The position numbers and the translations under genes are program-made. Shown piece after piece: positions 1 through 64,000 of a stretch of 64,000 bases of DNA. Where the stretch lies: IMG/VR virus record IMGVR_UViG_3300029841_000009, positions 1 to 64,000 of that record; one strand, 5' to 3'. This stretch comes from a virus. Its lineage: Duplodnaviria; Heunggongvirae; Uroviricota; Caudoviricetes. Position 1 is the first letter of the stretch. The number at the start of each line of letters is the position of its first letter. The notes beneath the pieces are model-generated. The model had not been told where the DNA came from. It ran no database searches and saw nothing but the letters and a program-made list of their open reading frames with translations.

Positions 1-46
1 AAAACGAGTATTTTTAGTCATCCTGTTTACCTCTTTCTCAGGAAGT

Positions 47-2815
47 TTAGTCTCCAGGATTCCCGGGGCGGTTCAATGGCCCAAGAATACCGGATCTATC
101 TATACCCTCAAGCACCAGCTTCTCTGGTGACCAGTCAACATTTTTCCCTTTCGATGCTTCTTTAAGCGCATAGACCAGTGAGCCAAGAGCAATCTGAAAT
201 GCAGTGCCATAATAAAATTGCGCAGTTCCTTCCTGTAACCCACCAAGTAGCGCACGGTTGTATGAAGCCGTTGTGAATGATTTAAACTGAAATATCGTTC
301 GCCCCATTGGAGTACTCGCCCATAAAGGTGTGTCACCAATACCGGGGGTGATGATAGTGTTATTAACGTCTTTCAGAACCGCTGACTGGAATACTCCGGC
401 AACGTACTGATCGTCCCATTTATCAAAGTTACCAATGTGCCATCCATCAATTACCTCACCATGTTTCTCGAACTCACTGCGAATACGCGCAGCCATATTG
501 TCGTTGATACCGAGTTTTGCCAGGCGGCGTGCAGGAAATGCACCGGACAAAATACCGTCTGAAATAACCATTCCGTTCATGGATTTGTTTATGTCATTAA
601 AGCGATCCATGAGTGTCAGCTTGCCGAAGGCATCAGTAATTCGCTCCATTCCGGCTTCGACTGCTGTTGTCCTGGAAGAGCTGTCAACAAGATCACCAAT
701 TGCACGAGAGCGTGAATGCAGTACAGTTTCCAGTCCGATACCCATCTTCAACATCTCTTCTTTGCTGGCCTTAAATGCCGGTGATTGGGATATCTGAGAA
801 GCATAGCCTTTCATGGTGTTACGGAAACCATTAACCATAACCCCTCTGGCCAGATCTGGAATAGCTGATACTGTCATTCCACCGAGTTTGGTCGTGAAGT
901 TCACATCCCGCAGAAAAGCGCCAGCACGAACAAAAAACGAAGACGGGTCATCAGGCATACCATATGTACCAACAAGACGATCGCGTAATGCTGTTATGTC
1001 TCTGAGATCATTTGCTCTTGATTTTGAAAGTCTGGACTGTTCTTTCCGTAATTCCTTTTCGTACTTTCGCATTAATGAATCGAGTTTACCCTGAGGAACA
1101 ACTTCACCATTGCTCTCATAACGTGCTTTCAGATTTGCCACACTTTCGTCATATTTCGCCTTTATTTTTTCAGGCACTTCCCGTAACAGACTGTCATATT
1201 CGTCCTCAATTAATTGCAGACGCTCTGTCATAGTTCGTTTGCCAAATGTTCTCGTCAACTCAATTTCTGCTGCCGCTTCACGGATATGACGTTGTAGAAC
1301 GTAATTCACATCACTTTCGAGATAATCCCTGATAAGACTATCAGGCACATTTAATGTTCTTTCTTTCGTACTACCTGCGGCTTTTACAGAAAATACGCTG
1401 ACAAAATCCTGTGGAACCTTAGCACCAGTAATTTTATTAATTACGATATCCGCTGCAATTTCAGCATCCTCAGGATCCAGTGTTTTATTGCCTCTCGACC
1501 ACCAGTCAACCAAAATACGTCGAAATTTATCGCGTTCACTGATTATTTTTCCAACTTTATATATACGTGGGAAATAGCTTGCCTGGCCTAATGCTTTCAG
1601 TTCTTCATCTGGCGGCAATAAACCAAGCTTTTGCATTTCAACCTTCACCCGATTTAATACAGTTCGCATCGCCTGCGCCGTTTCCTGAACAACAGGATTA
1701 GCATGCACATCACCGCTTCGCATAGCATTCCCAACCTGCTGACGAAATGAATCAAAACTCATGTCACCACCATCAGCTTTATACTTTGCGTATGCCTGTT
1801 TATTTCCGACAACAACAGCAGCTTCTTCACGCTGCCATCCACGTGTACGGGTTTCTACAGCTACCGGTGTTTCAATCCCCCTTTCATTTCCTTTAAGGGT
1901 GAAATTATTTTCGGCTAACTCCAGCGTTGTTTTTCGCACTGTCTTGGACGGAGACTCCATTAACCTTGTCAAAGGAGTAAGATAGCTCCCTGCTTTCCAT
2001 GCAGCCTTTCCAACCACCCCACCGGAAACAGGGGTTAAATCATCCAGAGTCGCTGTATCAATTTTCATAGCACCAACACTACCACCATCAGAAAGCGAAG
2101 CGGCAGCCCTGTCAGTCACTGATGTAATGCTCATATTATCAAGAGCATCAGCAACCTCACGTGTGGCTGCAGCCCGGACGGATGGCGAAAGCGCAACACC
2201 AGCACTGGCAAACACGCCGCTCATTATCGCACCCGCTGCAACGTGAGCGGCACTTTCACCCCATGAGCGTGTTATTTGCTGATTATTCAGTACAACCTCG
2301 CTTAATGCAGTACCGGCAGCACCAATCGCAATCTGTGAGCCAATACGCGCCAGTGCCCCTCCTTGAGCACCTGGGATAAACATTGACGCAACAGTAACCG
2401 GGTCAAAAAGCATCGCTGTTGCACTGGCAATTCCACCAGCTAAGCCTGCTTCAGAGATAAAACGCCGATCTTCATTTTCATCATCTATCTGCTGCTTAAT
2501 CCACGCTGTTTCTTCTGGCGAGCGGGAACCTGCAAATTTCGCACCCCAGTATTCATAGCCGTGCAACTCATTTTTATCAGCATATGGGTTATAACCCTCG
2601 ACCGGTTCAAACTGTCTGGCAGGACGGAAAAAACCAGCCAGAATATTGTTCTGTCGTATTGCTGCGGCAAGCAATGAAGGCTCTTTTTGGCGAGGCTCAG
2701 GGTTCTTACCTTCTGGCGGATGCACATCAAAACTCTGTTCATCAGGTTCAGGAATGGCGCGACCAGCAGAAATAAATCCGTTATTGTTTGATTCAGATAC
2801 AGGATAGAACGGCAT
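47..2815 (-). CDS. large internal virion / ejection protein (T7 gp16-like position)
   Basis: 922-aa ORF at the distal end of the podovirus structural operon, with Gly/Ala-rich hydrophobic stretches; assignment is by size and position only. Confidence 0.45.
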   Translation of the reverse strand: MPFYPVSESNNNGFISAGRAIPEPDEQSFDVHPPEGKNPEPRQKEPSLLAAAIRQNNILAGFFRPARQFEPVEGYNPYADKNELHGYEYWGAKFAGSRSPEETAWIKQQIDDENEDRRFISEAGLAGGIASATAMLFDPVTVASMFIPGAQGGALARIGSQIAIGAAGTALSEVVLNNQQITRSWGESAAHVAAGAIMSGVFASAGVALSPSVRAAATREVADALDNMSITSVTDRAAASLSDGGSVGAMKIDTATLDDLTPVSGGVVGKAAWKAGSYLTPLTRLMESPSKTVRKTTLELAENNFTLKGNERGIETPVAVETRTRGWQREEAAVVVGNKQAYAKYKADGGDMSFDSFRQQVGNAMRSGDVHANPVVQETAQAMRTVLNRVKVEMQKLGLLPPDEELKALGQASYFPRIYKVGKIISERDKFRRILVDWWSRGNKTLDPEDAEIAADIVINKITGAKVPQDFVSVFSVKAAGSTKERTLNVPDSLIRDYLESDVNYVLQRHIREAAAEIELTRTFGKRTMTERLQLIEDEYDSLLREVPEKIKAKYDESVANLKARYESNGEVVPQGKLDSLMRKYEKELRKEQSRLSKSRANDLRDITALRDRLVGTYGMPDDPSSFFVRAGAFLRDVNFTTKLGGMTVSAIPDLARGVMVNGFRNTMKGYASQISQSPAFKASKEEMLKMGIGLETVLHSRSRAIGDLVDSSSRTTAVEAGMERITDAFGKLTLMDRFNDINKSMNGMVISDGILSGAFPARRLAKLGINDNMAARIRSEFEKHGEVIDGWHIGNFDKWDDQYVAGVFQSAVLKDVNNTIITPGIGDTPLWASTPMGRTIFQFKSFTTASYNRALLGGLQEGTAQFYYGTAFQIALGSLVYALKEASKGKNVDWSPEKLVLEGIDRSGILGPLNRPGNPGD

Positions 2816-5523
2816 TATTTAGATCCCCACGAAAAGTAATCTTTAAATTTGTCCATACGTTCGTTATGCAGGCGCTGATACTGCTCATCCAGAGCACGAT
2901 GCTTGTCTTTGAAGTTTTGTATAGCCTGTCCACGCATAATTTCTTCCTGCTCGTGCTGCTCCCGTTCCTGCTGCATTTTCTTATAAGGTTCCCAATCTTC
3001 TAGTGATGGCCCCCAGCGCATCAGTCTTCCATGCTTGTCATAAAATAAATCATCCCTCGTAATACCATCTTTATCTTTTGTTCTGATCACAACTGAATAA
3101 AGCTTATCTCTCGGAGTTGATAAATCAGGAACAAGAATCAACTCACCTCCAACCAGTGAGCGTGGTGTATTCAGTCCCAATGCACCAGCCTCAGTTGAAG
3201 GTCGGTTAAATGAAGGAGCTGGTTTATGCAAGTCATCGCCATACATGATTTTTTCTTTTTCAGCTTTCCATTGCGCTGCAATCCAGCCTGACGGCCCATA
3301 TTGATAAAGCGCCTCCGGTGCATATTTCATAAACTGTGCTTCCCCGTTGACCTCGCTGATACTCCAGGTGCGGGCTATCTGCTGGTTGGTCATTTGCTTC
3401 GCTACGTCAGCGTTACCACCAGCAAGGCGATAGTTAACGTCATACAGCATCTGATAGTCATTGCGAAAGAGCGCTGCTTCCGGCGTCTGGTCATCCGCAG
3501 ACGGATCCCAGCGAAGCCAATGAGCCATATTGCTGACAGCAGAATTGGCTGCGCTGTCACGCTCTTTTTTGTATTCTCTTGTACTCTGAACAGATGAGAG
3601 CTGCGCCCTTAGTGCATCTGTCTGGTTGTATGTCTTACTCTGCGCTTCCACAATAGCAGCATCAGAAGACATCCCTGCATCAGTTAGTTGCTTAACAGTC
3701 AGATAAAAACCCTGCATATCCTTCGGCATATTTCCAATAGATGCATTGTCTGTTTCATATAACCGACTAAACAGTTCCGCCGCATTTTTAACCACTTCCT
3801 GATTGCTGGATCGGGATACTGCTGAAAGCTGCGTGATGACCTGCGAAGGCATTATGCCAGTCTGAGCCACAAGCCGAACAACCCCATCATGAGTGGAGGC
3901 ATCATTAATACGAAAGTTCTGCGCCATTTCTGTGTAATCAGCAGCTTTCTGCATTGACTTGTTGCTTGGGTCTAATTTTTCACCTATTGTCAGCGCCTCA
4001 TTGAATCTGCGTGAATCCCGTTGCGCCTGAATTGCTTCATTTGATCTCTGAAGCAATGCAGACAATTTTCCGTAAGCATCGAGTTTTAACGCATAGTGAG
4101 GATCGTTAACCTCAGGCTTCACTTTCTGCATTTCTTCTTGCTGCTGAGAAGGAGGCAAATACTGAATTGCCTGGAATATTCTCGCGTTATCAATCGCTAT
4201 ATCCAGTTGATTGATTATTTTATCTGCGTTTTTTCCATACCCCCTGATGATGGTCTCCTGAGCCGGTATATAATCTGGAACCTCACCGTTATATAGCTGG
4301 GCCATGGTGTTATTAATAGCTGGCTCAAGCTGTTCTAATATTAACTTCCTTTGCTTTTCTATCTGACTATTAGCAAGGTTATCTATTTGATAAATAGTCA
4401 GCGGATCCATTCCAGTTTTATTTTTTCTATATCGGGAAAGCCACCCTTGTGTTTCTGATGGAAGATTTCGGATAAATTCTTCTTCTGATATTTCACCTTT
4501 ACGCGGATCACCGACTTTGGCGATCAGTTTATCCACGTTACCCATCCCCCAGTTATATGCTGCTCCGGTCAATATTTCTGAGCCGTACTTACCATACAGT
4601 TGATTTACATAGTCACTGGCAAGCATTTCATGCTGTTGTTCGTCCGTAGGGTTGTATTCAACGCCACGTTTGGCCGCCAGTTCTTTCCCTGTGCCCGGCA
4701 TTAACTGGTATTTCCCCTGGGCCCTCTCTCCAGAAGATGTTTTCGGTCCTTCAAGAATACTACCATCAGGATTAAAGTGACGATCACCTGATTCAACAAG
4801 GCGTATGGCACGCATGTCCATGCCTCCAGAATCATTTTTCTGAAACTGACCATTTAACCATCCTTCCGGGTTAGCAGCGGCATAATTCTTCGCCCGCATT
4901 TCTGTGGCACTGCGATCATCACTTTCTATTTCTTCCAGAATGCGTTCTTGTGACCATCCCCTGGCTGCTCCATATCTGGCAATGGCTACCATTCTGGAAT
5001 TTCTGGCTAAAGTGGCAGTTTGCGGGTCATTCCAGGCATCCGCTTCATTTTGTATCCATAATTTTCTCGTTGCCTGATATTGCTCATCTTCATAGGCATT
5101 TGTCTGCCCTATCTCATGTCTGAGAACTCCAGTACTGAACTGAATTTTCTGTGTTCTGGCTTGTTGCAAAAACATATTTCTTGCTGCTTCATCAGTCAAT
5201 GAAGCAGCTATTTCTTCCACATCCTGATCAAATCCAGATATGTACTCTTGCCCCTTACCAATCGCATTTTTGCCTTGTTGTGCATAAAAACCGGTTTGAG
5301 GGTTATAAAGACGTTCATTGCTGCGCTGATTAAGCTGAAGTATGGCATCCTGAGACAATGCAACATTCGCTTTCTGCCTGGCTTCACCATATGCCACCGC
5401 ATACTGATCTGCGACATTCGCCAGCACCTGACCTGCTTGAGGAACATCGAAGATCTGAAAACCACCGGTTTGCACACCACGACTTTGCACCTGGCGTCCG
5501 GATGTAGTAGGAACAACAGGCAT
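2815..5523 (-). CDS. internal virion protein with lytic transglycosylase (SLT) domain
   Basis: 902 aa; motifs SGERAQGKYQLMPGT ... AYNWG match the E-S / GLMQ / AYNAG pattern of family 1 lytic transglycosylases; start overlaps the upstream stop. Confidence 0.65.
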   Translation of the reverse strand: MPVVPTTSGRQVQSRGVQTGGFQIFDVPQAGQVLANVADQYAVAYGEARQKANVALSQDAILQLNQRSNERLYNPQTGFYAQQGKNAIGKGQEYISGFDQDVEEIAASLTDEAARNMFLQQARTQKIQFSTGVLRHEIGQTNAYEDEQYQATRKLWIQNEADAWNDPQTATLARNSRMVAIARYGAARGWSQERILEEIESDDRSATEMRAKNYAAANPEGWLNGQFQKNDSGGMDMRAIRLVESGDRHFNPDGSILEGPKTSSGERAQGKYQLMPGTGKELAAKRGVEYNPTDEQQHEMLASDYVNQLYGKYGSEILTGAAYNWGMGNVDKLIAKVGDPRKGEISEEEFIRNLPSETQGWLSRYRKNKTGMDPLTIYQIDNLANSQIEKQRKLILEQLEPAINNTMAQLYNGEVPDYIPAQETIIRGYGKNADKIINQLDIAIDNARIFQAIQYLPPSQQQEEMQKVKPEVNDPHYALKLDAYGKLSALLQRSNEAIQAQRDSRRFNEALTIGEKLDPSNKSMQKAADYTEMAQNFRINDASTHDGVVRLVAQTGIMPSQVITQLSAVSRSSNQEVVKNAAELFSRLYETDNASIGNMPKDMQGFYLTVKQLTDAGMSSDAAIVEAQSKTYNQTDALRAQLSSVQSTREYKKERDSAANSAVSNMAHWLRWDPSADDQTPEAALFRNDYQMLYDVNYRLAGGNADVAKQMTNQQIARTWSISEVNGEAQFMKYAPEALYQYGPSGWIAAQWKAEKEKIMYGDDLHKPAPSFNRPSTEAGALGLNTPRSLVGGELILVPDLSTPRDKLYSVVIRTKDKDGITRDDLFYDKHGRLMRWGPSLEDWEPYKKMQQEREQHEQEEIMRGQAIQNFKDKHRALDEQYQRLHNERMDKFKDYFSWGSK

Positions 5524-6089
5524 CAGTAACCTCCTATTTTGAATCGGGAGTCAGAATTCATAAAACCTGAGTTAGATAACATTGGCGTGTTTCCTTGCTT
5601 ACTAATCGGATTGATACTTCCGCTACCCAACTTATATGCACCGTATGCTTTTAGTGGTGCCGTTAACAAAGTGCTGGTCATCGATGATTTAGCAGCCGAC
5701 TGAGCAGCAGCCCCCTGTGCCTGAGCATTCATTCCCTGAACCTGATACCCATATGCCTCACGCTGAGCATTATTCACTGTCGTTAACGCATCAAGAGTGC
5801 CGAACTGAGCATTATCCGCAAAAACGTCAAGAGCTGTTCCGCTACTTAATTCCGCACCGGTAGCCCCCATAGTGGCCGCCGCAGTGCCTGAGCGTTGACG
5901 CATTTCACGACGACGCTGATCCGCTTCAATATTCCCACGATTGATTGAATCCTGTGCCTGAGCTTCAGCAATTTCAGCATTCCGATCAGCTATGGCTGAC
6001 TGGTATTTTGCCTGCTTGCTCTGGCTGTACATTGACGCGGCTGTGGATGCCACTGTGACGGCAACCAAAGCGATGGCTGGGTTACACAT
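5523..6089 (-). CDS. small virion protein, Ala/Gln-rich with N-terminal hydrophobic segment
   Basis: 188 aa, low-complexity A/Q-rich, hydrophobic N-terminus (AIALVAVTVASTAAS); sits among the internal virion protein genes. Confidence 0.4.
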   Translation of the reverse strand: MCNPAIALVAVTVASTAASMYSQSKQAKYQSAIADRNAEIAEAQAQDSINRGNIEADQRRREMRQRSGTAAATMGATGAELSSGTALDVFADNAQFGTLDALTTVNNAQREAYGYQVQGMNAQAQGAAAQSAAKSSMTSTLLTAPLKAYGAYKLGSGSINPISKQGNTPMLSNSGFMNSDSRFKIGGY

Positions 6090-6553
6090 TATTTTCTCTC
6101 CATGTGAAATCTGTGGAAATTAAGACCAAGAGCACCATAAGGCGCGGCTTCTTCAAGCCTGAATCCAAGCCAGTGCAGCCATGCTTTGGCAACATGGTTT
6201 CGCTCGTCGACATAGTTTTCCAGGCGCGGATAAACTGCCAGCATCTGCTGCAATACAGGGCGGCAGTGGCGAAGAAATGTCTTCTGATATTTTTCGATAC
6301 GGCTGGTTCCGACCAGCCAGGGCGTACCATTGCCACCGATCATTGACGCCGGAGATACGCCAAACATGGTTACCAGTTCTCCGTTCGCGAACCCTGACCA
6401 GGCCATAGTCGCAGTGCGCAGACCAACACGCAGCGCATCTTTGGTAGTCATCAGCGATACCGCATACAGTTCGTCAATATCAGCCTGACGAACATCCGGC
6501 AAAATCATCTGAAGATGCTCTTCGGTTGCGGGAATAATTTGAACATCGATCAT
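6089..6553 (-). CDS. hypothetical virion-module protein
   Basis: 154-aa ORF, translationally coupled inside the structural operon; no recognisable motif. Confidence 0.35.
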   Translation of the reverse strand: MIDVQIIPATEEHLQMILPDVRQADIDELYAVSLMTTKDALRVGLRTATMAWSGFANGELVTMFGVSPASMIGGNGTPWLVGTSRIEKYQKTFLRHCRPVLQQMLAVYPRLENYVDERNHVAKAWLHWLGFRLEEAAPYGALGLNFHRFHMERK

Positions 6554-9024
6554 CAGAATCCCCCAACAGTAAGGCGAGGAATAACGGCAAGAACAGACAG
6601 CGGCAACGGATCAAGCTGACGGATTTTTACACGTCCGTTTTTGCCCCAGTTACTGTCCAGTTTCACTTCTACTTTTCCGGTAGCATCATCAACAGGATCA
6701 TCGTAGAACTCGAATTCACGCTGTGGATATTCGTACCATTTACCGCCGGGCGTAGTCGCCCAGATGCCGCGACTGGCATTCACAACCAGAGTAACGGACG
6801 GGATCACCTGTTTTTTGTCCAGCAGCGTTTCCTGTCCGTTAATGTTGATATCCAGTGTTTCGAATTCAGCAGTTATTGGCAGGCCGATGTGCACTACAGC
6901 CCCCGGTGATTCCAGCGTGACGGCACCTCCGGAAACCACTTTCTGTGGTTCCACGTTCGCATCAGAGAGAATGTTTACGGTCTGGCCTTCAAGATGAGAC
7001 AGGCCTCCAAATGTCCGGCGCGCCATCTGCCAGTTCGTGGTGGCCACATTCCTGAGGGATGGCGGGACGTTCCTGTTAGCACGAACCACTACAGCGGTAT
7101 TGCTGGTTACAGAAATAATGTCGCAACGTAATTCTTTTGACACCTCATCGCCAGTATCAGGATCAGTTCCGGTATAAGGGAACTGTAGTTGCGCGCCGAC
7201 ATCACTACTGGTGAAGTACGCACCACCAGAAACACTGATTGTATATTCCGCGCGGTAATCCCATTCGCCAGAACCACCAGTGATGATCATCGTTCTGTCA
7301 GACGTATTTCTTCCATCATAGCTAAGGCCAGAATCAACAAAGAAAGCATCTTCATCGCTGGTAAATAAACGGCTGGACAGTCGCTCGATGTATCTCACTG
7401 TTTGCCCGTTAACGGTTCGGTTAACGACGAAATACACCGCATCTTCATTGCCTTCGCTGATACTGCATGTGCTTTCATATTTTCCGGTACTGGATTGTGG
7501 TGCCCATGCAAAAACCTGCTGATCACGCAAATAGGTCATCACCAGTAATTTACCGTCATCACGGATGCAGAAGGCGCTGGAGTAAGGGACTATTGAGAAG
7601 CACCAGTCAACAATGCTGTGCTTCTGAAAAAGATGATTGGCAAGGATAGTAAGGTCGTTCCCCTGATAGCCGTCAACATCGAATGAGTAGGCCAGATCAC
7701 GGACAACACTGCCTTTCTCCTGGACGAACAGAGCAATATTCGCCACGGCAATTGGTGGGACATTGCTCGAGCCATTTGATCCCTGAGAGCTGAATGCAAA
7801 TGATGATGGGGTAAGCACTTTGTTCTGGTCGCCAGTGATGACGTACTCACCTCCGGAAGTCAGCGCCACCAGCGAACCAACATCAATCAGGTGGCGGATC
7901 TCATTAACCTGACGCCCGGCATAGGTGTAGATAATTCTGTCGTCATCCTGCGTAGGATTGCTTTTGCCAAAATCCTTATAATCCCCGGTACGGCTGGCCC
8001 AGATAGTCTGAGGAAACGCAGTCGATGCGGCGAAGTAAAGACGTTGTTGATAATAAACAACAGTGCCAGGATAACCATTAACACTGTTCCAGGCATATTT
8101 AGCCCATTTATAGCTGGCATTATCCTCGCCAACTACCTGCGAAGGGATATAGGAAATCACCTCGGCAGTTGCAGTAGTTCCATTTGCAGCAGAGATACGG
8201 GCAATGCCAAAACCACTGTGCAGATACTCCCACTCAATGCCGGTATCATCATCACCGGATCCGCCCCAGCCATCCCATGATGTGCCTTCTGTATGCGAAG
8301 GGCGCAAAGTGCCTGTTTTGCCTACTGTAACGGCGCGATAGTAGTTACTGTCTGCACGGCGAATATCGCCAATTGACGTACTCTTACTGGTTTCCCATAC
8401 CGGCACAGAATCCACTGCAGGCTGTTCCAGATAGAACAATTTGCCTACCTGCTCCGCGCCAAAAATAGAGGCGCTTGCCGTTAACGTAATTGTCCCGGTG
8501 CTGGCGCTGGCATAAACCGTCACTGACTCGTCAATATTGATATCTTCAAATGGTCCGTTCTTCGTTACCACATCAACCAGTTGCCAGTTGTCATGCGCAT
8601 AGCGACGCAACTCTTTCGGCGGGTATGCCGGATGAACAAGCGTAAGCACGTCGGCGCTTTGCGTGAATTTAATTCGGAACAGATCGGCTTCAGTATATGG
8701 CGTGGCAATTTCATAAATAACATTGCTGCTGTTCAGCACCAACGCACCATCTTTGATAACGCGCATGTACTGGTGTCCGAACTCCAGAGCATAGGTCTGA
8801 ACCGTCGAGAACTGGAACGGGATCAGGCGGCATTTCCGATTTGGGTATTTGGCGGCACCGACAAAACGCGTACCTGGTCGATTCTCAACGCCGCCATACT
8901 GCCGCACGATAAAGTTATCGCACTTGCGCAATGCCACCTGGTACTTCGCCATGTCAATACGCCCGTACAACGACGGTCCAATCTCACCACCGGCAAAGCT
9001 GGGCTGGATCCAACTGATAGCCAT
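6553..9024 (-). CDS. tail tubular protein B-like (nozzle)
   Basis: 823 aa, immediately downstream of the adaptor-like gene as in the T7 gp11-gp12 order; size and position based. Confidence 0.45.
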   Translation of the reverse strand: MAISWIQPSFAGGEIGPSLYGRIDMAKYQVALRKCDNFIVRQYGGVENRPGTRFVGAAKYPNRKCRLIPFQFSTVQTYALEFGHQYMRVIKDGALVLNSSNVIYEIATPYTEADLFRIKFTQSADVLTLVHPAYPPKELRRYAHDNWQLVDVVTKNGPFEDINIDESVTVYASASTGTITLTASASIFGAEQVGKLFYLEQPAVDSVPVWETSKSTSIGDIRRADSNYYRAVTVGKTGTLRPSHTEGTSWDGWGGSGDDDTGIEWEYLHSGFGIARISAANGTTATAEVISYIPSQVVGEDNASYKWAKYAWNSVNGYPGTVVYYQQRLYFAASTAFPQTIWASRTGDYKDFGKSNPTQDDDRIIYTYAGRQVNEIRHLIDVGSLVALTSGGEYVITGDQNKVLTPSSFAFSSQGSNGSSNVPPIAVANIALFVQEKGSVVRDLAYSFDVDGYQGNDLTILANHLFQKHSIVDWCFSIVPYSSAFCIRDDGKLLVMTYLRDQQVFAWAPQSSTGKYESTCSISEGNEDAVYFVVNRTVNGQTVRYIERLSSRLFTSDEDAFFVDSGLSYDGRNTSDRTMIITGGSGEWDYRAEYTISVSGGAYFTSSDVGAQLQFPYTGTDPDTGDEVSKELRCDIISVTSNTAVVVRANRNVPPSLRNVATTNWQMARRTFGGLSHLEGQTVNILSDANVEPQKVVSGGAVTLESPGAVVHIGLPITAEFETLDININGQETLLDKKQVIPSVTLVVNASRGIWATTPGGKWYEYPQREFEFYDDPVDDATGKVEVKLDSNWGKNGRVKIRQLDPLPLSVLAVIPRLTVGGF

Positions 9025-9629
9025 CAGGACAACCTCGCAATGGTAAACTCGTCAACCGGTGGCTGTGGTTCCTGTGATTCATTCTGGCTATGCGAGCCAG
9101 CACTAAGAATCACGCGATTGTACATATTGAGAGCAAATGTACCGAGATCCGCATTCCCAGTCAGCGCCATGTTAATGGCTGCCGCAAGACGCCAGGCCAG
9201 CGCCTCCATAAAAATGGCATCAAACATGTTTACATCTGAAACGCGAGAGACATACTTGAGCCATGCCTGCGGCTGGTCTGTGTAGATCAATTTTCCTGTT
9301 CCGTTGGTGTCTGCACCAACTTCGTACTGAACGCGCATTGCTGCTGTTGGATTGCGTACACCAGGAAGCATAATTTCAGTAATGCGCAGACAATCTGACG
9401 GGTACTGGTACGCATATTCCCAGTCAGGCGGTGGATTGCTCGTATCTGCAAGCGCCACGCGTTTGGTAGCAAAGTTCCAGTCAAAATCAGAAAGCACAGC
9501 ATCACGGCAGGCCTCAAAGTGCAGCGAACATTCCCCCGCTTCCTTGCTGGCTTCCGTCAGGCTGTTAATGCTGCGGCTGTTGCCAATATTGGACAGCGCA
9601 CGATTGCAGATCTCTACTACAGAGGCCAT
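9024..9629 (-). CDS. tail tubular protein A-like (adaptor)
   Basis: 201 aa; N-terminal pattern (ICNRALSNIG...SLTEASKEAG...WNF) resembles the architecture of T7 gp11, recalled from memory. Confidence 0.4.
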   Translation of the reverse strand: MASVVEICNRALSNIGNSRSINSLTEASKEAGECSLHFEACRDAVLSDFDWNFATKRVALADTSNPPPDWEYAYQYPSDCLRITEIMLPGVRNPTAAMRVQYEVGADTNGTGKLIYTDQPQAWLKYVSRVSDVNMFDAIFMEALAWRLAAAINMALTGNADLGTFALNMYNRVILSAGSHSQNESQEPQPPVDEFTIARLS

Positions 9630-9650
9630 AAGTTTCTATACTCCTGCAAT

Positions 9651-9672
9651 AAAGGGGCCGAAGCCCCTTGTC
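9651..9672 (-). terminator. intra-operon rho-independent terminator / attenuator
   Basis: GC hairpin AAGGGGCTTCGGCCCCTT followed by TTTATT on the minus strand, between two structural genes. Confidence 0.4.
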
Positions 9673-9685
9673 TGATTCGCGAGGC

Positions 9686-10030
9686 TTACACGCCCAGTTC
9701 TTTACGCTTATCTGCGATCTTCTCGCGTAGCGTTTCGGCTTTGGCGTTATGGTGTGGCTTCTCGTTAAAGAGCAATTCGTACTCTTCACGGAGCTTATCC
9801 AGTTCACCATCATCTGACACATCGTTGATGATTTTGGTGCTGGTTGCTGCCATTGACACCTTTCCTGCAACTTTTGCTTTTGCCTGTCTGGCTGCATCGT
9901 TAACAGGTTCCAGTGCGCTACCAGGCTCACCTTCGTATTCGATTTCTGCCCCCTCCGGCCACAGAGTGTTATGGATATGAGAGAGGCGCAGAACGCGGTA
10001 TCTTGGTTTCTCACCTGACATCGATATCAC
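9686..10030 (-). CDS. hypothetical protein
   Basis: 114-aa ORF in the head module, charged C-terminus. Confidence 0.35.
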   Translation of the reverse strand: MISMSGEKPRYRVLRLSHIHNTLWPEGAEIEYEGEPGSALEPVNDAARQAKAKVAGKVSMAATSTKIINDVSDDGELDKLREEYELLFNEKPHHNAKAETLREKIADKRKELGV

Positions 10031-10031
10031 C

Positions 10032-10469
10032 TTAACCAGTTACTTTTGAGCGGATCGGGTACGGCGTATTGGCATCAACATCCAGACTGATACCCGCAGT
10101 GAATTTGCCAGCCGTTAGTGGGCCAGTTGCGACGGAGTAGTTAACACGCAGATATCGCTGAACACCGGCAGGCACCTTTGCAGAAACAACTCGTTTACCT
10201 GCTGTCAGGGCGGTCTTTGCCAGTGCGCCACTATCATAAATAGTGGTCCATGAGCTGTTATTCTCACTCGTCTGCAACTGGATGTTTACAGTTGCATCAC
10301 CGCTTGCCGCGGCGGCTGCGTTAACCAGCGCCCAAAACTCAAGCGGGTAACCCACGCCGATATCACGACGTTTTCCGTCAATTGGACCGAGATCGATTAC
10401 GTCAGTAGAAGCCGCGGTATTCGTAACCGCCTGAGCTTCGGAGAACATCAACAGTTTGTCGGTGATCAT
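10032..10469 (-). CDS. hypothetical virion protein (possible capsid accessory)
   Basis: 145 aa, directly downstream of the capsid gene; Ala/Thr-rich, beta-rich-looking composition. Confidence 0.35.
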   Translation of the reverse strand: MITDKLLMFSEAQAVTNTAASTDVIDLGPIDGKRRDIGVGYPLEFWALVNAAAAASGDATVNIQLQTSENNSSWTTIYDSGALAKTALTAGKRVVSAKVPAGVQRYLRVNYSVATGPLTAGKFTAGISLDVDANTPYPIRSKVTG

Positions 10470-10520
10470 CTTCTTTCTCCATTAGTGGGTCTGTTACGAC
10501 CCACAGGTTAATAACAGGCG

Positions 10521-11513
10521 TTACACCACGCGGGCTTCTGTTTCCAGAAGCGCATCAGTTTCACGGATTGGTACACCACGGAATGAAGTCCACCACTCGC
10601 CTTCAGTCTCTTTTACGCTGATAGCCAGAGATGTTTTCTCCAGAGATTGCAGATCAAGAGCCTGGCCTACAGTGCGGTTCATGTAGAACACCGGGCGGCC
10701 CATGCCACGGTTTGGAATGCGATGTAGTGCTTTAACCATCAACTTCGCAATATTTGCGGCAGAGGATGGTTCTGAAATATTGCTGACATCGATGTTTGCA
10801 ATGCGAACAACATAACGCCAGTCACGCAGAGCAAGTCCGTTATCCCATTTGTAATGGGTGCGATAGCCTTCGTACTTGCCGCCATTAGCATCTTCCAGTG
10901 TCACCTGGCCTTTATCTTCCATCTGGATGCCAGCCTTCTGCCCTTTCGGGAAGATGCCATGCACGGTGTTTTCGCCCCACACCACTAACCAGATTGAGGT
11001 GTTATCTGTACCCGTGCCACCAGCATCAATGATGTTCTGAGCATTACCCGCAGACAGGCTGGAATAGCGGGAGGACAGTCCCATAAACTGCTGAGGGTTA
11101 ACGCTGGAATCACCATAAAACAGCGTCTGCGCCATCTGCTGATTCATCGCTTCAATAAATGCGCGGTCTTCAGACAGGCGGAATTCGGCGGTATTGCCGT
11201 TCAGATCAGCCAGTGACTTATCGACTTCCGCATAGGTTTCCAGCATGCCAACGGAATCGGTTACCTGCACTGTGGTTGATTTGCTTGGCTGTACGCCATA
11301 GTTCAGCAAACGCCAGGTAGCTGAAGGTAAACCAGAACGAATGGTGGTTCGGTGTCCGGTAGGAAGGTTCCCTTCGACAAAAGGCATATCCTGAAGGATC
11401 GGGTTAGTTTGACCGAGAAGCTCGATAATCTTATCGACTTTCCCGTTTGGATCGACGCGCTTACCCCAGTCAGCCAGCGTTAGCGCAGTTAAGCCTTTAA
11501 CAGCCATTGTCAT
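10521..11513 (-). CDS. major capsid protein
   Basis: 330 aa, follows the scaffold gene in the portal-scaffold-capsid order typical of T7/epsilon15-like podoviruses. Confidence 0.6.
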   Translation of the reverse strand: MTMAVKGLTALTLADWGKRVDPNGKVDKIIELLGQTNPILQDMPFVEGNLPTGHRTTIRSGLPSATWRLLNYGVQPSKSTTVQVTDSVGMLETYAEVDKSLADLNGNTAEFRLSEDRAFIEAMNQQMAQTLFYGDSSVNPQQFMGLSSRYSSLSAGNAQNIIDAGGTGTDNTSIWLVVWGENTVHGIFPKGQKAGIQMEDKGQVTLEDANGGKYEGYRTHYKWDNGLALRDWRYVVRIANIDVSNISEPSSAANIAKLMVKALHRIPNRGMGRPVFYMNRTVGQALDLQSLEKTSLAISVKETEGEWWTSFRGVPIRETDALLETEARVV

Positions 11514-11521
11514 TTCCTCTC

Positions 11522-12223
11522 TTATTTGCCATAGAGCACTTCGGCCGCACTACGCTGGCCTTCATTACCACCGGTGACCATGCCATCTTCAGACATCGCC
11601 TTTCCGATTTTCACGAACGTTTTGACCAGATCAGGGTGATTACCCAGCCCGGTGGTGTTCAGATATTCTTTGAGTTCAGGTGTCCCGAACTGGTCAAGCG
11701 CACGCTGTGCGGCGCTAAGGTTAGAAATCAACTTGTCGCCACCGATTTCTTTGTCGGCTTTTACATCCGCTGCCCACTGCTCGGTTGTTTTCTGCCAGGC
11801 TTCTGCCTGGCGCTGCTGAACACCTGCCAGAATCTTCGGATAAGCATCAACCAGCTTTTGCGCTTGCTCGTTGGTCAGGTTTAGTTCTCGCGCCACCGGC
11901 TCGAATTCCTTCAACGCTTCTGTATCCAGCTCTACGCCTTCGGCAGCCTGAAACTCGTACTTTTCAGGCGCACCCTCTGGTTTATCGCCGTCCTTTTTTT
12001 CATCCTGCTTATCGTTTTCAGGCTTTTTGTCATCAGCAGGTTTATCGCCATCAGCAACAGGTTGTGGCTTATCACCTTCCTGTTGTGATGGATCACCAAC
12101 TGGAGCAGGGTTATCACCTGCAGGCGCTGACGGTTCTGACGCAGCCGGAGCTGCTCCACCATCGACTGGTTGCTCATTGCAAAGACGGCGATACAGCAAA
12201 CGCTCAAATAAATTCATGATCAC
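11522..12223 (-). CDS. scaffolding protein
   Basis: 233 aa, highly acidic with a Pro/Asp/Lys-rich low-complexity N-terminal half; lies between portal and capsid. Confidence 0.55.
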   Translation of the reverse strand: MIMNLFERLLYRRLCNEQPVDGGAAPAASEPSAPAGDNPAPVGDPSQQEGDKPQPVADGDKPADDKKPENDKQDEKKDGDKPEGAPEKYEFQAAEGVELDTEALKEFEPVARELNLTNEQAQKLVDAYPKILAGVQQRQAEAWQKTTEQWAADVKADKEIGGDKLISNLSAAQRALDQFGTPELKEYLNTTGLGNHPDLVKTFVKIGKAMSEDGMVTGGNEGQRSAAEVLYGK

Positions 12224-12516
12224 TCCTGTTCACTGGCCTCTTTGGCCATCTTCAAATACTGTTCAGGGCAATGCGCCATAACGCGCTGAAACAGTTCCAG
12301 CGCCAGATTGCGTTGCCCCTCATTAAATGCCATTGCCATAGCGTCCATCGGTGAGATAGCGGAAAACACACGGCCTTTCTCCAGCACCGACCAGACAACG
12401 CGACGCCCCTGTTCACTGCTCATGACAAAGCGAATGTCATCAATTTCACGCTGTGCCATGTCACGTTGCTTACGGGCGTTTTCTTCTTTCAGTTGATCAT
12501 CTTCGTAATCTGTCAT
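12220..12516 (-). CDS. hypothetical protein
   Basis: 98-aa ORF overlapping the portal stop and scaffold start (translational coupling). Confidence 0.4.
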   Translation of the reverse strand: MTDYEDDQLKEENARKQRDMAQREIDDIRFVMSSEQGRRVVWSVLEKGRVFSAISPMDAMAMAFNEGQRNLALELFQRVMAHCPEQYLKMAKEASEQE

Positions 12517-14192
12517 TGTGATTGCCCACCCTGACCACTAACTGCATTCGCCATAGCTGACAAAACACTCGGATCCGAAGTTTTAGCTTCGCTTAGCGTC
12601 TTGGCACCCTGTGCCGCCGCCATCCCCATCGCCATCATTTGTTGCTGCTGTTGTTGCTGTGCCCGTTGCTGGCGAGCCTGCTCAACCTGTTCCTGCGGAA
12701 CAATGACGGTTGGAGACACTCCGGACATATCAGCGAATGCATCGATCGCCTGATCAACGTTGAGTTTGTCGAGAGCTTCTGGTTTCGCTTGCGCAAGTTG
12801 ACCAATGAAGTTAACCGTGGACGCCAGACTGGACAGGCCGATAGACTTCTGCGCCTGAGCCATGACGGAAATGTATTCGACCTTCAGGGGCATACCTTCC
12901 ATCACGTCTGGCGGTGGCGGCAGCATGTTTTTACGCACCATCATCGAGAAAGAGCGGTCAATGAGAGGATTAAGACATTCGTCGTTCAGACGCTCCAGAA
13001 CCGGCCCCAACATCAGAAGTTTTTCTTCTTTCATTTCGATCACCGCTTCAACAGGCATCGAGCGGGTATTGATGTTCTGCAACATCATGAACAGATCGAC
13101 AAAGTAGGCGCTGTTAATGATTTGACGAGTGTCCTGAATGTCTGCCACCAAATCTGCTGTACTGGGGTTAACCAGATAAGCAGGCCTGAAACCATCCTGA
13201 CCAGTAATCTGATCGATATACGTGATGTCGCCAGGAAGAAGGGAGGCACGCTGATTCTTGAGGGAAGTCGGAGCAACCATCGGCGGATTGGTGGCTTTAT
13301 CAATCAACTGCGACTTGCGCTTCTGGAGAAGCTGCAATGCCTTAACAGGTCCAAGCGCCAGCATACCCGGGCATGATGATCCATAAACATCTTCGCCGTT
13401 AACTTCCCAGCGCGGGGCCATAATTGGAAACTCATCGAATCCGGACTCACGCAACAACTTGTCGTTATCGCCACCAACCTCGTAATAAACCGATTTGAAT
13501 GGCTTGTTCTTGCTATCCAGCTTCGATGTATCGCGGTCAATGTTCGGGTAAACCGAATGCATCACTTCAATCCACTTCTCGTAGGTTCCGCTTTCCCACA
13601 TGCTTTTTACGGATTCGCTGACGTTATTTAGCCCGAACTCCTGAACAAGCTGACGAACAGTCATAGAGAACTTGCGAAAACAGGTGTCCACACTGCCACG
13701 AGGTGAGTTAGCCAGGTAGTAACTGCCTATCGGGAATGGCATTGTGCGAATGATGTCCTCGTCATCCTCCAGCACTGCCATTGCACCAGTGCTGTATGTG
13801 CCGAGGCTTCCGTATAACTGCGGCAGCGACTGATAGAGATTCGACTTATTGAACATATCGTTCATGCGGTTCTGCACCGCCTCAAGCCACAACTTAACAG
13901 GGCCATAATCCATCATTTCAGGATCTGGCGTAGCCAGGCGAAACCACGGACGCGCGGGGCTTGTGATGCCTGACATCATGCCGCTGGCGAGAGTGCGCGC
14001 CGCCATAGTCCCGGTCGAATCAATAATGCGTGTATTGCGTCGATCGTTACGGTTGACCTCAGAAGTCAGAAAGCGGGAACCACGCGGGTTGATGTAATCA
14101 CTCAACTCGCGCCAGTGCGGCTCGAACGACTGACGCTCGCTTTCAAGTTGTGCGAACTGTTTGTTCAATCGCTCTTTAGTTGTTTCCGCCAT
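12513..14192 (-). CDS. portal (head-tail connector) protein
   Basis: 559 aa, first large gene after the terminase; GGAG ribosome-binding site upstream of the ATG; Gln-rich C-terminus; size matches podovirus portals. Confidence 0.65.
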   Translation of the reverse strand: MAETTKERLNKQFAQLESERQSFEPHWRELSDYINPRGSRFLTSEVNRNDRRNTRIIDSTGTMAARTLASGMMSGITSPARPWFRLATPDPEMMDYGPVKLWLEAVQNRMNDMFNKSNLYQSLPQLYGSLGTYSTGAMAVLEDDEDIIRTMPFPIGSYYLANSPRGSVDTCFRKFSMTVRQLVQEFGLNNVSESVKSMWESGTYEKWIEVMHSVYPNIDRDTSKLDSKNKPFKSVYYEVGGDNDKLLRESGFDEFPIMAPRWEVNGEDVYGSSCPGMLALGPVKALQLLQKRKSQLIDKATNPPMVAPTSLKNQRASLLPGDITYIDQITGQDGFRPAYLVNPSTADLVADIQDTRQIINSAYFVDLFMMLQNINTRSMPVEAVIEMKEEKLLMLGPVLERLNDECLNPLIDRSFSMMVRKNMLPPPPDVMEGMPLKVEYISVMAQAQKSIGLSSLASTVNFIGQLAQAKPEALDKLNVDQAIDAFADMSGVSPTVIVPQEQVEQARQQRAQQQQQQQMMAMGMAAAQGAKTLSEAKTSDPSVLSAMANAVSGQGGQSQ

Positions 14193-14206
14193 TTCAATGA
14201 CTCCGG

Positions 14207-14413
14207 TTACTGACCAAGCAGCGTTTTACCGCTGGTATTAGCGGTTGATGTGTCGCCCTGAGAACCGGTAAGCAGCGTAGAACTACGACCAGCAGCAGCG
14301 CGACGGCGACGAGTTTCTTCGTCGCGGGCATCAACAACGGCGGCATCCTGCTCCTGTGGTGCTGCCTGAACTTCTGGTGTTGCAGGCACTGATGGTGAGC
14401 TACCCATGCACAT
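14207..14413 (-). CDS. small low-complexity ORF upstream of portal
   Basis: 68-aa Ala/Thr/Gln-rich ORF; weak coding evidence. Confidence 0.2.
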   Translation of the reverse strand: MCMGSSPSVPATPEVQAAPQEQDAAVVDARDEETRRRRAAAGRSSTLLTGSQGDTSTANTSGKTLLGQ

Positions 14414-14840
14414 ATCAATGACTCCGTACGCAATTAAATTATTACCAATTTAACCACATATGATTTATTTATCGTAGATAGTTGACATTTAACGCACAAA
14501 TTATTACCTTTCAGGTAACCAAAGAATTCATTCCGGTTACTAACCTGACTGGCTTGTCGTTAAATTGAACAGGTGGAGTGAGCTTTTATTTTGAGCAGTA
14601 CGGCGTATGGCACATGCGCCGATAGCGGTCTGGATACGTTTAAGGGGCACCCTCCCTGGCTGTGGCAAACGAACCAGGTAGCCGGAATGTGCAAGTCGAG
14701 CGGTTTTATTCCGCGCACGGGGATTCACCATCCCGGCGATTCGGTGTGACGCCTCGGAAGAGACGAGGGTACAACGATGAGAGCATTTATGGAGCCGCGA
14801 CAAAGTGTGGCGCCTTAACAGGCTAAGTGCTCTCAGCGTT

Positions 14841-14917
14841 GTGGCATTAGCTCAGTCGGACAGAGCAACCGCCTTCTAAGCGGTTGGTCGCAGGTTCGAA
14901 TCCTGCATGCCACGCCA
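14841..14917 (+). tRNA. tRNA-Arg (anticodon UCU), CCA-encoded
   Basis: Cloverleaf traced by hand: acceptor GTGGCAT/ATGCCAC, D-arm GCTC/GAGC, anticodon stem ACCGC/GCGGT with loop CTTCTAA, T-arm GCAGG-TTCGAAT-CCTGC, discriminator G and CCA; closely resembles E. coli argU. Confidence 0.85.
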
Positions 14918-15115
14918 GAATCACGCCTAAGGACCGTGATGCCAGAAGTTCCAGGTGCTTGGCGGTGATGGTTTCCCTTGAAGGACTATCACCACCCTTT
15001 TTACAGCAGGACGCCATTGCGATGACTTCATGCTGTAAACCAGTACAGCCACGGAAGGCATAACTCATTGCTTCCAGTTCGCCCGATTCGCCGGGCATTT
15101 TTTTAAGGTGAGATT

Positions 15116-15487
15116 ATGAACGACCAGCAAATCGAAAAAGAAATCGTTGAGAAAGGCAAAACGGCACCGCGCGTTACGCCAGACCATATCGAAGGCATTA
15201 TTGCTCAGGAGGCATATTTCACAGCAGAAGATGGTGCCTTTGGCAAAGCCATAAAAGAGAAACATACTGGCGGAGAGGTAAACTACCAGCCGCACGAATC
15301 ACTTTCTCTGCTGACGTTCTGCGTCCTGGTGCTGCGCAACGGCTTCACCGTCACCGGAGAGAGCGCCTGTGCAAGCCCGGAAAACTTTGATGCGGAAATT
15401 GGTCGGAAGATTGCCCGGCAGAATGCTGTAAACAAAATCTGGATGCTCGAAGGTTACTTGCTGAAGCAGAAGCTAAGCGAGCAATAA
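15116..15487 (+). CDS. conserved hypothetical phage protein (moron, same strand as tRNA)
   Basis: 123-aa ORF on the opposite strand to the flanking structural operon; followed by a hairpin plus T-run. Confidence 0.5.
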   Translation: MNDQQIEKEIVEKGKTAPRVTPDHIEGIIAQEAYFTAEDGAFGKAIKEKHTGGEVNYQPHESLSLLTFCVLVLRNGFTVTGESACASPENFDAEIGRKIARQNAVNKIWMLEGYLLKQKLSEQ

Positions 15488-15504
15488 CGCCGTGACATGT
15501 CACA

Positions 15505-15537
15505 ATCAGCCAGCCTATGAGCTGGCTTTGTTTTATC
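15505..15537 (+). terminator. rho-independent terminator
   Basis: Hairpin AGCCAGC-CTATGA-GCTGGCT followed by TTGTTTTAT just after the 123-aa ORF. Confidence 0.4.
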
Positions 15538-15577
15538 CTCACCAGAGGATATCAGCAGCATTATCCCATCCAGCGGA

Positions 15578-17053
15578 TTAAGCATAGGGATCGTAATCTG
15601 TGATGGCTTTGCCTTGCTGGTTCTGCTGCCCGGGAATTCGCAGACGCTTCGACACAGGGAACGCAAACGTCAGCAGTAGCGCATCGCCTTTACCAGGAGA
15701 ACGCCCAAGTCGCTCTTTGATATCTTCCTTCGGTTCGATAACGATTTTACCGTCCACGCGAACTTTGTACTCTGCCGTCGACAGGTCGTCCGCTGTTTCC
15801 TGGTCATCCAGCATGCCGCCGAGCCTCAGCCATGTCTTGCATGAGTTGAACATCTCCCCACGCTTGTTGAGCATCTGCGGGTCAGTAGACGCGCCACCGA
15901 ACGGAACAAGTTGCCATGTACGACCCCAGCCGTCACCGATTGACTTCAAACCGGTTCCGTAACCGAAGTCGATGAACACCGCGTCAGCCTGATACTGGTC
16001 TTCAAAGTCAGCGATACGCTTCGCCATAATCAGATCGTCGGTAGTCTTGTTGCCAGTCCACAGCACCTTACTGTGTAGCCCCTGCCGCAGGTATATCACC
16101 GCGTCATCAACGCCTGAATATGCCGGGTCAACACCGATTATCACCGGAGCATGTGCAACCTGCGCAGCGGTTACCACCCGTTTCATTGCCTCGTCAGTAA
16201 GACCGGTAGGGATAAACTGCAATTCAGATGCATCAGGGAATATGCCACGCACACGGATTTTAACGAAGTCGCTATCTTCCCCGTAGTCATCAACCCATTT
16301 CTGCAACTGCTGTTTGTTGGTGCCTTCCACCGTCCTGCTGTCAATCTGCGCAGTTTTCCAGCGGTGTTTGTATTTGCGGAAACATTCACGGAAACGCCCG
16401 GTGTTACGTGTAGGGTTTCCGAAAGCCACCCAGATAATCTCAGTGTCTTCGTCCGTTAGCGCACCCTCGGCAACTTCCCACACCAGATCCGCAATGTTCG
16501 ACGCTTCATCAAATACCACAATGATGCGTTTACGCTCGTTGTGTAGTCCGGCGAATGCCTCAGTGTTGTGCTCAGACCAGGGGATTGCGTCAGCTCGCCA
16601 CCGCTTGTCGTGCCCAGGGTCATTGCTGTACATCGCGGTAGCGGTACAGGTAAACCAGTCTTTCGTGATAGCAAGGTTTGACCACTTGATAATTTCCGGC
16701 CAGGTCTTCGTTCGTAGCTGGTTGTCGGTGTTGGCGGTCACCACGACCTTACAATCCTCGCAAGTGGACATGCCCCAGTTGATCAGCATTGAGATGAATG
16801 CGGATTTACCAATACCGTGACCAGAAGCACGTGCCAGCATAAGCGGCTGATATCGCGTCTCTGGATTCTGCAGGTGATCACGTATCTCTCGGAACGCATC
16901 AGCCTGCCACTGACGTGGGCCGGTGGCATGTGCCAGTTCAGTCCCCTCTTCCCCCCATGGGAACGCATAGAGGGCATAGCCAAGCGGATCGTGAGTGAAC
17001 CCTGCAATATCCTCGATTAACTGCTCTTCAGGAGATAACGCTGTATCTGTCAC
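15578..17053 (-). CDS. terL: terminase large subunit
   Basis: 491 aa; Walker A-like GHGIGKS, Walker B-like VVFDEAS, C-terminal nuclease-like region; overlaps the small-subunit gene. Confidence 0.8.
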   Translation of the reverse strand: MTDTALSPEEQLIEDIAGFTHDPLGYALYAFPWGEEGTELAHATGPRQWQADAFREIRDHLQNPETRYQPLMLARASGHGIGKSAFISMLINWGMSTCEDCKVVVTANTDNQLRTKTWPEIIKWSNLAITKDWFTCTATAMYSNDPGHDKRWRADAIPWSEHNTEAFAGLHNERKRIIVVFDEASNIADLVWEVAEGALTDEDTEIIWVAFGNPTRNTGRFRECFRKYKHRWKTAQIDSRTVEGTNKQQLQKWVDDYGEDSDFVKIRVRGIFPDASELQFIPTGLTDEAMKRVVTAAQVAHAPVIIGVDPAYSGVDDAVIYLRQGLHSKVLWTGNKTTDDLIMAKRIADFEDQYQADAVFIDFGYGTGLKSIGDGWGRTWQLVPFGGASTDPQMLNKRGEMFNSCKTWLRLGGMLDDQETADDLSTAEYKVRVDGKIVIEPKEDIKERLGRSPGKGDALLLTFAFPVSKRLRIPGQQNQQGKAITDYDPYA

Positions 17054-17727
17054 TGATTGCCATCCTGACGTTCTTTCAGTCTCTTCCTGGCTGCCGCTAT
17101 GCGATCAGCAATTGTCACATTCACATTAACATCCAGGCGTTCTTTGAATGCGTTGACGTCGACGTGCTTACCAATCAGTTCGAGGTTCTTCACCTTGTCA
17201 GGCCATTTAATTTTTTTGAGGATGCCAACCAGCTCTTTCTCGTCTCCACGGCCTTCGAACATGTCGGCCAGTTCGAAACCTGTCAGGTACTGCCGCCAGA
17301 CCTTAGGCCATTCCGAGACCGGCTTGATGCTCATATCGTCGTTGAGAATGTCAATCACGTCCATCTGGTCGATCTCCACCAGGCGCATGAGAACGTAATC
17401 AGCACTGACGCGCATTCGTTTGTTGCGCTCCTCCATCAACTCGGCAATCCGTTTCTGAATGCGTTCATCGCGCATCATGACACTGGCTTTAACTGCCGCT
17501 GTATTTGGGGAGAATCCTGCATTAATCGCAGCCTGAGTCTGGTTTTCAGGCGTTTTGATGTATGACTGGCAATAAGCCTCCTGCATTGCTGTTAGTGGCT
17601 TAAATTGCGTTGATTTGCGTTTATAGGTTTTAGGTTCAGCAGGCATCATAACCACCGTGGTAATAGTTACCGTTGTGGTAATAGTACCATGCAAAATAAA
17701 GCCGCCATAGTTGGCGGCAGTATTCAA
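17050..17727 (-). CDS. terS: terminase small subunit
   Basis: Motif QEAYCQSYIKTPENQTQAAINAGFSPNTAAVKAS typical of small terminase DNA-binding domains; true start may be the internal Met (MMPAEP). Confidence 0.6.
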   Translation of the reverse strand: MNTAANYGGFILHGTITTTVTITTVVMMPAEPKTYKRKSTQFKPLTAMQEAYCQSYIKTPENQTQAAINAGFSPNTAAVKASVMMRDERIQKRIAELMEERNKRMRVSADYVLMRLVEIDQMDVIDILNDDMSIKPVSEWPKVWRQYLTGFELADMFEGRGDEKELVGILKKIKWPDKVKNLELIGKHVDVNAFKERLDVNVNVTIADRIAAARKRLKERQDGNQ

Positions 17728-17767
17728 AACCCATCAAATTCATCATGCATAACCCACTCGTGACATG

Positions 17768-18121
17768 TCACAATATTAATTTCGTTTCATGCCAGCCTTT
17801 AGTCACCCAGCATTGCGAGTCACCATTACACGGGCATGAATTCACAGGAACTCTCTCGCCGCACTTACCGCAACGTTTTCTGCTGATCGATTTTATACGC
17901 CCGTGCACGCGCGCATCATCCTGGCGGATCAGTAACGCTATATACTCACCAAATTCGTAAGGCGCACGCCCGGGGCGACGTGTGGCACAGTTACGCTCCA
18001 GCATTTCAATTTCCTGAGCATCAAGCACAATCTCCAGCTTACGCACACCAGATGCAGCTTGTCTGGCTCTCTGAGCGGCTTTGCGCTCTGCTGCTGCCTT
18101 AGCCATTACCATATCCACCAA
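17768..18121 (-). CDS. hypothetical protein with Cys-rich C-terminus
   Basis: 117 aa, TTG start in the track; C-terminal CGKCGERVPVNSCPCNGDSQC looks like a zinc-ribbon. Confidence 0.35.
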   Translation of the reverse strand: MVDMVMAKAAAERKAAQRARQAASGVRKLEIVLDAQEIEMLERNCATRRPGRAPYEFGEYIALLIRQDDARVHGRIKSISRKRCGKCGERVPVNSCPCNGDSQCWVTKGWHETKLIL

Positions 18122-18191
18122 ACTTCACCAGACATGATTCTCGCAATCACTATCATCACCAAAGTGATAATCACAACTTTAACTGGCGGCA

Positions 18192-18569
18192 TCATTCACC
18201 ATCCTGCTCCGGCGGTTCTGGCAGCGGCATCCAGTGGGTTACCTCCTTGAGATACAGGTCTTCGCCACCACCGTCATCCCAAGTGGGCTTGCCATCATTA
18301 AACCAGTCGCCATATACGCCGACCTGAGTGTTGGGGATGCTTGGTGGGTAGTTGTTTTTAAAGTCAGCAGCTAACACATAGCATTGTCGCTCTCCCATTT
18401 CTGGCATTCGTTCACTACAGCTTATCCAACTCTCCGGAGTTACCGGAGAGTTGCCAGCCTCATACGCCACACGCATCCAGTGCATAAGCGTTTCAGTGCT
18501 CACACAGCCGCAATCAACATCAATTTTGCCGTGCTGCTGTTCCAGCCATTGCTCAAGCGTAGTGCTCAT
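18192..18569 (-). CDS. DUF551-like phage protein
   Basis: 125 aa; C-terminal VTHWMPLPEPP motif recalled as characteristic of DUF551. Confidence 0.45.
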   Translation of the reverse strand: MSTTLEQWLEQQHGKIDVDCGCVSTETLMHWMRVAYEAGNSPVTPESWISCSERMPEMGERQCYVLAADFKNNYPPSIPNTQVGVYGDWFNDGKPTWDDGGGEDLYLKEVTHWMPLPEPPEQDGE

Positions 18570-18799
18570 TTTTCATCCCCCCGATGATGCCATCTGCATC
18601 GCATCTCATAACACCCCCACTCAACACGAAAACCACATAGCCTGTGCAGATCCACCCACTTCTGCGCCATCGCTGGCGACGTGTAAATCACAGTGAATGC
18701 GTTATCTTCGTTGTCGATTTGCGTAAACGTCACTTTGTACAACAACCCACCGTCGACACATGCTGTGTTCAACGATTTATTGCTAATACCCTCAATCAT
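18566..18799 (-). CDS. hypothetical protein
   Basis: 77-aa ORF, 4-nt overlap with neighbours. Confidence 0.35.
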   Translation of the reverse strand: MIEGISNKSLNTACVDGGLLYKVTFTQIDNEDNAFTVIYTSPAMAQKWVDLHRLCGFRVEWGCYEMRCRWHHRGDEK

Positions 18800-19443
18800 T
18801 CGTACTCACCCCCCGCTGTTTTGAATTTGATCTCCGCTGCCTGCAATGCGTGTTCGACGTCGAAGCGGTCCAGCCATCCACCAAAGTGGTGCGGCATCAT
18901 TACCACCCGCTCACCGCTATTTATTGGGTGGCCCATACGGGGTTCGTAGCCGTCCGGTAACTCGACTTCCCGCGCTTCCAGTTCTGCTATGCGCTTCTCT
19001 GATGCTTCAAGTAACGCCTGCTTATCGCGTAGCGCTTCTTCCAGTTCAGCAACATGGCACTCACTATCAATAAGGTTGTTCTCTGCGGCTTCCAGCTCAA
19101 CACGCAGCTTCCCTACCGTTAGCGCAATATCCTCGTTCTCTTGGTCGCGGCGTTTGATGTATTGCTGGTTTCTTTCCCGTTCATCCAACAATGCCAGCAC
19201 GGTAACTGGATTGGCTGCGGCGATGAATTCAGCATTGGCCTGCTGTTCCATTTGGAAATCTTCATCGAAACCGCTTTCAGGATGCGCTCCTTCAATTCTG
19301 CAAATGGGAAGATATCCAACAACTTCACGATGAATTAGCGCATCACCAGCATCAAATCTCTCCTCTCCATATTCTAGCGACCACACACCACACGTTGCTT
19401 TTTCTGCCTTAGCACGCAGTGCCTGGTAATTAATTTCGCTCAC
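18796..19443 (-). CDS. Ead/Ea22-like protein
   Basis: N-terminus SEINYQALRAKAE and coiled-coil middle; GTG start preceded by AGGAGG. Confidence 0.6.
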   Translation of the reverse strand: MSEINYQALRAKAEKATCGVWSLEYGEERFDAGDALIHREVVGYLPICRIEGAHPESGFDEDFQMEQQANAEFIAAANPVTVLALLDERERNQQYIKRRDQENEDIALTVGKLRVELEAAENNLIDSECHVAELEEALRDKQALLEASEKRIAELEAREVELPDGYEPRMGHPINSGERVVMMPHHFGGWLDRFDVEHALQAAEIKFKTAGGEYE

Positions 19444-19684
19444 TGGCTGCCTCCTGCTTTTCTGCCTTCAACACCATGCGAGAACCATCATCCAGCTCCC
19501 ACACTATCTCACCACCTTCAGCCATGACCAGTTGCCACACCAATTGAGCAGCCTCATTGGTAACATCACGACCTGGATCATTGCCAACGCGCATACGTCC
19601 ACCTTCAACATCGCGCATTTTTGCCAGCATGATAGTTTTTGATAGCGGTGAAAAACCAAGCTGTAGTCGTGCTGAATTACTCAC
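19430..19684 (-). CDS. hypothetical protein (probable GTG start)
   Basis: Track ORF 19430..19717; AGGAGG-N6-GTG at codon 12 suggests the real start at 19684; the junction sequence is shared with the neighbouring Ea22-like genes. Confidence 0.35.
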   Translation of the reverse strand: MSNSARLQLGFSPLSKTIMLAKMRDVEGGRMRVGNDPGRDVTNEAAQLVWQLVMAEGGEIVWELDDGSRMVLKAEKQEAASERN

Positions 19685-20277
19685 TGGTTGCCTCCTTTGC
19701 GAAGCTGTTCCGCCCATTCTTCAAGGGATTTCTCCGCATATTCACCGGACAGGCCATCAATCGGATGCGCTTCATTAACCAACTCTTCTTTCGCTGACAA
19801 AATCATGCGTGTAACGTCGAAAACTTCACGCAAAGACTTATTGATAAATCCGTGATTGAACGCAGCAGCAAGACGGCTGGCGGTATAGTTAATCCCCTCG
19901 TTGCGTGCTTCCGCACGAATTTCAGCCAGAAAAGCATCGGTAGCTGGAGTTTCGCTGTGGTGTAGGGCATCATTGATAATCATTGCAGCAACACCAGCCT
20001 GCCCTGCATCCGTGACCGACACATGCTCAAGAGTTACGGCCATTGCGTGTTTCAGTCCGTCGTTCTCCACCACCAGCGCAGCGAGATTAGTCTCATACTC
20101 CGCAATTCGGCACATAGCATCGATATTTGTGTCCTCCAGCCGCTTAATTTCATCCAGTAGCGCCAGCACAACCTGCGGTGTGACCTTCATACGAAACGCG
20201 AGCAATTTTTGCGGCGTTGCCACGACTTTTATTGCTTCTGCTGCCTCACGCAGTGCCTGGTAATTAATTTCGCTCAC
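19681..20277 (-). CDS. Ead/Ea22-like protein (second paralog)
   Basis: Track ORF 19681..20307; AGGAGG-N6-GTG start at 20277 gives the N-terminus SEINYQALREAAE, paralogous to 18796..19443. Confidence 0.55.
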   Translation of the reverse strand: MSEINYQALREAAEAIKVVATPQKLLAFRMKVTPQVVLALLDEIKRLEDTNIDAMCRIAEYETNLAALVVENDGLKHAMAVTLEHVSVTDAGQAGVAAMIINDALHHSETPATDAFLAEIRAEARNEGINYTASRLAAAFNHGFINKSLREVFDVTRMILSAKEELVNEAHPIDGLSGEYAEKSLEEWAEQLRKGGNQ

Positions 20278-21034
20278 TGGTTGCCTCCTGAATACGCTTA
20301 AACTCAATTACCCATACCCACGGGTTAGATAGCCAGTTCTCTTGCCCGTAAATACCGCGCCAGATATCACCAAAGCCAACGCGATAAACAGCTTCCGGCG
20401 GTGTAATCTTGTACGTCGCCGGAGATGCGCCTTCCGCTTTAGCATCTGCCTCGCTCATGTCATGCAGCCGTTCCACACGCACGTCGGTAATTTCCAGCAA
20501 AATACGCGAAGCCCAGCGCGGCATGTGAATTGATGGACACCACCCGCCATCAAACTTTTCATTCACAGTGTGAGGTTTCCAGTCGGCATCATCGGGTATC
20601 GACCACAGGCCGTAATCACCAGGCTTTTGCTCGCAACTGGCCCGATAAATCCTTGCTGCGTTCTTCTCATCGCCACGACAAAGGTTGTCGTTCCAGTCCA
20701 CACTGCAACCATCCTCATTGCCTAATATCGCCCACGCTTCACGGACCCATATGCGATCACCAACGTTACCGAACGGACATAAACCATGTTCAGGTGCATC
20801 CATAACGTGGGTATAGACACCATTGCGTTTCTTTGTCGGTTTACGGATAACCAGGCAGTTATCGGCCCTGACATTTTTTACAGGTCGGCGAGTCTGCGTC
20901 TTCCTGCCTTCGAGGATGGCCCTGACCATCGCATCATTAAAAATCATGCCGCGCTCTTTCATCTTGCTCACTTCAACTCCTCCCGACGACGTTCCTGAAG
21001 CTCTAGCATTGCTGCTCGGAAATCCTGCCACCAT
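20264..21034 (-). CDS. hypothetical phage protein (possible ASCH/PUA-like fold)
   Basis: 256 aa; MVRAILEGRKTQTRR resembles the GxKxxExR N-terminal motif of ASCH domains; start may be an internal Met. Confidence 0.35.
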   Translation of the reverse strand: MVAGFPSSNARASGTSSGGVEVSKMKERGMIFNDAMVRAILEGRKTQTRRPVKNVRADNCLVIRKPTKKRNGVYTHVMDAPEHGLCPFGNVGDRIWVREAWAILGNEDGCSVDWNDNLCRGDEKNAARIYRASCEQKPGDYGLWSIPDDADWKPHTVNEKFDGGWCPSIHMPRWASRILLEITDVRVERLHDMSEADAKAEGASPATYKITPPEAVYRVGFGDIWRGIYGQENWLSNPWVWVIEFKRIQEATSERN

Positions 21035-21333
21035 TCCTCATCTGCAACGGGGGTGTTCCGCTCCAGCACCTTGTCCGCATCGGAGATCAGGTTTGCCAGA
21101 CTCTTGTCTGAAATCTTCGTTACCGGAGTCGTTGGTTGCTCAACCTGCCCGATAGGTTTTATCGTGCTCAAAAGGAGGCGACGGCGGGAAAGTGGTGCCC
21201 CACAACGACGGCCATCTTCCTTGCGATATGTTTCTTTCGGACCAACACACCAGGTTGTCGGCGTCTCGCGCAACTTCACTTTTTTCTCACCATCATTGGT
21301 AATGATTATTCCGGTATGGGTTTTGATGCTCAT
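20968..21333 (-). CDS. hypothetical protein
   Basis: 121-aa basic ORF; overlaps the upstream ORF in another frame, so the start is uncertain. Confidence 0.3.
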   Translation of the reverse strand: MSIKTHTGIIITNDGEKKVKLRETPTTWCVGPKETYRKEDGRRCGAPLSRRRLLLSTIKPIGQVEQPTTPVTKISDKSLANLISDADKVLERNTPVADEEWWQDFRAAMLELQERRREELK

Positions 21334-21632
21334 GCCACAGCCCCTCTCAACGGCTTAACTTTGGCTAATAAGGTGTTAAACAACATGGAGTTAGGATTCA
21401 TGCCAAATGGCAATTCCGGTTTAGCGGAGTAGTACAGGCAACCATTTATTTTCCTGGTTGTTATCTGTCCTTCGGCAACCATGCTTCTCAGTCTGCAACG
21501 CATAGAGTTCTGCGACACACCAATGTGCTCCGCGATTACGTCCACTTTTGAACATGGGTGATCGGTCAGGAAATTAATCACATCTTGGGGGTTAATAATT
21601 TTGCGTTTCATTGTCGAGGCGTCCTTATACAT
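21330..21632 (-). CDS. small hypothetical protein (possible DNA-binding)
   Basis: 100 aa; likely start at the internal Met (MKRKII, about 21611) with an AAGGA ribosome-binding site; a hairpin terminator and AT-rich motif lie upstream. Confidence 0.4.
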   Translation of the reverse strand: MYKDASTMKRKIINPQDVINFLTDHPCSKVDVIAEHIGVSQNSMRCRLRSMVAEGQITTRKINGCLYYSAKPELPFGMNPNSMLFNTLLAKVKPLRGAVA

Positions 21633-21688
21633 TTATATAAATATATAATTCTATATACGGCGGGAGACATCCCGCCGTAGGCTTACTG

Positions 21689-22756
21689 TCAGGCTTTCAA
21701 TAGCGATTCTTTCAGATATCGGGCATCAGCCAGGGCATTTGGAGTAATCTTGCGAACCCATGCATTACGGGTTGGACTCCACTTAAAGGCGCGTGATTTA
21801 AGCAGCGAACGAATGTTTGCCTCTGGTTTGCCAGGGAAATAAAACAGGATGCGGTTATCCTCTGGATCTATCTCCATAGAAAAGTCGTCGTATTCTTCGC
21901 GCTGTGCTCCTGTTACAGACTTGACCGATTCAAGCTCCTTAATACGGCTCTGTAGTCGTTTGATCTCGGCGTTATTGTTGCTCAGTGCGTATGAAGGGAA
22001 TCCGATGTGCCCACAGAAATCTCCGGCCAGTAACTCTTTGGCTTCGCTTTCTGTAAACCTGAGATCGATTAATGCAGAAAGCTGCTGTAATTGGTCTTTT
22101 TTGTATTTGCGAATGGCCTTATTTGCGGCCTTCATTTTGACGTGTGACTTCATGCAGCCTTGCAGCTTACGAAGCAACTTAAATAGCGCATCAGGATCAT
22201 CAGACGAAATTCCATTACGACCAACACCTGCGGCTTTGCTCTCGTAGTGTGATGCTTTACTTTCGCATTCAACAAACGCTTTTCTTAATAACGCATCAGC
22301 TTTAGACAAACGGCGGCGATGGCCTTTCGCGCTATAATGGTCAACTAAAATCGGCTGGCCTAACGGGATCACATCCAACAGGTCATGCGCTCGCTTATGC
22401 GCTACCGCACCTTCTTTTCTGGCTTTTTCTGCACGAGCAATATATCGGGCAAGACGCGCGTTCTGGCGTTCCTGATAGGTGTTTACGTAATCATCTCCGC
22501 GCTGCTGCTGTTCAAGCCATGCTTTGCGCAGATCTTCTGTTACGTCCACCAGCTCCGCAGGGATACAACCAGTTTGGGCTTCATAAGAGTAACCATCCTC
22601 ATAGATACGCCCATCATCTTCAACAAAGAAAAAGGTTTCGTGCTCATCGCTTTTGACCATACGACCATTAACATGGCGTAATAGGTAGCCAGTATCAGTG
22701 CTTAACAGGCTGTTAGGGTTGTTGATCCAGTCAGAAATAATTACTTGTTTATTCAT
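21689..22756 (-). CDS. conserved hypothetical protein
   Basis: 355-aa ORF driven by promoter-leader repeat copy A; followed by hairpin CGGCGGGA-N4-TCCCGCCG. Confidence 0.5.
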   Translation of the reverse strand: MNKQVIISDWINNPNSLLSTDTGYLLRHVNGRMVKSDEHETFFFVEDDGRIYEDGYSYEAQTGCIPAELVDVTEDLRKAWLEQQQRGDDYVNTYQERQNARLARYIARAEKARKEGAVAHKRAHDLLDVIPLGQPILVDHYSAKGHRRRLSKADALLRKAFVECESKASHYESKAAGVGRNGISSDDPDALFKLLRKLQGCMKSHVKMKAANKAIRKYKKDQLQQLSALIDLRFTESEAKELLAGDFCGHIGFPSYALSNNNAEIKRLQSRIKELESVKSVTGAQREEYDDFSMEIDPEDNRILFYFPGKPEANIRSLLKSRAFKWSPTRNAWVRKITPNALADARYLKESLLKA

Positions 22757-22870
22757 CAGATTTCTCCGGTTTAACCAGGGCGGGTATCGCTCGGTTTCGG
22801 GTATAACCTTAGGAAATTTTTTCCCACCTGTAAAGCACTTTTTATATAAATCTATAATTATATATTTATA
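22757..22870 (-). repeat. promoter-leader repeat, copy A (TTTACA-17-TATGGT with shared 5' leader)
   Basis: About 110 bp nearly identical to 32755-32870 and 63334-63449; lies immediately 5' of the 21689..22756 start. Confidence 0.7.
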
Positions 22871-22925
22871 GATTTTCGATGTTCCCGATGTCTACACACC
22901 ATCAAAACAGCTCAAAATGACACTT

Positions 22926-23303
22926 TTACTCTCTTCGCTTTTTCAAATAGTCGACAACATACGCCCTGGCTTTTGCCAGCTTCCGGCGATACTGTCTGAG
23001 GCTAAGAGAAAGGGCGTGGGCTTTATCAATATGCGGTGCATTTATGTCGAGGCCCCGAATCTCCCACGCCCCGTATTCAATTCGGACAACCAGCGCCGCA
23101 GTCTCATCAACTACCGTGAGGGCCGTCACCGCTCCCTCTATACTGGTTTCCAGTGAGTCATTTGGTGCGCCGCCCCCTCCGGTAAACTGGCAGCGCGTAA
23201 CCATCATCATTTCTAACATCGACGCGAAACCGCTACGGGCGTTGCAGCCATTGCGCACCCACAGCGCCCATAGCTCAAACAAGCTATCCAGATCGCGTCT
23301 CAC
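22926..23303 (-). CDS. hypothetical phage regulatory-region protein
   Basis: 125-aa ORF; no motif recognised. Confidence 0.35.
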   Translation of the reverse strand: MRRDLDSLFELWALWVRNGCNARSGFASMLEMMMVTRCQFTGGGGAPNDSLETSIEGAVTALTVVDETAALVVRIEYGAWEIRGLDINAPHIDKAHALSLSLRQYRRKLAKARAYVVDYLKKRRE

Positions 23304-23306
23304 TGT

Positions 23307-23639
23307 TCAGATCTCCCGTATCGTGACGGGATAAAGCGCCTCTACCTGCTTTTTCTTCATGATGTAGACGTCTGTTCGCACACCTTTAGTGTCGACACAA
23401 TCAATCGTCCCATCGTCATAAAACACCATGAAATCAAGTTTATAAACGACACCACCTGGCAGATGAAAAGGCACCTGCATAAGAAACGTCACAACGCGGC
23501 CAGCTTTTCTCAGTAGCTTCAGTTCGCAGTAGTAATCAGCCTCTTTTTTGCTATCAAAAGAGATATCATCGACAACAGTTTTTTTATTGCCGTATTTGCT
23601 TTTCCTGGTCGCTGGTTTGCGAAAGCCGGTATATCTCAT
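23307..23639 (-). CDS. DUF1064-like phage protein
   Basis: 110 aa; pattern YGNKKT...FDSKKEADYY...VPFHLPGG recalled as DUF1064, common in phage replication modules. Confidence 0.45.
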   Translation of the reverse strand: MRYTGFRKPATRKSKYGNKKTVVDDISFDSKKEADYYCELKLLRKAGRVVTFLMQVPFHLPGGVVYKLDFMVFYDDGTIDCVDTKGVRTDVYIMKKKQVEALYPVTIREI

Positions 23640-24040
23640 TTGGTATCCCCTGGTACTTCACCAAGACTAAGATCAAACCCAATTTCGTCTTTAACTGACT
23701 GCGGCAACAGCTCCCACGTCTGCGCACACAAAAATTCATCGGTGCCATAACGCTCAACAAAGCGAGCACAATTACTCAGGGGAGGGTGACGAACGGCAAT
23801 ATGCGGAGGCACGCGCCCACCACCAGGCACAACACCGCGATGATGTGGTGCGCACAACCCAAAGCTATGGAAGTGGCAATTCTCATCAACGCTGCCGTAA
23901 TCAGGATCGTGATGTAGCTCCGTCCACAGCTCTGGATTCTCAATTTCACGGCCATCAATAATGCAAGCTATGCAACCCACGTGAGTGAGCACCGCTTGTA
24001 TATAAAGTTTCTCTTTCTTCGTTGGTGTACGTCCGTTCAT
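23636..24040 (-). CDS. Cys/His-rich protein (NinG/HNH-like putative nuclease)
   Basis: 134 aa with CIAC ... HHD ... CHFHSFGLCAPHH metal-binding-like motifs. Confidence 0.35.
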   Translation of the reverse strand: MNGRTPTKKEKLYIQAVLTHVGCIACIIDGREIENPELWTELHHDPDYGSVDENCHFHSFGLCAPHHRGVVPGGGRVPPHIAVRHPPLSNCARFVERYGTDEFLCAQTWELLPQSVKDEIGFDLSLGEVPGDTK

Positions 24041-24273
24041 CAGCGCCCCTTACCATTGATAAAGAGGTTGAACTCGTTGATTAACTGGACATACATGCTT
24101 CTGGCCGCGTAGTTCTTTGCCAGCTCTTTACGGGATGAGATCCCGCAAAACTCACGCAGAATCACAGAGGCCTCAGAACTGTTTGAAACGTTCTTCCCTG
24201 TTTTACTGGTCAGAAAGCGCCAGAATTGGGGATTCTGGCAATGCATCGCAGCACCGCGAACATAACTACTCAT
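24040..24273 (-). CDS. hypothetical protein
   Basis: 77-aa ORF, 4-nt overlaps with both neighbours. Confidence 0.35.
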   Translation of the reverse strand: MSSYVRGAAMHCQNPQFWRFLTSKTGKNVSNSSEASVILREFCGISSRKELAKNYAARSMYVQLINEFNLFINGKGR

Positions 24274-24785
24274 TGATGGCCCCCGTCATTTCTGGTGCTT
24301 TTCACCGTGCGGCTTCTTAAAAACCTGCCATCACGAACAACAGACACTTCTCGTTTACCCAACCTCATTTCACGGCGGTAACATTCAGAAAATGCCTCGT
24401 CCGGCATCATATAAATGCGACGCTTCGCCTCCGTATCCAGAAGGGAACGGCTTGGGGTTACATATAAAAACGACTCATCAATAGGGACAAAACCACGAGC
24501 AAGAATTGCTGGCAGAATGCCAGGAAGAACGCAGAAAACAGCTCCACGATGCAGCAACATCTGGTACTCCATGACCTCCGTTATCCCCGTGACTACTGTT
24601 ACGGTGTCACGTCTGTTACGGCTGGCAACCAGTCGCTGCACACGTCCAATTTTCTGATCTACAGATAGATGTTTGCTATCGTTATCAATATGATCGATAG
24701 CAAATCCTTTAATCGTTTGATCAAGGTAGTGCACCACCTTCGATTGAATCTGGTGATTATCACCAAAGAAGGCCAGAATCATCAT
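24270..24785 (-). CDS. hypothetical early-region protein
   Basis: 171-aa ORF coupled to the Cro-like gene. Confidence 0.4.
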   Translation of the reverse strand: MMILAFFGDNHQIQSKVVHYLDQTIKGFAIDHIDNDSKHLSVDQKIGRVQRLVASRNRRDTVTVVTGITEVMEYQMLLHRGAVFCVLPGILPAILARGFVPIDESFLYVTPSRSLLDTEAKRRIYMMPDEAFSECYRREMRLGKREVSVVRDGRFLRSRTVKSTRNDGGHQ

Positions 24786-25276
24786 TCCTCAAGCCTCCCA
24801 AGTGCTGAACGCCGGGCGTTGCTAATCTCCTTATGAATCAGCTCGATATCGCTGGAATCTTTATTCTTAAGCTCCAGCACGGTAATCGCATCACGAACCT
24901 CTGAAACGGTTACGTGTGAGTGTTTCCAGCGAGCAATGAATCGCGGACCGCGTAGATTGCAACGCTCCGCAGGCATCCCCAACTCAGAGAAAACCGCTTT
25001 CAGCCTTGATAAGCAGTTAACAGGGAGATTCCCTTTGATCTTGTTCTGCCGAACCGATGTGCCATCGCTACGCTGGCGCTGACGTTCGGCAAAATCTGCC
25101 GCCCATTGCTGGACGTTAATCCGGCCTTCCGAATACGCCACCAGCAGCGTCAGGTTATCCGCACGAGGGAATCTCTCGAAGCGATACCAGGCACCAATCA
25201 GTGATGACGTAAAGCCAAACTTTCTGGCAACACCAATTTGGCCTCCATTTTCGTCAACCCACTCCTGAAAGGTCAT
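24782..25276 (-). CDS. Cro/YdaS-like HTH regulator with C-terminal extension
   Basis: 164 aa, divergent from the CI gene; N-terminal helix-turn-helix-like segment (GVARKFGFTSSLIGAWYRFERFP). Confidence 0.5.
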   Translation of the reverse strand: MTFQEWVDENGGQIGVARKFGFTSSLIGAWYRFERFPRADNLTLLVAYSEGRINVQQWAADFAERQRQRSDGTSVRQNKIKGNLPVNCLSRLKAVFSELGMPAERCNLRGPRFIARWKHSHVTVSEVRDAITVLELKNKDSSDIELIHKEISNARRSALGRLEE

Positions 25277-25289
25277 TTAACGAACTCCA

Positions 25290-25415
25290 GTTAAAACCAC
25301 GATATGTGGTATTAAAACCACATATCGTGAGTTTTTCAATGGGCAAAACAAAAAATAACCTTCTATTTGTGGTCCACCTCTCGTCTTACCATGTGAAAAC
25401 CACTAAATGTGGTAA
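25290..25415. promoter_or_regulatory. divergent operator/promoter region (OR/OL-like) with ACCAC-N5-GTGGT operators
   Basis: ACCACGATATGTGGT (perfect palindrome), ACCACATATCGTGAG and ACCACTAAATGTGGT between the Cro-like and CI genes. Confidence 0.6.
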
Positions 25416-25450
25416 TGTATAAATAACCCACCATTCACGATTGATGAGAC

Positions 25451-26107
25451 ATGAAAAGCAACGACGAGAACATCAAGAAAGAAATAGGTCTGCGCATTCA
25501 GACTCTACGGAAACAATCCGGCATGACTGCCGGAGATCTCCAGCAAGTCACTGGAATAGGCTTAAGCACCTTGCAGAACTATGAGGCCGGATTAAGACAA
25601 CCATCTATACCTGCCATCAAGAAAATCGCGCACGCCCTGAAAGCATCAGCGCCTTATATCGCGTGCTTAACAGATAACCCGTTCCCACCCCAGAATACTA
25701 ACGCTCCTGTTATTCCTGGGCTTGTAGCTATAAAAAATGACATAGCATCGCACGCCGGAGAAAAGCCAGTGCTGGCGATAGAACAGGAGATTCTACGAAG
25801 CAAGAACATCAACCCATCGTCTCTGTCAGTTCTCCAGAGCAACGATGAGTTAATGTCACCAACAATATCCCCTGGCTCCCAAGTCCTGATTGATACAGAC
25901 GATACAGAGATTCATGAGGGGATCTATGCCCTTGAAGACAGAAATGGCCTGGTTGTTTTGAGGCACTGTAGAGTCATACCGGGTGACAATGCTGTTATGC
26001 TGTCAACCGAAAGGGATGCTGAAATGAACACTAAGCATCTGAATAACGAGGAATTTAAGCGTTATAAAGTTCTGGGCCGCGTAGTTAGTGTTGTCAACTG
26101 GTTATGA
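25451..26107 (+). CDS. cI: CI-type repressor (HTH_XRE N-terminal domain plus S24 LexA-like autopeptidase domain)
   Basis: 218 aa; N-terminal HTH (LRKQSGMTAGDLQQVTGIGLSTLQNYEAG), C-terminal Ser/Lys dyad context (LMSPT ... RYKVLGRVV). Confidence 0.8.
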   Translation: MKSNDENIKKEIGLRIQTLRKQSGMTAGDLQQVTGIGLSTLQNYEAGLRQPSIPAIKKIAHALKASAPYIACLTDNPFPPQNTNAPVIPGLVAIKNDIASHAGEKPVLAIEQEILRSKNINPSSLSVLQSNDELMSPTISPGSQVLIDTDDTEIHEGIYALEDRNGLVVLRHCRVIPGDNAVMLSTERDAEMNTKHLNNEEFKRYKVLGRVVSVVNWL

Positions 26108-26199
26108 TACACAGCACGGCGAAAGCCGTGCATTTCTACGCTCAAAAAAACCACATTTTGTGGTTTTGACAACATGTGAAAGTATAAAAGAGGCTACGC

Positions 26200-26574
26200 A
26201 TGGAATTACATACAGCCAATAAAAACGAAACTCTGATCACTGCTGGAATCGAAATCCAAGCGTTGAACATAGCGATTGAGTGTATGTTATGCCAAATCAT
26301 TGATAATGAGAAAGATATCGACTGGATATCATCTACCCTTCATCTTGCTTACGAGCAAAAAGCCTGCCTCAAAACAGCCTTACAATACGATGTGCCTTCT
26401 GTATCAAAGCTGTGCCAGTCATTGATGGCATATAACAGAGCTATCATTTCTGTATGCCTCATGATTCTCGATGAGAATACCCCTCTTAGCGACCGCTCAG
26501 AAGCAGCTCTAACCCTCTCACGTAAACAGCGACAGCTAGCAAATCAACTGATATCAACGATAGCTGACCTCTGA
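26200..26574 (+). CDS. hypothetical protein downstream of cI
   Basis: 124-aa ORF preceded by an ACCACATTTTGTGGT operator-like palindrome; followed by a hairpin. Confidence 0.4.
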   Translation: MELHTANKNETLITAGIEIQALNIAIECMLCQIIDNEKDIDWISSTLHLAYEQKACLKTALQYDVPSVSKLCQSLMAYNRAIISVCLMILDENTPLSDRSEAALTLSRKQRQLANQLISTIADL

Positions 26575-26577
26575 CTG

Positions 26578-26600
26578 CAAGCGGGCTAACGCCCGCTTAT
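26578..26600 (+). terminator. hairpin terminator
   Basis: AAGCGGGC-TAAC-GCCCGCTT followed by an A/T-rich run. Confidence 0.4.
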
Positions 26601-26705
26601 ATGATTATAGATTTATATAATTATATAAAACGCTTTTCATCCGCCAAAAAGTTGGTTATGCTTACCTCGTTCTATAAATATAGATTTATAGAATTATATA
26701 ACCAA
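26585..26705. repeat. AT-rich iteron-like repeats upstream of parA (candidate centromere / par operator)
   Basis: Repeated TATAGATTTATA(T/G)AATTATATAA units; a further copy lies at 27377-27420 between the two par genes. Confidence 0.45.
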
Positions 26706-26709
26706 ACAC

Positions 26710-27378
26710 ATGGAGTCTCGACAAATGACTATCTCTGTAGGTATTTTCAACGGAAAAGGCGGCGTAACCAAATCAACAATTGCCCGTGCTTTAGCAGTTG
26801 CTTATGCAAAGGCTGGCTGGAATGTATGCCTGATCGATATGGATGTGCTTAACGGAACGGTAACGCGTTGGGTACAACGCAGAATGGCCAACAATATCGA
26901 ACCAGCAATCGCGGCGCAGCCGTGCGGCACACCATCACAAGTCCAGAAAATCATCGAATCAGAAGTATACGACCTGGTTATCGTCGATGGCGGTGCCTAC
27001 GCATCTGAATCAGTACCGAAGCTCTCTGAATTTCTGGATATGGTTATTTTGCCAACCAGATTCTCTACCGATGACCTGGAAACCACCGTTAACACAGCTC
27101 ACGGCATCGTTAAAAAGGGTGTACCAATCAAGAAAATTTGCATGGTGTTTTCCGGCGCGGCTGAAAACGAAGCTGACTATATTGAAGCCCAAGAGTACCT
27201 GGCTAATACGCCATACTTTGTTGTCGATAAGTACATTCCCCACAAGCCAGCTCTGAGCAAAGCTCAGGATAAGGGCTTAAGCCTTATTGAGTGCTCATAC
27301 GTTGCGCCACGCAAAAAGGCAGACGATGTTATCCAGGGGATTATCAATCAGCTTGAGGCTCTGACTACTGCCGCGTAA
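26710..27378 (+). CDS. parA: ParA-family partition ATPase (small type Ib-like)
   Basis: Deviant Walker A GKGGVTKST near the N-terminus, about 220 aa with no N-terminal HTH; the start may be the second ATG (26725) preceded by GGAG. Confidence 0.8.
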   Translation: MESRQMTISVGIFNGKGGVTKSTIARALAVAYAKAGWNVCLIDMDVLNGTVTRWVQRRMANNIEPAIAAQPCGTPSQVQKIIESEVYDLVIVDGGAYASESVPKLSEFLDMVILPTRFSTDDLETTVNTAHGIVKKGVPIKKICMVFSGAAENEADYIEAQEYLANTPYFVVDKYIPHKPALSKAQDKGLSLIECSYVAPRKKADDVIQGIINQLEALTTAA

Positions 27379-27421
27379 TATATAATTATAGTTTTATAGA
27401 TTTATATAAAAGGGGATACAC

Positions 27422-27670
27422 ATGGCCGCACCATCAAAACCACCGAAAAAGAACAGCAAAGGCGTACCGCCATCAATCGAACAACCGCAGGTTTTCGACC
27501 CGACTGAAACGCCGACCAGAACCAAATCAGGTGGGGCACAAATGGCGTTTAACGTCGACCCTGAATTTAAACGCGAGTACAAAACGTTCGCCAGCTCAAT
27601 GGATATGTCATTGAAAGAAGTGCTGACAAAATCTTTTGAGTTACTCAAGGCTCAATACAACCAGAAGTAA
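27422..27670 (+). CDS. ribbon-helix-helix ParG-like partition / centromere-binding protein
   Basis: 82 aa, disordered basic N-terminus then MAFNVDPEFKREYKTFASSMDMSLKEVLTKSF (beta strand plus helices), immediately downstream of parA. Confidence 0.55.
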   Translation: MAAPSKPPKKNSKGVPPSIEQPQVFDPTETPTRTKSGGAQMAFNVDPEFKREYKTFASSMDMSLKEVLTKSFELLKAQYNQK

Positions 27671-27699
27671 GAGAAGGTGACGGCCTCCAGCGCCAACTG

Positions 27700-27882
27700 T
27701 TGGCCGTCGCGACACAACAAGGGGAATTTGTTATGTCCGAGCAACAATATACACGGTTACTGAAAACTCGTCTAACCGACCTCAAACGGCTGCAAGCTGG
27801 TTGCTTATTTGCCCTGCTATCTACCAGGCCAGAATGGGTACGTGAAGCAGTTCTGAAAGGTTTAATGCGCTCCAGCGTTTAA
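27700..27882 (+). CDS. small hypothetical protein
   Basis: 60-aa ORF (likely start MSEQQY) ahead of a strong hairpin. Confidence 0.3.
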   Translation: MAVATQQGEFVMSEQQYTRLLKTRLTDLKRLQAGCLFALLSTRPEWVREAVLKGLMRSSV

Positions 27883-27894
27883 ATTCAACCATAA

Positions 27895-27925
27895 AAAAGG
27901 CCCCCGAAGGGGCCTAATCGCTACT
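27895..27925. terminator. bidirectional hairpin terminator
   Basis: AGGCCCC-GAAG-GGGCCT with an A-run 5' on plus (T-run on minus). Confidence 0.5.
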
Positions 27926-28043
27926 TGCTGCTAATGTTTATCGTCACATTCAGAGCGTTATCAGTAATCTTCCAACCCTCCCCATGTGGCGTAAACAAAG
28001 CTCCAGTAACAACGATAAAAATACACATACAGTATTTTTTCAT
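27921..28043 (-). CDS. small hydrophobic peptide (about 40 aa)
   Basis: Internal Met of track ORF 27921..28103 gives MKKYCMCIFIVVTGALFTPHGEGWKITDNALNVTINISSK; ends at the terminator hairpin. Confidence 0.35.
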   Translation of the reverse strand: MKKYCMCIFIVVTGALFTPHGEGWKITDNALNVTINISSK

Positions 28044-28539
28044 TGTATGGCCCTTACAGGCCGTTTCACGGCATCCCCACCGACGAAAACAACGCGAGAG
28101 CAAGCACGGCTGCTTGTGCTTGCATGTACGGCAACGGAGAATCCTCCCCTAAAGTCGGTGCCCGGGTGCGAATCGGCGGGAAGGTCCACAGGTATTTTAC
28201 GATTATTTTAAGATTAGTTATAGGAAAGAAATTAAACGAAAAAACTCGTTTATTTTCACAAAATCAGTAACCTACCCACAATCTGTGAGTTTGCAGGCAC
28301 AACAAGAACCACAATTTTATGAAGCATAATAGTGGACTATTATTACCTTTTGGGTAAAATTAACTTGCTGCTTGTGCTTGCGTGGTTGTTTATACAACAA
28401 CGTAATGCTGAAAGGACCGCGAATCCGATCAGCACGAAAGAACCGTCCTCAATAGGGCGGTTTTTTTGTTTCTGCCTACCAATAAACCCACACTATGTGG
28501 TTGTCTCTGTTAAAATCCCGCCGTATTGACATAAATGCG

Positions 28540-28640
28540 CCATTGGTGGACACTTTCCGAGCCGTAGCAAAATCTACGGTCGGGATTGGAACCCCGATAA
28601 TCATCATGGCGCATACCGCGTTAGCGGTTTTTTTATGCGT
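28540..28640 (+). ncRNA. candidate structured regulatory RNA upstream of the antirepressor operon (immI/c4-like antisense RNA)
   Basis: ORF-free; successive hairpins (CCGTAG-caaaat-CTACGG; CGGG-ATTGGAA-CCCG) ending in ACCGC-GTTA-GCGGT plus T7; loop ATTGGAA is complementary to the downstream loop GTTCCAAC. Confidence 0.35.
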
Positions 28641-28799
28641 AAAGCACTGCTACACCCAAATTATGGTGGGGCGTGCGGGGGAGTCGTAAGACTCGCCGGA
28701 TTCCATGGTGACCGGTAGTTCCAACCCTGTACGTCTCACCACCCAATGATTGGAACCAGACGGTGGTGAGTATCCTTAACCTTTAAGGGAACTATCACC

Positions 28800-28991
28800 A
28801 TGACAAACCTACCCCATGACTATTACGTCAACCTCGTAAAGATCCTTCTCAAGAAAGCCTCATACGCCGATAAATTCCGCCTGGCTGAAATCATCGAGCG
28901 CGAAGCTATGCGCATCGCCAGCAACGATAACGCTGTTTCTGTCGCAAAAATCTCCCTCGTAACCAAAGTAGTTATGGGAGGTGCAAAATGA
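28800..28991 (+). CDS. small ORF translationally coupled to the antirepressor (icd-like position)
   Basis: 63 aa; stop overlaps the antirepressor ATG. Confidence 0.4.
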   Translation: MTNLPHDYYVNLVKILLKKASYADKFRLAEIIEREAMRIASNDNAVSVAKISLVTKVVMGGAK

Positions 28992-30169
28992 AAACGCTTC
29001 CGACCGTTAACACCCTACAGCCTATCCTGCATAACCAGCTCCCCGTTATCACTACTGAACTACTGGCGCAATTGTATGGAACCGAGCGCCAACGTCTGAC
29101 AAACAATTTCAATAGAAACAAGGAACGTTTTATAGAAGGTAAACACTTTTTTAGGATAGAAGGTAAAGAGTTACGAGAGTTGAAGAACAAAAACTCTTTA
29201 AGAGTTCCTGTGAGAGTAGTTAACGAACCATCTTTAAGAGGGTTACAAATTCCCCCGAAAGTTCGCTCCCTCATCCTCTGGACAGAACGCGGGGCTGCAC
29301 GTCACGCCAAAATGCTTGAAACTAACCAAGCGTGGGATGTGTTCGAACGGCTGGAAGACAGCTACTTCAACCAGAACGCACAAACGGCCGCGACCGTAAC
29401 CGTCTCACCAAACAATGCTCGTGAGGTTGTCGATACGCTCAACGCCAAACCAATGTATTACGTTAAGGTGTGCAACAACGAGCCACTCACAACCTCAGCC
29501 GATGTTGCCCAAGCATTCAGCACCACAAACAATTCCATCGTTATGGCCATCGATGCGTTACGCATTCCTCGCACGGCTGCGGCGCGTCACTTCTTTAAAG
29601 AACAACGACCGCTGGAAGGAAGCGACCGCGAAATAACAATCTATCGCATGACAAAAGACGGATTTACCTTGCTCATGGAAAGTATCGACGGTCCAGGCGT
29701 GAAGGATATCAAGCTGGCCTACATTGAAGCCTTTAACGCTATCAGCAGCGTGTTAAAGGCAGAATACGAGCGAATGCTATACAACCGACTGTATCAGGAA
29801 ACAAAGATTATCCGAACGGCAACAGAACATCATCGGCTATTAACGGAACCAAACTACCGCAAGACACTAATCAAAGAGTTTGACAAGGCGACGGAGAAAA
29901 CTAAAGCGGCACTAAATCTACCAACAATGACTAAAGATGATGTGATATCAGCCTTACTTCTTGATCTGCTCAGAAACGCCAGAGCACTTATCAGTTTTGA
30001 CGAAAACCTGAATCCTCAGCTCAAGCTACTACCACCGACAGGCAAAGTAGTCGACCAAGCAGATCACAACAGCATACTCAGCGTACTGGATGCAAACCTG
30101 CCAGCCAGGACACTACAGGAGCTGATAAAAATATCTGCGGATAAACTGGCCGCAGGTGCAAAACCATAA
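28988..30169 (+). CDS. ant: phage antirepressor (AntA/ORF6N-like N-terminal domain)
   Basis: 393 aa; N-terminal VITTELLAQLYGTERQRLTNNFNRNKERFIEGKHFFRIEGKELREL resembles antirepressor N-domains; sits downstream of the RNA-like region. Confidence 0.55.
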   Translation: MKTLPTVNTLQPILHNQLPVITTELLAQLYGTERQRLTNNFNRNKERFIEGKHFFRIEGKELRELKNKNSLRVPVRVVNEPSLRGLQIPPKVRSLILWTERGAARHAKMLETNQAWDVFERLEDSYFNQNAQTAATVTVSPNNAREVVDTLNAKPMYYVKVCNNEPLTTSADVAQAFSTTNNSIVMAIDALRIPRTAAARHFFKEQRPLEGSDREITIYRMTKDGFTLLMESIDGPGVKDIKLAYIEAFNAISSVLKAEYERMLYNRLYQETKIIRTATEHHRLLTEPNYRKTLIKEFDKATEKTKAALNLPTMTKDDVISALLLDLLRNARALISFDENLNPQLKLLPPTGKVVDQADHNSILSVLDANLPARTLQELIKISADKLAAGAKP

Positions 30170-30203
30170 AACAAAGCGCCCGATTTGGGCGCTTCTTCAA
30201 TTC

Positions 30204-30839
30204 TTAATATTTCGGTGTAATCAGTAGCGATACATGCCCTGATTTGTCACGAGAAACGTAATACTCGCCTCTCTTAGTCTTGAACTCAGCTTTCTGCATA
30301 TCTGATTTAACAATCTGCTCTAACTGCGCAATCACGGTGTCTCTTTCACTTGACGCATCCAAGACTTCAACTGCTACGGCCATAGAAAGCAAGGAATCAG
30401 AGTTAGGCTTGGATACTCGCCATAATAACTCAGAAATCTTCCCATCCTTATCAACTCTAGCCCGACCGTTAACAGATGAGTTGATGGCAAATTCAACGGT
30501 GTTATTACCTTGTTTAACAGACTTAATTCTTATAGTGGAGGTGGCTTTTCCTGATGTAACGATGCCTTCAAGGTCATCATTATATAACTGCTTAAACTTA
30601 TCTACGGTCACACCATCAAAAGCAGCTCCGGTAGTAGCCGCAGTGTTGGAGTCTTCTGGGATCAAGGTCACAGCCGCAAGAGTATTAACAACTACAAAAG
30701 TAGCAATCCCGAGAAAGCCACTCACTAAAACAGCTTTGAACTTACCACCAGAAGACGAGGCACATTGTTTCCGATATGCGCCACGAACTACGAAGAAACA
30801 CAAAATCAGGCTAATAATAAACGCCACCAGCATCCCCAT
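30204..30839 (-). CDS. membrane protein (two N-terminal transmembrane helices), unknown function
   Basis: 211 aa; hydrophobic segments LVAFIISLILCFFVV and VLVSGFLGIATFVVV followed by a soluble domain; convergent with ant. Confidence 0.45.
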   Translation of the reverse strand: MGMLVAFIISLILCFFVVRGAYRKQCASSSGGKFKAVLVSGFLGIATFVVVNTLAAVTLIPEDSNTAATTGAAFDGVTVDKFKQLYNDDLEGIVTSGKATSTIRIKSVKQGNNTVEFAINSSVNGRARVDKDGKISELLWRVSKPNSDSLLSMAVAVEVLDASSERDTVIAQLEQIVKSDMQKAEFKTKRGEYYVSRDKSGHVSLLITPKY

Positions 30840-31399
30840 AGAAATCTCCTTTTAGATATAAGGGTAAAGCAATATCGTATTAGATCTTCCTTAAGACACA
30901 ACCCCCCCTCCCCCCATACAGGGTGCCCTTTACCGGAGTTCCGGCCCCTTCTCAAAAGCATCAAAAAAAGCTCGAGATCGAGTACCGGAACTCATGCCAC
31001 CAGATAGCTCCACATCGTTTCCAATGCTTCGCCGCCGTGTGCGCCCTGTGGCCCACAATCATGCCATTGGTCGTCTGATATACCTTCTTCTGCTCATTGA
31101 GCACAGGCGAGTTGTCGCACTCCTGCCTTTCTCAGACTCGACTTAGTTTAGATCGCTGTTCCTGGCTTGCGTCAGCACACTTTCCCCTTGTACGCATACC
31201 CGCGCGCCACTTCGCCCAAAAACACCGAACCCAACGAAGTAGCAAAGACAACGACGCGAGCGTGAGTCTGAAACGTGCACCAGTAAAAAAGGGGTTGCAG
31301 GCGCAAAAAGATTTGATTATCTTTAGACGCAAGAAAGCCGCCCCAATCAAGAGGTGTCTTTTTAAATCCAGCCTACCAAGCAAGATTTAAATTTCAGAC

Positions 31400-31432
31400 T
31401 GAAAACCGCCCGGCAAGGCGGTTTTTGTCTTT
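31400..31432 (+). terminator. rho-independent terminator
   Basis: AAACCGCC-CGGCAA-GGCGGTTT followed by TTGTCTTT, at the end of an ORF-poor stretch. Confidence 0.45.
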
Positions 31433-31474
31433 CTGGCGCTTACATTACACCACCAGAAAACGATCCGTAAAGGA

Positions 31475-31747
31475 TCATTTGATCCCTTGTTCCAATTCTG
31501 CCGACACTTTAACCTTTTCCCATACAAGGGTTTGCAGCCTTAACAGAATCGCATCTTTATCAAGGTGTGAAAGATCCTTAACCATATCGTCAAACGACAG
31601 AACGCGAATGGCCATCTCAATGACCCTCGGCGGCTCCCCCTTCTCATATCGCTTATATGTAGCCAACGATATCCCAAACTCTTCGGCTGCTCGCTCCTGC
31701 GTCCAGTTCATCCCACGACGCCATAATTTCAATTCGTAACCCGTCAT
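31475..31747 (-). CDS. HTH XRE-family transcriptional regulator
   Basis: 90 aa with LKLWRRGMNWTQERAAEEFGISLATYKRYEKG helix-turn-helix. Confidence 0.55.
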   Translation of the reverse strand: MTGYELKLWRRGMNWTQERAAEEFGISLATYKRYEKGEPPRVIEMAIRVLSFDDMVKDLSHLDKDAILLRLQTLVWEKVKVSAELEQGIK

Positions 31748-31848
31748 TACATCCTCTACCTTTCCCTAGATATTCAATAAATTAGACATAGCCACTCACG
31801 ACAAAATAAGATGTATTAACAATCCAATCTTTAGGCTTTAGGTAAAAA

Positions 31849-32274
31849 ATGAGTTCATCTGCTTTTGTCACCGTGGTCACTGGTGTAAGTGTTTTTGTTC
31901 TAGGCCAACTCATCGTCAAAGGAGCTATTGAGCCTTACATTTCATTCAGGGAACAACTAGGGAAAATATCCAATCTGTTATTATGTAACCAAGCAAAAAT
32001 AGTGAATCCTAGCTCGAACTTAAAGCCAGAAATCATTCATGATCTAAAAGATTCCGCAGCACAGTTAATGGCAAAATATTCCACTTTACCTTTCTATATC
32101 AAAAAGTTACATATCGGCTTTCGTCTTGTTCCATCAGCCACCGAGATTCTTGGGGCAGCTCGAAATTTGAACTATATAGCGTCAATACATGAAGGTAAGA
32201 CTGGGGAGAATCCATCTAAGCATCTCGAAGAGATTGGCCATATGCTCAAAATACCAACTACCTATTCAAGCTAA
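31849..32274 (+). CDS. membrane-anchored hypothetical protein
   Basis: 141 aa; N-terminal transmembrane helix (FVTVVTGVSVFVLGQLIV); divergent from the HTH gene. Confidence 0.4.
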   Translation: MSSSAFVTVVTGVSVFVLGQLIVKGAIEPYISFREQLGKISNLLLCNQAKIVNPSSNLKPEIIHDLKDSAAQLMAKYSTLPFYIKKLHIGFRLVPSATEILGAARNLNYIASIHEGKTGENPSKHLEEIGHMLKIPTTYSS

Positions 32275-32376
32275 CCCAATGTAAGTTATCGGCTTGCCCC
32301 ACAATAAGTTATCTATCTTCAAACGCCCCTATATTAACACTCGCAAAGTGTCAAAATGACACTTTGCGCATTGTGT

Positions 32377-32757
32377 TTACTTAACGAGGAATAAAAATGG
32401 TTTATCGTTCGGCGGTGTACTCGGGGCTGGCTCGCTTTTGCTCATACGATCAGTGTACCAGGCCAGCTCCTTGTCAAAGTAAGCCTGATTAAAATAGGCC
32501 ATGAATGTGGTTTCAAATCCATAACGACCGCTAATACGCAGCATCTGATTGCCGTTCTCTGTTTCCAGATATACCTGGGCACGTTCCTGATTCTCCTTCA
32601 GCCAAGTTAAAGCCTCGTCGCACGAGGACACACGATACTCATCATCGTAGCCGTCATCGATGCGGCTTGAAGAAGAACGGCAAATCACGCCAACAGAACC
32701 AGCCAGGATAGTTTGAATTTTAAGGAAAGCGTTTTTGCGGATTTTAATCATGCTCAT
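32377..32757 (-). CDS. hypothetical protein (cargo of promoter-leader repeat copy B)
   Basis: 126-aa ORF starting right at the repeat. Confidence 0.45.
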   Translation of the reverse strand: MSMIKIRKNAFLKIQTILAGSVGVICRSSSSRIDDGYDDEYRVSSCDEALTWLKENQERAQVYLETENGNQMLRISGRYGFETTFMAYFNQAYFDKELAWYTDRMSKSEPAPSTPPNDKPFLFLVK

Positions 32758-32870
32758 CGGGTTATCTCCGGTTTAACCAGGGCGGGTATCGCTCGGTTTC
32801 GGGTATAACCATAGGAAATTTTTTCCCACCTGTAAAGCACTTTTATATAAATCTATAATTATATAATTCT
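32755..32870 (-). repeat. promoter-leader repeat, copy B
   Basis: Nearly identical to 63334-63449 and about 95 percent to 22757-22870; contains TTTACA-17nt-TATGGT and a GGAGA ribosome-binding site. Confidence 0.7.
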
Positions 32871-32919
32871 ATGAGCACAAAAAAGCCCCTTTGCAACAGG
32901 GGCTTATCATTCGTTCTGA

Positions 32920-33219
32920 TCAGATGTTAAACGCTATTCGTTTTCCTGTGGGAAGCTCAACATCCAGGCTTAATTTGCCTCCCATAGCTTCAACGTAACG
33001 CTTTAATGTCGCCAGCTTTAAATCATTTCCGCGCTGCTCCAGCTTTGTTACTGCTGGCTGGCTTATACCCATCGCCTCAGCAACCTGCTTTTGTGATAAC
33101 TGGAGTTCTTCACGCATCATCTGCAAGCCGACCTCAAGAATCATCTCATCTGCCATTTCTTTAATTCGCGCCTGGCTTTCCGGTAAACGGCTGGCAATCA
33201 CCTCATCTAATGTTCTCAT
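32920..33219 (-). CDS. higA: HigA-like antitoxin (HTH XRE)
   Basis: 99 aa with helix-turn-helix LSQKQVAEAMGISQPAVTKLEQ; immediately downstream of, and coupled to, the toxin gene. Confidence 0.6.
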   Translation of the reverse strand: MRTLDEVIASRLPESQARIKEMADEMILEVGLQMMREELQLSQKQVAEAMGISQPAVTKLEQRGNDLKLATLKRYVEAMGGKLSLDVELPTGKRIAFNI

Positions 33220-33572
33220 TACTTGCTCTCCAGTGTGTTCAGATGTGCTGCAAACTCATCCTCAGCTATACGCACCAGTTTTTTATAAAACCGCTTATCG
33301 TTACTTTTGTCTCCTGCACAAAGAACGATAGCCCGGCGAATCGGATCGAACGCATAAAAGGCTCTTATCGGACGGCCAGAAAACTGAACGCGAAGCTCTT
33401 TCATATTTTTGTACCGAGAACCTTTTACGGTATCGGCATATGGCCTGGGTAACTCAGGTCCGTAAACCTGTAGCTTTTTCAAATCAGCCAAAACCTTTTC
33501 CTGAAGAGCGTCTTCTTGCTCATTTAGCCAGCCGTCAAATCGCTGGCTAAAAAGTACCGTCCACATGCTCAA
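33219..33572 (-). CDS. higB: HigB/RelE-family toxin (Gp49-like addiction module killer)
   Basis: 117 aa; ELRVQFSGRPIRAFYAFDPIRRAIVLCAGDKSNDK matches the conserved core of this toxin family; toxin-first gene order; TATAACCTGT-type palindromes upstream. Confidence 0.65.
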   Translation of the reverse strand: MSMWTVLFSQRFDGWLNEQEDALQEKVLADLKKLQVYGPELPRPYADTVKGSRYKNMKELRVQFSGRPIRAFYAFDPIRRAIVLCAGDKSNDKRFYKKLVRIAEDEFAAHLNTLESK

Positions 33573-33810
33573 TCCTATAACCTGTAGTTTATATCACTAA
33601 CTATATAACCTGTGAGTTATAATTTCAAGAAAAACGGGGCCATTTAACATAATGGACGTTATCGGCACCACCGGATCACCGTTCATTGTCGGATCTAAAA
33701 AATCCGCTCAAAAGATCATGTTTTCCTGGGCGTTTTCCACCGTTTTTTATGTTGCTTATTTGTTAATGAAATCTCGTTTTCAGTTTCGCCTCATTTTCGA
33801 CGCGAAAGCC

Positions 33811-34101
33811 CTATTTTTGTGACTTTACTCCTGGCATATGGACTTCCCAGCGACGAATCCCCATAGCTGCGCAAAAATCAGCCACATAATTCAATCCCGC
33901 CCATTCGCGGATACCACCACGGGCTTTTTCAATGAAAACGGCAATCCCTTTTTTATTGAGAGCAAAAAGCCGCCAGCTTTTTGTCACTTCGTCCTGGGTA
34001 GCCACAACACAAGTGAAAGCTCCCATGCGATACAGGTCCAAGAACTCTTTGCGTGTTTTGCGTACAAGTTCCATAACAAACCTCATATTTGCATGTTTCA
34101 A
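33811..34101 (-). CDS. hypothetical protein (downstream partner of a two-gene module)
   Basis: 96 aa; 4-nt overlap with the upstream gene. Confidence 0.4.
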   Translation of the reverse strand: MKHANMRFVMELVRKTRKEFLDLYRMGAFTCVVATQDEVTKSWRLFALNKKGIAVFIEKARGGIREWAGLNYVADFCAAMGIRRWEVHMPGVKSQK

Positions 34102-34397
34102 ACATCTGTTTTGTTATCAATGAAGATTAACCCTAACCCAGCGAAGTAACACAGCAGCGCCCAGGCTGCATACGGAATGCTGGATCTGGATGTGGACTCC
34201 TTTAACATCTGCCAGTTGCGAACATTGCGACTATCTTTTAAGCCTAGTTTTTTGGCTAACTGCGAGCCGCTCATTCCGGTCAGGCCAATGACTGCCCGAA
34301 CTTCTCCACATGTAGGAGATTCCCATTCATCCGCTTTTTTTAAACAAGCCGGATTCAACATTTTTAAAACAGTATCTTTATCCATAACCATCTCCAT
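34098..34397 (-). CDS. HTH-like protein with C-terminal hydrophobic helix
   Basis: 99 aa; helix-turn-helix-like GLTGMSGSQLAKKLGL and C-terminal transmembrane-like AAWALLCYFAGLGLIF. Confidence 0.4.
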   Translation of the reverse strand: MEMVMDKDTVLKMLNPACLKKADEWESPTCGEVRAVIGLTGMSGSQLAKKLGLKDSRNVRNWQMLKESTSRSSIPYAAWALLCYFAGLGLIFIDNKTDV

Positions 34398-34779
34398 TTA
34401 TTATATCTACGATGATAGGAAATCTTTTCCTATGTGGCAATAGAAATTTACTACATTGCGTATAAGACAAGTTTTCTATGTCTAATAGGAAATGATGTTT
34501 CTTACATTTTATCGCGTTCTGATGGCTACTGTGTGCGTATTTATCGACGTTTATTGATAAGGCTCGCCCCTTCCTCCTGCAAAGCCCGGCCGTAGGCCTT
34601 ATTTCGGCCTTATATAAATTGATTTTGTATAGTTCGAAACGTGCCGTTTCGAAAAGGATGATCAGGCTGCTCCATGCCTCCGGCAAGTGCCGGAGGAGGT
34701 ATATTTGAGCGTAGCGACTCGAACCGGCGCGAGCTTTAGCTCGCTGCAAGGGCGAACATATTCACAGGCAAAGCCTGTG

Positions 34780-35028
34780 TAAGTTAAATAAAGAAAGTCT
34801 TAATAAAAGAAAGTGATTTTGCATTTATTTGTTTAGTGCATCTATTATAAAAAACCATTTGCATATACATATCAGAACTGTGGATAACTTTATTAGCCGA
34901 TGCCTGTAAAGGCGATATTTTTGCTGTGTTCAGGTTTAGAGAAAATTAATTTAGATTGTTTTTTGAACAGATATTTTATTGCGACGTAGATAATCCTCCG
35001 GTAAAACCGGATTCATCATTCAGGTGGG
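34780..35028. other. putative plasmid origin (oriR-like): AT-rich region with a DnaA box downstream of repA
   Basis: TGTGGATAA (DnaA box) at about 34879-34887 roughly 150 bp downstream of the repA stop; AT-rich, ORF-free, several palindromes. Confidence 0.45.
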
Positions 35029-35877
35029 TTAATGTTGGAGTGATTTCCAGGTCTTTCTTAACCTGTTATAACGCTGCTCAACGAGGGATCGTAAATATGC
35101 AAGGTCAGCACCAGGATACATGCCATCAGCAAATTCCTGACTAACCTCTCTGGTGATTTGATGACGAAGTTCGGCCTCTCCCTTTTCCCGAACAAGACGC
35201 GCAGCTCTCTCCGCTGCTTTCTGTTTTGCCTTTATCTCTCTGGCCGTCTTCCTCTGACGCCATACATTCTCCATCTGCTCCTGAATAACAATACGCTTAT
35301 AATCAGCCTCCGTTATCGCTTTTTTAAGCCGTTCGCTATTCTTCGCATTGAAGTAATTAAGTTTCTGGCTAACCGCACGTCTCCATGCTTGTTCAGTAAT
35401 ACCAACGGTTTCCAGCAGTTGATCACGAATCTCTATTTTCGCTGGCCAATACTGTTTATTCACCCGATCCCAGCGACGTTCATAATCAATAAAACCTAAC
35501 GCTTTCAGTTGCGACAACGCCCTTGTACAGCGCGTTATAGACTTGTTCCCAGCTTCGGATACGGTAGACAGGCCGCAAAAATCAGCCAACGCCTCAGCAC
35601 TAGCCAGAACCCGCTTAGAAATGATGTTTACATGGTGCAAAATCGCAGCGATCACAGCATTAATCGCCCGACGACGATGCTCGTTTATCCGGCGCTTCCG
35701 CTCTGACGGTTGATTAACGTAGAACGCAACCTCACACGTAAGATCACGCCCATTAATGCGCTGTAAAGCATCAGATAACACCAGCGGCAGCTTGTGCGTA
35801 TGGTGCTTTGGAGGCTGGAACTCCGGCGACAAATTACAAACGTAAGCTGAACGTAGAGACGGCATTGGTCTATCCAT
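35029..35877 (-). CDS. repA: IncFII-type replication initiator RepA (RepA1-like)
   Basis: 282 aa from the internal Met (MDRPMPSLR); SITRCTRALSQLKALGFIDYE and an Arg/Lys-rich C-terminus closely match R100/R1 RepA1 as recalled from memory. Confidence 0.75.
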   Translation of the reverse strand: MDRPMPSLRSAYVCNLSPEFQPPKHHTHKLPLVLSDALQRINGRDLTCEVAFYVNQPSERKRRINEHRRRAINAVIAAILHHVNIISKRVLASAEALADFCGLSTVSEAGNKSITRCTRALSQLKALGFIDYERRWDRVNKQYWPAKIEIRDQLLETVGITEQAWRRAVSQKLNYFNAKNSERLKKAITEADYKRIVIQEQMENVWRQRKTAREIKAKQKAAERAARLVREKGEAELRHQITREVSQEFADGMYPGADLAYLRSLVEQRYNRLRKTWKSLQH

Positions 35878-35964
35878 ATGTTCGCTCTTGCGTCCACGGA
35901 AAACCAACGTATAATGGGAGTTGTCGAGGCGCCCATGGATTGTTGTTGTTGGTTTTCCGTGGAT

Positions 35965-36005
35965 GTCGCAAGAAGCCCGCAGATTTATCTGCGGGCTTTT
36001 TGTTT
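35965..36005 (+). terminator. rho-independent terminator on the strand antisense to the repA leader (CopA-like antisense RNA 3' end)
   Basis: AAGCCCGCAGA-TTTA-TCTGCGGGCTT followed by TTTTGTTT about 100 nt upstream of the repA start, on the opposite strand. Confidence 0.45.
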
Positions 36006-36372
36006 CCATATCTGGTCACTTTCCAACCAGACACCCACAATCATAACCACGTTACGTGGTTTTAAGAGAACTCTACCACAACACTTTCGGTCATGCACGA
36101 AGTCTCTCACTGATCGAACGATAATCCACCAGTAAAAGGATCTAAATTGGATCTCGTTTTGCGAGCATCATACTACTGGCCTAACTCCAGTCAATGATTC
36201 CCAGCCAGAAACCTGCGGTAAACTCATCGTTCAGCAATATGCTGTCCGGCTTCAAAGATAAGGTGACATCATCCCTTAACAGCGCGGCCAGCTCCGTTAA
36301 AGGGTTGTTTTGACTTAATGCAAAACCGCTAATAAACATATTGGCGGTTTTGTTCCTTAAATCATCTTGCCT

Positions 36373-36948
36373 TTACACTAATTCTGGCCATTCGATATCA
36401 GGGGCATTTTCCGGCTGAACGCGATTCAGTAGCACACGGTATTTTTTCCAGTGTGTCAGGCTTAACTTTTCTTCCTCGGTAGCCATATCTAAATCGACAG
36501 CATCCTGCAGAGTGGCAATAATTTCACCTGCATATGCAATCAGCTCTTTCTTCTGAGAGTCAGCCGCTCTGACAAGCGCATCACGCTCTGCATTCTCATC
36601 ATTCACCCACGCATTGCCGTTCCATTTCTGATAATCCCCCTCCGGGGAAATGGCTGTCACGTCTGGAGGTAATACGCCAAGTTCAGAAATATAAATGGCT
36701 GCTCCCGTTTTCGTTTCATAGACGGTCTTTCCGCGATGGTCTTCCATCAGTTCCCATTTCATTTCATCTGCATTGAAAACGGCTGCATAACCCGCCGGAA
36801 TATCAGGCGGTGCAATATCTGTACTGTTTGCAGGCAGGCCAGTATACGGTGGGATATATGCGTCACTTTCGCCAATAAATTCATTGGTTCCATCAAGTAA
36901 ATTGAAAACGCGGATAGTTTGTGCTTCTGCACTCATTCTGAAAGCCAT
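36373..36948 (-). CDS. tfa: tail fiber assembly protein (lambda Tfa-like chaperone)
   Basis: 191 aa; MAFRMS...NEFIGE...[22 protein letters not shown]...[11 protein letters not shown]...APDIEWP matches lambda Tfa nearly residue for residue in conserved blocks. Confidence 0.85.
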
Positions 36949-39752
36949 TATGCAAGCCTCACAATATAGTTAAATGCGATGTTTTTGACGGTGTTTTCGG
37001 TATTACCCGTAGCATTTACCGTGATGGTGTGTCCGTGCGCACCTAATGCTACAGTGTGTGCATGGGCACCAATACCTACAGTGTGGTTATGCTGACCAAT
37101 ATCCACCGTATGGGCGTGCGCTCCGGCGGTGCTGGACACCTGATTGTTTCCTGAAGCCTGTACACGCTGTTTTCCACCGACAGAGTCGCCGCCATAAACA
37201 CCACCGACAGTGTGCGTATGATTGCCCGTATTGTTCGTTGATTTTGTGCCATGATTAAACGTACTGACCGTCTTCGTGCCGTAATCAAACGAACTGGTTG
37301 TTTTCGTTCCCAAATCCGTATTTGACGCACTGGCACTGTGAGTATGCGATTTAATCCCGTCCTGTTCCTGTGACAATACGGCACGCCCACTGGCGGGTTT
37401 GCCCTTGATTGTCCAGCCGCGCATATCTGGAATAACACCAGAAGGATAGGCTATAGCCAGTTTCGGATATGCTGCCTTATCAAACGTCTGCCCCTGCATA
37501 ATTGCATAGCCCGCAGGTGGTGTATCTGATGGCCACGGCAACGGAACACCTGGCGGAAATGCTTCAATATTTGCCGAGCCGTCAAATTTTACGCCGTTAA
37601 TTGTCCTTGCCGTTTTCAGCTTTGTAGCTGTAGCCGCATTGCCGGACAGTTCACCAGAAAGACCACCGCTGAATGTCTGTTTCGCCGCCCATGTCTGAGC
37701 TTCGTCGATAATTGGCACACGTCTTGTCGTGATCGTGCGGCTTCCCGGATTTCCTGAAATACGCACCATAAAAAAGCGGTAATTCGCTTTACTTACAGTG
37801 CTGCGCCATACATGCATTGAGCGCCCCGTACCGGAATCATCACTCGGACCAACTGCGATGTTTATCAGGTTGCCATCAATGACGCCCCAGTCCATACCGT
37901 CGGGAATGTTGGTCATGTTATCAAGCCGAACGGTTATCAGACTGCCCGGCACAAAGTCGTGGGTCTGCCAGTCCAGGCTGGTGAGCTTTGCCACTGCACC
38001 GCCGATACCCAGATTCAGGGGAAGTGAATACGAGGTGTAGACTTCCCGCCATTCGCTCCATGAGCTGCCGGTAAAAACGCGCTCAAACGTGCGACCTTTA
38101 AGGGTTGTACCTGTTCCGGCAGTTGTATAACGCTGCCATACGTTAACACCATCAAAGCGCCTCAACACTTCCAGAATACCGAGGACTGTCACGCCGTTTC
38201 CGTCCAGTATTGGACCATTGGTCGCTTTACCTGTAACGCTGTAAATACCTGGTGAAGTCACATCATTCAAATCCCCGTCGTAATAACGACTCTCTGACTG
38301 ATGACCGACTCTTAACCACGGTTCCCACTGCGGATTTGATGCATCCCAGCTTGCCGCAAGGCAGCGGACATACATATTTCCACGGCGAGTGGTATAACGT
38401 TGCGTTCTTCCATAATTCCCGCCTTCGAGGATCTCAAGCGTCCCCTGAGCAAAGCCGCCTTCCTCTGGATAATTGCGTTCATATGAAGCTATAGCCGAGC
38501 TACTGTTACGCCATAAACCAAGATGCTCGGCGGCTCCAAGCGTATTCAGGTCTATAGTCGTACTCAAAGGGCGGGTAGCAGATTGAGTGTGACGCCATAC
38601 GCCCCACGGACCATCAGTGCCATTCCACTTACTGGCGAGTTTACGCATGTATACATTGCCGTCTCCCGTGGTAAAGCGTTGAGTACCTGCAAAATTGCCG
38701 GCAGCAAAAACCTCAAGCACACCGACAGCATTATCTTCCGGGAAATTTTTCTCCAGTGTTGCGTTAGTTGAGGTAGCTTTAGACCAGATCCCCAGATAAG
38801 CCTTAACGGGACCAAATGTATTCAGGTCGGCATCAACCGGCATTTCGCCATTGTTTTTCATAAACGTCAGGCTAGTAACGCCAACATTGTCCAGAAAAGC
38901 TGATTTATCCTGGATATCTGCACCGTTCTGATTTTTCGCCAGACGTGAATTTGCGTTGTCATTTGCTGCCTTGACCGCTTTTGGCGTTGCCGCCTGCGTT
39001 TCAGACGTACTGTTAGTGGCACTACTGAGCTGAACAATCCCTTTTCGCGCCGTGGTAGCGTCCTGTGCGGTGTATTTAGCGTTAGCCAGGTCATATGCAG
39101 CCTTAACAGCCTTAGGCGTCGCTGCGAGCTTTTCAGACGTGCTATTGGTGGCATTACTGAGTTGAACAATGCCTTTTGATGTTAAAGTTGCATCAGGATG
39201 ATTACGTGATTGCTCATGTTTTACAATAGCTTGCTTAAGCCGCTTTGCTGAAACAGCCAGGGAATCATCTGTACCTGCATCAATTTCTTGTTCATTAGCA
39301 AATCTTGCTACTCCAACAACAGTTTCGGTTGCGGGAGGGTTAATAAACTCAACATCACCAAATGTAATGTTTTTAGTATCAAGATTTTTAATTGCTATAT
39401 CACTTGATATTAAAGCAATTGTAGAAGATGCTTTATTTATTATTACTTGTTCTTGCGAGTATACAGCAAACAATGTTCCTTTATTTGTATACAAACCTAT
39501 TGTATGGACAACATACTCATCTTTACTATCATCCTTCGCAGTTACATGAATGGTATCAGGAGAAACGACTTTGCCTCCTATTGTGGTAAGTCGCTTTATT
39601 TCATCTGTTATTTTTGTTTGTGTGGTTGATGTGGCATAATATCTACTACCTAAACCAACAGAAACGATCTCAACTTTATTTGTTCCAGTCTTGTTGGCAT
39701 TAACCAGCGCCTTACGCCCGGCGTCAGTCATCGTAAATAATAATTTACTCAC
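36948..39752 (-). CDS. tail fiber protein (receptor-binding)
   Basis: 934 aa; two tandem about 35-aa fiber repeats (GIVQLS[NS][17 protein letters not shown]), three tandem about 80-aa domains, C-terminal HxH-rich region ending [11 protein letters not shown]. Confidence 0.7.
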
Positions 39753-39782
39753 GCTTAATTCCTTGGATTAACAAATCGCAAA

Positions 39783-40364
39783 TTAGCACTCACCAATTAA
39801 TCGTACATAAGACACAGGCTGGAAAGCACCGACAATACCAACACCACCTGAAACATTGGTTGCTTGCGAAAATGTAAATAGTGTTCTTGCCGACTTTGCA
39901 CTCTTGATACTTCTTAACGTATCCTCCAACATCTCTTTCGAAGGAACAGCACCATCAAAAGAGTTAATCGAAGCAACAATTGAGGCTGTATATGGTTCGC
40001 CAGGTGGTGATGTTTCAAACCATTCTGTTATGTTTACCTCTCCACCCAAGCTATTTACTACATCTTCAACCGCTGCCCTTGTACCCTTTATTCGCTTTGT
40101 TCGTATTATTGATTTAAAAACAGAACGCTTTAACGATACAGGCCAACTATCCCTCCATGTATCAGCATTCCATTGCCAAGCTAAATGATCGAGAACAACT
40201 GAGTCCAGGTTATCAACAACGCTATATATTTCTGTCTTATATATTAAATTGTTAATTGCTTGTAGTTCATCATCAATAGCTTTCGACATAGCTATCACGT
40301 TGGGATCGCTAGCTAAGTTAGGAGGTAAAACATCCAACAAGCTAACATTAAAGATATCAGCCAT
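39783..40364 (-). CDS. baseplate protein (P2 gpI-like)
   Basis: 193 aa, between the gpJ-like and fiber genes. Confidence 0.45.
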   Translation of the reverse strand: MADIFNVSLLDVLPPNLASDPNVIAMSKAIDDELQAINNLIYKTEIYSVVDNLDSVVLDHLAWQWNADTWRDSWPVSLKRSVFKSIIRTKRIKGTRAAVEDVVNSLGGEVNITEWFETSPPGEPYTASIVASINSFDGAVPSKEMLEDTLRSIKSAKSARTLFTFSQATNVSGGVGIVGAFQPVSYVRLIGEC

Positions 40365-41481
40365 CCTCTAACCCCGCATACTGGCAATTTATATTTCTCT
40401 CTCTGGCGACCTGTGTCTCTCCAACCACATTAAAAACAGGACTTGATATTTCTAATCTTTTAGCCCCAGCATTTTTTAAACGTTGAATAATTTCATCTGG
40501 ATTTATATCTCTTCCCATAACCGAACGTTGCCATTGTTTATACTCATCAATAGCTTTCTCAACCTCACTTTGAATTAAAGTTGTTCTGTTTTTGTCCGAT
40601 GAGTTAATCCAGTATTTAATTATTATATCGTATTCAATGCTCTCTGGTTTCTTAACAAGAACTTTATCTGTGAATGGTCGAATATTAGTTGCAGAGAGAA
40701 CGCTATTTATCTGCTCTAATAGTTCATCAGAAGGTATATCTCCGTTCTCTAACAAAGAACGGATTTCTACAATTCCGGGCGATGGTGTATATACATTCAC
40801 ATCTTTTATATTCTGATTGGCTGTTCTTGTCCAATATTTATAAGAATCCTCCGGCCCTGCTGTAGACAGTTTTTCCGGCGACAGTTTTATTCTTTCAGCA
40901 TAATTATCATCTGACTCCGTATCAGCACCAGAATTAGATGTTGTTACATTCCTTACTCTGGAAACATACGGCAACGGAGTCACCAACTCATTTATTTGCC
41001 CTGGTAAAAAGCCATTCCCAGATAAACCAGGTATAACAGCATATCCTGAGACTGTACCAACTGTTTTCCCAGCAGGTATTTCCAACAAAATATCTGTTTG
41101 GAAAATAACACCATTTCCAGTTGAAACTTGAGTGCCAGCAGGTATTGTATATATCCCCGATAATTTTGTTGACAGATTAAACTCAAATGTAGTCAAGGCA
41201 GATTGAGCTTCCAGCCTAGGCGTATCCGTCAGATAGCCTATATGGTCGAGATATTCACCTTCACCATATGTAAGAAGGTTTTGTTTTGCAGAAAAATCGA
41301 TAGCTTTTCTTTGCTGTATAATAATCTCACACAATGATAAGATGAATAATCTACGTGGATCAGCAGGTGCTAATGTTTCACCTGTTATACTCTCAAAAGC
41401 CCTGATTGAACGAGTTGTTATATCAGTCGGGTTAGAATCTGCGAAAGTAATATCTGGCAAACCACCACGCGGCAACGTCAT
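40357..41481 (-). CDS. baseplate wedge protein (P2 gpJ-like)
   Basis: 374 aa, follows the gp25-like gene; size and order match the Baseplate_J family. Confidence 0.5.
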   Translation of the reverse strand: MTLPRGGLPDITFADSNPTDITTRSIRAFESITGETLAPADPRRLFILSLCEIIIQQRKAIDFSAKQNLLTYGEGEYLDHIGYLTDTPRLEAQSALTTFEFNLSTKLSGIYTIPAGTQVSTGNGVIFQTDILLEIPAGKTVGTVSGYAVIPGLSGNGFLPGQINELVTPLPYVSRVRNVTTSNSGADTESDDNYAERIKLSPEKLSTAGPEDSYKYWTRTANQNIKDVNVYTPSPGIVEIRSLLENGDIPSDELLEQINSVLSATNIRPFTDKVLVKKPESIEYDIIIKYWINSSDKNRTTLIQSEVEKAIDEYKQWQRSVMGRDINPDEIIQRLKNAGAKRLEISSPVFNVVGETQVARERNINCQYAGLEDG

Positions 41482-41798
41482 TCTCTAACTCCTATCACAA
41501 GTTTTGGCCTAATAAAACCATCAGAAACGTCCGTTCTTTCAAAAGTAACAGAATGGATAATCGCTCTAGGCTCAAACTCACTAATTTTTTGAATTATTTC
41601 TCGTGTTGCTGTAGCAATAAAAATTGGACTAGAGCTATCAACAAGACTTGAATTAATTCCTAATTTTCTGGCATATGGTACAGTGCCAATTTGAGTATTA
41701 ATAATAGTAGAGACATTTTGCAAAACTTCTTCTACAACTGTTTTGGGCGACCAATCAATCGAGTAAGAAGGTGATGATATGGTAAACGTATTATTCAT
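41478..41798 (-). CDS. baseplate wedge protein (GPW/gp25-like)
   Basis: 106 aa with an EPR motif (FEPRA) as in P2 gpW / T4 gp25. Confidence 0.55.
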   Translation of the reverse strand: MNNTFTISSPSYSIDWSPKTVVEEVLQNVSTIINTQIGTVPYARKLGINSSLVDSSSPIFIATATREIIQKISEFEPRAIIHSVTFERTDVSDGFIRPKLVIGVRE

Positions 41799-42262
41799 AA
41801 TAATTTACCTAACGCACTTCTAGTTTTTGACTCTATATTGCCAGCAATATCAACTAATGCTTCTTTCAGAGAGGTCTGTCCGACTTCCTGTAATTTAATG
41901 CCGACGATAATCACTCGTGGATTCCCAGTTGGACCGAAATAAGTCCATGATTCCTCTATATCTGTAATTATAAAATTACCAAAATACTGAATACCAATTA
42001 CAACAGGATTTACTTCCTGAATTGATTGCATTGTCCTAAGTAATGAAAGCGCAGCCAATGGAACAATGCCAAGTGTTGTATCCAACCGCATATTAAAACT
42101 AACTTCATCCAGATCTGGACCTATATCCTCCAGAACAGGTTTAAGCCCAATAACATCATGGCGCGCTACACGACGCTTTGACGTCCTTTTAAAATTGTTG
42201 AACGTATTCACCACTATTGATGAGGCAACAAAAGGCATTGTACCAAGCATACCCACAATCAT
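41795..42262 (-). CDS. hypothetical baseplate-module protein
   Basis: 155 aa, coupled between the spike and gp25-like genes. Confidence 0.35.
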   Translation of the reverse strand: MIVGMLGTMPFVASSIVVNTFNNFKRTSKRRVARHDVIGLKPVLEDIGPDLDEVSFNMRLDTTLGIVPLAALSLLRTMQSIQEVNPVVIGIQYFGNFIITDIEESWTYFGPTGNPRVIIVGIKLQEVGQTSLKEALVDIAGNIESKTRSALGKLL

Positions 42263-42879
42263 GCCTGAGCCTCCGTTGTCGGAGCGTATTCCCCCTGAGC
42301 TGTGTGATGGTGGCCTTTAGATTTAATCCCATCAACATCTATATCACCACCAACAACCTTAACATTCCCAGAAATTGTAGCTGCAACACCTCCAGCAGAA
42401 GATCCTTTCATTCCACCTTTGAAGGTTAGTAATCCTTCAACTGTAGCATTTCCGGTAATGATGGTTTCTGGAGCATCAATAGTTACGGTTCCTGTAGCCT
42501 TAATGGTTACATCTCCGACAGCATCAACAAGGAGTAAATTAGATTCTCTGTCTATCTCAATACGAGTTCCGTTATTAAATCTAATGACGCGTTTATTAAC
42601 AGTATTAGATGGCGGCTTCTGTGTTTCATCATAAAAACTACCAAGAATAAAACCTTGTTGCGGCCCCGCGGGATGAAAGATACACAAAACTTGCTCACCA
42701 ATATCTGGCATCCAGTAATCAGCATTCTTATCTGTATTTTTCACAATAACTGATAACTTTGCCGAAGTGACGCTATCCTGATCATCGAAAGTAACTCTTG
42801 CTGTAACATCACCATCATCAATATCAGAAACAACGCCAACTCTTATAGTCTGACGTAATAATGTTTCTAAATCATTCAT
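42259..42879 (-). CDS. baseplate spike protein (P2 gpV-like)
   Basis: 206 aa; IGEQVLCIF and a C-terminal beta-helix-like G-rich region with an HHH cluster, resembling P2 gpV. Confidence 0.65.
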   Translation of the reverse strand: MNDLETLLRQTIRVGVVSDIDDGDVTARVTFDDQDSVTSAKLSVIVKNTDKNADYWMPDIGEQVLCIFHPAGPQQGFILGSFYDETQKPPSNTVNKRVIRFNNGTRIEIDRESNLLLVDAVGDVTIKATGTVTIDAPETIITGNATVEGLLTFKGGMKGSSAGGVAATISGNVKVVGGDIDVDGIKSKGHHHTAQGEYAPTTEAQA

Positions 42880-42881
42880 AA

Positions 42882-43883
42882 TTAATACCCATTAATTACT
42901 CTTCGGACATCAATCGAGGTGGTATAACCACTAGTCCCAATTGAATGCACAGCTTTCGATATAAGATATTTTCCAGAAAATGAACCGAATCCCTCCAGAT
43001 TTATAGTTACACCAGCTACCAATCTGGTGTCTCCAACCAATACTAAAGATCCGGTATTTTGATATCTATTTTTAAGCCGCAAAGCAGCCTTTGCCTTACG
43101 TTTTGCTTCATCTAAATTAGCTACCAGTTTTCTTATCTTAAGATTCGACCCTTCTTCTACGGATGGATCTACCCAAGTATACGAAAGCGACTTTCTTTTT
43201 TTAGGTACGCGATATTTGCACGTGCAACTTTTATACAAATCTGTAGATTGTGTGCTAAAGCTATATCTGATTATCTCATCAATACCTAACGTAAGCGTAG
43301 CGATAGGATCTTTTTGCTCAAACATCTCTTGAGCAAATATTATTAATTGGCTATCAGTGACCTTTAACGACAACCCTTCATCCTGGCAAAGTCGATGGAG
43401 AAATTTTAAATCGCTTTCCTCCATTTGATCTTCACGCGCATAATATGGATTACTATCACCATCAATAAGAAACAACAGTTCAAGGTTAGCTAATTTAGCT
43501 ATAGAAGTTGCTATATCTTTAAGAGTTGTTTTTTCCCATGCATTACTTTTTAAATCACGTCTAATGCCTGATGAAACAGGAACAGAAACAGCAGTTACCT
43601 CAACCACAGAAGGTGGTCCAGAGCAAGTTATGCCATCTACCTGGAATTTCCCGCACTCAAGGACGATTTGATTTATAGGCTTAAAGCTCAAATCAATAAA
43701 ATCACCCTTTTTAGGTGTCCAGTCTCCAGACCATTTCCCATCATCATTTTTTAATATAATAGAAATATCATCGACCTGACCATCTTCATTATCTGTATAA
43801 GACATTGACAAAACATCAGGTGACATATGAGCGGTAATATTTACATTCTGATATATAACATCAAAAAGCGTTTTACGTAACAC
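42882..43883 (-). CDS. baseplate hub protein (P2 gpD / Mu gpP-like)
   Basis: 333 aa, position between the tail-X-like and spike genes. Confidence 0.45.
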   Translation of the reverse strand: MLRKTLFDVIYQNVNITAHMSPDVLSMSYTDNEDGQVDDISIILKNDDGKWSGDWTPKKGDFIDLSFKPINQIVLECGKFQVDGITCSGPPSVVEVTAVSVPVSSGIRRDLKSNAWEKTTLKDIATSIAKLANLELLFLIDGDSNPYYAREDQMEESDLKFLHRLCQDEGLSLKVTDSQLIIFAQEMFEQKDPIATLTLGIDEIIRYSFSTQSTDLYKSCTCKYRVPKKRKSLSYTWVDPSVEEGSNLKIRKLVANLDEAKRKAKAALRLKNRYQNTGSLVLVGDTRLVAGVTINLEGFGSFSGKYLISKAVHSIGTSGYTTSIDVRRVINGY

Positions 43884-44091
43884 TATTGCGTCTCCACGGA
43901 GGAAAATTGTTTACTGATATTGGCATAACCGGAGCATCAGGAACTTTAAGAATAATTCCCGCAGAAAAAAGCACCGTAAAGCGGTGCTCAGTATTAGCAT
44001 CAATAAGAAGATAAGACAGGTACTCATTACCATACAACTTTAAAGCGATACTATCCCATGAGTCCCCTTGAACCGTTCTATAATCATCCAA
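43873..44091 (-). CDS. tail protein X-like (LysM-like)
   Basis: 72 aa; YRTVQGDSWDSIALKLYGN matches the LysM-like pattern of P2 gpX. Confidence 0.55.
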   Translation of the reverse strand: MDDYRTVQGDSWDSIALKLYGNEYLSYLLIDANTEHRFTVLFSAGIILKVPDAPVMPISVNNFPPWRRNSVT

Positions 44092-46876
44092 AACTTAATC
44101 TCCGTTGTTGGAACATATGAGCACTCAATTTCTTCTCAAAATCAGAATATCCCGCATCTAATGCTCTTTTAGCTGCCGCCTCAGTTTCCTTTGGTGAACC
44201 AGCCGGAAGATTGATTACAGGTGAATAGGTTATTCCACCAGTCACAGCGTTAACGTTCTGGCGAGGTCCAGAAGTCCCAGCGGCAGATATCCCGTGAGGT
44301 GATAAATTTGATTGCCCGAACTTGCTTGCTATTGCATTCTGTAAGCTGTTATTCCTGCTAACACCTGATGCCAGAGTAGTCATTATTGCACCACCTGACT
44401 TTGTTAGCTGTGAGAATGGACCTTTTTTCGCGTCAGAGAACGGTAAATACTCACGTACAGAAGAAAAAACGCCTTTCACTTCATTAATTAAAGCATTTGC
44501 TTTTGATTTTATCCCAGTGATTAACGTCTCAATTATTTTTGCGCCTGACTCACTCCAGTTTATTCCAGATAAATAAGTCGTTACAGATTGGAATGCTCTT
44601 ATAAAGAGTCCAACTGGTGAAAAACGCATAAAAACAGATACCAGTGTATCTATGATTTTCTTTCCTGTTTCGCTCCAGTTAATGCCAGAAAGGTAATTTG
44701 TTGTAATTTTAAATGCTTTAATTAAGAACGGAAGCGGAGACATCCATTTAAAAGCACTAATTAATGTACTGTAAATTCTTACTCCTGCCGAACTCCAGTT
44801 TATGTTGGAAAGATAATCCCATGCTTTACCAAACATAGATATAATCCATCCATTGAGGTCAAAGTTTAAGATAAAGTTTTTTATAGCCTCAAATGATTTA
44901 ACTGTATATTCCTTAACAGAAGGCCAAACTCTGACAGCATAATCTCTGATCTTATCCCAATTCTGATAGAGCAATATTCCTGCGGCAACCAGCGCAGATA
45001 TAGCCATCTGAATCCACCCGAAGGGTGTTAGCTTTGTCGCTACAGATAAAGCCAGCATAGCTACCCTACACGCTATAACCACACTTTTCATGGTTAGAAA
45101 CGCACCTGCCGCCATCACTATCTGAGACACAAAATTGGGGTTGTTAGCTACAAATTCACTAATTTTTGTAATCAGCGGAACCAAAACACTAAGCGCGGCA
45201 TTCAAAGCAGGTTGCAAGGCCTGACCAAAACTTAATGATGCATTGCTAGCCTGAATACGTAATTGTTTCAATCGCTCCGCATTATCTTTCGTTATGTTGG
45301 CAAAATCGCGGTCAATAACAGCACTTCCAGCTCCAAGAGATGTTGCTTTGATTCTCTGGTATTCCTTCCAGTTTTGAATCATCGGACGAACAAAGTTCTG
45401 AACCTGCATATCGCCAAATAGTTCACCAAGTAACTTCTGATCTCCGTTCTTAGTCATTTTCATGACAGAATGCATTGCAGCTTCGAATGGATTCTTCCCT
45501 TTTTTCTGCGCTGTTGTAACAATTTTATATAAATCTACACCGAAATTTTTCTTTGCTTTTTTTAGTGTTTCAGGGGAAAGTATTTTTGCCAAAAAGTTGT
45601 TCATATTATTAGCAGCCTCATCCGAAGTTGCAGCCCCCTTGCGAGCTATCTGCAAAGCTGCACCCATCGTCGCGGCTGCTTCTTTACCTCCCATTTTTAA
45701 TGCCTGGAACTGAGCACCAAGCACAGGAAGATTTTTGGCCATATCTTTAAATTCAAAGTTCCCCTCTTTCCCTGCCTGAACCAGAATCCCCATTGCAGAC
45801 TTCATTTGAGATGGATCAATCTTCAATGAGTCACTTAATGTAAATGATGCTTTCGAGACATCGAGGATATCAGAGCCAGTAGCTGTAGCTGTTCGCCCAA
45901 TAGTTAGTAGATTCGCCTGAGCCTCTTTATAATCCTGCCCAGCAGCGACGAGAAAACCCTGAGCGGCCTGAATATCAGATGCAAACTGGTTGGTAGCCGT
46001 TCCGGTAACAAGCATCGCCTGCCCCATCGCCTGAACTTCTTCCGGCTTCATATCTGCCGTAAGACCAATCATTTTGTTTTCACGATTGAAATTTGCTGCA
46101 TTGTTAGCAGCAGCAAATGCACCAGCCGCTACAGCACCAGTTTGTAATCCTGACCTTACAAGTTGACTCTTTGCCTCACCAAGATGCTCTCGCTTCAATT
46201 CACGCTGCCTTTCCAACGCGCGGTTTAACTCCTCCTGAGCACGTTTTACTGCAAGAACATTTTTCCGTGCTTCAGCCAACGCATTTTTATAGCTGTTAAT
46301 TTTATCAATACGTTGTTTTTCTAATGCCCGGTTAAGTTCCTCCTGCTGTTTTTTCACTTGCTGAACATTTGCTCTGGCTAAAGCCAAAGCCGTTCTGTAG
46401 CGGTTAACCTGCTCAACGCTACGGGCCTGAGCCTCACGATTACGATCAATGCTGGCTTTAAGCTCTTTCTCTCTTGAGGCCAAAGCTCTGGCAGATGTAT
46501 CAGCTCCCTGATAGGCAGACTTTAAAGCGGCCAGTTCTTCACGCTGAGAACGTAGTGATGCTCGTAAATTTGATGAATGTGTTTTTGCCTTCTCAAAGTC
46601 ACGAAGCATCGCTCTGGTTGGATTGGCCGTGTTTTTTATTTGCTTCTGTAACTCTTCAACGCGAGCGGCAGCTTTATGATATTCGAGGGCAGTCTGTCCA
46701 ACCTTTACTTTTACAGATTGTAGCTTTTGAATTTCCCCATGTTCTTTCGTTAACCCAGCAAGCTCTGCATTTAATTTAGCAACAGCCTGATTAGCTGTAG
46801 TAAAACTTTTGGGGAGAGAGGCGGCAACTTTGCCGCCAATTTCAAAAGCCAGCTTAAAGTTCTTATTGCTGGCCAT
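44084..46876 (-). CDS. tail tape measure protein
   Basis: 930 aa; long coiled-coil N-terminal half, hydrophobic central segments, downstream of the chaperone frameshift pair. Confidence 0.75.
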   Translation of the reverse strand: MASNKNFKLAFEIGGKVAASLPKSFTTANQAVAKLNAELAGLTKEHGEIQKLQSVKVKVGQTALEYHKAAARVEELQKQIKNTANPTRAMLRDFEKAKTHSSNLRASLRSQREELAALKSAYQGADTSARALASREKELKASIDRNREAQARSVEQVNRYRTALALARANVQQVKKQQEELNRALEKQRIDKINSYKNALAEARKNVLAVKRAQEELNRALERQRELKREHLGEAKSQLVRSGLQTGAVAAGAFAAANNAANFNRENKMIGLTADMKPEEVQAMGQAMLVTGTATNQFASDIQAAQGFLVAAGQDYKEAQANLLTIGRTATATGSDILDVSKASFTLSDSLKIDPSQMKSAMGILVQAGKEGNFEFKDMAKNLPVLGAQFQALKMGGKEAAATMGAALQIARKGAATSDEAANNMNNFLAKILSPETLKKAKKNFGVDLYKIVTTAQKKGKNPFEAAMHSVMKMTKNGDQKLLGELFGDMQVQNFVRPMIQNWKEYQRIKATSLGAGSAVIDRDFANITKDNAERLKQLRIQASNASLSFGQALQPALNAALSVLVPLITKISEFVANNPNFVSQIVMAAGAFLTMKSVVIACRVAMLALSVATKLTPFGWIQMAISALVAAGILLYQNWDKIRDYAVRVWPSVKEYTVKSFEAIKNFILNFDLNGWIISMFGKAWDYLSNINWSSAGVRIYSTLISAFKWMSPLPFLIKAFKITTNYLSGINWSETGKKIIDTLVSVFMRFSPVGLFIRAFQSVTTYLSGINWSESGAKIIETLITGIKSKANALINEVKGVFSSVREYLPFSDAKKGPFSQLTKSGGAIMTTLASGVSRNNSLQNAIASKFGQSNLSPHGISAAGTSGPRQNVNAVTGGITYSPVINLPAGSPKETEAAAKRALDAGYSDFEKKLSAHMFQQRRLSFG

Positions 46877-46881
46877 TAGTA

Positions 46882-47064
46882 TTAATCCTCATTAAACACG
46901 TCAATCCATGCGACGATTCGCCTCAACCGAAGAGAAAGCCAGTAGGATATAGGTGTTGATTGAGATGATTGAGATAGAGAACTCGCGGCCCTCATTATTT
47001 GCTTATCAATAGGTTTTTGCTCATCAAAACCTACGAGAGCAAAAAATTCTGTACCTTTTGACAA
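46882..47064 (-). CDS. tail assembly chaperone, -1 frameshift extension
   Basis: Overlaps the 3' end of 47031..47312 in the -1 frame; slippery TTTTTTG at 47040-47046. Confidence 0.5.
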   Translation of the reverse strand: MSKGTEFFALVGFDEQKPIDKQIMRAASSLSQSSQSTPISYWLSLRLRRIVAWIDVFNED

Positions 47065-47312
47065 ACTTTAACAAAGTCTTTCGCTGGTAATCCATTCAGA
47101 TACTCTATTGGACGACCAATACAGCGAGCAGCCAAGGCTGCATGGACTTTATTATCAAGTGATGTTTGAACTGAAACATGCCCTTGAGATTGCAGTAAGT
47201 CCGATACCTCTAAAATATCACTGCCTTTTAGGTTGTCTAAATCAAGGTTGAGTTCAGTCACCGGCTCAAAGTCTTCAAAACGATATTCTTTACTTAATTT
47301 AACGGTTTCCAT
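47031..47312 (-). CDS. tail assembly chaperone
   Basis: 93 aa between the tube and tape measure genes; the ORF ends just after a slippery heptamer. Confidence 0.6.
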   Translation of the reverse strand: METVKLSKEYRFEDFEPVTELNLDLDNLKGSDILEVSDLLQSQGHVSVQTSLDNKVHAALAARCIGRPIEYLNGLPAKDFVKVCQKVQNFLLS

Positions 47313-47321
47313 TTTGTCACC

Positions 47322-47843
47322 TTATAAACCTAAATCATCACGAACGCTTTTTAATATATCTTCACCATCAAAGATACAAATAAAGTTCAACTTATCAATT
47401 TCCAGGACTTCTTTTCCATCAATAAATAATTTGATATAGAGAACTTCAAATTCATTCTCTGAATCAGTAGCCTTTGCCACCTGTAGCGAACCTAAATCCA
47501 GTTTTTTAGGGTTTAGCTTCATTGAAGCCCGAATAGGAACCGTTTTATATTTTCCTGTTCCTGCATCATAAACCTGCTGGCTACCGCGAAAATCTACCTG
47601 ATGCGATGAGGATAGAAATAATTTTGTACCAGCAGAGGTCAGAGTTCGCCATTTAAGAGAGACAGTCATTGGTTTGAAATGCCCCAGCGTTCCGCTCTCA
47701 AGCTCTCCAGCGATACCTGCACCACTAACAGTTTCTGTCATCATCTCAATTGATGGCAGCTTTGCGTCAGCAACACCGATAATACGGTTTCCTTCACCGT
47801 ATACTGTAAAGTTAATAAGTCTCTCAGGAATTTGATTGCTCAA
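47322..47843 (-). CDS. tail tube protein
   Basis: 173 aa immediately downstream of the sheath gene. Confidence 0.6.
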   Translation of the reverse strand: MSNQIPERLINFTVYGEGNRIIGVADAKLPSIEMMTETVSGAGIAGELESGTLGHFKPMTVSLKWRTLTSAGTKLFLSSSHQVDFRGSQQVYDAGTGKYKTVPIRASMKLNPKKLDLGSLQVAKATDSENEFEVLYIKLFIDGKEVLEIDKLNFICIFDGEDILKSVRDDLGL

Positions 47844-47859
47844 AGCAACCTCCTATTAT

Positions 47860-49323
47860 TTATTCAGAAAACAAGTTCAGCAGATAATCAGGATTATATT
47901 CCATGACGAACTCTATATCTCTGGCAGGTGAGAATGGTGTCATTTTTACATGGAATTTAACAATCCCGTCCATCAATGACGTAATCGTGTTTTCAGACTG
48001 ATCAAAGGTAACAACACCACCTGCAATATCCTGATTACCAGTGAGGCCGTTAAGCCAAATATTCGCACTAGTAACAATCGATTCAATTAATCGACGGTTT
48101 GCAGGATTGTCTATTTTTGACCAATGCGAAAGAATTAACGTATTACCCACCCAGTTAAACATACGTCGGCAAACACGAAATGCGTCTTTGGGGTCTGTAG
48201 ATGTTGGATAAATAGCATTACGGTTTCCCCATGATTTCCAACCATCAAAATTAAGGCTTGTTACAATCCCCTGTCCATTTAAGTAGTTTGCCTGGCTAAT
48301 GTTAAGCCATACCTCACTGCCATCTTTACGTACAGCACCGTCCATCTGTAGTTTTATATTTGACGGAGAACGTGATGGAATATCACCATACTGACTATCC
48401 AGCAAGCATGTTGCTGCAGCTAAATGGGTTGAGTGATGGTAAATATTGTCACCAAGTTTCACCATCGGCCAGCACACTGTCTGGTTAGCTGCCATATGAT
48501 TATTGTTCTGCTTCCATTCAGGAACAGCAGAATAATCACTGATAGTAGATTTATCAGTCGGCGCATCGGTGATAGCTTCTGCTTTGAACAATTCACTAAT
48601 CAGCGCAGCTTTAGCCGCCATTAGCTGGCCAACTTCACTATCAGAACTAAATCCAGGCGCAATCACTTGTCCAGGAACCAACTTGAAGCGGGGATACACA
48701 TCAGACAGTAACTCAAGCCCTGTATTGGCTTTAGTGTTGGAATCCACACCACCGATAATGTCATTTTTAGTTACGGCACCGGGATCAAGATGCGTATAAC
48801 TAACCTTAAGAGTAGCGTCTTTTTCGGTAATTTTTCCTCCGCTAATAGCGGTAATGACCGTATAGCCATTATCATCCAGCGCCAGCACATAATCGGTGTC
48901 AACCGTTAATCCTGCCGAATCACCATCTGCTTTTTTCACAACAACAGATTTATATAAGACACCATCGTTAGAGAGCGTACCTTTCCCGCCAGAAAGTTTT
49001 ACTACCTCATCAGGTACGTCTTTCTTATGCTTTGCTGGATCAAGCACATTAATAAATACAACTGGCGCAACACCATATATTCCAAATGCGACTTTAATTA
49101 CTTCGCTTAAAGTATATTTCTCGAAGTTTGTGCTATATCCTATTTTAGATACGGCCTCTGCGTATGTATAAGCAATGATAGGTTTATTTACCGCTGAGGC
49201 TGGATCTTCTAACTGATTAACAGGAGCTGTACCAAATGCGACAATCAACCCAGCACTAACTTGTACTGGAGGAGTTATAGATGTAGCCAGCTCAGATATA
49301 TAAATACCGTGGCGATATCCCAT
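47860..49323 (-). CDS. contractile tail sheath protein
   Basis: 487 aa, first gene of the sheath-tube-chaperone-tape measure block; size typical of P2 FI / Mu gpL. Confidence 0.65.
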   Translation of the reverse strand: MGYRHGIYISELATSITPPVQVSAGLIVAFGTAPVNQLEDPASAVNKPIIAYTYAEAVSKIGYSTNFEKYTLSEVIKVAFGIYGVAPVVFINVLDPAKHKKDVPDEVVKLSGGKGTLSNDGVLYKSVVVKKADGDSAGLTVDTDYVLALDDNGYTVITAISGGKITEKDATLKVSYTHLDPGAVTKNDIIGGVDSNTKANTGLELLSDVYPRFKLVPGQVIAPGFSSDSEVGQLMAAKAALISELFKAEAITDAPTDKSTISDYSAVPEWKQNNNHMAANQTVCWPMVKLGDNIYHHSTHLAAATCLLDSQYGDIPSRSPSNIKLQMDGAVRKDGSEVWLNISQANYLNGQGIVTSLNFDGWKSWGNRNAIYPTSTDPKDAFRVCRRMFNWVGNTLILSHWSKIDNPANRRLIESIVTSANIWLNGLTGNQDIAGGVVTFDQSENTITSLMDGIVKFHVKMTPFSPARDIEFVMEYNPDYLLNLFSE

Positions 49324-49613
49324 TATTTAATCTCCATGATAGAAGAAGAAACTCTAGAGTACATTACATACTCGACACTGGTTTTATCAGAAAGTCTTTT
49401 TTCTGCATCTGCAAAATCACTGGTTGCCACAAACAAACACTTTGCACCAGGAATATGTGATATTAATTTTTTACACTCTGGAGATAAACCATTCTTAAAT
49501 AGTTTATGCTTCAAAATTGAGAGTTGAGGGATTGTTGGTCCTATATATACAAATGTTTGAGCAACATCTTCCTTCTTTTCTATATCTTCTTTACTACTTT
49601 TCTTATTAGCCAT
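49323..49613 (-). CDS. hypothetical head-tail joining module protein
   Basis: 96-aa ORF. Confidence 0.35.
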   Translation of the reverse strand: MANKKSSKEDIEKKEDVAQTFVYIGPTIPQLSILKHKLFKNGLSPECKKLISHIPGAKCLFVATSDFADAEKRLSDKTSVEYVMYSRVSSSIMEIK

Positions 49614-50099
49614 TTAGATAAACTCCTGAGACTGAATATTCTGAGGCTTTAATACTAGCCACGTTCCAGTTGCTTCCGTTATCCAATATGGATATGGTTG
49701 ATCATCAAACATTCGCCATCTGATATCACCCTGAAAGAGAAATTTCTCTTCAAGTAAAGGCTTCTCCTGAAAATGAAACATCATCCTTTCAAGAAGAGCC
49801 ATTACCCATTCATATCCAGTATGGTCCTCACAAAAACCACCTAGAAGAAACTTAACCTTAACTTCATCCGTTTCAGGCTGCATTCCTCCTTCCGTGGGCC
49901 TGATAATCACATGAGGAAATTCTGGCGGTTTATCTGGAGATGGTTGTGATTTAGGAGGCAAGTACCCTTTAAATATTGTTGGAACAAACAATTTAATATC
50001 GCTGTCTGTTTCATCATAAGGAGGCCCCTGCACTAATAAATCATGGAAAACCTCATGTTCCAACCGATTTTTTATTGCATCTATCAAAAGATTAATCAA
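49614..50099 (-). CDS. hypothetical neck / tail completion protein
   Basis: 161-aa ORF between the head and tail modules. Confidence 0.35.
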   Translation of the reverse strand: MINLLIDAIKNRLEHEVFHDLLVQGPPYDETDSDIKLFVPTIFKGYLPPKSQPSPDKPPEFPHVIIRPTEGGMQPETDEVKVKFLLGGFCEDHTGYEWVMALLERMMFHFQEKPLLEEKFLFQGDIRWRMFDDQPYPYWITEATGTWLVLKPQNIQSQEFI

Positions 50100-50440
50100 A
50101 TCGGCATTCCTCTGTTAGTATTAACAGTGAGAGTTATTTCCAATACACCAACATTATCTGATACTTCATCAATAATATAATTTTTACCGTTGATTTTCAT
50201 TGACTGGTCTTTGACAGGGAGAACAGGAAAATCTTTTCTTGAAACAAATAATATTATTTGCCCCTGATTTATTCCCTCTGCAAACTCAGCATATGAGCGT
50301 TTATTCCGCTCATGAATAAGGTCTGTATCAATAACGGCAAGGATATCCTTGCCGTCTATGTTATATGTATCGGCAAACTCTTTTTCATTGAGGAATATTG
50401 CAGAAATATCTTGCGCTATAACCTCTTTGAAGGAGTTCAT
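50096..50440 (-). CDS. head-tail connector protein (lambda FII-like position)
   Basis: 114 aa, matches lambda gpFII in size and position. Confidence 0.4.
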   Translation of the reverse strand: MNSFKEVIAQDISAIFLNEKEFADTYNIDGKDILAVIDTDLIHERNKRSYAEFAEGINQGQIILFVSRKDFPVLPVKDQSMKINGKNYIIDEVSDNVGVLEITLTVNTNRGMPI

Positions 50441-50832
50441 TACTTCTTATTACCTTTTTTTTGCGTTGATTTTTTCGCATTACTGGTATCAGAAGTAGCT
50501 ACAGATTCAGATGAATCATCAGCAACCGTTTCCTCATTGCCGCCATCATCCTCAAACTCAACCTCGAATACACAGCTACCCGCCTCCGTTCGCGTAATCA
50601 ACCCCGCGTCCACAGCATCATTAACAGCAGATGCGTATCCATGCTCAAAAGCTAACTTAGCAGCATCATAGCCCCCGGCCGATGCCAAATCACCATCCTC
50701 TTCGGTGGCAATAGCATGTCCTGACGCAATCAGTTCGGCAATTCTGGAGTTATCCATTAGCCCATTAAGCAAACGGCCCGCTTTTAGCGAGCCGTGGCTT
50801 ATCGTATCAATGTTTTTAATCAGTCTGGCCAT
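50440..50832 (-). CDS. hypothetical head protein (lambda FI-like position)
   Basis: 130 aa with an acidic, low-complexity C-terminal half; follows the capsid gene. Confidence 0.35.
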   Translation of the reverse strand: MARLIKNIDTISHGSLKAGRLLNGLMDNSRIAELIASGHAIATEEDGDLASAGGYDAAKLAFEHGYASAVNDAVDAGLITRTEAGSCVFEVEFEDDGGNEETVADDSSESVATSDTSNAKKSTQKKGNKK

Positions 50833-51876
50833 TTAAACCACCTTAGCCACCAGATAGGCATCAGCCACACCAGGATTAGGCAGTGGAGATGACTTCATGG
50901 CAACATAACGGCCAGCCGGCTTACGAGTTACCCAGGTGTCTGGAACTCGTGGTGACTCAACAATCGTTAGAGTCTTTTCGGCGTCATCTACAAGCTCTAC
51001 AGCACCATACAGCATCGTTCCTCGACCAGGAGAGCCAAAGAGGATCTTATCTTCCGGTACTAATGGTTCTGGTTTTCCTGTTTTATCATTGCGAATAAGT
51101 TCGTCGTAACCATAAAAATCGACACCTTCAAGATTGCCATAATGAGTTACGCCTTCTTCTAACTCCTTAGGCTCAATATACCCAAGCTCTTTTCGGCGAT
51201 TATCAAGATATTTAGTTACTGCTTCATTTTTAACGAAAGCATCAACAACTTTTGCGCCCATTACGGCAACACGAGGTGTAAAACCTGAAGTTAGTGATAC
51301 CCGACGTTTCCAGTTGCGAACATTGACCAACGGATCTGATTTTGCAGCACTCCATAAATCATCACCTGTCAGTTCAAGATATGGTTTATCTCCTTCCTCT
51401 TCAGGCCAAAAATAAACTGTGTCATCCACACCTTCACCAACAATATCAACCTGCCCCGTAAACAAGACTTGTGCACACATCCATTCTTCACGGCGGTTAA
51501 CCATTTCATCAAGCTCAAGCAAATCTTTACCTAATTGCTCGGCGGCTCGTTCTGCTGGCGATTTTGCGTTGTAAATATTCTCACCCGGAAGCCTGTTTAA
51601 AAGCAGCTCTGCTGTTGTTACCAAATCAGGTGCAACAAGTGGTGGCTCCAGAGTTCTCGTTACAAAGCCGCGTCGCTCAACGGTTTTTGAGCCAAAACCT
51701 TTACCAACAAACGGAGCCATAGTACGGCCACCGCGAACAAAATCCAGATCAACTTTCTTTGTATTAAAGGTCTGAACACCAGGAAAAAAGGTACGAAGAA
51801 GAAAACGACGAGCCTTGAAATTCTGAATAACAGGCTCAAGCATTGTACGTCGTTCAAAAATATCAATATTCGGCAT
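50833..51876 (-). CDS. major capsid protein (lambda gpE-like)
   Basis: 347 aa; N-terminal FKARRFLLRTFFPGVQTF resembles the lambda gpE N-terminus; gene order W-B-C-D-E. Confidence 0.7.
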   Translation of the reverse strand: MPNIDIFERRTMLEPVIQNFKARRFLLRTFFPGVQTFNTKKVDLDFVRGGRTMAPFVGKGFGSKTVERRGFVTRTLEPPLVAPDLVTTAELLLNRLPGENIYNAKSPAERAAEQLGKDLLELDEMVNRREEWMCAQVLFTGQVDIVGEGVDDTVYFWPEEEGDKPYLELTGDDLWSAAKSDPLVNVRNWKRRVSLTSGFTPRVAVMGAKVVDAFVKNEAVTKYLDNRRKELGYIEPKELEEGVTHYGNLEGVDFYGYDELIRNDKTGKPEPLVPEDKILFGSPGRGTMLYGAVELVDDAEKTLTIVESPRVPDTWVTRKPAGRYVAMKSSPLPNPGVADAYLVAKVV

Positions 51877-51896
51877 AAAAATACGACCTCTTTATA

Positions 51897-52280
51897 TTAT
51901 GCAGATGGATTTTGTTGTGCGGTGTTAAGGAATATCCCAACCTTCCGGCAAGCCAGATATACATCGGCAATCTTTGCTGATTCAGGAAGGATAACCGCAT
52001 GTGCATTGAACATTCCGGTCAGCCATGCTGTTCCAACTTGCGCTGAATCAGTCGCATCAATACTGTGTTGAGCGATACAATACGGTTCTTTTGCCACCCC
52101 CTCACCAGAGAGATTTATTGGTGCTACAGTGACAACATTTGTTGTCTGATCAATACTGACAAAAGCAAGCAACTCACCTCGATTTACTTTACCGCTGGCA
52201 AGTTTAATACTTGTTGTAATTGCTGGCATACCACCAGAAATAATCAGATTATCTGGTTCAAATGAAAAAGACTCTCGCAT
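51897..52280 (-). CDS. head decoration protein (putative)
   Basis: 127 aa between the protease and capsid genes (lambda gpD position). Confidence 0.45.
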   Translation of the reverse strand: MRESFSFEPDNLIISGGMPAITTSIKLASGKVNRGELLAFVSIDQTTNVVTVAPINLSGEGVAKEPYCIAQHSIDATDSAQVGTAWLTGMFNAHAVILPESAKIADVYLACRKVGIFLNTAQQNPSA

Positions 52281-52289
52281 AAACTCACC

Positions 52290-53378
52290 TTAATTTTTAT
52301 CGCGGTTTTTAAATACTGACCCAATAACATTTTTTACTACTTCAGCTTGTTTATCTCCGTTGTTTTCTGGTTGATTAACATCAACTGAATCATTCACCTC
52401 ATTTGCGTCTTCTTGCCGTTGATTAAGAAAGTTTTTGTTACGCGCTCGCTCTGCATTCATAATTTCCAAAGCAAGTTCAGCCGCAGAAACTCCCGTTTTG
52501 AATTTTGCATTCTTAACCAGGTCGTCATGACCTGGAATCACGCTATTCTCGATTGTTTCAATGCGCTCGCGTTCTGATTTAACGCCCTCGTCTTTACCAG
52601 CATTAAAAACCTGATTGTATAATTCTGGATGTTTATTTTTTAATTCATCAAGAGTCACAACATCGTCCTCATTTTGTTCATTTAATTCAGTAGATAATTC
52701 ATTTTTATTTTGTGGCAACTTTGCGAGCGAATCAGGTAATTTTGAAAACCTTGATGCTTCAAAAGTTATTCCATTGAGCGAAAGCATCCCTTCCTTTATA
52801 GAAGCGGATAAGCGCATTGGTTTTTCAACTTCGTCAGCAAATCCAAGCTCTACAGCCTCTTCTGCATTTAGCCATGTTTCCTGATCCATTAGTTCAATTA
52901 ATTTATCCTCAGAAAGCCCTGTTTTCTCCTTATATGCAGATAAAATACTATCTCGTATCTTATCCATCATCTCAGCAATATCACGTAGTTCATCCGCATC
53001 ACCAGCAGCAAATGTCCACGGATTATGGATCATCATCATAGCATTAGATGGGATAACAACTTTATCACCTGCCATTGCAATAATGGTTGCAGCCGATGCA
53101 GCAATACCATCAATATAAACAGTAATATTAGCCTTATGACGTTTTAATGAAGAAAGAATAGCTTGAGCAGTAAAAACAGAACCACCATAACTATTAATTT
53201 TTACGTTGATAGCATTTGATGATATATCCTTTAATTTATTAACTATGTCAGAAGAAGAAACCTCATCAAATTCGCCAATATATCCGTAGATTAAAAGTTC
53301 AGCCGGAGAGTCATCTTCACCCGTGCTATTTTTTATTTCCCACCAATTAGGCATCATCTGTCTCCATATTTTGTTCAT
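52290..53378 (-). CDS. prohead protease / scaffold (ClpP/S49-like, lambda gpC-like)
   Basis: 362 aa; KINSYGGSVFTAQAIL...IDGIAASAATIIAMAGDKVV is typical of S49/ClpP-type prohead proteases; acidic C-terminal half. Confidence 0.7.
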   Translation of the reverse strand: MNKIWRQMMPNWWEIKNSTGEDDSPAELLIYGYIGEFDEVSSSDIVNKLKDISSNAINVKINSYGGSVFTAQAILSSLKRHKANITVYIDGIAASAATIIAMAGDKVVIPSNAMMMIHNPWTFAAGDADELRDIAEMMDKIRDSILSAYKEKTGLSEDKLIELMDQETWLNAEEAVELGFADEVEKPMRLSASIKEGMLSLNGITFEASRFSKLPDSLAKLPQNKNELSTELNEQNEDDVVTLDELKNKHPELYNQVFNAGKDEGVKSERERIETIENSVIPGHDDLVKNAKFKTGVSAAELALEIMNAERARNKNFLNQRQEDANEVNDSVDVNQPENNGDKQAEVVKNVIGSVFKNRDKN

Positions 53379-54921
53379 TTACCTCAGAAACAGGAGGCGT
53401 AATCAGCCCCAACTCACGGCGAGCATTCTCTTCTCTGCCACAAATTTGTGCGGTTTCTTCCCAGTTAAGACCTGACATTTCAGCCGCTTCCTTTTCACGG
53501 GTAGAGAATGTTTCCTCAACACGCAGTTTTGCAGCTTTGACTTCTTTAAGGGGATCTAATTGGCCTTGTGATGGGCCATACCATTGAGCGCCACTCCATG
53601 CAGCGCGATATTCAGGCCCATAAAAAAAACCAGGGGCAATAACACGACCTTTAGCAACGGCTTCGGCCAACCATTCCTCATAGATCGGTTGGCAAAATGA
53701 CTGAACCATCCAGTCACGTCGCATACGGAACATTTTCCAGGCTTCAAGTAATGCGGCCCTGCTTGCGCTATAACTTGCTGTAAAATGCTTTACCAAGAGT
53801 TCGTAAGGGAGTTCTAAAGCAGCCCCAATTTGACGGCATATGGCGACAACAAAACCATCAAATGCCGTATTTGGTCGCCCGGGATTTGCTGTATCTATCG
53901 ACTCACCTTCACCCAAACTTACTATGGAGCCATTCCCCATTTCTTGGGTGTTATCATCATGGTTATCGATCTGCTCGTACTGAGGGATACCCGATTCACC
54001 GACTGGTCCATCAGGAGCGTCTGTTTTAATAAAGACAGTAAACATCCCTGACACAACCGCAGCAACCAATTCAGCATCGGTGTATCGTCCTAACTGCTTC
54101 AATGCTTCAATAACAGGAGCAAGGACAGGAACGCCACGACGTTGCCCAGGCCTTTCAAAATCCTGCATGACATGCAGAATATTTCTTCTTCCTGTTTTAC
54201 TCCCATATGCGGGAATACGTTCCCACTTGCGGGTTACAAAACCAGAAGTCCCGGCTGGGTGATGTTTTGCAACCCAGTACGCCACAGGCTCGCTAAATTC
54301 ACCAACCTCTACGCCACCGTAAAGATTTGGTATAAAACGATCCTCTGGATTGCAAACACGATCACCTTCAATTAAATAGACGCACAAATCATATATAACA
54401 CCCTTACGCTTAATAACTGGTAGCGCAGCAAATATATCGCCAGATGTTAACGCAGATATTTGGACCAATGATTGCAATTGTCCAAAAGTACACATTCTTG
54501 ATGCATCACAATTTGGAGAATCAGCCCATAATCTAAACTCACGCTCAACATGCTTTTCCCATGCTCGCGCTTCTTCCTGCGTCATCCCCAAGAAATCGGC
54601 ATCAATGTTCGCATTTAGTTTTAAACCGGAACCAACAACGTTTGTCCTGATAGTTTTTATTGCGCCAACCGATAGCGGGTTTCCCATGAAGAGATCACGA
54701 GAACGCTCACGCAATTTATCTATATTTTTAACAATATCATCATCAGGAGAACCAGCTTTACTAAACCAACCCCTTAATGATTTTTTATGAGTGCTTGCAC
54801 CATGACGTGAATATCCAAGGTTATTAATACCTTCAAGTGCTTCTAACCGTTTTCTTGCCAAAGCTCGATTTAATGCCCTCTGAGGTGAAAACGGCGCAAT
54901 AACTCGATCAAGAATATTCAT
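53347..54921 (-). CDS. portal protein (lambda gpB-like)
   Basis: 524 aa between the gpW-like and protease genes. Confidence 0.7.
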   Translation of the reverse strand: MNILDRVIAPFSPQRALNRALARKRLEALEGINNLGYSRHGASTHKKSLRGWFSKAGSPDDDIVKNIDKLRERSRDLFMGNPLSVGAIKTIRTNVVGSGLKLNANIDADFLGMTQEEARAWEKHVEREFRLWADSPNCDASRMCTFGQLQSLVQISALTSGDIFAALPVIKRKGVIYDLCVYLIEGDRVCNPEDRFIPNLYGGVEVGEFSEPVAYWVAKHHPAGTSGFVTRKWERIPAYGSKTGRRNILHVMQDFERPGQRRGVPVLAPVIEALKQLGRYTDAELVAAVVSGMFTVFIKTDAPDGPVGESGIPQYEQIDNHDDNTQEMGNGSIVSLGEGESIDTANPGRPNTAFDGFVVAICRQIGAALELPYELLVKHFTASYSASRAALLEAWKMFRMRRDWMVQSFCQPIYEEWLAEAVAKGRVIAPGFFYGPEYRAAWSGAQWYGPSQGQLDPLKEVKAAKLRVEETFSTREKEAAEMSGLNWEETAQICGREENARRELGLITPPVSEVNEQNMETDDA

Positions 54922-55157
54922 AAATCTCTTATCACCACTCGTTTAATTCGTGGGCCTCGGCGTATACCTGCTGATAATCTTTCTACTTCATTACGCCAGT
55001 AATCCATCTCTTTTCTGACTTCTGATAAATCCGCACGAGTTAACTGCCGCGTACCAAATTTATATGACTGACCGCCAATAGCAATAGCGCGATATGCTTC
55101 CCGCCAGACAGATAACATCTCTCTGGCTTCAGTCAGAGAAAATGCTTCATTGTTCAT
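54918..55157 (-). CDS. head-tail joining protein gpW-like
   Basis: 79 aa; IGGQSYKFGTRQLTRADLSEVRKE ... RRGPR aligns with the pattern of lambda gpW. Confidence 0.6.
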   Translation of the reverse strand: MNNEAFSLTEAREMLSVWREAYRAIAIGGQSYKFGTRQLTRADLSEVRKEMDYWRNEVERLSAGIRRGPRIKRVVIRDL

Positions 55158-55168
55158 TTATATTTCCT

Positions 55169-57025
55169 CTATATGGTTACGCCTTTACTTATAACTCTAC
55201 GGCGTCTTCTACGTATACCTGACGAGTTCTGCACATACACATTACCTCGCATTTCCTGTTCGGCAAGCCAGTTAAAATTAGGGTTCAGAATTTCCATCGC
55301 GGCAGTTGCATAGTTACGGCAATCAAGAGGCTCGTTACGCTCGTAGACTTTCACCCACTTTTCTTTTGTCTGCCCATTTTTATATTCAAATATTTTCTTC
55401 TCTGATAATAATCCTTTAAAGTATTCGGTATCATATCCTCTGTCAGAATCTAATGGGAAATGCATATAACCAGGACCAGGATCATGTAGTTTAATTCTTG
55501 CCATGATGGTCCCTTTACCATCATCAACCCCCAAATTAAACAACATAGCACCCACACGGTTATTATTACTTGGCTTTCCTATAAATGGTAAACCTACCCC
55601 ACCACGCCCCCTGATAGAGTATATTCGCCTTGATTCTCTCGGCTTAGTAAAGCGATATACCTCTGTCGTAAAATGCCCACCAGAGTCAATACAAACGGAA
55701 GAAATCTGTAATTTTCGACCGTCACGGAATGACCAGCTACGGAGTAAGTATTCATCAAGTTGTTTCCAGACAACATCTTGTGCGGGATCACCTGGGAATA
55801 TTTTATATTCTATCCCCCATGACTCCTTACCTTTTCCCCAACCGACCAATTCACAAACTAAATACGTGTCCTGTACGTCAACACCAGCACTTAACAATAA
55901 AACATCATCTGGTAAAAACTCTTCAAACCTTATTCTGCGTTGCAACAAGTATTCAGGATCGATATCGTCTTTAGCATCCTCTTTCCATGGCTCACCCAGC
56001 TTAAGGTTAATAAACTCCATTAATCCATTTTTATCGCGGTTTCTGGTTGCTTCCGTAAATTCTTCAACCAGCTCTGACAATGCAACCCACGGGGAGTAAA
56101 GACTGTTAATATGAAAACCAACAATACCTTTAACTCCAGTATGTTCAGCTATCCATACCCCCTTCGCCAACCAATCAACGTCTGGTTTACCAGATCCGCG
56201 CATAATCCCGCCGCACTCACAGCACTCATATCTGGCCGTTTCCGGTAACGCCTCACCTGAATCGCTCTTATCCCATCTGACTTGCGACCATTTCATCACC
56301 TGCATGGTGCCACAACATGGGCAAGGAACATGGTAGTAACGCTGATCGGAGAGCTTAAACCACTTGTGGATTTTGCTCGTTTCCTCCAAAACAGGAGTAG
56401 AAACAAAAACTTTCTTACGATTATGAAAGTTGGTAGTACGCTGAATACCTAGTTTTAGTGGGTCGCCCTCCTGCGTCACACCGTAACGATCAATCTCATC
56501 AGCTAACAGTATTCGAATTGGCCTGGATGCAAGACCTGCTGGGGAATTAGCACCAACAAGTGCTATATATCCACCAGCGTAATGCTTCATACGTATAGTC
56601 GTGCTGGACTTTTTGGCTGCACCGCGCCCCTCTTTCCCTTCATGCAGCTTGTGTTTCAAACCAGGGGAATATTTGAACGTCGGATCAATACGCTCTTTTG
56701 AAAAAGCCTCAGCCGCCTCTACCGTTGGATAAATCATCAACTGAGGAGATGGCTCCTGATCTGCAAAGTAACCCATAACATTTAGCTGTAATTCGGATTT
56801 ACCAATTTGCGAGCTACATTGCATCACTACTGTTTCTGTATCAGCGTCACCAATAACATCCATTGGTTCACGCAAATATGGCACTCGGCTTGTACGCCAC
56901 GGCCCTGGCTCTGGAGACGTTCCCGGCGCTACATGACGATACTTATCAGCCCATTCGGAAACAGTTAGCCGTGATTTAGGGCGAAGCGCACGGAAAAAAG
57001 CGGTGCTCCATACTGTTTCGCCCAT
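55169..57025 (-). CDS. terL: terminase large subunit (lambda gpA-like)
   Basis: 618 aa; ATPase motifs (QIGKSE ... ILLADEIDRY) and a zinc-ribbon-like CPCCG ... CCECGG as in the GpA family. Confidence 0.8.
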   Translation of the reverse strand: MGETVWSTAFFRALRPKSRLTVSEWADKYRHVAPGTSPEPGPWRTSRVPYLREPMDVIGDADTETVVMQCSSQIGKSELQLNVMGYFADQEPSPQLMIYPTVEAAEAFSKERIDPTFKYSPGLKHKLHEGKEGRGAAKKSSTTIRMKHYAGGYIALVGANSPAGLASRPIRILLADEIDRYGVTQEGDPLKLGIQRTTNFHNRKKVFVSTPVLEETSKIHKWFKLSDQRYYHVPCPCCGTMQVMKWSQVRWDKSDSGEALPETARYECCECGGIMRGSGKPDVDWLAKGVWIAEHTGVKGIVGFHINSLYSPWVALSELVEEFTEATRNRDKNGLMEFINLKLGEPWKEDAKDDIDPEYLLQRRIRFEEFLPDDVLLLSAGVDVQDTYLVCELVGWGKGKESWGIEYKIFPGDPAQDVVWKQLDEYLLRSWSFRDGRKLQISSVCIDSGGHFTTEVYRFTKPRESRRIYSIRGRGGVGLPFIGKPSNNNRVGAMLFNLGVDDGKGTIMARIKLHDPGPGYMHFPLDSDRGYDTEYFKGLLSEKKIFEYKNGQTKEKWVKVYERNEPLDCRNYATAAMEILNPNFNWLAEQEMRGNVYVQNSSGIRRRRRRVISKGVTI

Positions 57026-57030
57026 GAGGT

Positions 57031-57591
57031 TTATTCTTCCTGCTTAATAAATCGGGATTCCTGGAGCGCCTGAAGCGCAAAATTAATCTCGTCTTCAATA
57101 ATGCGTTCGATCTCCCTGGCTGTTTTGCCTTCACAACGGGGAGCTGCTCTTGGAGCAATACTAAATAAGCGGCTACGCAATTCATTAGCTGCCAGAAATG
57201 CATCATCCCTGACCGCATCTTTAGCGATGAGAGAGCCTTCCTTTTCTTCAAATTCAAGGCGTTTCAGCTTTGCCTGATAAATTTTTTCTGCGGTCTTAGC
57301 CTTGTTGAATTGCACCGCAACACCGGAAGTACCACCAGCTAATCCGGCATCATCAGCGGGTAACTCTGGTTGTTCCGAAGATATCCCATGCCCTCTTTTT
57401 CCATTTTCAGCAGATACCTCACGACCAACCTGTCGGCTCGCTTCATAAGCCGCACTGGCTTTATCAAAATCCAGCTTGCCGCTTTTCAGCACTGGAATGC
57501 GACCGGAACGACAGAGCTTCGTAACCATTGCCGGAGAAATACCTTTCCGGCGAGCAAACTCTGACTTACTGACGATGGCCATTACTTGCAA
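57031..57591 (-). CDS. terS: terminase small subunit (HTH DNA-binding)
   Basis: 186 aa; N-terminal helix-turn-helix (SKSEFARRKGISPAMVTKLCRSGRIP) immediately upstream of terL. Confidence 0.6.
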   Translation of the reverse strand: MQVMAIVSKSEFARRKGISPAMVTKLCRSGRIPVLKSGKLDFDKASAAYEASRQVGREVSAENGKRGHGISSEQPELPADDAGLAGGTSGVAVQFNKAKTAEKIYQAKLKRLEFEEKEGSLIAKDAVRDDAFLAANELRSRLFSIAPRAAPRCEGKTAREIERIIEDEINFALQALQESRFIKQEE

Positions 57592-58172
57592 CCATTAGCA
57601 AGATACTGAACAAATCCCTCATGCGTTTCATGCGCGTCGTGGTACTGACGATAAACATCCAGCAACAATGCAATTTCCATATCCGTCGCGGGAATACGTT
57701 CTTTATCAATAGCCAGGTACTTAATTTGAACAACAGGGGAAGAATTATCGTCTTCTTCCTGCGGCTGTTCATCGCTTAACATTTCGTCAAGCTCTGCATC
57801 ATTAAACCCAAGCAGATCAATATCAAAATCATCATCCATTAACTCTTTGACTTCTTCGGCCAGAAGCTGCATATCCCAGCCAGCATTTAAGGCCAGCTTG
57901 TTATCTGCAATCCTGTAAGCCTTCTTCTGTTTTTCAGAAAGGTTACTCAACCGAATCGCCGGAACTTTATCCATTTCCAGAATTTCGGCTGCTGCAAGCC
58001 GACCATGCCCCGCAATCAGTTCATTCTTTTCATCGATCAGCACAGGATTAGTGAAACCGAACTCACGGATACTGTTCACCAACTGTTCAACCTGCTCATC
58101 TGAATGAGTCCGTGAATTTTTGGCGTATCTGAGCAGCTTACCGACTGGTAAATATTCGATTTTTAGAGCCAT
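57582..58172 (-). CDS. ParB-like nuclease N-terminal domain protein
   Basis: 196 aa; ParB/Srx-type motif ...NPVLIDEKNELIAGHGRLAAA...; paralog of 60839..61462. Confidence 0.6.
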   Translation of the reverse strand: MALKIEYLPVGKLLRYAKNSRTHSDEQVEQLVNSIREFGFTNPVLIDEKNELIAGHGRLAAAEILEMDKVPAIRLSNLSEKQKKAYRIADNKLALNAGWDMQLLAEEVKELMDDDFDIDLLGFNDAELDEMLSDEQPQEEDDNSSPVVQIKYLAIDKERIPATDMEIALLLDVYRQYHDAHETHEGFVQYLANGCK

Positions 58173-58729
58173 TTTTTAACCGCCATAACACAACAGGTTA
58201 AAGAAAACTGTTTAACTTATTGATACTAAAAGAGAAAAATGACGATCTTTTTACTCATAAAAAATCACACAAACCAGCATAATCATCTGATTTTATTAAG
58301 TTTTTATAAGTAAAAAGGATCTTGAGATGGTGTTTTGGTTAAAAGATTGGATGTATTTGCATGATTTATAACGATTTTTATCAGAACAACATCACATTGG
58401 TTAAAGATCTGCGCGTATCTTGATGATCTAAAAGAAAATTTTCTACTTTCTTTTTACCAGCACAAATACAGCAAAAAATCACGTTTTCCCGATATTTTTC
58501 AATGAGATGAGTAAATTTCTTTTACCGCAACTTTTAACCTAACTTTTTTCACGTTTAGCTAGCCGAACATCGGGGTTCGAATGACCCGCATCCAACGCTT
58601 TTGTCCAGAAGGACCCAATTCTGCCGGACGATGAAACGATGCTCGTGCACCCCCACAGACAGCCAGCGAGCGACGCTACAGAACACAGTGAATACACTCT
58701 GCATAACAACACCATCAACCACACGATGA

Positions 58730-59449
58730 TTAACGAGAGAAGGTCTTGGAAAGAATGTCATCAATAGCCTTTGTGACTTCATCAGCAAACGCATCCTCAC
58801 CAGCACGCAGCGCCACGCCATGCCAATCAAGACGCTGCGAATAGTTAGGTTGCTGGATAAACGTAAGGATCAACGTAGGACGCCGCCCAACGCGCTGCCA
58901 GACGCCTGGTTGAAGCGGGTTACTTGTACCAGGTCGAACAACAAAAAACTCCGTAGGCTTGCCCTGACGGCGATTTTGATGCGCATCTCGCTGAACTCTT
59001 AGGCCAGATAAGACCTGCTGTAATTGCCCCCGCGAAATATTCCCGTATTTGTCCAGCTTTGCGCCGGGACCAGGAGCAATCTGCCAGCCGTTAGGCAAAT
59101 ATCCACCAGCCCTTAGCGCCCCTTCTGAGCGTTTGTACTGTCGTTGGCCACCTTCGATTTGCGGAGTCAACGTTACAGGGGCTGGCGTTCCTCCCCATTC
59201 ACGAGCATACACAATGGCTGTAGGATCACTCTTCTTTGCGGCCAAAACGTAAGTAGAGTTCTGAATCCACGGCGTGGGCCTGTCAAATACCCGATTAATT
59301 TCATTCTTAATCGCAGCCTGAGAAGCCTTTGCCGTTCTGGTTGCCGCAAGCGCCATTGCGAACGGCAATTCGCGTTCTTCAAGGCGCTGGAGTTGTCGTT
59401 GAATATCCTGAGAAGAAAAATCCATCTTTATCTCAATTCTGTCAGCCAC
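58730..59449 (-). CDS. hypothetical protein
   Basis: 239-aa ORF between the ParB-like genes. Confidence 0.4.
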   Translation of the reverse strand: MADRIEIKMDFSSQDIQRQLQRLEERELPFAMALAATRTAKASQAAIKNEINRVFDRPTPWIQNSTYVLAAKKSDPTAIVYAREWGGTPAPVTLTPQIEGGQRQYKRSEGALRAGGYLPNGWQIAPGPGAKLDKYGNISRGQLQQVLSGLRVQRDAHQNRRQGKPTEFFVVRPGTSNPLQPGVWQRVGRRPTLILTFIQQPNYSQRLDWHGVALRAGEDAFADEVTKAIDDILSKTFSR

Positions 59450-59465
59450 CAGCGCCTCCTACACA

Positions 59466-60845
59466 CTACTTAATCAACGGCCGGAAAGCCGCCAGCACAT
59501 CATCAGATCGTCCGATTGTTGAACCACCAGGCAACGGCAACTCAAACTCAAAACGAACAGCTTTCTCCAGACTCGCCCAACTAAGGGAATCATCGTTAAT
59601 GACGTGCAAATACCAGCTCTTACAGTTGAATATTGACCGCTTAATCCTGAAACCATGTACACGACACAACTGCTTCACTTCCTCATCAGAGTGAAACTTC
59701 TGGTAAAACCAGTGCCCCTTCCGGTACAACGCGGTAAAACCGTCATGATCAATAAAATAAAGCCGGCTTTTGGAACTCGCCGCTTGTGTTTGCTTCAGGA
59801 CTGTTTCCAGTTCTCCACGGCTACGGCCAGAAAAGAATATTGACCCACCAGCTTTACACAGGCCTTTCAGAACCGTCAGAACGGACCATTCAGCCTCGAC
59901 ACTATCGACCGAGTTCAAAACGCTATCGCAAATCACGTAGTCGTAACGCCCTCGCGTTTTTAAGTCGTCCACCAGCGTATCAATCATCCGGTTTGTTGCG
60001 GCCCTATCCAGAGTGTTTCCAGCGCCCTTACGGCGGAAAAGCTCGAGATCATGCAGGTTATATCCCTTTGCCCTGAGCATTCGCGCGTAGTCTCCCTGCC
60101 CCGAACCAAAATCAATTCCTCTTGGCGTCTTGGCAATGATCGGGAGGATCAACGACTCATACAGATTTGATTTCAGGCTGCCACCATTACGCAACCGCAT
60201 AAGCTGCGCATACGTCTGGATGTATGTTGTTTTCTCCAGATGAGAATACTCAAATACACCATAAGTTTTATTCAGATAACTTTGGTATTTTTCCTTCTCA
60301 ACATCAGGGATCACAAACACCGTTAGCGGTGTGCGCGTCATTTTCGCTGCTAATGCATACTGAGCACAGTGAATAACCTCACCAGACTGAGTAGCAACAC
60401 AACCACCCCACGGACCATACTTGATAACCAGTTCCGCTATGTTCTTTCGAACATATGCCATTTTCGCGCGCATATTGCCTGAGATCTGGCTTGCCGATAC
60501 CTGAACAAAACCATGCTTATCTTCCAGACCGGACACCCTGCAACGCTCATCTCCGCTATCAAAATCCGTTCCGTTATGCAGTTGGTTAAACCGTACTTCG
60601 TCGTATACCGTCGTTTCACAGGGCAACACATACACCGCAGCACGCGTTATTCCCAACTTACGTAGCGCCTTCGTCCTTTGGTGTCCCGCCACCAGCAAAT
60701 CGCCGCGCACTATCAATGGCTTCACAAGCCCCAGCTCCCTGACGCTTTCCGCCAGCCTCGCAAGATCATCCTCACCGATAAAACGCGGGTTATATTCCGC
60801 GCCGCGTAGGTGCGTTATGTCGTAATTGAGGTGAAGCATCAGCAC
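59466..60845 (-). CDS. ParB-like N-terminal domain fused to a class I SAM-dependent methyltransferase
   Basis: 459 aa; N-terminal ParB motif (LIVRGDLLVAGHQRTKAL), C-terminal motif I IDFGSGQGDY and acidic post-I residues; no DPPY/NPPY motif, so the substrate is unclear. Confidence 0.6.
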   Translation of the reverse strand: MLMLHLNYDITHLRGAEYNPRFIGEDDLARLAESVRELGLVKPLIVRGDLLVAGHQRTKALRKLGITRAAVYVLPCETTVYDEVRFNQLHNGTDFDSGDERCRVSGLEDKHGFVQVSASQISGNMRAKMAYVRKNIAELVIKYGPWGGCVATQSGEVIHCAQYALAAKMTRTPLTVFVIPDVEKEKYQSYLNKTYGVFEYSHLEKTTYIQTYAQLMRLRNGGSLKSNLYESLILPIIAKTPRGIDFGSGQGDYARMLRAKGYNLHDLELFRRKGAGNTLDRAATNRMIDTLVDDLKTRGRYDYVICDSVLNSVDSVEAEWSVLTVLKGLCKAGGSIFFSGRSRGELETVLKQTQAASSKSRLYFIDHDGFTALYRKGHWFYQKFHSDEEVKQLCRVHGFRIKRSIFNCKSWYLHVINDDSLSWASLEKAVRFEFELPLPGGSTIGRSDDVLAAFRPLIK

Positions 60846-61462
60846 ACCTCCCCAGCCAGCAATGCGGATACAAATCCGATATAGCTGCCATTATCATCAA
60901 CATAACGAGACACCGCGCAGTCAAAACGATCCGCTTCCTCATCCGTTGCCGGGATTTTATGACCTCCAAATGACAGGTACTGAACTTTTACGCCTGATTT
61001 GGCCTCATCCTTCTCAAATGGGATATCCATACCCTCTGTGTCATCGTAGACTGCCGCACTCAATAAGTTATCCAGTTCGCGCTGAGTAAAACCAATTGAG
61101 TCCAGAGCAAAATCATCGGCCGCAAGATCTGCAAGCTCCGCGCTTAACAACTCTTCATCCCAACCAGCATTCAGCGGAATACGGTTGTCGGCCAGACGAT
61201 ATGCCTTCTTCTGATTCTCCGTTAGCCCAGCCAGAACAATGCAGGGAACATCATCCATCCCCAACTGAGTGGCCGCAGCAATTCGACCATGACCAGCAAT
61301 TACAACGTTGTTCTCGTCTATCAGGATCGGATTAGTCCATCCGTACTCCTGTATGCTGGCAACAATCTGATCTACCTGCTCCACGGAGTGTGTGCGAGCG
61401 TTCTTTTCATAACCAATCAACACAGAAAGTGGTAAAGAAACCACATTAAGATGTTTTGTCAT
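60839..61462 (-). CDS. ParB-like nuclease N-terminal domain protein
   Basis: 207 aa; ...NPILIDENNVVIAGHGRIAAA...; about 60 percent identical to 57582..58172 over the N-terminal domain. Confidence 0.6.
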   Translation of the reverse strand: MTKHLNVVSLPLSVLIGYEKNARTHSVEQVDQIVASIQEYGWTNPILIDENNVVIAGHGRIAAATQLGMDDVPCIVLAGLTENQKKAYRLADNRIPLNAGWDEELLSAELADLAADDFALDSIGFTQRELDNLLSAAVYDDTEGMDIPFEKDEAKSGVKVQYLSFGGHKIPATDEEADRFDCAVSRYVDDNGSYIGFVSALLAGEVC

Positions 61463-61696
61463 GCCGTTTATCCGCTAAAATCCCCTCGCTTGTGCAAGCA
61501 AGTGGGCCTCGGTTTGTATCCACGGCACCCTGTGGGTATGAATGACTGTCGTCAGGTCGCAACTGACGGCGGTCGCCCACCTTCCAGTAATAAAAAAGCC
61601 ACCAGCATTAACTCCACAGCGAGCAGGAGTTAATGAGGCAGCTTTGGTTTGCGCATTATCGCAGCCCCTGATTAGCACAAGAGCTGCTGTAATGCG

Positions 61697-62107
61697 TTAC
61701 GCAGGGATCAAACAGATGTGGCCGTTATTTACCTCAATACGGGAATATTCCGGCTTACCATCCACGATTCCGGTAATGACAAGTTCGCCATCAGGCGACC
61801 ATTCTTCTTTGTCGTCTTCAAGTACCGCGCCTTCTGGCAAATCAATACAGGCAAAAACAGGGCAGCCAGGATGACGTTTATCCTCCATCGCAATCAGCAT
61901 CGACTCACCGAACCACTCTGTGGTAGCACGGCCATCAGCCGCCTGATAGTGAATCAGATACTGGTTTTCGCCATTTGCATACTGAGCACGGGCTTGAACT
62001 TCTCCCCACTCTTCACTGATACGCATTGTTACCAGTTGGGATAATTCAAACTTAAACGGAACAGACTCTGCACCAATGGCAATCGGTTTATCTTCTTTCT
62101 TTTCCAT
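61697..62107 (-). CDS. hypothetical protein
   Basis: Internal Met (MEKKEDKP) with an AGGTGA ribosome-binding site, inside track ORF 61697..62176; a hairpin terminator lies upstream. Confidence 0.4.
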   Translation of the reverse strand: MEKKEDKPIAIGAESVPFKFELSQLVTMRISEEWGEVQARAQYANGENQYLIHYQAADGRATTEWFGESMLIAMEDKRHPGCPVFACIDLPEGAVLEDDKEEWSPDGELVITGIVDGKPEYSRIEVNNGHICLIPA

Positions 62108-62156
62108 AACATCACCTGAAAATAAAAAGCCCCGCGACACCGCGAGGCTGTAAGAG

Positions 62157-62309
62157 TTACTTTCGATATAAATCAAGGCGCATTTGCTCCCGCTTAAGCC
62201 GAAAAGCCCTCTGCGCCACTAAGATGCGCCACAGGACACCAGCGATAACCACCAGCGAGATACAAAAACACACGGCCACAACCATCAGAAAAATGCCAAC
62301 ACCATTCAT
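62157..62309 (-). CDS. small membrane protein (50 aa, not in ORF track)
   Basis: Hand translation gives MNGVGIFLMVVAVCFCISLVVIAGVLWRILVAQRAFRLKREQMRLDLYRK; ATGA start/stop overlap with the upstream 70-aa membrane ORF. Confidence 0.35.
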   Translation of the reverse strand: MNGVGIFLMVVAVCFCISLVVIAGVLWRILVAQRAFRLKREQMRLDLYRK

Positions 62310-62518
62310 GAAACTATCCATTCTTCAATGAATATCTCCAGTAATGTCAAGAGATACGCCGTCCCCAGCGCGGTTCCTACCGATATAGCTAAGACAAACC
62401 TCAAAGATAACGAGGTGTCTTTCGCTTTTCTCCAGACGTAAGCGCCAGCTAGAAATACCAACAAATCTCTTATTGGAAGCGGAAACCAGAACAAATCACT
62501 CGGCATAAGCACGATCAT
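62306..62518 (-). CDS. small membrane protein (70 aa, two predicted transmembrane segments)
   Basis: Hydrophobic segments LLVFLAGAYVW and FVLAISVGTALGTAYLLTLL. Confidence 0.4.
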   Translation of the reverse strand: MIVLMPSDLFWFPLPIRDLLVFLAGAYVWRKAKDTSLSLRFVLAISVGTALGTAYLLTLLEIFIEEWIVS

Positions 62519-62795
62519 CTTCCGCTGCTGATTTACATGCCGCAGTTACTGATATATTGATAACCGGTGCGCTAATCGTGATGGACGACGCTGTCGGTTG
62601 ACGCGATATAACTGAACGATGGCTATCAATGAAGTCCACAATCTCATTCAGGCACTCTTTAGCTGCCTCATCGTGACTTTTTCCGTATGCTTCATGGAGG
62701 ACTTTCATCCTCATCATTGCTCCGTCACATATAGTCGAAAGCGCGTAAAGCACATCACTAACCGCCATTTCTTTTTTGGTGCTTGTCGAAGGCAT
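62496..62795 (-). CDS. hypothetical protein
   Basis: 99-aa ORF preceded by a hairpin terminator of the upstream operon. Confidence 0.4.
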   Translation of the reverse strand: MPSTSTKKEMAVSDVLYALSTICDGAMMRMKVLHEAYGKSHDEAAKECLNEIVDFIDSHRSVISRQPTASSITISAPVINISVTAACKSAAEDDRAYAE

Positions 62796-62869
62796 CCCAT
62801 GTTCTCCTTTGTCTGGATGTAAAAAAGCCCCGGCAATTGCCGAGGCTCGTTGTTCGTTATCGTTACGGT

Positions 62870-63070
62870 TTAATGCTCGCGTCGTCCGGCGACAACTTCG
62901 GATTTGTATTTCAGGTCGCCCAGCAAGAATTGCAGTTTAAGCATCTTTGCCGCCGTGTAGTTCCCTGATTCCACAACCTCTTTCATGAGGTCATAAACGG
63001 CCGCTACATCATCAGCCAGGAACTCTTTGCGTTGCTGCTCAGTCGCACGTTTGAAGGAAATACGCATCAC
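62870..63070 (-). CDS. hypothetical protein (second gene of repeat-C cassette)
   Basis: 66 aa; ATGA overlap with the upstream gene; hairpin plus T-run downstream. Confidence 0.4.
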   Translation of the reverse strand: MMRISFKRATEQQRKEFLADDVAAVYDLMKEVVESGNYTAAKMLKLQFLLGDLKYKSEVVAGRREH

Positions 63071-63336
63071 TCATCATCTCCTGCCGCACATACAACCTCA
63101 CAAAAAAAATCAGCAGAATGTTTCTCCTTGAACGAATGACGCTCAAAACCGCACTCAATATCAGGCGCAAAAACATCCACCACATACGGTCTTTCAGAAT
63201 GTTTGTTTTCCCAACGATAAACCGTAGTGACGTTGAAATGTTTTAACGCTTCACGGAACTCAACGCTGCCAGTCAGGTTTTTTGAGGTCAGGTATTGCAG
63301 GAGGTTTTTTACTACTTCACGGTCTTGTACTTTCAT
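63067..63336 (-). CDS. hypothetical protein (first gene of repeat-C cassette)
   Basis: 89-aa ORF starting at the repeat. Confidence 0.45.
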   Translation of the reverse strand: MKVQDREVVKNLLQYLTSKNLTGSVEFREALKHFNVTTVYRWENKHSERPYVVDVFAPDIECGFERHSFKEKHSADFFCEVVCAAGDDE

Positions 63337-63449
63337 CGGGTTATCTCCGGTTTAACCAGGGCGGGTATCGCTCGGTTTCGGGTATAACCATAGGAAATTT
63401 TTTCCCACCTGTAAAGCACTTTTATATAAATCTATAATTATATAATTCT
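63334..63449 (-). repeat. promoter-leader repeat, copy C
   Basis: Nearly identical to copy B across about 115 bp including the start-codon context. Confidence 0.7.
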
Positions 63450-64000
63450 ATACCACTTGCCAGAGAGCATCATGCAACTGGATACTTCCATTGCACTGGT
63501 TGCCCCAGCCATGCCAACCATCAGGTAAATCACCGCGAGCAAACAGCTCAATACGAGGAACATCACCTAACAGCCTTACCAGCTTGTCACGAACCACATC
63601 AGGCTTCCGAGAATGCTCCAGACGAGGCGATGTAAACGACTGAATGATCCCCGCATCAAGGCGGGTCGGCAATTTGCCTTTTACCGCAAACAAGCAATCT
63701 TCACTGTTTGCACGAGTCATATGCCCCATCCCCATCACCAGCTTATCTGGTTGTCGGCTACCACATTTGTTCCATGTGAAGCCCTTCATGGTCATAAGCC
63801 TGAATCCCCATGCTTTCACCACCAGCAACGCTTCTTCTGGCTGAGTCGGAACCCACCACATGGCCAACAAACACGATTCAGGATTAGCAAGCTGCCAGAC
63901 AGGAATACGAGCAATATCCTCAGCTTTCATCGTTGGATACTTAAAACCAGCTCCACGATTCCCATCCTTACACTTATCTTTGTATTCCCAGGGGGGATCT
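63448..64000 (-). CDS. MT-A70-family N6-adenine DNA methyltransferase (5' end beyond window)
   Basis: Track ORF 63448..63930 stays open in frame to the window edge, where the upstream codons read DPPWEYKDK (the catalytic DPPW motif). Confidence 0.6.
   Translation of the reverse strand, partial: DPPWEYKDKCKDGNRGAGFKYPTMKAEDIARIPVWQLANPESCLLAMWWVPTQPEEALLVVKAWGFRLMTMKGFTWNKCGSRQPDKLVMGMGHMTRANSEDCLFAVKGKLPTRLDAGIIQSFTSPRLEHSRKPDVVRDKLVRLLGDVPRIELFARGDLPDGWHGWGNQCNGSIQLHDALWQVV

Follow-up and report, generated by a model that had tools for sequence, protein, structure and literature searches.

A 48-kb phage-plasmid of E. coli encodes three ParB-fold proteins and two methyltransferases beside its DNA-packaging genes, which raises the question of whether these genes form a single DNA-modification system, and of what the methyltransferase fused to one of the ParB folds acts upon. 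The window, that is, the whole stretch of DNA that was analyzed, is 64,000 nt long, and all coordinates refer to it.

Organization of the locus

The gene set lies on the minus strand, 3' of the lysis genes and 5' of the terminase genes, in the order MT-A70-family adenine methyltransferase (cut by the window end), stand-alone ParB (ParB-207), ParB-methyltransferase fusion, a gene for a 239-aa protein, a 558-nt intergenic gap, a second stand-alone ParB (ParB-196), terminase small subunit (TerS), and terminase large subunit (TerL). All genes of the original prediction were found where it had placed them, on this strand, and profile searches (Pfam, PHROG) upheld its domain calls for the ParBs, the fusion and MT-A70. 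TerS (57031..57582, minus strand; phrog_57, E 7e-42) carries HTH-like matches to AbiEi_4 and Cox-like families at its N-terminus. TerL (55169..57025, minus strand) is of the lambda GpA type by RefSeq annotation and matched, at phmmer E-values of 1e-100 to 1e-142, the large ORFs that follow the fusion in related loci; in two loci (L005 and L007) the large ORF in the TerL position has GpA_ATPase and GpA_nuclease domains.

The 7-kb block was covered to at least 80% in 64 of 5,426 complete E. coli genomes, nearly always on plasmids of ~47–49 kb, and the phage-plasmid occurs in human E. coli isolates. Where computable, dN/dS was 0.03–0.07 (against a relative of 79–90% protein identity, at which synonymous sites are saturated); the locus genes are under strong purifying selection and are not pseudogenes, as had been considered for the ParB-like genes. 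A PADLOC scan returned methylase-type matches only and no defence system, promoter and terminator scans gave yields no higher than in shuffled sequence, and Rfam and tRNA scans of 55–64 kb gave nothing above threshold, the sole match being isrJ at 22 bits (cut-off 37 bits).

The region was originally taken as one five-gene cluster. Since it is interrupted by the 239-aa gene and by the 558-nt gap, which probably holds cos, and consists of three separable units (ParB-207 with the fusion, ParB-196 with TerS, and MT-A70), this grouping was abandoned. The MT-A70 gene (63448..64000, minus strand; translation and Pfam) encodes DPPW at 63999–63988, with its N-terminus beyond the window, and its frame matched Pfam MT-A70 (E 7e-17; PF05063, 62.3 bits, cut-off 23.9 bits), phrog_359 'DNA methyltransferase' (E 1e-82), and PADLOC MTase_II (E 4e-65), in agreement with the adenine methyltransferase proposed for the window edge; in NZ_CP069971 the complete protein, of 195 aa, carries the annotation MT-A70 family methyltransferase. 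This gene is limited to close relatives of the phage-plasmid. The 239-aa protein (58730..59449, minus strand), encoded by the last gene ahead of the gap, matched phrog_1924 'minor tail protein' (E 3e-97) and had no match in a Pfam search; its gene is present in close relatives, including L088 and L090, both of which lack ParB-207 and the fusion, and in another related locus a weaker match (E 3e-23) precedes a ParB gene. Both genes were considered as parts of a module with ParB-207 and the fusion, and were rejected because their conservation with the pair stops at close relatives.

The intergenic region (58173..58729) is AT-rich, with A/T tracts in its ParB-196-proximal two-thirds, has no gene annotation in RefSeq or phage records, and is a probable cos or packaging-recognition region. 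Three Yersinia phage records begin or end inside it at inconsistent positions; these boundaries were rejected as genome ends, being ~100 nt apart between records that are flagged circular, and so do not prove cos. Eight Chi sites (GCTGGTGG), all in one orientation (59103..63826, minus strand), overlie the ParB and methyltransferase genes. They are dense on the high-coordinate side, in the orientation read by RecBCD entering at the gap, and the array belongs to the genome end rather than to the genes beneath it; the same phenomenon has been described in lambdoid phages (PMC12315714).

The stand-alone ParB proteins

ParB-207 (60839..61462, minus strand), the conserved partner of the fusion, consists of a ParB/Srx fold and a small C-terminal domain; the TGA that ends its gene overlaps the ATG of the fusion (TGATG). 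ParB-196 (57582..58172, minus strand; Pfam ParB_N, E 3.8e-8, 33.7 bits, cut-off 26.3 bits; phrog_620, E 4.6e-75) is coupled in the same manner to TerS, its TAA stop overlapping the TerS ATG (TAATG). The two share 48% identity from end to end (E 5e-62), as expected of the paralogues they had been predicted to be, and they have the same type of C-terminal tail, that of ParB-196 clustering with the tails of fusion partners. The triplication of the ParB domain, which had been singled out as unusual, does not point to a special system. ParB-196 is a duplicate of the ParB that partners the fusion and is specific to the lineage; an additional stand-alone copy was found in 7 of 76 related loci. In L088 and L090, where the fusion is absent, ParB-196 is still found upstream of TerS, so at least that copy has a role independent of the fusion.

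The ParB/Srx (ParB-CTPase) fold of PF02195 was recognized with its Box II arginine of G-x-x-R (AGHGR, AGHQR), and the N-x-R and asparagine motifs are also retained. In alignments to Spo0J and M. xanthus ParB, YNPR and NARTH occupy the place of YQPR, and all three ParB folds have His where GERR has its catalytic Glu, which makes a CTP-hydrolysing clamp cycle of the chromosomal-ParB kind doubtful.

Over their first 150 residues, both ParB-196 and ParB-207 align with the ParB portion of profiles for ParB-DNA methylases (phrog_498, E ~1e-50; PADLOC MTase_II, E 2e-40). In a sample of the 80 nearest viral relatives, 49 carry a fused DNA methylase with DPPY and FGGSGTT motifs; for the 31 stand-alone ones, the next gene encodes a Mom family protein (10), a TET-associated glycosyltransferase (8), an N6_N4 methylase (3), a PAPS reductase (2), or a C5 methylase (1). 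The C-terminal tails group by neighbouring enzyme, with 56 of 57 fusion partners in one type, all eight glycosyltransferase partners in another, and Mom partners in two further types. This link between tail type and neighbouring enzyme offers a direct handle for interaction experiments.

The ParB-methyltransferase fusion and its partner

The fusion (59466..60839, minus strand; 457 aa from ATG; Pfam, PHROG) comprises a ParB N-terminal fold (residues ~1–95; ParB_N, 24.3 bits), a middle domain (~100–215), and a class I SAM methyltransferase domain (~225–457; Methyltransf_23, 31.9 bits, cut-off 27 bits), and matched phrog_5475 over its full length (E 6e-265). The methyltransferase domain has the Rossmann-like fold, motif I (IDFGSGQGD), and the acidic residue past strand 2. 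No (D/N/S)PP(Y/F/W) motif was found, 'PP' occurring nowhere in the sequence, and CDSVLNSVD stands at the motif IV position, which separates the domain from the DNA amino-methyltransferases (N6-adenine/N4-cytosine); the earlier description of a ParB fused to a class I methyltransferase lacking the DPPY-type motif was thus accurate. The invariance of the SAM-binding motifs across the fusion family favours, at the level of sequence, a catalytically active methyltransferase. Residues 100–200 repeat the secondary-structure order of the ParB fold and were conjectured to be a second such fold; this candidate was set aside, since the profile-profile match was not significant (local E 0.086, probability <1%).

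The pairing of the fusion with a partner ParB extends well beyond this element. In 56 of 58 viral loci, the gene immediately 5' of the fusion encodes a stand-alone ParB of ~190–250 aa; in 49 of these 56 the ParB ORF overlaps the fusion gene, with one more separated by a 1-nt gap (counted using the longest possible ORF starts). The pairing persists down to 33% fusion identity, and is also found in a Bradyrhizobium prophage and in metagenome contigs; relatives of the fusion number 716, and those of the partner ParB thousands. The terminases downstream of the pair are of GpA, TerL_ATPase/nuclease or Terminase_6 type, a variation that speaks for a general role rather than one specific to a packaging mechanism. 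A ~145-aa protein, encoded after the fusion in 28 of 59 loci and absent from the window, was considered as a third member and rejected. It has no Pfam, PHROG or PDB relative, and its matches to polyubiquitin were dismissed as an artefact of summing over repeats (per-stretch E-value 250).

Proposed function and alternatives

On the analysis presented here, the best reading of ParB-207 and the fusion is a late-expressed DNA-modification pair in which the enzyme is aided by its ParB partner, with a probability of roughly one half. This reading follows from the fit to the ParB-terminase locus and from the occurrence of the same ParB module fused or adjacent to bona fide DNA-modifying enzymes elsewhere; the DNA-modification module first suggested for the region is accordingly favoured by genomic context and not by the chemistry of the fused enzyme. 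The region would be a 'ParB-terminase' accessory locus of a temperate myovirus kept as a plasmid, whose genes, placed between the lysis and packaging genes, would be expressed late, so that phage DNA would be modified just before or during packaging. ParB-207 and the fusion would together make up an enzyme of two proteins, translated in a coupled fashion from a single message, in which ParB-207, through a putative NTP-binding ParB/Srx fold and a partner-specific C-terminal tail, would either stimulate the SAM-dependent methyltransferase or place it on double-stranded DNA, much as other ParBs switch on phage thymine dioxygenases. MT-A70 would separately make N6-methyladenine, and ParB-196, the duplicated and now TerS-coupled partner ParB, may connect modification with the packaging complex or serve some separate purpose. 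The presumed benefit is protection from host restriction.

We infer that the fused methyltransferase acts on DNA and that the partner activates or targets it; the motifs of known DNA base methylases, which are all lacking from the fused domain, count against the reading. The most plausible alternative, possible though unlikely, is that ParB-207 and the fusion methylate something other than DNA, such as a protein of phage or host (for example of the packaging machinery or capsid), tRNA or another RNA, or else a nucleotide or small molecule bound in the pocket of the ParB/Srx fold, with proximity to the terminase reflecting late timing only. By fold and by sequence, the neighbours of the fused domain are all small-molecule, protein or tRNA methyltransferases, which comes close to the finding that the original prediction had named as counting against it (a match to a small-molecule or RNA methyltransferase with no detectable DNA methylation), and a tRNA gene of the phage-plasmid lies close by, outside the window. 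Against this, elsewhere the ParB module of the partner is nearly always fused to a DNA-modifying enzyme or encoded beside one, the position fits the ParB-terminase locus as later accounts outline it, and the genes flanking the pair vary, no candidate substrate gene being kept with it.

A more specific form of the DNA-modification reading, which is rather unlikely as a whole, has ParB-207 and the fusion joined through their two ParB folds as an NTP-gated heterodimer that loads a non-canonical methyltransferase onto phage DNA and installs a novel methylation, with ParB-196 tying this activity to the terminase. Such a methylation may fall on a non-amino base position, on the backbone, or at the cohesive ends, and would come from no known class of DNA methylase.

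It is quite unlikely that the ParB-fold proteins act chiefly as nucleases, nickases or NTP-gated DNA clamps, which aid the terminase at cos (as HNH proteins do in HK97-like phages) or attack host or competitor DNA, with the methyltransferase as an accessory or regulator; the 'ParB-nuclease system' that the original prediction had offered as an option gained no support. Nicking or DNase activity has been described for the B. cereus ParB-methylase and Osa (PMC3592412, PMC5512222), and ParB-196 would suit such a role, being translationally coupled to TerS as the first gene past the probable cos region, and retained without the fusion in some relatives. However, the sequence gives no sign of nuclease activity, the fusion pair accompanies three unrelated terminase types, including GpA with a nuclease domain of its own, and the constancy of the SAM-binding motifs across the family speaks for a methyltransferase that is catalytically active. 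A role of the ParBs as plasmid-partition (centromere-binding) proteins, to which the 'chromosome (plasmid) partitioning protein' of related phage records and the ParA gene of this plasmid might point, was rejected as highly improbable, since all three lack an HTH DNA-binding domain (none in the model, and PDB matches to residues 4–93 only), TIGR00180 scores of 16–40 bits fall below the 58.45-bit cut-off, ParA (26710..27378) is located ~30 kb away, followed by a small gene of its own, and RepA is likewise encoded elsewhere, and the same genes occur in the late operon of integrated prophages with no ParA nearby.

Should the fused enzyme act on DNA, it would represent a DNA methyltransferase of a chemically new class and perhaps a new means of evading restriction; should it not, the ParB-terminase locus would not be limited to DNA modification. 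Before a ParB was shown in 2026 to activate a phage thymine dioxygenase (PMC13229309), the role of terminase-adjacent ParBs was a matter of prediction alone, and the ParB-fusion family provides a second, very widespread test case in a genetically compact pair.

Comparison with known systems

Later accounts (PMC6536676, PMC4738411) outline a ParB-terminase large subunit (ParB-Tls) locus, credit for which they give to Iyer, Zhang, Burroughs and Aravind (2013), and which is predicted to modify phage DNA in connection with packaging. As in that outline, ParB-fold genes lie immediately 5' of the terminase genes in the late region, with methyltransferase genes fused to or adjoining a ParB; ParB-196 overlaps the TerS start, and ParB-207 and the fusion lie 1.9–3.9 kb upstream of it on the same strand. 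This arrangement recurs with GpA-type terminases in 17 of 54 related loci, and with other terminase types in 8 of 10 others that were sampled. The locus departs from the outline as follows: the fused enzyme is a Methyltransf_23-type class I methyltransferase without DNA-methylase motifs, a class outside the recognized DNA-modifying ones; it has a separate, near-obligate ParB partner, with a second paralogue coupled to TerS; and MT-A70 is upstream of the ParB genes rather than between ParB and terminase.

Phage ParB-N6_N4 DNA methyltransferase fusions, such as those of Paracoccus prophages and the B. cereus ParB-methylase with nicking activity, share a closely related ParB module (phrog_498, over 150 residues) and a location upstream of the terminase. 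They are single polypeptides with DPPY and FGGSGTT motifs, whereas here this module is a separate protein, and the enzyme that it accompanies is of a different methyltransferase class and has its own divergent ParB fold (26–28% identical).

For 5mYOX176 and ParB176, activation of a phage thymine dioxygenase by a ParB is experimental (PMC13229309, PNAS 2026), whereas for ParB-207 and the fusion it is predicted. The activator ParBs have an N-terminal nucleotide-binding domain, a C-terminal domain, and no obvious DNA-binding domain, and mutation of NTP-binding residues in the characterized pair did not abolish activation (PMC13229309). ParB-207 likewise stands alone beside its cognate enzyme and is built of an N-terminal fold and a C-terminal domain, with no DNA-binding domain, and the relative specificity of 5mYOX/ParB pairings matches the co-variation of tail and enzyme seen here. 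In contrast, 5mYOX176 is a TET/JBP dioxygenase without a ParB fold of its own, whereas the enzyme here is a methyltransferase with one.

Among other proteins of the fold, Sulfiredoxin, SerK and SbnI (ATP-using ParB/Srx-fold phosphotransferases), as well as PadC and KorB (CTP-binding), have the G-x-x-R arginine in common with the ParBs described here, which differ from them in C-terminal region and genomic context. The domain architecture of the fusion itself is that of the phage-enriched combination of a ParB-CTPase fold with Methyltransf_23 (PF13489) surveyed by Kaljevic et al. (PNAS 2025, PMC12704722), for which the available text of the survey proposes roles in anti-defence or between phage and host, and notes that prophage regions are enriched in it. 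That text gives the ParB-Methyltransf_23 fusion no function, partner gene or terminase linkage; the near-obligate upstream ParB and the specificity of its tail come from the present analysis.

Gene order and domain assignments

All genes between 53 and 64 kb of the window are carried on the minus strand. In transcription order, the string starts with an MT-A70 adenine methyltransferase gene truncated by the window end (DPPW encoded at 63999-63988), followed by several small ORFs whose function is not known, the stand-alone ParB-fold protein ParB-207 (60839-61462), a 457-aa fusion of a ParB fold to a methyltransferase (59466-60839), and a gene for a 239-aa protein (58730-59449; phrog_1924 'minor tail protein', no Pfam match). 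A 558-nt gap that contains no gene (58173-58729) separates the latter from a second stand-alone ParB, ParB-196 (57582-58172), after which the small and large terminase subunits (TerS and TerL), a small head-tail-type protein, and the portal follow in that order. Two strong terminator-like hairpins on the minus strand (62128-62149 and 62825-62848; 9-10 bp stems with 7 GC pairs, then a T run) sit within the gene string running from MT-A70 to ParB-207, which suggests that late-gene transcription passes them by antitermination.

Family searches with Pfam and PHROG upheld the domain assignments of the original prediction. ParB-196 exceeded the 26.3-bit cut-off of Pfam ParB_N (33.7 bits), with ParB-207 (23.9 bits) and the fusion (24.3 bits) slightly under it; in the PHROG search, both stand-alone ParBs matched phrog_620 (E about 1e-75) and the fusion matched phrog_5475 (E 6e-265). 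The fusion also exceeded the family cut-off of Methyltransf_23, and the truncated edge gene matched MT-A70 at E 7e-17. ParB-196 and ParB-207 are 48% identical over their full length, and the ParB fold of the fusion is 26-28% identical to the two of them. Motif I (DFGSGQG) is present in the fusion, and a search of its sequence for a (D/N/S)PP(Y/F/W) motif returned none. These results confirm the earlier observation of ParB proteins and methyltransferases near the terminase, with a fusion devoid of a DPPY-type motif.

The element and its probable genome end

A 7-kb block of the region was matched in 74 of 5,426 complete E. coli genomes (at least 95% identity in 72 of the 74), and 221 of 226 matching places were on plasmids, the best-matching records among the matches listed being 47-57 kb. 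One of these plasmids, NZ_CP069971 (48.6 kb), encodes an IncFII-type RepA, ParA, a RelE toxin, and a CI-like repressor, together with a contractile tail resembling that of P2 and a head and terminase resembling those of lambda; with both plasmid and phage genes, the element is a phage-plasmid. Among deposited phages, Yersinia and Escherichia records are related to it. The plasmid part of the window spans 20738 to 64000, and includes ParA (26710-27378) and RepA (35029-36009).

Positions 1-20737 belong to a different phage: its genes for portal, terminase, capsid, and SLT transglycosylase have their matches in chromosomal E. coli prophages. The window is therefore either a cointegrate or recombinant, or an integrated copy, or two sequences joined together. 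The junction near 20738 falls in an early region, close to Ead/Ea22-like and DUF3560 genes.

For ~170 nt from the 239-aa gene the gap is GC-rich; beyond that it is AT-rich with numerous A/T tracts, and scanning it for Rfam families and tRNA returned none. Three deposited Yersinia phage genomes are linearised within the gap, at positions differing by ~100 nt, a weak indication of a cos site. Analysis of Chi sites (GCTGGTGG) showed 18 in the window, all on the minus strand, compared with 1.8 in shuffled sequence; 10 of the 18 fall in 56.5-64 kb, and the stretch 30.8-56.5 kb has none (post hoc P about 4e-6). The array (56571-63826, minus strand) has the orientation that RecBCD would recognise if it entered at the gap and travelled into the genome end on which the 239-aa gene, the fusion, and ParB-207 lie. 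Despite saturation of synonymous sites, it is kept in two relatives (L012 and L015), with two of the conserved positions falling within the fusion gene, and is also present in one relative that lacks the fusion. In lambdoid phages, Chi sites likewise cluster at the right genome end, oriented for RecBCD entry (PMC12315714, 2025); such an array is therefore already known from genome ends of this sort and is not specific to the ParB genes. It independently supports a genome end in the gap, and the genes originally taken as one cluster would thus span both ends of the virion DNA.

Three separable units

Comparison of related loci did not bear out a single cluster: there are three units, namely ParB-207 with the fusion, ParB-196 with TerS, and MT-A70, whose pairing and retention differ across relatives. 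For the fusion, 716 relatives were detected, full-length ones among the matches listed being ~455-480 aa, 45-74% identical, and distributed from enterobacteria to Bradyrhizobium. A family profile yielded 76 viral loci, 58 of them with upstream sequence sufficient for judging, and in 56 of these 58 a stand-alone ParB of ~190-250 aa lies immediately upstream. With ORF starts taken as far upstream as possible, 49 of the 56 pairs overlap and one more has a 1-nt gap; in the window, the ParB-207 stop overlaps the fusion start as TGATG. The same pair turned up in independent look-ups, once in a Bradyrhizobium prophage and in each of two metagenome contigs.

The ParB-196 stop overlaps the TerS start as TAATG. 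Two close relatives with TerL near-identical to that of the window (L088 and L090, E = 0) have the order 239-aa gene, gap, ParB-196, TerS, TerL; ParB-207 and the fusion were not found within 6 kb, nor were these contigs recovered by the fusion scan. MT-A70 and the 239-aa gene accompany the fusion only in close relatives of the phage-plasmid. The tripled ParB domain, originally singled out as unusual, proved to be a lineage-specific duplication of the partner ParB, since a third stand-alone copy occurs in just 7 of the 76 loci, four of which are close relatives. Both stand-alone copies are under strong constraint (dN/dS 0.03-0.07 where computable, with synonymous sites saturated).

After the fusion gene, 28 of 59 related loci encode a conserved ~145-aa protein (L020 1610-2041, L031 2045-2479, L056 9419-9883, and 25 other loci) that is missing from the window and is a candidate third component of this module. 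Among the residues invariant in it are H35, C36, C72, N83, H85, C137, R138, and N139, its motifs are HCARCL, CGVS, and TCRNFQFG, and a search for Pfam, PHROG, and PDB relatives returned none. In the lineage of the window its position is taken by the 239-aa gene, the last before the probable cos, a placement that makes the 'minor tail protein' label look doubtful; a distant homologue (E 3e-23) lies just upstream of a ParB locus in an unrelated phage (L133 726-1556). Amidoligase_2 genes are found near the ParB/fusion pair and terminase in unrelated prophages (L003 and L004, 11054-17196; L007, 10904-12289), accompanied in the Bradyrhizobium prophages L003 and L004 by GGACT/AIG2-like genes.

Partner enzymes of the ParB module

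The first 150 residues of the ParB module matched the ParB part of ParB-DNA methylase profiles (E 1e-50 and 2e-40). Its 80 closest viral relatives, taken from a scan that ended at 600 candidates and thus a sample rather than a full census, comprised 49 fused to methylases, with a consensus carrying TDPPY and FGGSGTT, and 31 stand-alone proteins, for which the next gene was of the Mom family (10), a TET-associated glycosyltransferase (8), an N6_N4 methylase (3), a PAPS reductase (2), or a C5 methylase (1). A Citrobacter prophage, for example, has the order lysis genes, ParB, glycosyltransferase, TerS, TerL.

Clusters of the ParB C-terminal tail track the enzyme encoded next to it: 56 of 57 fusions go with a single tail type, which ParB-196 and its orthologues share, 8 of 8 glycosyltransferases go with a second, and the Mom genes with two further types. 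The N-terminal module is ~50-60% identical between groups and the tails are not alignable between them, which fits a partner-specific interaction domain; the pattern also owes something to shared descent.

In some phages, ParB fusion genes lie between TerL and portal and not upstream of the terminase (L119 79-5578, with a fusion of ~411 aa; L124 1932-9854, with two consecutive ParB-containing ORFs), and these genes are members of the set of ParB relatives that has DNA-methylase motifs in its consensus.

Protein folds and motifs

The fusion was modelled with high confidence (pLDDT 92.6, pTM 0.88), its C-terminal half being a class I SAM methyltransferase and its first 80 residues aligning with Spo0J, with the ParB of M. 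xanthus and of Caulobacter, and with Noc. In the ParB-207 model, a ParB fold spans residues 1-95 and is followed by a helical stretch at 103-139, an acidic, disordered linker at 140-158, and, at 161-202, a small C-terminal beta-beta-alpha-alpha domain; it contains no HTH, and its PDB profile matches are confined to residues 4-93. All three ParB folds retain the Box II arginine (AGHGR, AGHGR, and AGHQR), which is R60 in ParB-207 and R55 in the fusion, and the N-x-R motif, making NTP binding plausible. The catalytic Glu of chromosomal ParB is His in all three, and a canonical CTP-hydrolysis cycle appears doubtful.

In the middle domain of the fusion (residues ~100-215), strands and helices succeed one another as in the ParB fold (E H E E H E H), and GxWG and HxxQYA are invariant where the first fold carries KP and GHQR. 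This domain could represent a second, degenerate ParB fold; profile comparison of the two was not significant.

Proposed function

We consider it about an even chance (probability roughly 0.5) that ParB-207 and the fusion form a two-protein enzyme acting on phage DNA before or during packaging. The two would be co-translated late in the lytic cycle, and the stand-alone ParB, via its tail and perhaps NTP-dependent engagement of both ParB folds, would activate the methyltransferase, or alternatively load it on phage DNA, before packaging or while it proceeds. MT-A70 would separately produce N6-methyladenine, and ParB-196, co-translated with TerS and having the same tail type, may link the activity to the packaging complex or act alone.

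In its methyltransferase domain the fusion resembles small-molecule or tRNA enzymes, so that DNA as substrate is read from gene context only; the same resemblance favours modification of a non-DNA substrate by the pair, which is nevertheless judged unlikely given that context. That the ParB folds serve as a nuclease or packaging helper is less probable still, the pair occurring with GpA-type, HK97-type, and T4-type terminases, which argues against a role bound to one packaging mechanism. Plasmid partition is contradicted by architecture and context, ParA and RepA lying about 30 kb from the ParB-fold genes, and is highly improbable.

Comparison with known systems

The region belongs to a known type of phage locus. 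As described in PMC6536676 and PMC4738411, which attribute it to Iyer et al. 2013, the "ParB-Tls locus" has DNA-modification genes fused to a ParB-like gene or sandwiched between ParB and TerL, its predicted role being the packaging-associated modification of phage DNA. The region fits this description in its layout, with a methyltransferase of no recognised DNA-modifying class fused to a ParB fold and with MT-A70 upstream of the ParB genes. The original interpretation as a DNA-modification module is partly supported, its single cluster giving way to three units. ParB fused to Methyltransf_23 appears among the phage-enriched architectures of a 2025 survey, whose passages on this fusion give no function (PMC12704722). 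We found no prior description of the near-obligate stand-alone ParB partner of this fusion, of the co-variation of tail and enzyme among ParB partners, or, in such a locus, of a methyltransferase whose predicted chemistry is unlike that of any known DNA methylase. In a 2026 study, a stand-alone phage ParB was shown experimentally to activate its cognate thymine dioxygenase on double-stranded DNA, with relatively specific pairings (PMC13229309); that ParB consists of an N-terminal fold and a C-terminal domain, without a DNA-binding domain, the same general architecture as the stand-alone ParB of the window.

Follow-up and report, generated by a model that had tools for sequence, protein, structure and literature searches.

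Two short, overlapping open reading frames (ORFs) near one end of a viral sequence raise the question of whether they are genes at all and, if so, whether they serve lysis, toxicity or the exclusion of competitors. They lie in a window of 64,000 nucleotides, the whole stretch of DNA that was analysed (positions 1 to 64,000 of the IMG/VR record IMGVR_UViG_3300029841_000009). An earlier note had described them as a translationally coupled pair of small membrane proteins of 70 and 50 aa that overlap by ATGA, are followed by a terminator and might form a holin/antiholin-like pair, a membrane toxin module or superinfection exclusion genes. Direct reading of the sequence places both ORFs on the minus strand, where the two lengths and the ATGA overlap are found as described:

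62795..62496, minus strand: pX (p99), first gene of the cassette, a 99-aa ORF with a strong Shine-Dalgarno sequence, AAGGAG
62518..62306, minus strand: p70 ORF, 70 aa from ATG 62518 or 68 aa from GTG 62512
62321..62157, minus strand: p54/p50 ORF, 54 aa from ATG 62321 or 50 aa from ATG 62309
62306..62309, minus strand: ATGA overlap, the ATG of the 50-aa form (62309-62307) lying over the TGA of p70 (62308-62306)
62316..62322, minus strand: AATGGAT junction, at which the C-terminal 'EWI' codons of p70 double as the 'MD' start of the 54-aa form

The 54-aa form, which is the one listed by the ORF tool, starts at ATG 62321 and thereby overlaps p70 by 16 nt. Coupling through ATGA is thus present, but the two genes do not make a stand-alone unit, because the stop of pX overlaps the start region of p70. 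p70 and p54 are the distal part of a three-gene cassette running from pX (p99) through p70 to p54, with ORFs that overlap head to tail; the pair is not autonomous and forms the tail of a translationally chained cassette that lies between two terminator hairpins. The slot is a variable cargo region of a pATCC25922_4-type phage-plasmid of Escherichia (~48 kb), with lysis genes on one side and ParB/terminase genes on the other, and the neighbour of the cassette beyond p54 is the p136 gene.

Whether both frames are genes can be judged from their distribution. About 1.3% of the complete genomes of E. coli, among them that of the reference strain ATCC 25922, contain the ~48-kb phage-plasmid, which also occurs in Salmonella; of 70 E. 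coli genomes with the ParB_N gene of the family, 69 have the region. A single unbroken tblastn piece covers p54 in 59/59 plasmid records (58 from Escherichia/Klebsiella and one from Salmonella salamae). p70 is likewise uninterrupted in all 59 plasmid records that carry it, with at least 80% of its length covered in 58; one of these records is a Salmonella plasmid, at 47% identity, and one copy has an in-frame deletion of 10 codons. Homologues with 29-47% identity occur in four other lineages (L021/L027, matching the Salmonella plasmid NZ_LN890526.1; L022; L030; and Salmonella salamae CP053324.1), in the corresponding slot, preceded by pX and followed by a p136-like gene and ParB_N. An exhaustive HMMER search of 1.8 billion proteins retrieved the distant p70 homologues P0028 (9e-12) and P0029 (7e-8).

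It could be argued that the frames, or one of them, have stayed open by chance in a variable spacer and have no function. PGAP never calls p70, which is without RefSeq annotation throughout, the Shine-Dalgarno sequences of p70 and p54 are weak or misplaced in the window allele, and substitutions within the close lineage are modestly biased by codon position (11/10/19 for p70, 10/4/9 for p54). Nevertheless, neither frame is interrupted in any finished plasmid despite up to 25% amino-acid divergence, the sole deletion seen is the in-frame one, and syntenic protein homology extends to the four other lineages with E values down to 9e-12, so that this explanation is exceedingly improbable and already largely refuted. 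Within p70, pN/pS is 0.47 in frame and 14 of 25 variable core codons vary synonymously only. In p54, of which the 50-aa form is the PGAP hypothetical protein WP_001523048.1, second codon positions are conserved and all 12 transmembrane replacements exchange one hydrophobic residue for another; pN/pS across the transmembrane region is about 1.2, which could simply mean weak constraint. The position of GTG 62512 is GTG or ATG in 13/13 alleles of p70, and alleles with a 151-aa upstream gene have an AAGGA Shine-Dalgarno sequence 7 nt upstream of this conserved start.

p70 and p54 are therefore real conserved genes, apparently of an accessory and dispensable kind. p70 is absent from two lineages and is a facultative partner, while p54, the constant one, directly follows pX or pX-p70 in five of five lineages. 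At all junctions but one the ORFs overlap or abut in every lineage, the exception being L030, in which 15 nt separate pX from p54 and p54 has its own Shine-Dalgarno sequence. The two ATGs of p54 (62321 and 62309) are confined to the window's lineage, L021 and L030 having one start and L022 the upstream one only; the ATGGAT start context of the 54-aa form recurs in L021, L022 and L030, and in allele L017 the p70 stop forms an ATGA overlap with the upstream ATG of p54. p54 is knocked out in allele P0022 by a 13-nt duplication, found on 25 contigs, and is frameshifted by a 1-nt deletion in the Yersinia phages vB_YpM_41 and vB_YpM_44. The host of both is Y. pestis EV76-CN, and their records were deposited as complete phage genomes; in the Yersinia isolate vB_YpM_39 p54 is intact. 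The earlier note had overlooked the strand, the coupling to pX and the facultative nature of p70.

A tblastn search of 50,697 phage records returned only three Yersinia phages of the same family, word-indexed protein searches gave close relatives only, and a GTDB profile scan with one genome per species found no relative. Nothing significant was obtained for p70 or p54 among Pfam, PHROGs, NCBIfam and PADLOC profiles, sub-threshold matches being confined to the transmembrane segment (for example NCBIfam CcmD at E 0.035), and a sequence search of the PDB gave only chance transmembrane matches. pX matches phrog_8319 (2.5e-66), a PHROG of unknown function, and in profile searches p136 likewise falls only in a PHROG of unknown function. 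The literature search found nothing on the cassette proteins and did not place the ~48-kb family in a named phage-plasmid group; of these groups only the pSLy3 group, which belongs to the SSU5 supergroup, was compared.

Three further elements lie around the cassette:

62118..62149, minus strand: terminator-like hairpin and T-run that ends the cassette (-16.8 kcal/mol, z -5.1 against shuffles)
62819..62848, minus strand: terminator-like hairpin and T-run before pX (hairpin 62848..62825; -18.8 kcal/mol, z -4.75)
63332..63452, minus strand: nearest promoter-like element on the coding strand, TTTACA-17-TATGGT, in one of three copies of a 115-nt repeat

The first of these is the terminator that had been reported after the pair; its hairpin (62149..62128) has a 9 bp stem, 7 of them GC, and is followed by TTTTTATTTT. 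In L022, L027 and L030 a terminator-like hairpin also begins at the stop codon of p54, and the upstream hairpin, which sits 30 nt 5' of the pX start, is kept in the same three lineages. Between the upstream hairpin and pX no sigma-70-like promoter was found, and promoter-like sites around the cassette occur at chance frequency, none of them suitably placed. Since a terminator-like hairpin stands directly before pX, the cassette could be transcribed only by read-through, and the element at 63332..63452 might be the source of such a transcript. No Rfam family was detected in 61000-64000 (E <= 0.4) or in the conserved spacer of L022, whose folding energy is not in excess (z -0.31).

The description of both products as membrane proteins is supported by hydrophobicity on the Hessa scale, clearly for p54 and marginally for p70. 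In p54 a single transmembrane segment stands out clearly (apparent dG about -4 to -5 kcal/mol); with a net charge of +5 and a basic tail, it is predicted to be a bitopic membrane protein, N-out/C-in, with one transmembrane helix and a basic cytoplasmic tail. Its best-conserved part is this juxtamembrane tail (RILVAQRAFRLKREQ...), which is nearly invariant. p70 shows one marginal transmembrane segment at residues 40-58 (+0.4), and its N-terminal hydrophobic segment (+4 to +8) is not predicted to insert alone. The AlphaFold (AF2) model of p70 is a helical hairpin (H11-31 and H37-67, pLDDT 80) in which helix 1 and the lysine-rich turn are best conserved, and the C-terminus of the protein is short and acidic. 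pX is soluble, with a helical hairpin in its N-terminal part (H12-37 and H41-64 in a single-sequence AF2 model, pLDDT 66) and a conserved 'SITISAPV.I' tail at its end that is modelled with low confidence. Foldseek at E <= 0.001 returned no match for the p70 model in BFVD or for the p99 model in the PDB.

A role in lysis was one of the functions proposed for the pair. An endolysin is indeed absent from its neighbourhood in the window. In reference plasmids the lysis cassette is complete and is located about 3 kb upstream of the pX cassette, outside the window and in the same orientation. It contains Phage_holin_8, Phage_holin_3_7, a GH108 endolysin, an i-spanin of 92 aa and, embedded, an o-spanin of 69 aa with the lipobox LIASC. 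Given this complete cassette elsewhere and the p54 frameshift in two Yersinia phage genomes, the holin/antiholin reading is not supported, and the search of holin families that the earlier note had suggested gave no match for p70, p54 or their distant homologues in Pfam and PHROGs at E <= 1. Spanin (Rz/Rz1) identity was also considered for p54 and rejected: its Cys lies outside a lipobox context and is Trp or Gly in other alleles, its tail is basic and predicted to be cytoplasmic, and the true spanins are encoded elsewhere.

A subtler version would make p70 and p54 accessory lysis-timing factors (holin-, antiholin- or releasin-like) set apart from the main lysis cassette, as lydA and lydB of P1 are encoded away from that phage's main lysis cassette. 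Like the pairs exemplified by lambda S105/S107, the S21 pinholin and P1 LydA/LydB, the two proteins have 50-70 aa and one or two hydrophobic helices, their genes overlap and p54 bears a charged C-terminal tail; they share the orientation of the lysis cassette downstream of it, and the window allele of p54 has two in-frame starts four codons apart. This dual start is however not conserved in L021, L022 and L030, and the extra residues of the longer form add acidic rather than basic charge. Moreover, the genes do not stand beside an endolysin, at least one terminator separates them from the lysis genes, and the element already owns two holin-family genes, an endolysin and both spanins. Together with the missing holin profile match, the short acidic C-terminus of p70 and the dispensability of p54 in the deposited phage genomes, this renders a lysis-timing role quite improbable.

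The evolutionary behaviour of the locus suggests another direction. Identity within the cassette averages about 94.5%, against about 99% in the flanking genes, and the flanks form a mosaic whose breakpoints fall near 62505 and 62184. Between lineages the small proteins are about 40% identical, compared with about 80% for ParB_N, and L032, a more distant relative, has unrelated genes at the cassette position. The cassette appears to lie in a local hot spot where sequences diverge and recombine. Its GC content of 0.44-0.49 is like that of the flanks, and the GC test for a foreign origin was negative. Co-variation was sought between helix 2 of p70 and the transmembrane alleles of p54, and no coupling was found, the alleles being reshuffled by recombination.

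From these features the best explanation, a tentative one well short of an even chance, is that the pair acts as an inner-membrane conflict module, superinfection-exclusion-like and not part of the lysis machinery. Ribosomes that finish pX would re-initiate on p70 and then on p54, which would place small amounts of both proteins in the inner membrane in a fixed proportion, with their conserved positively charged segments probably facing the cytoplasm. Such a module would be accessory and non-essential, as the absence of p70 from two lineages and the p54 knock-outs in deposited phage genomes suggest, and one may speculate that it hinders competing phages or mobile DNA in entering or becoming established, or interferes with a membrane target of the host. 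The locally raised divergence, the mosaic flanks and the unrelated genes in L032 speak for conflict. Against exclusion stands the lack of similarity to known exclusion, defence or toxin proteins in PADLOC, PHROGs, Pfam and NCBIfam, and pX, p70, p54 and p136 all failed to match PADLOC-DB at E <= 1. In addition, classical exclusion genes need to be expressed in the plasmid (lysogenic) state, and expression in that state is doubtful here because no own promoter was found and a terminator lies directly upstream. The fast divergence could also be explained, without an arms race, by a low constraint on small transmembrane proteins.

pX is modular in relatives, with lengths of 99, 123, 151, 201, 246/260, 251 or 323 aa that share the N-terminus and the tail. 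A doubtful alternative to the conflict module holds that the basic tail of p54 and the turn of p70 bind cytoplasmic pX and so anchor or control it at the membrane. The task served would be internal to the phage, for example regulation or some DNA-related step close to the packaging genes. The constant, translationally linked position of p54 behind pX or pX-p70 in five lineages agrees with this proposal, and in both small proteins conservation is highest in the segments predicted to be cytoplasmic. Weak matches of pX hint at DNA binding, namely a wHTH-like match of the long variants to IscR (E 0.1) and matches of the N-domain to DUF1804 (E 0.003) and to PHROG 756 'DNA binding protein' (E 0.02), but all of them are below significance. 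Furthermore, internal or terminal deletions have cut pX of the Escherichia lineage down to 99 or 151 aa, and p70 and p54 have nevertheless remained intact, which argues that the membrane proteins need no full pX. The conflict module and pX could also be combined: pX-(p70)-p54 would then be an undescribed defence or exclusion system of phage-plasmids, in which a modular, possibly DNA-binding cytoplasmic pX acts through p54, the conserved cationic tail of p54 is the effector or docking site, p70 is an optional modulator and hypervariability results from an arms race with competing phages. In this full form the idea is a speculative possibility.

It seems rather unlikely that the cassette is a module of the abortive-infection, Rex-like or toxin type with a toxic effector at the membrane. 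In such a module pX would be the sensor or regulator, and p54, alone or together with p70, the effector that depolarises or permeabilises the membrane once triggered. A small hydrophobic protein with a cationic tail does resemble membrane-active toxins, and expression seems tightly limited by the upstream terminator, the weak Shine-Dalgarno sequences and the reliance on coupling. The natural knock-outs of p54, both the P0022 duplication and the 1-nt deletion of the two phages, could reflect a fitness cost; on the other hand, p54 is intact in 59/59 finished plasmids, which indicates no strong counter-selection. PADLOC again offers no match, and signals for an antisense RNA or promoter do not exceed chance or reach an Rfam family. 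Of the traits of type I toxins such as Hok/Gef, TisB and Ldr, p54 has the small size (50/54 aa, thus at most 60 aa) and the single strong transmembrane helix. Type I toxin-antitoxin pairs are transcribed from a promoter of their own and have a long 5' UTR; at p54 neither this layout nor a cis antisense RNA was found, and p54 would be translated by coupling within an operon. The C-terminus of Hok is periplasmic, whereas p54 has a long conserved cationic tail that is predicted to be cytoplasmic.

The element concerned is a widespread ~48-kb phage-plasmid, and its p70 gene is conserved yet systematically missed by RefSeq annotation. If the exclusion or defence reading is true, the cassette would provide a new system of small membrane proteins and an explanation for the divergence hot spot; if not, it adds one more pair of accessory phage membrane proteins.

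Among known systems, RexA/RexB of lambda offers an analogy of architecture only, as a soluble component (here pX) adjoins a membrane component on a temperate element. There is no homology with the cassette proteins, RexB has four transmembrane helices and rexAB is expressed from the prophage maintenance promoter. Lambdoid morons such as lambda bor occupy a comparable slot between lysis cassette and packaging genes, bounded by a terminator and variable among relatives. A moron is an autonomous unit of promoter, ORF and terminator set between conserved genes, often of deviant composition. The cassette shows the terminator and is variable or absent in relatives; it differs in having no detected promoter and a GC content like its flanks. 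Bor itself is an outer-membrane lipoprotein. A parallel to the favoured conflict module is found in small inner-membrane superinfection exclusion (Sie) proteins of phages, namely Imm and Sp of T4, gp15 of HK97 and SieA of P22, of which HK97 gp15 and SieA are named in PMC3594210 and PMC10883804. p70 and p54 depart from them in showing no sequence or profile similarity, in having no detected promoter and a terminator directly upstream, and in being chained to an upstream soluble protein. Like the Sie proteins, they are short, phage-encoded and predicted to reside in the inner membrane, they are apparently dispensable for phage growth, lineage-restricted and fast-evolving, and their genes sit in a cargo region between conserved modules and are followed by a terminator.

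The small ORFs p70 and p54 lie on the minus strand, downstream of a third gene, pX. Two small ORFs overlapping by ATGA and followed by a terminator had been proposed in the earlier note, and this arrangement was confirmed by the ORF coordinates and by the hairpin located directly after the p54 stop (-16.8 kcal/mol; z = -5.1 against shuffles).

Features of the cassette in the window
62848..62825, minus strand: upstream hairpin, -18.8 kcal/mol, z = -4.75, 30 nt upstream of pX
62795..62496, minus strand: pX (p99), 99-aa gene with a strong AAGGAG Shine-Dalgarno sequence, overlapping the p70 start
62518..62306, minus strand: p70, ORF of 70 aa
62321..62157, minus strand: p54, ORF of 54 aa, with an internal ATG at 62309 giving a 50-aa form, which is the one in the earlier note
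62309-62307 (ATG) and 62308-62306 (p70 stop TGA), minus strand: ATGA overlap, read from the sequence
62149..62128, minus strand: downstream hairpin of 9 bp, 7 of them GC pairs, then TTTTTATTTT

No sigma-70-like promoter was found between the upstream hairpin and pX. Together with the pX overlap and the second hairpin, this defines the unit as hairpin-pX-p70-p54-hairpin; the earlier note had overlooked all three points. The bracketing hairpins (62825-62848 and 62128-62149, minus strand) are alike in sequence (AGCCUCG...CGGGGCUUUUU) and may be copies of one element. In related loci, a non-coding element of about 240 nt, flanked by two terminator hairpins, lies close upstream of pX; the window lacks this element and retains only the hairpin 62848-62825.

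Non-coding element of about 240 nt in related loci
L022, 559-805
L027, 2932-3190
L030, 2327-2560

This element is better conserved than the adjacent genes; it gave no Rfam match, and its folding energy showed no excess (z -0.31). It may encode a small RNA or serve as a regulatory leader that was lost by deletion from the Escherichia lineage. On the other side of the cassette, the mechanically called ORF 61697-62176 (minus strand; 159 aa, starting at TTG 62176) extends across the terminator into the end of p54; the sensible start is that of the 136-aa form given by PGAP (ATG 62107, GGTGA Shine-Dalgarno). The 136-aa protein belongs to PHROG 1935, for which no function is given, and the 3' half of its gene forms a second local divergence peak (about 95% identity).

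p70 and p54 are genes. The ParB_N gene of the family was found in 70 of 5,426 complete E. coli genomes, 69 of which also have the cassette region. By tblastn, p54 was uninterrupted and in a single piece in 59/59 finished plasmid records, and p70 was uninterrupted in all 59 records having it (at least 80% covered in 58, and one copy with an in-frame 10-codon deletion), each set including one Salmonella plasmid. Across 13 distinct alleles, p70 had an own-frame pN/pS of 0.47, with synonymous-only change at 14 of 25 variable core codons. The overall pN/pS of p54 was about 1.2; its variable sites were distributed 10/4/9 over the codon positions, second positions being conserved, all 12 replacements in the transmembrane segment were hydrophobic to hydrophobic, and the tail was nearly invariant. 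p70 is never annotated in RefSeq, which lists the 50-aa form of p54 as a hypothetical protein (WP_001523048.1, WP_001013684.1); that the ORFs are non-genes is nevertheless barely credible. The centre of p70 (62360-62470: helix 1, turn and start of helix 2) is almost invariant in nucleotides across alleles that differ elsewhere, and contains a weak hairpin (62416-62398, minus strand; -11.2 kcal/mol, z -3.2). This invariance could reflect a recent sweep or an added RNA-level constraint.

Concerning the starts, the GTG at 62512 is GTG or ATG in every allele of p70, and ATG 62518 is confined to p99-type alleles. In alleles with a 151-aa pX, p70 starts 2 nt past the pX stop, and AAGGA precedes this start by 7 nt. 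For p54, L022 has the upstream start only, the single start of L021 and L030 aligns with the internal Met of the window, and in allele L017 the p70 stop is shifted so that the ATGA overlap falls on the upstream ATG; from these lineage differences both starts appear plausible in the window. In p70-containing lineages, the nucleotides AATGGAT serve both the 'EWI' codons at the C-terminus of p70 and the 'MD' start of p54; L030, without p70, retains the ATGGAT start. Most junctions overlap or directly abut (pX/p70, p70/p54, and pX/p54 in CP053324.1), and local Shine-Dalgarno sequences are weak in the window allele; in L030, p54 is set apart from pX by 15 nt and has a Shine-Dalgarno sequence of its own. 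Translation is likely to proceed by serial termination-reinitiation.

With a p70 profile, HMMER run exhaustively against 1.8 billion representative proteins retrieved P0028 (67 aa, E 9e-12) and P0029 (72 aa, E 7e-8) as the two distant homologues. Both occupy the matching genomic position, in the related elements L021/L027 (a match to Salmonella plasmid NZ_LN890526.1) and L022, and are each followed by an overlapping p54 homologue; BLASTP against L022 gave E 1e-16 for p70 and 4e-10 for p54. In two more lineages, L030 (an IMG/VR UViG, whose p54 matches the profile at E 3e-13) and plasmid CP053324.1 of Salmonella salamae, p54 comes directly after pX and p70 is wholly missing; p54 thus accompanies pX constantly, p70 only facultatively. 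The cassette slot is filled by unrelated genes in L032, which is more distantly related (ParB_N 59% identical).

In p54, an N-terminus that is short and acidic is followed by one strongly hydrophobic helix (apparent insertion dG -4 to -5 kcal/mol on the Hessa hydrophobicity scale) and a basic tail, with a net charge of +5. Its predicted topology, by the positive-inside rule, is N-out/C-in. The best-conserved part in most lineages is R-I-(L/F)-V-x-Q-R...(K/R)-R-E, of which L030 retains K-R-E only. The AlphaFold model of p70 is a helical hairpin (H11-31 and H37-67; pLDDT 80, pTM 0.58) in which helix 2 is marginal as a transmembrane segment (+0.4; -2.4 in L022) and helix 1, with a conserved R/K-D/N pair, is not predicted to insert on its own. 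Conservation is highest in helix 1 and the lysine-rich turn (NLLvFLAGAYVW-(R/K)K...LS.(R)F). Profile, sequence and fold searches gave no significant match for either protein.

p70 and p54 are chained to pX, a modular soluble protein with an N-terminal helical hairpin in all variants, a variable middle and a 'SITI(S/N)AP.V.I' tail in every variant except the 151-aa one. The winged-helix-like match of the middle of long variants to IscR (E 0.1) and that of the N-domain to DUF1804 (E 0.003) were weak and not significant. That p54 and p70 act as a membrane anchor or partner for pX fits the constancy of p54 beside it, but is unlikely.

Collinearity with circular, non-mobilizable plasmids of Escherichia (47-50 kb), including NZ_CP032259.1 and pATCC25922_4 (ATCC 25922), extends over the window from about 19.4 kb to 64 kb. 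Such plasmids encode repA, parA, an XRE repressor, early genes, a lysis cassette, methyltransferases, ParB-like genes, a GpA-type terminase, lambda-like head genes and a contractile tail. They are phage-plasmids, and their family also includes three phages of Yersinia pestis, vB_YpM_39, 41 and 44. A sequence of about 115 nt occurs in three copies (63332-63452, 32754-32873 and 22752-22864, minus strand), each directly preceding a gene (p89, a DUF3560 gene and one for a hypothetical protein of 126 aa). In all three copies, the upstream part is AT-rich and contains two TATAGA motifs, a promoter-like TTTACA-17-TATGGT is present, and the 5' leader, Shine-Dalgarno sequence and ATG are identical; the repeat looks like one regulated promoter serving three operons. 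The first 19.4 kb or so (1-19700) had no match to the 49.9-kb reference plasmid and encodes the structural module of a different phage. The window is a hybrid, a cointegrate or an assembly join.

Features of the first part of the window
structural module of the different phage: Terminase_2 small subunit, 491-aa large-terminase-like ORF, T7-type portal (PF12236), GP7 major capsid, SLT-domain internal protein
14841-14917: tRNA-Arg(tct)
18796-19443: ead/Ea22-like gene, junction of the two parts

The cassette lies between the lysis genes and the ParB/terminase genes. The phage-plasmid's lysis cassette is outside the window; in reference plasmids it is complete and lies past the window end, about 3 kb upstream with respect to transcription, with Phage_holin_8, Phage_holin_3_7, a GH108 endolysin, a 92-aa i-spanin and an embedded 69-aa o-spanin (lipobox LIASC). 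Of the proposed interpretation, the membrane proteins stand and the holins do not. A holin/antiholin pair is not supported on four of five counts: neither protein matched a holin family, no endolysin is adjacent, the dual start is not conserved and p54 appears dispensable. The element moreover has its own full lysis cassette. A role as a lysis-timing accessory is very unlikely.

Across eleven related loci, mean identity to the window is about 94.5% for the cassette and about 99% for flanking genes; in 69 of 70 genomes, the identity of ParB_N reaches at least 99%. When different lineages are compared, the small proteins share 29-47% identity versus about 80% for ParB_N. Breakpoints at about 62505 and 62184 show that the p70-p54 core was swapped as a block among different pX 3' ends and downstream sequences, which yields three alternative p54 C-termini. 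In L005 and L006 (1163-1447 in both; plasmids NZ_CP023368.1 and NZ_CP195359.1), the sequence downstream of p54 is replaced: the C-terminus differs (…REQLRSGCVSFKSMR) and is followed by a tail-fiber-assembly pseudogene fragment and a different 141-aa gene, and PGAP annotates neither small ORF. Knock-out alleles of p54 include a 13-nt tandem duplication (P0022, 25 contigs), a recurrent frameshift explained by the direct repeat GCTGGTG...GCTGGTG at 62225-62250 (minus strand; GCTGGTGGTTATCGCTGGTG), and a 1-nt deletion common to vB_YpM_41 and vB_YpM_44, both presumably viable given their deposition as phage genomes.

The picture left is that of an accessory module which diverges fast and is predicted to be membrane-embedded with conserved surfaces toward the cytoplasm. 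The best guess, a tentative one, is that it serves exclusion or conflict at the inner membrane; the main weakness of this guess is the failure to find a promoter, together with the terminator directly upstream, which makes expression in the plasmid state doubtful. A toxin or abortive-infection effector would also sit in the membrane, yet the layout of a classical type I toxin is not present at the cassette and no known defence system matches it; this reading is quite unlikely. Since ATCC 25922 carries the element, the cassette is easy to test. A comparable cargo slot is the moron region of lambdoid phages, between lysis and packaging genes, and p70-p54 is a new, largely unannotated family pair among small accessory phage membrane proteins, which are a known kind.
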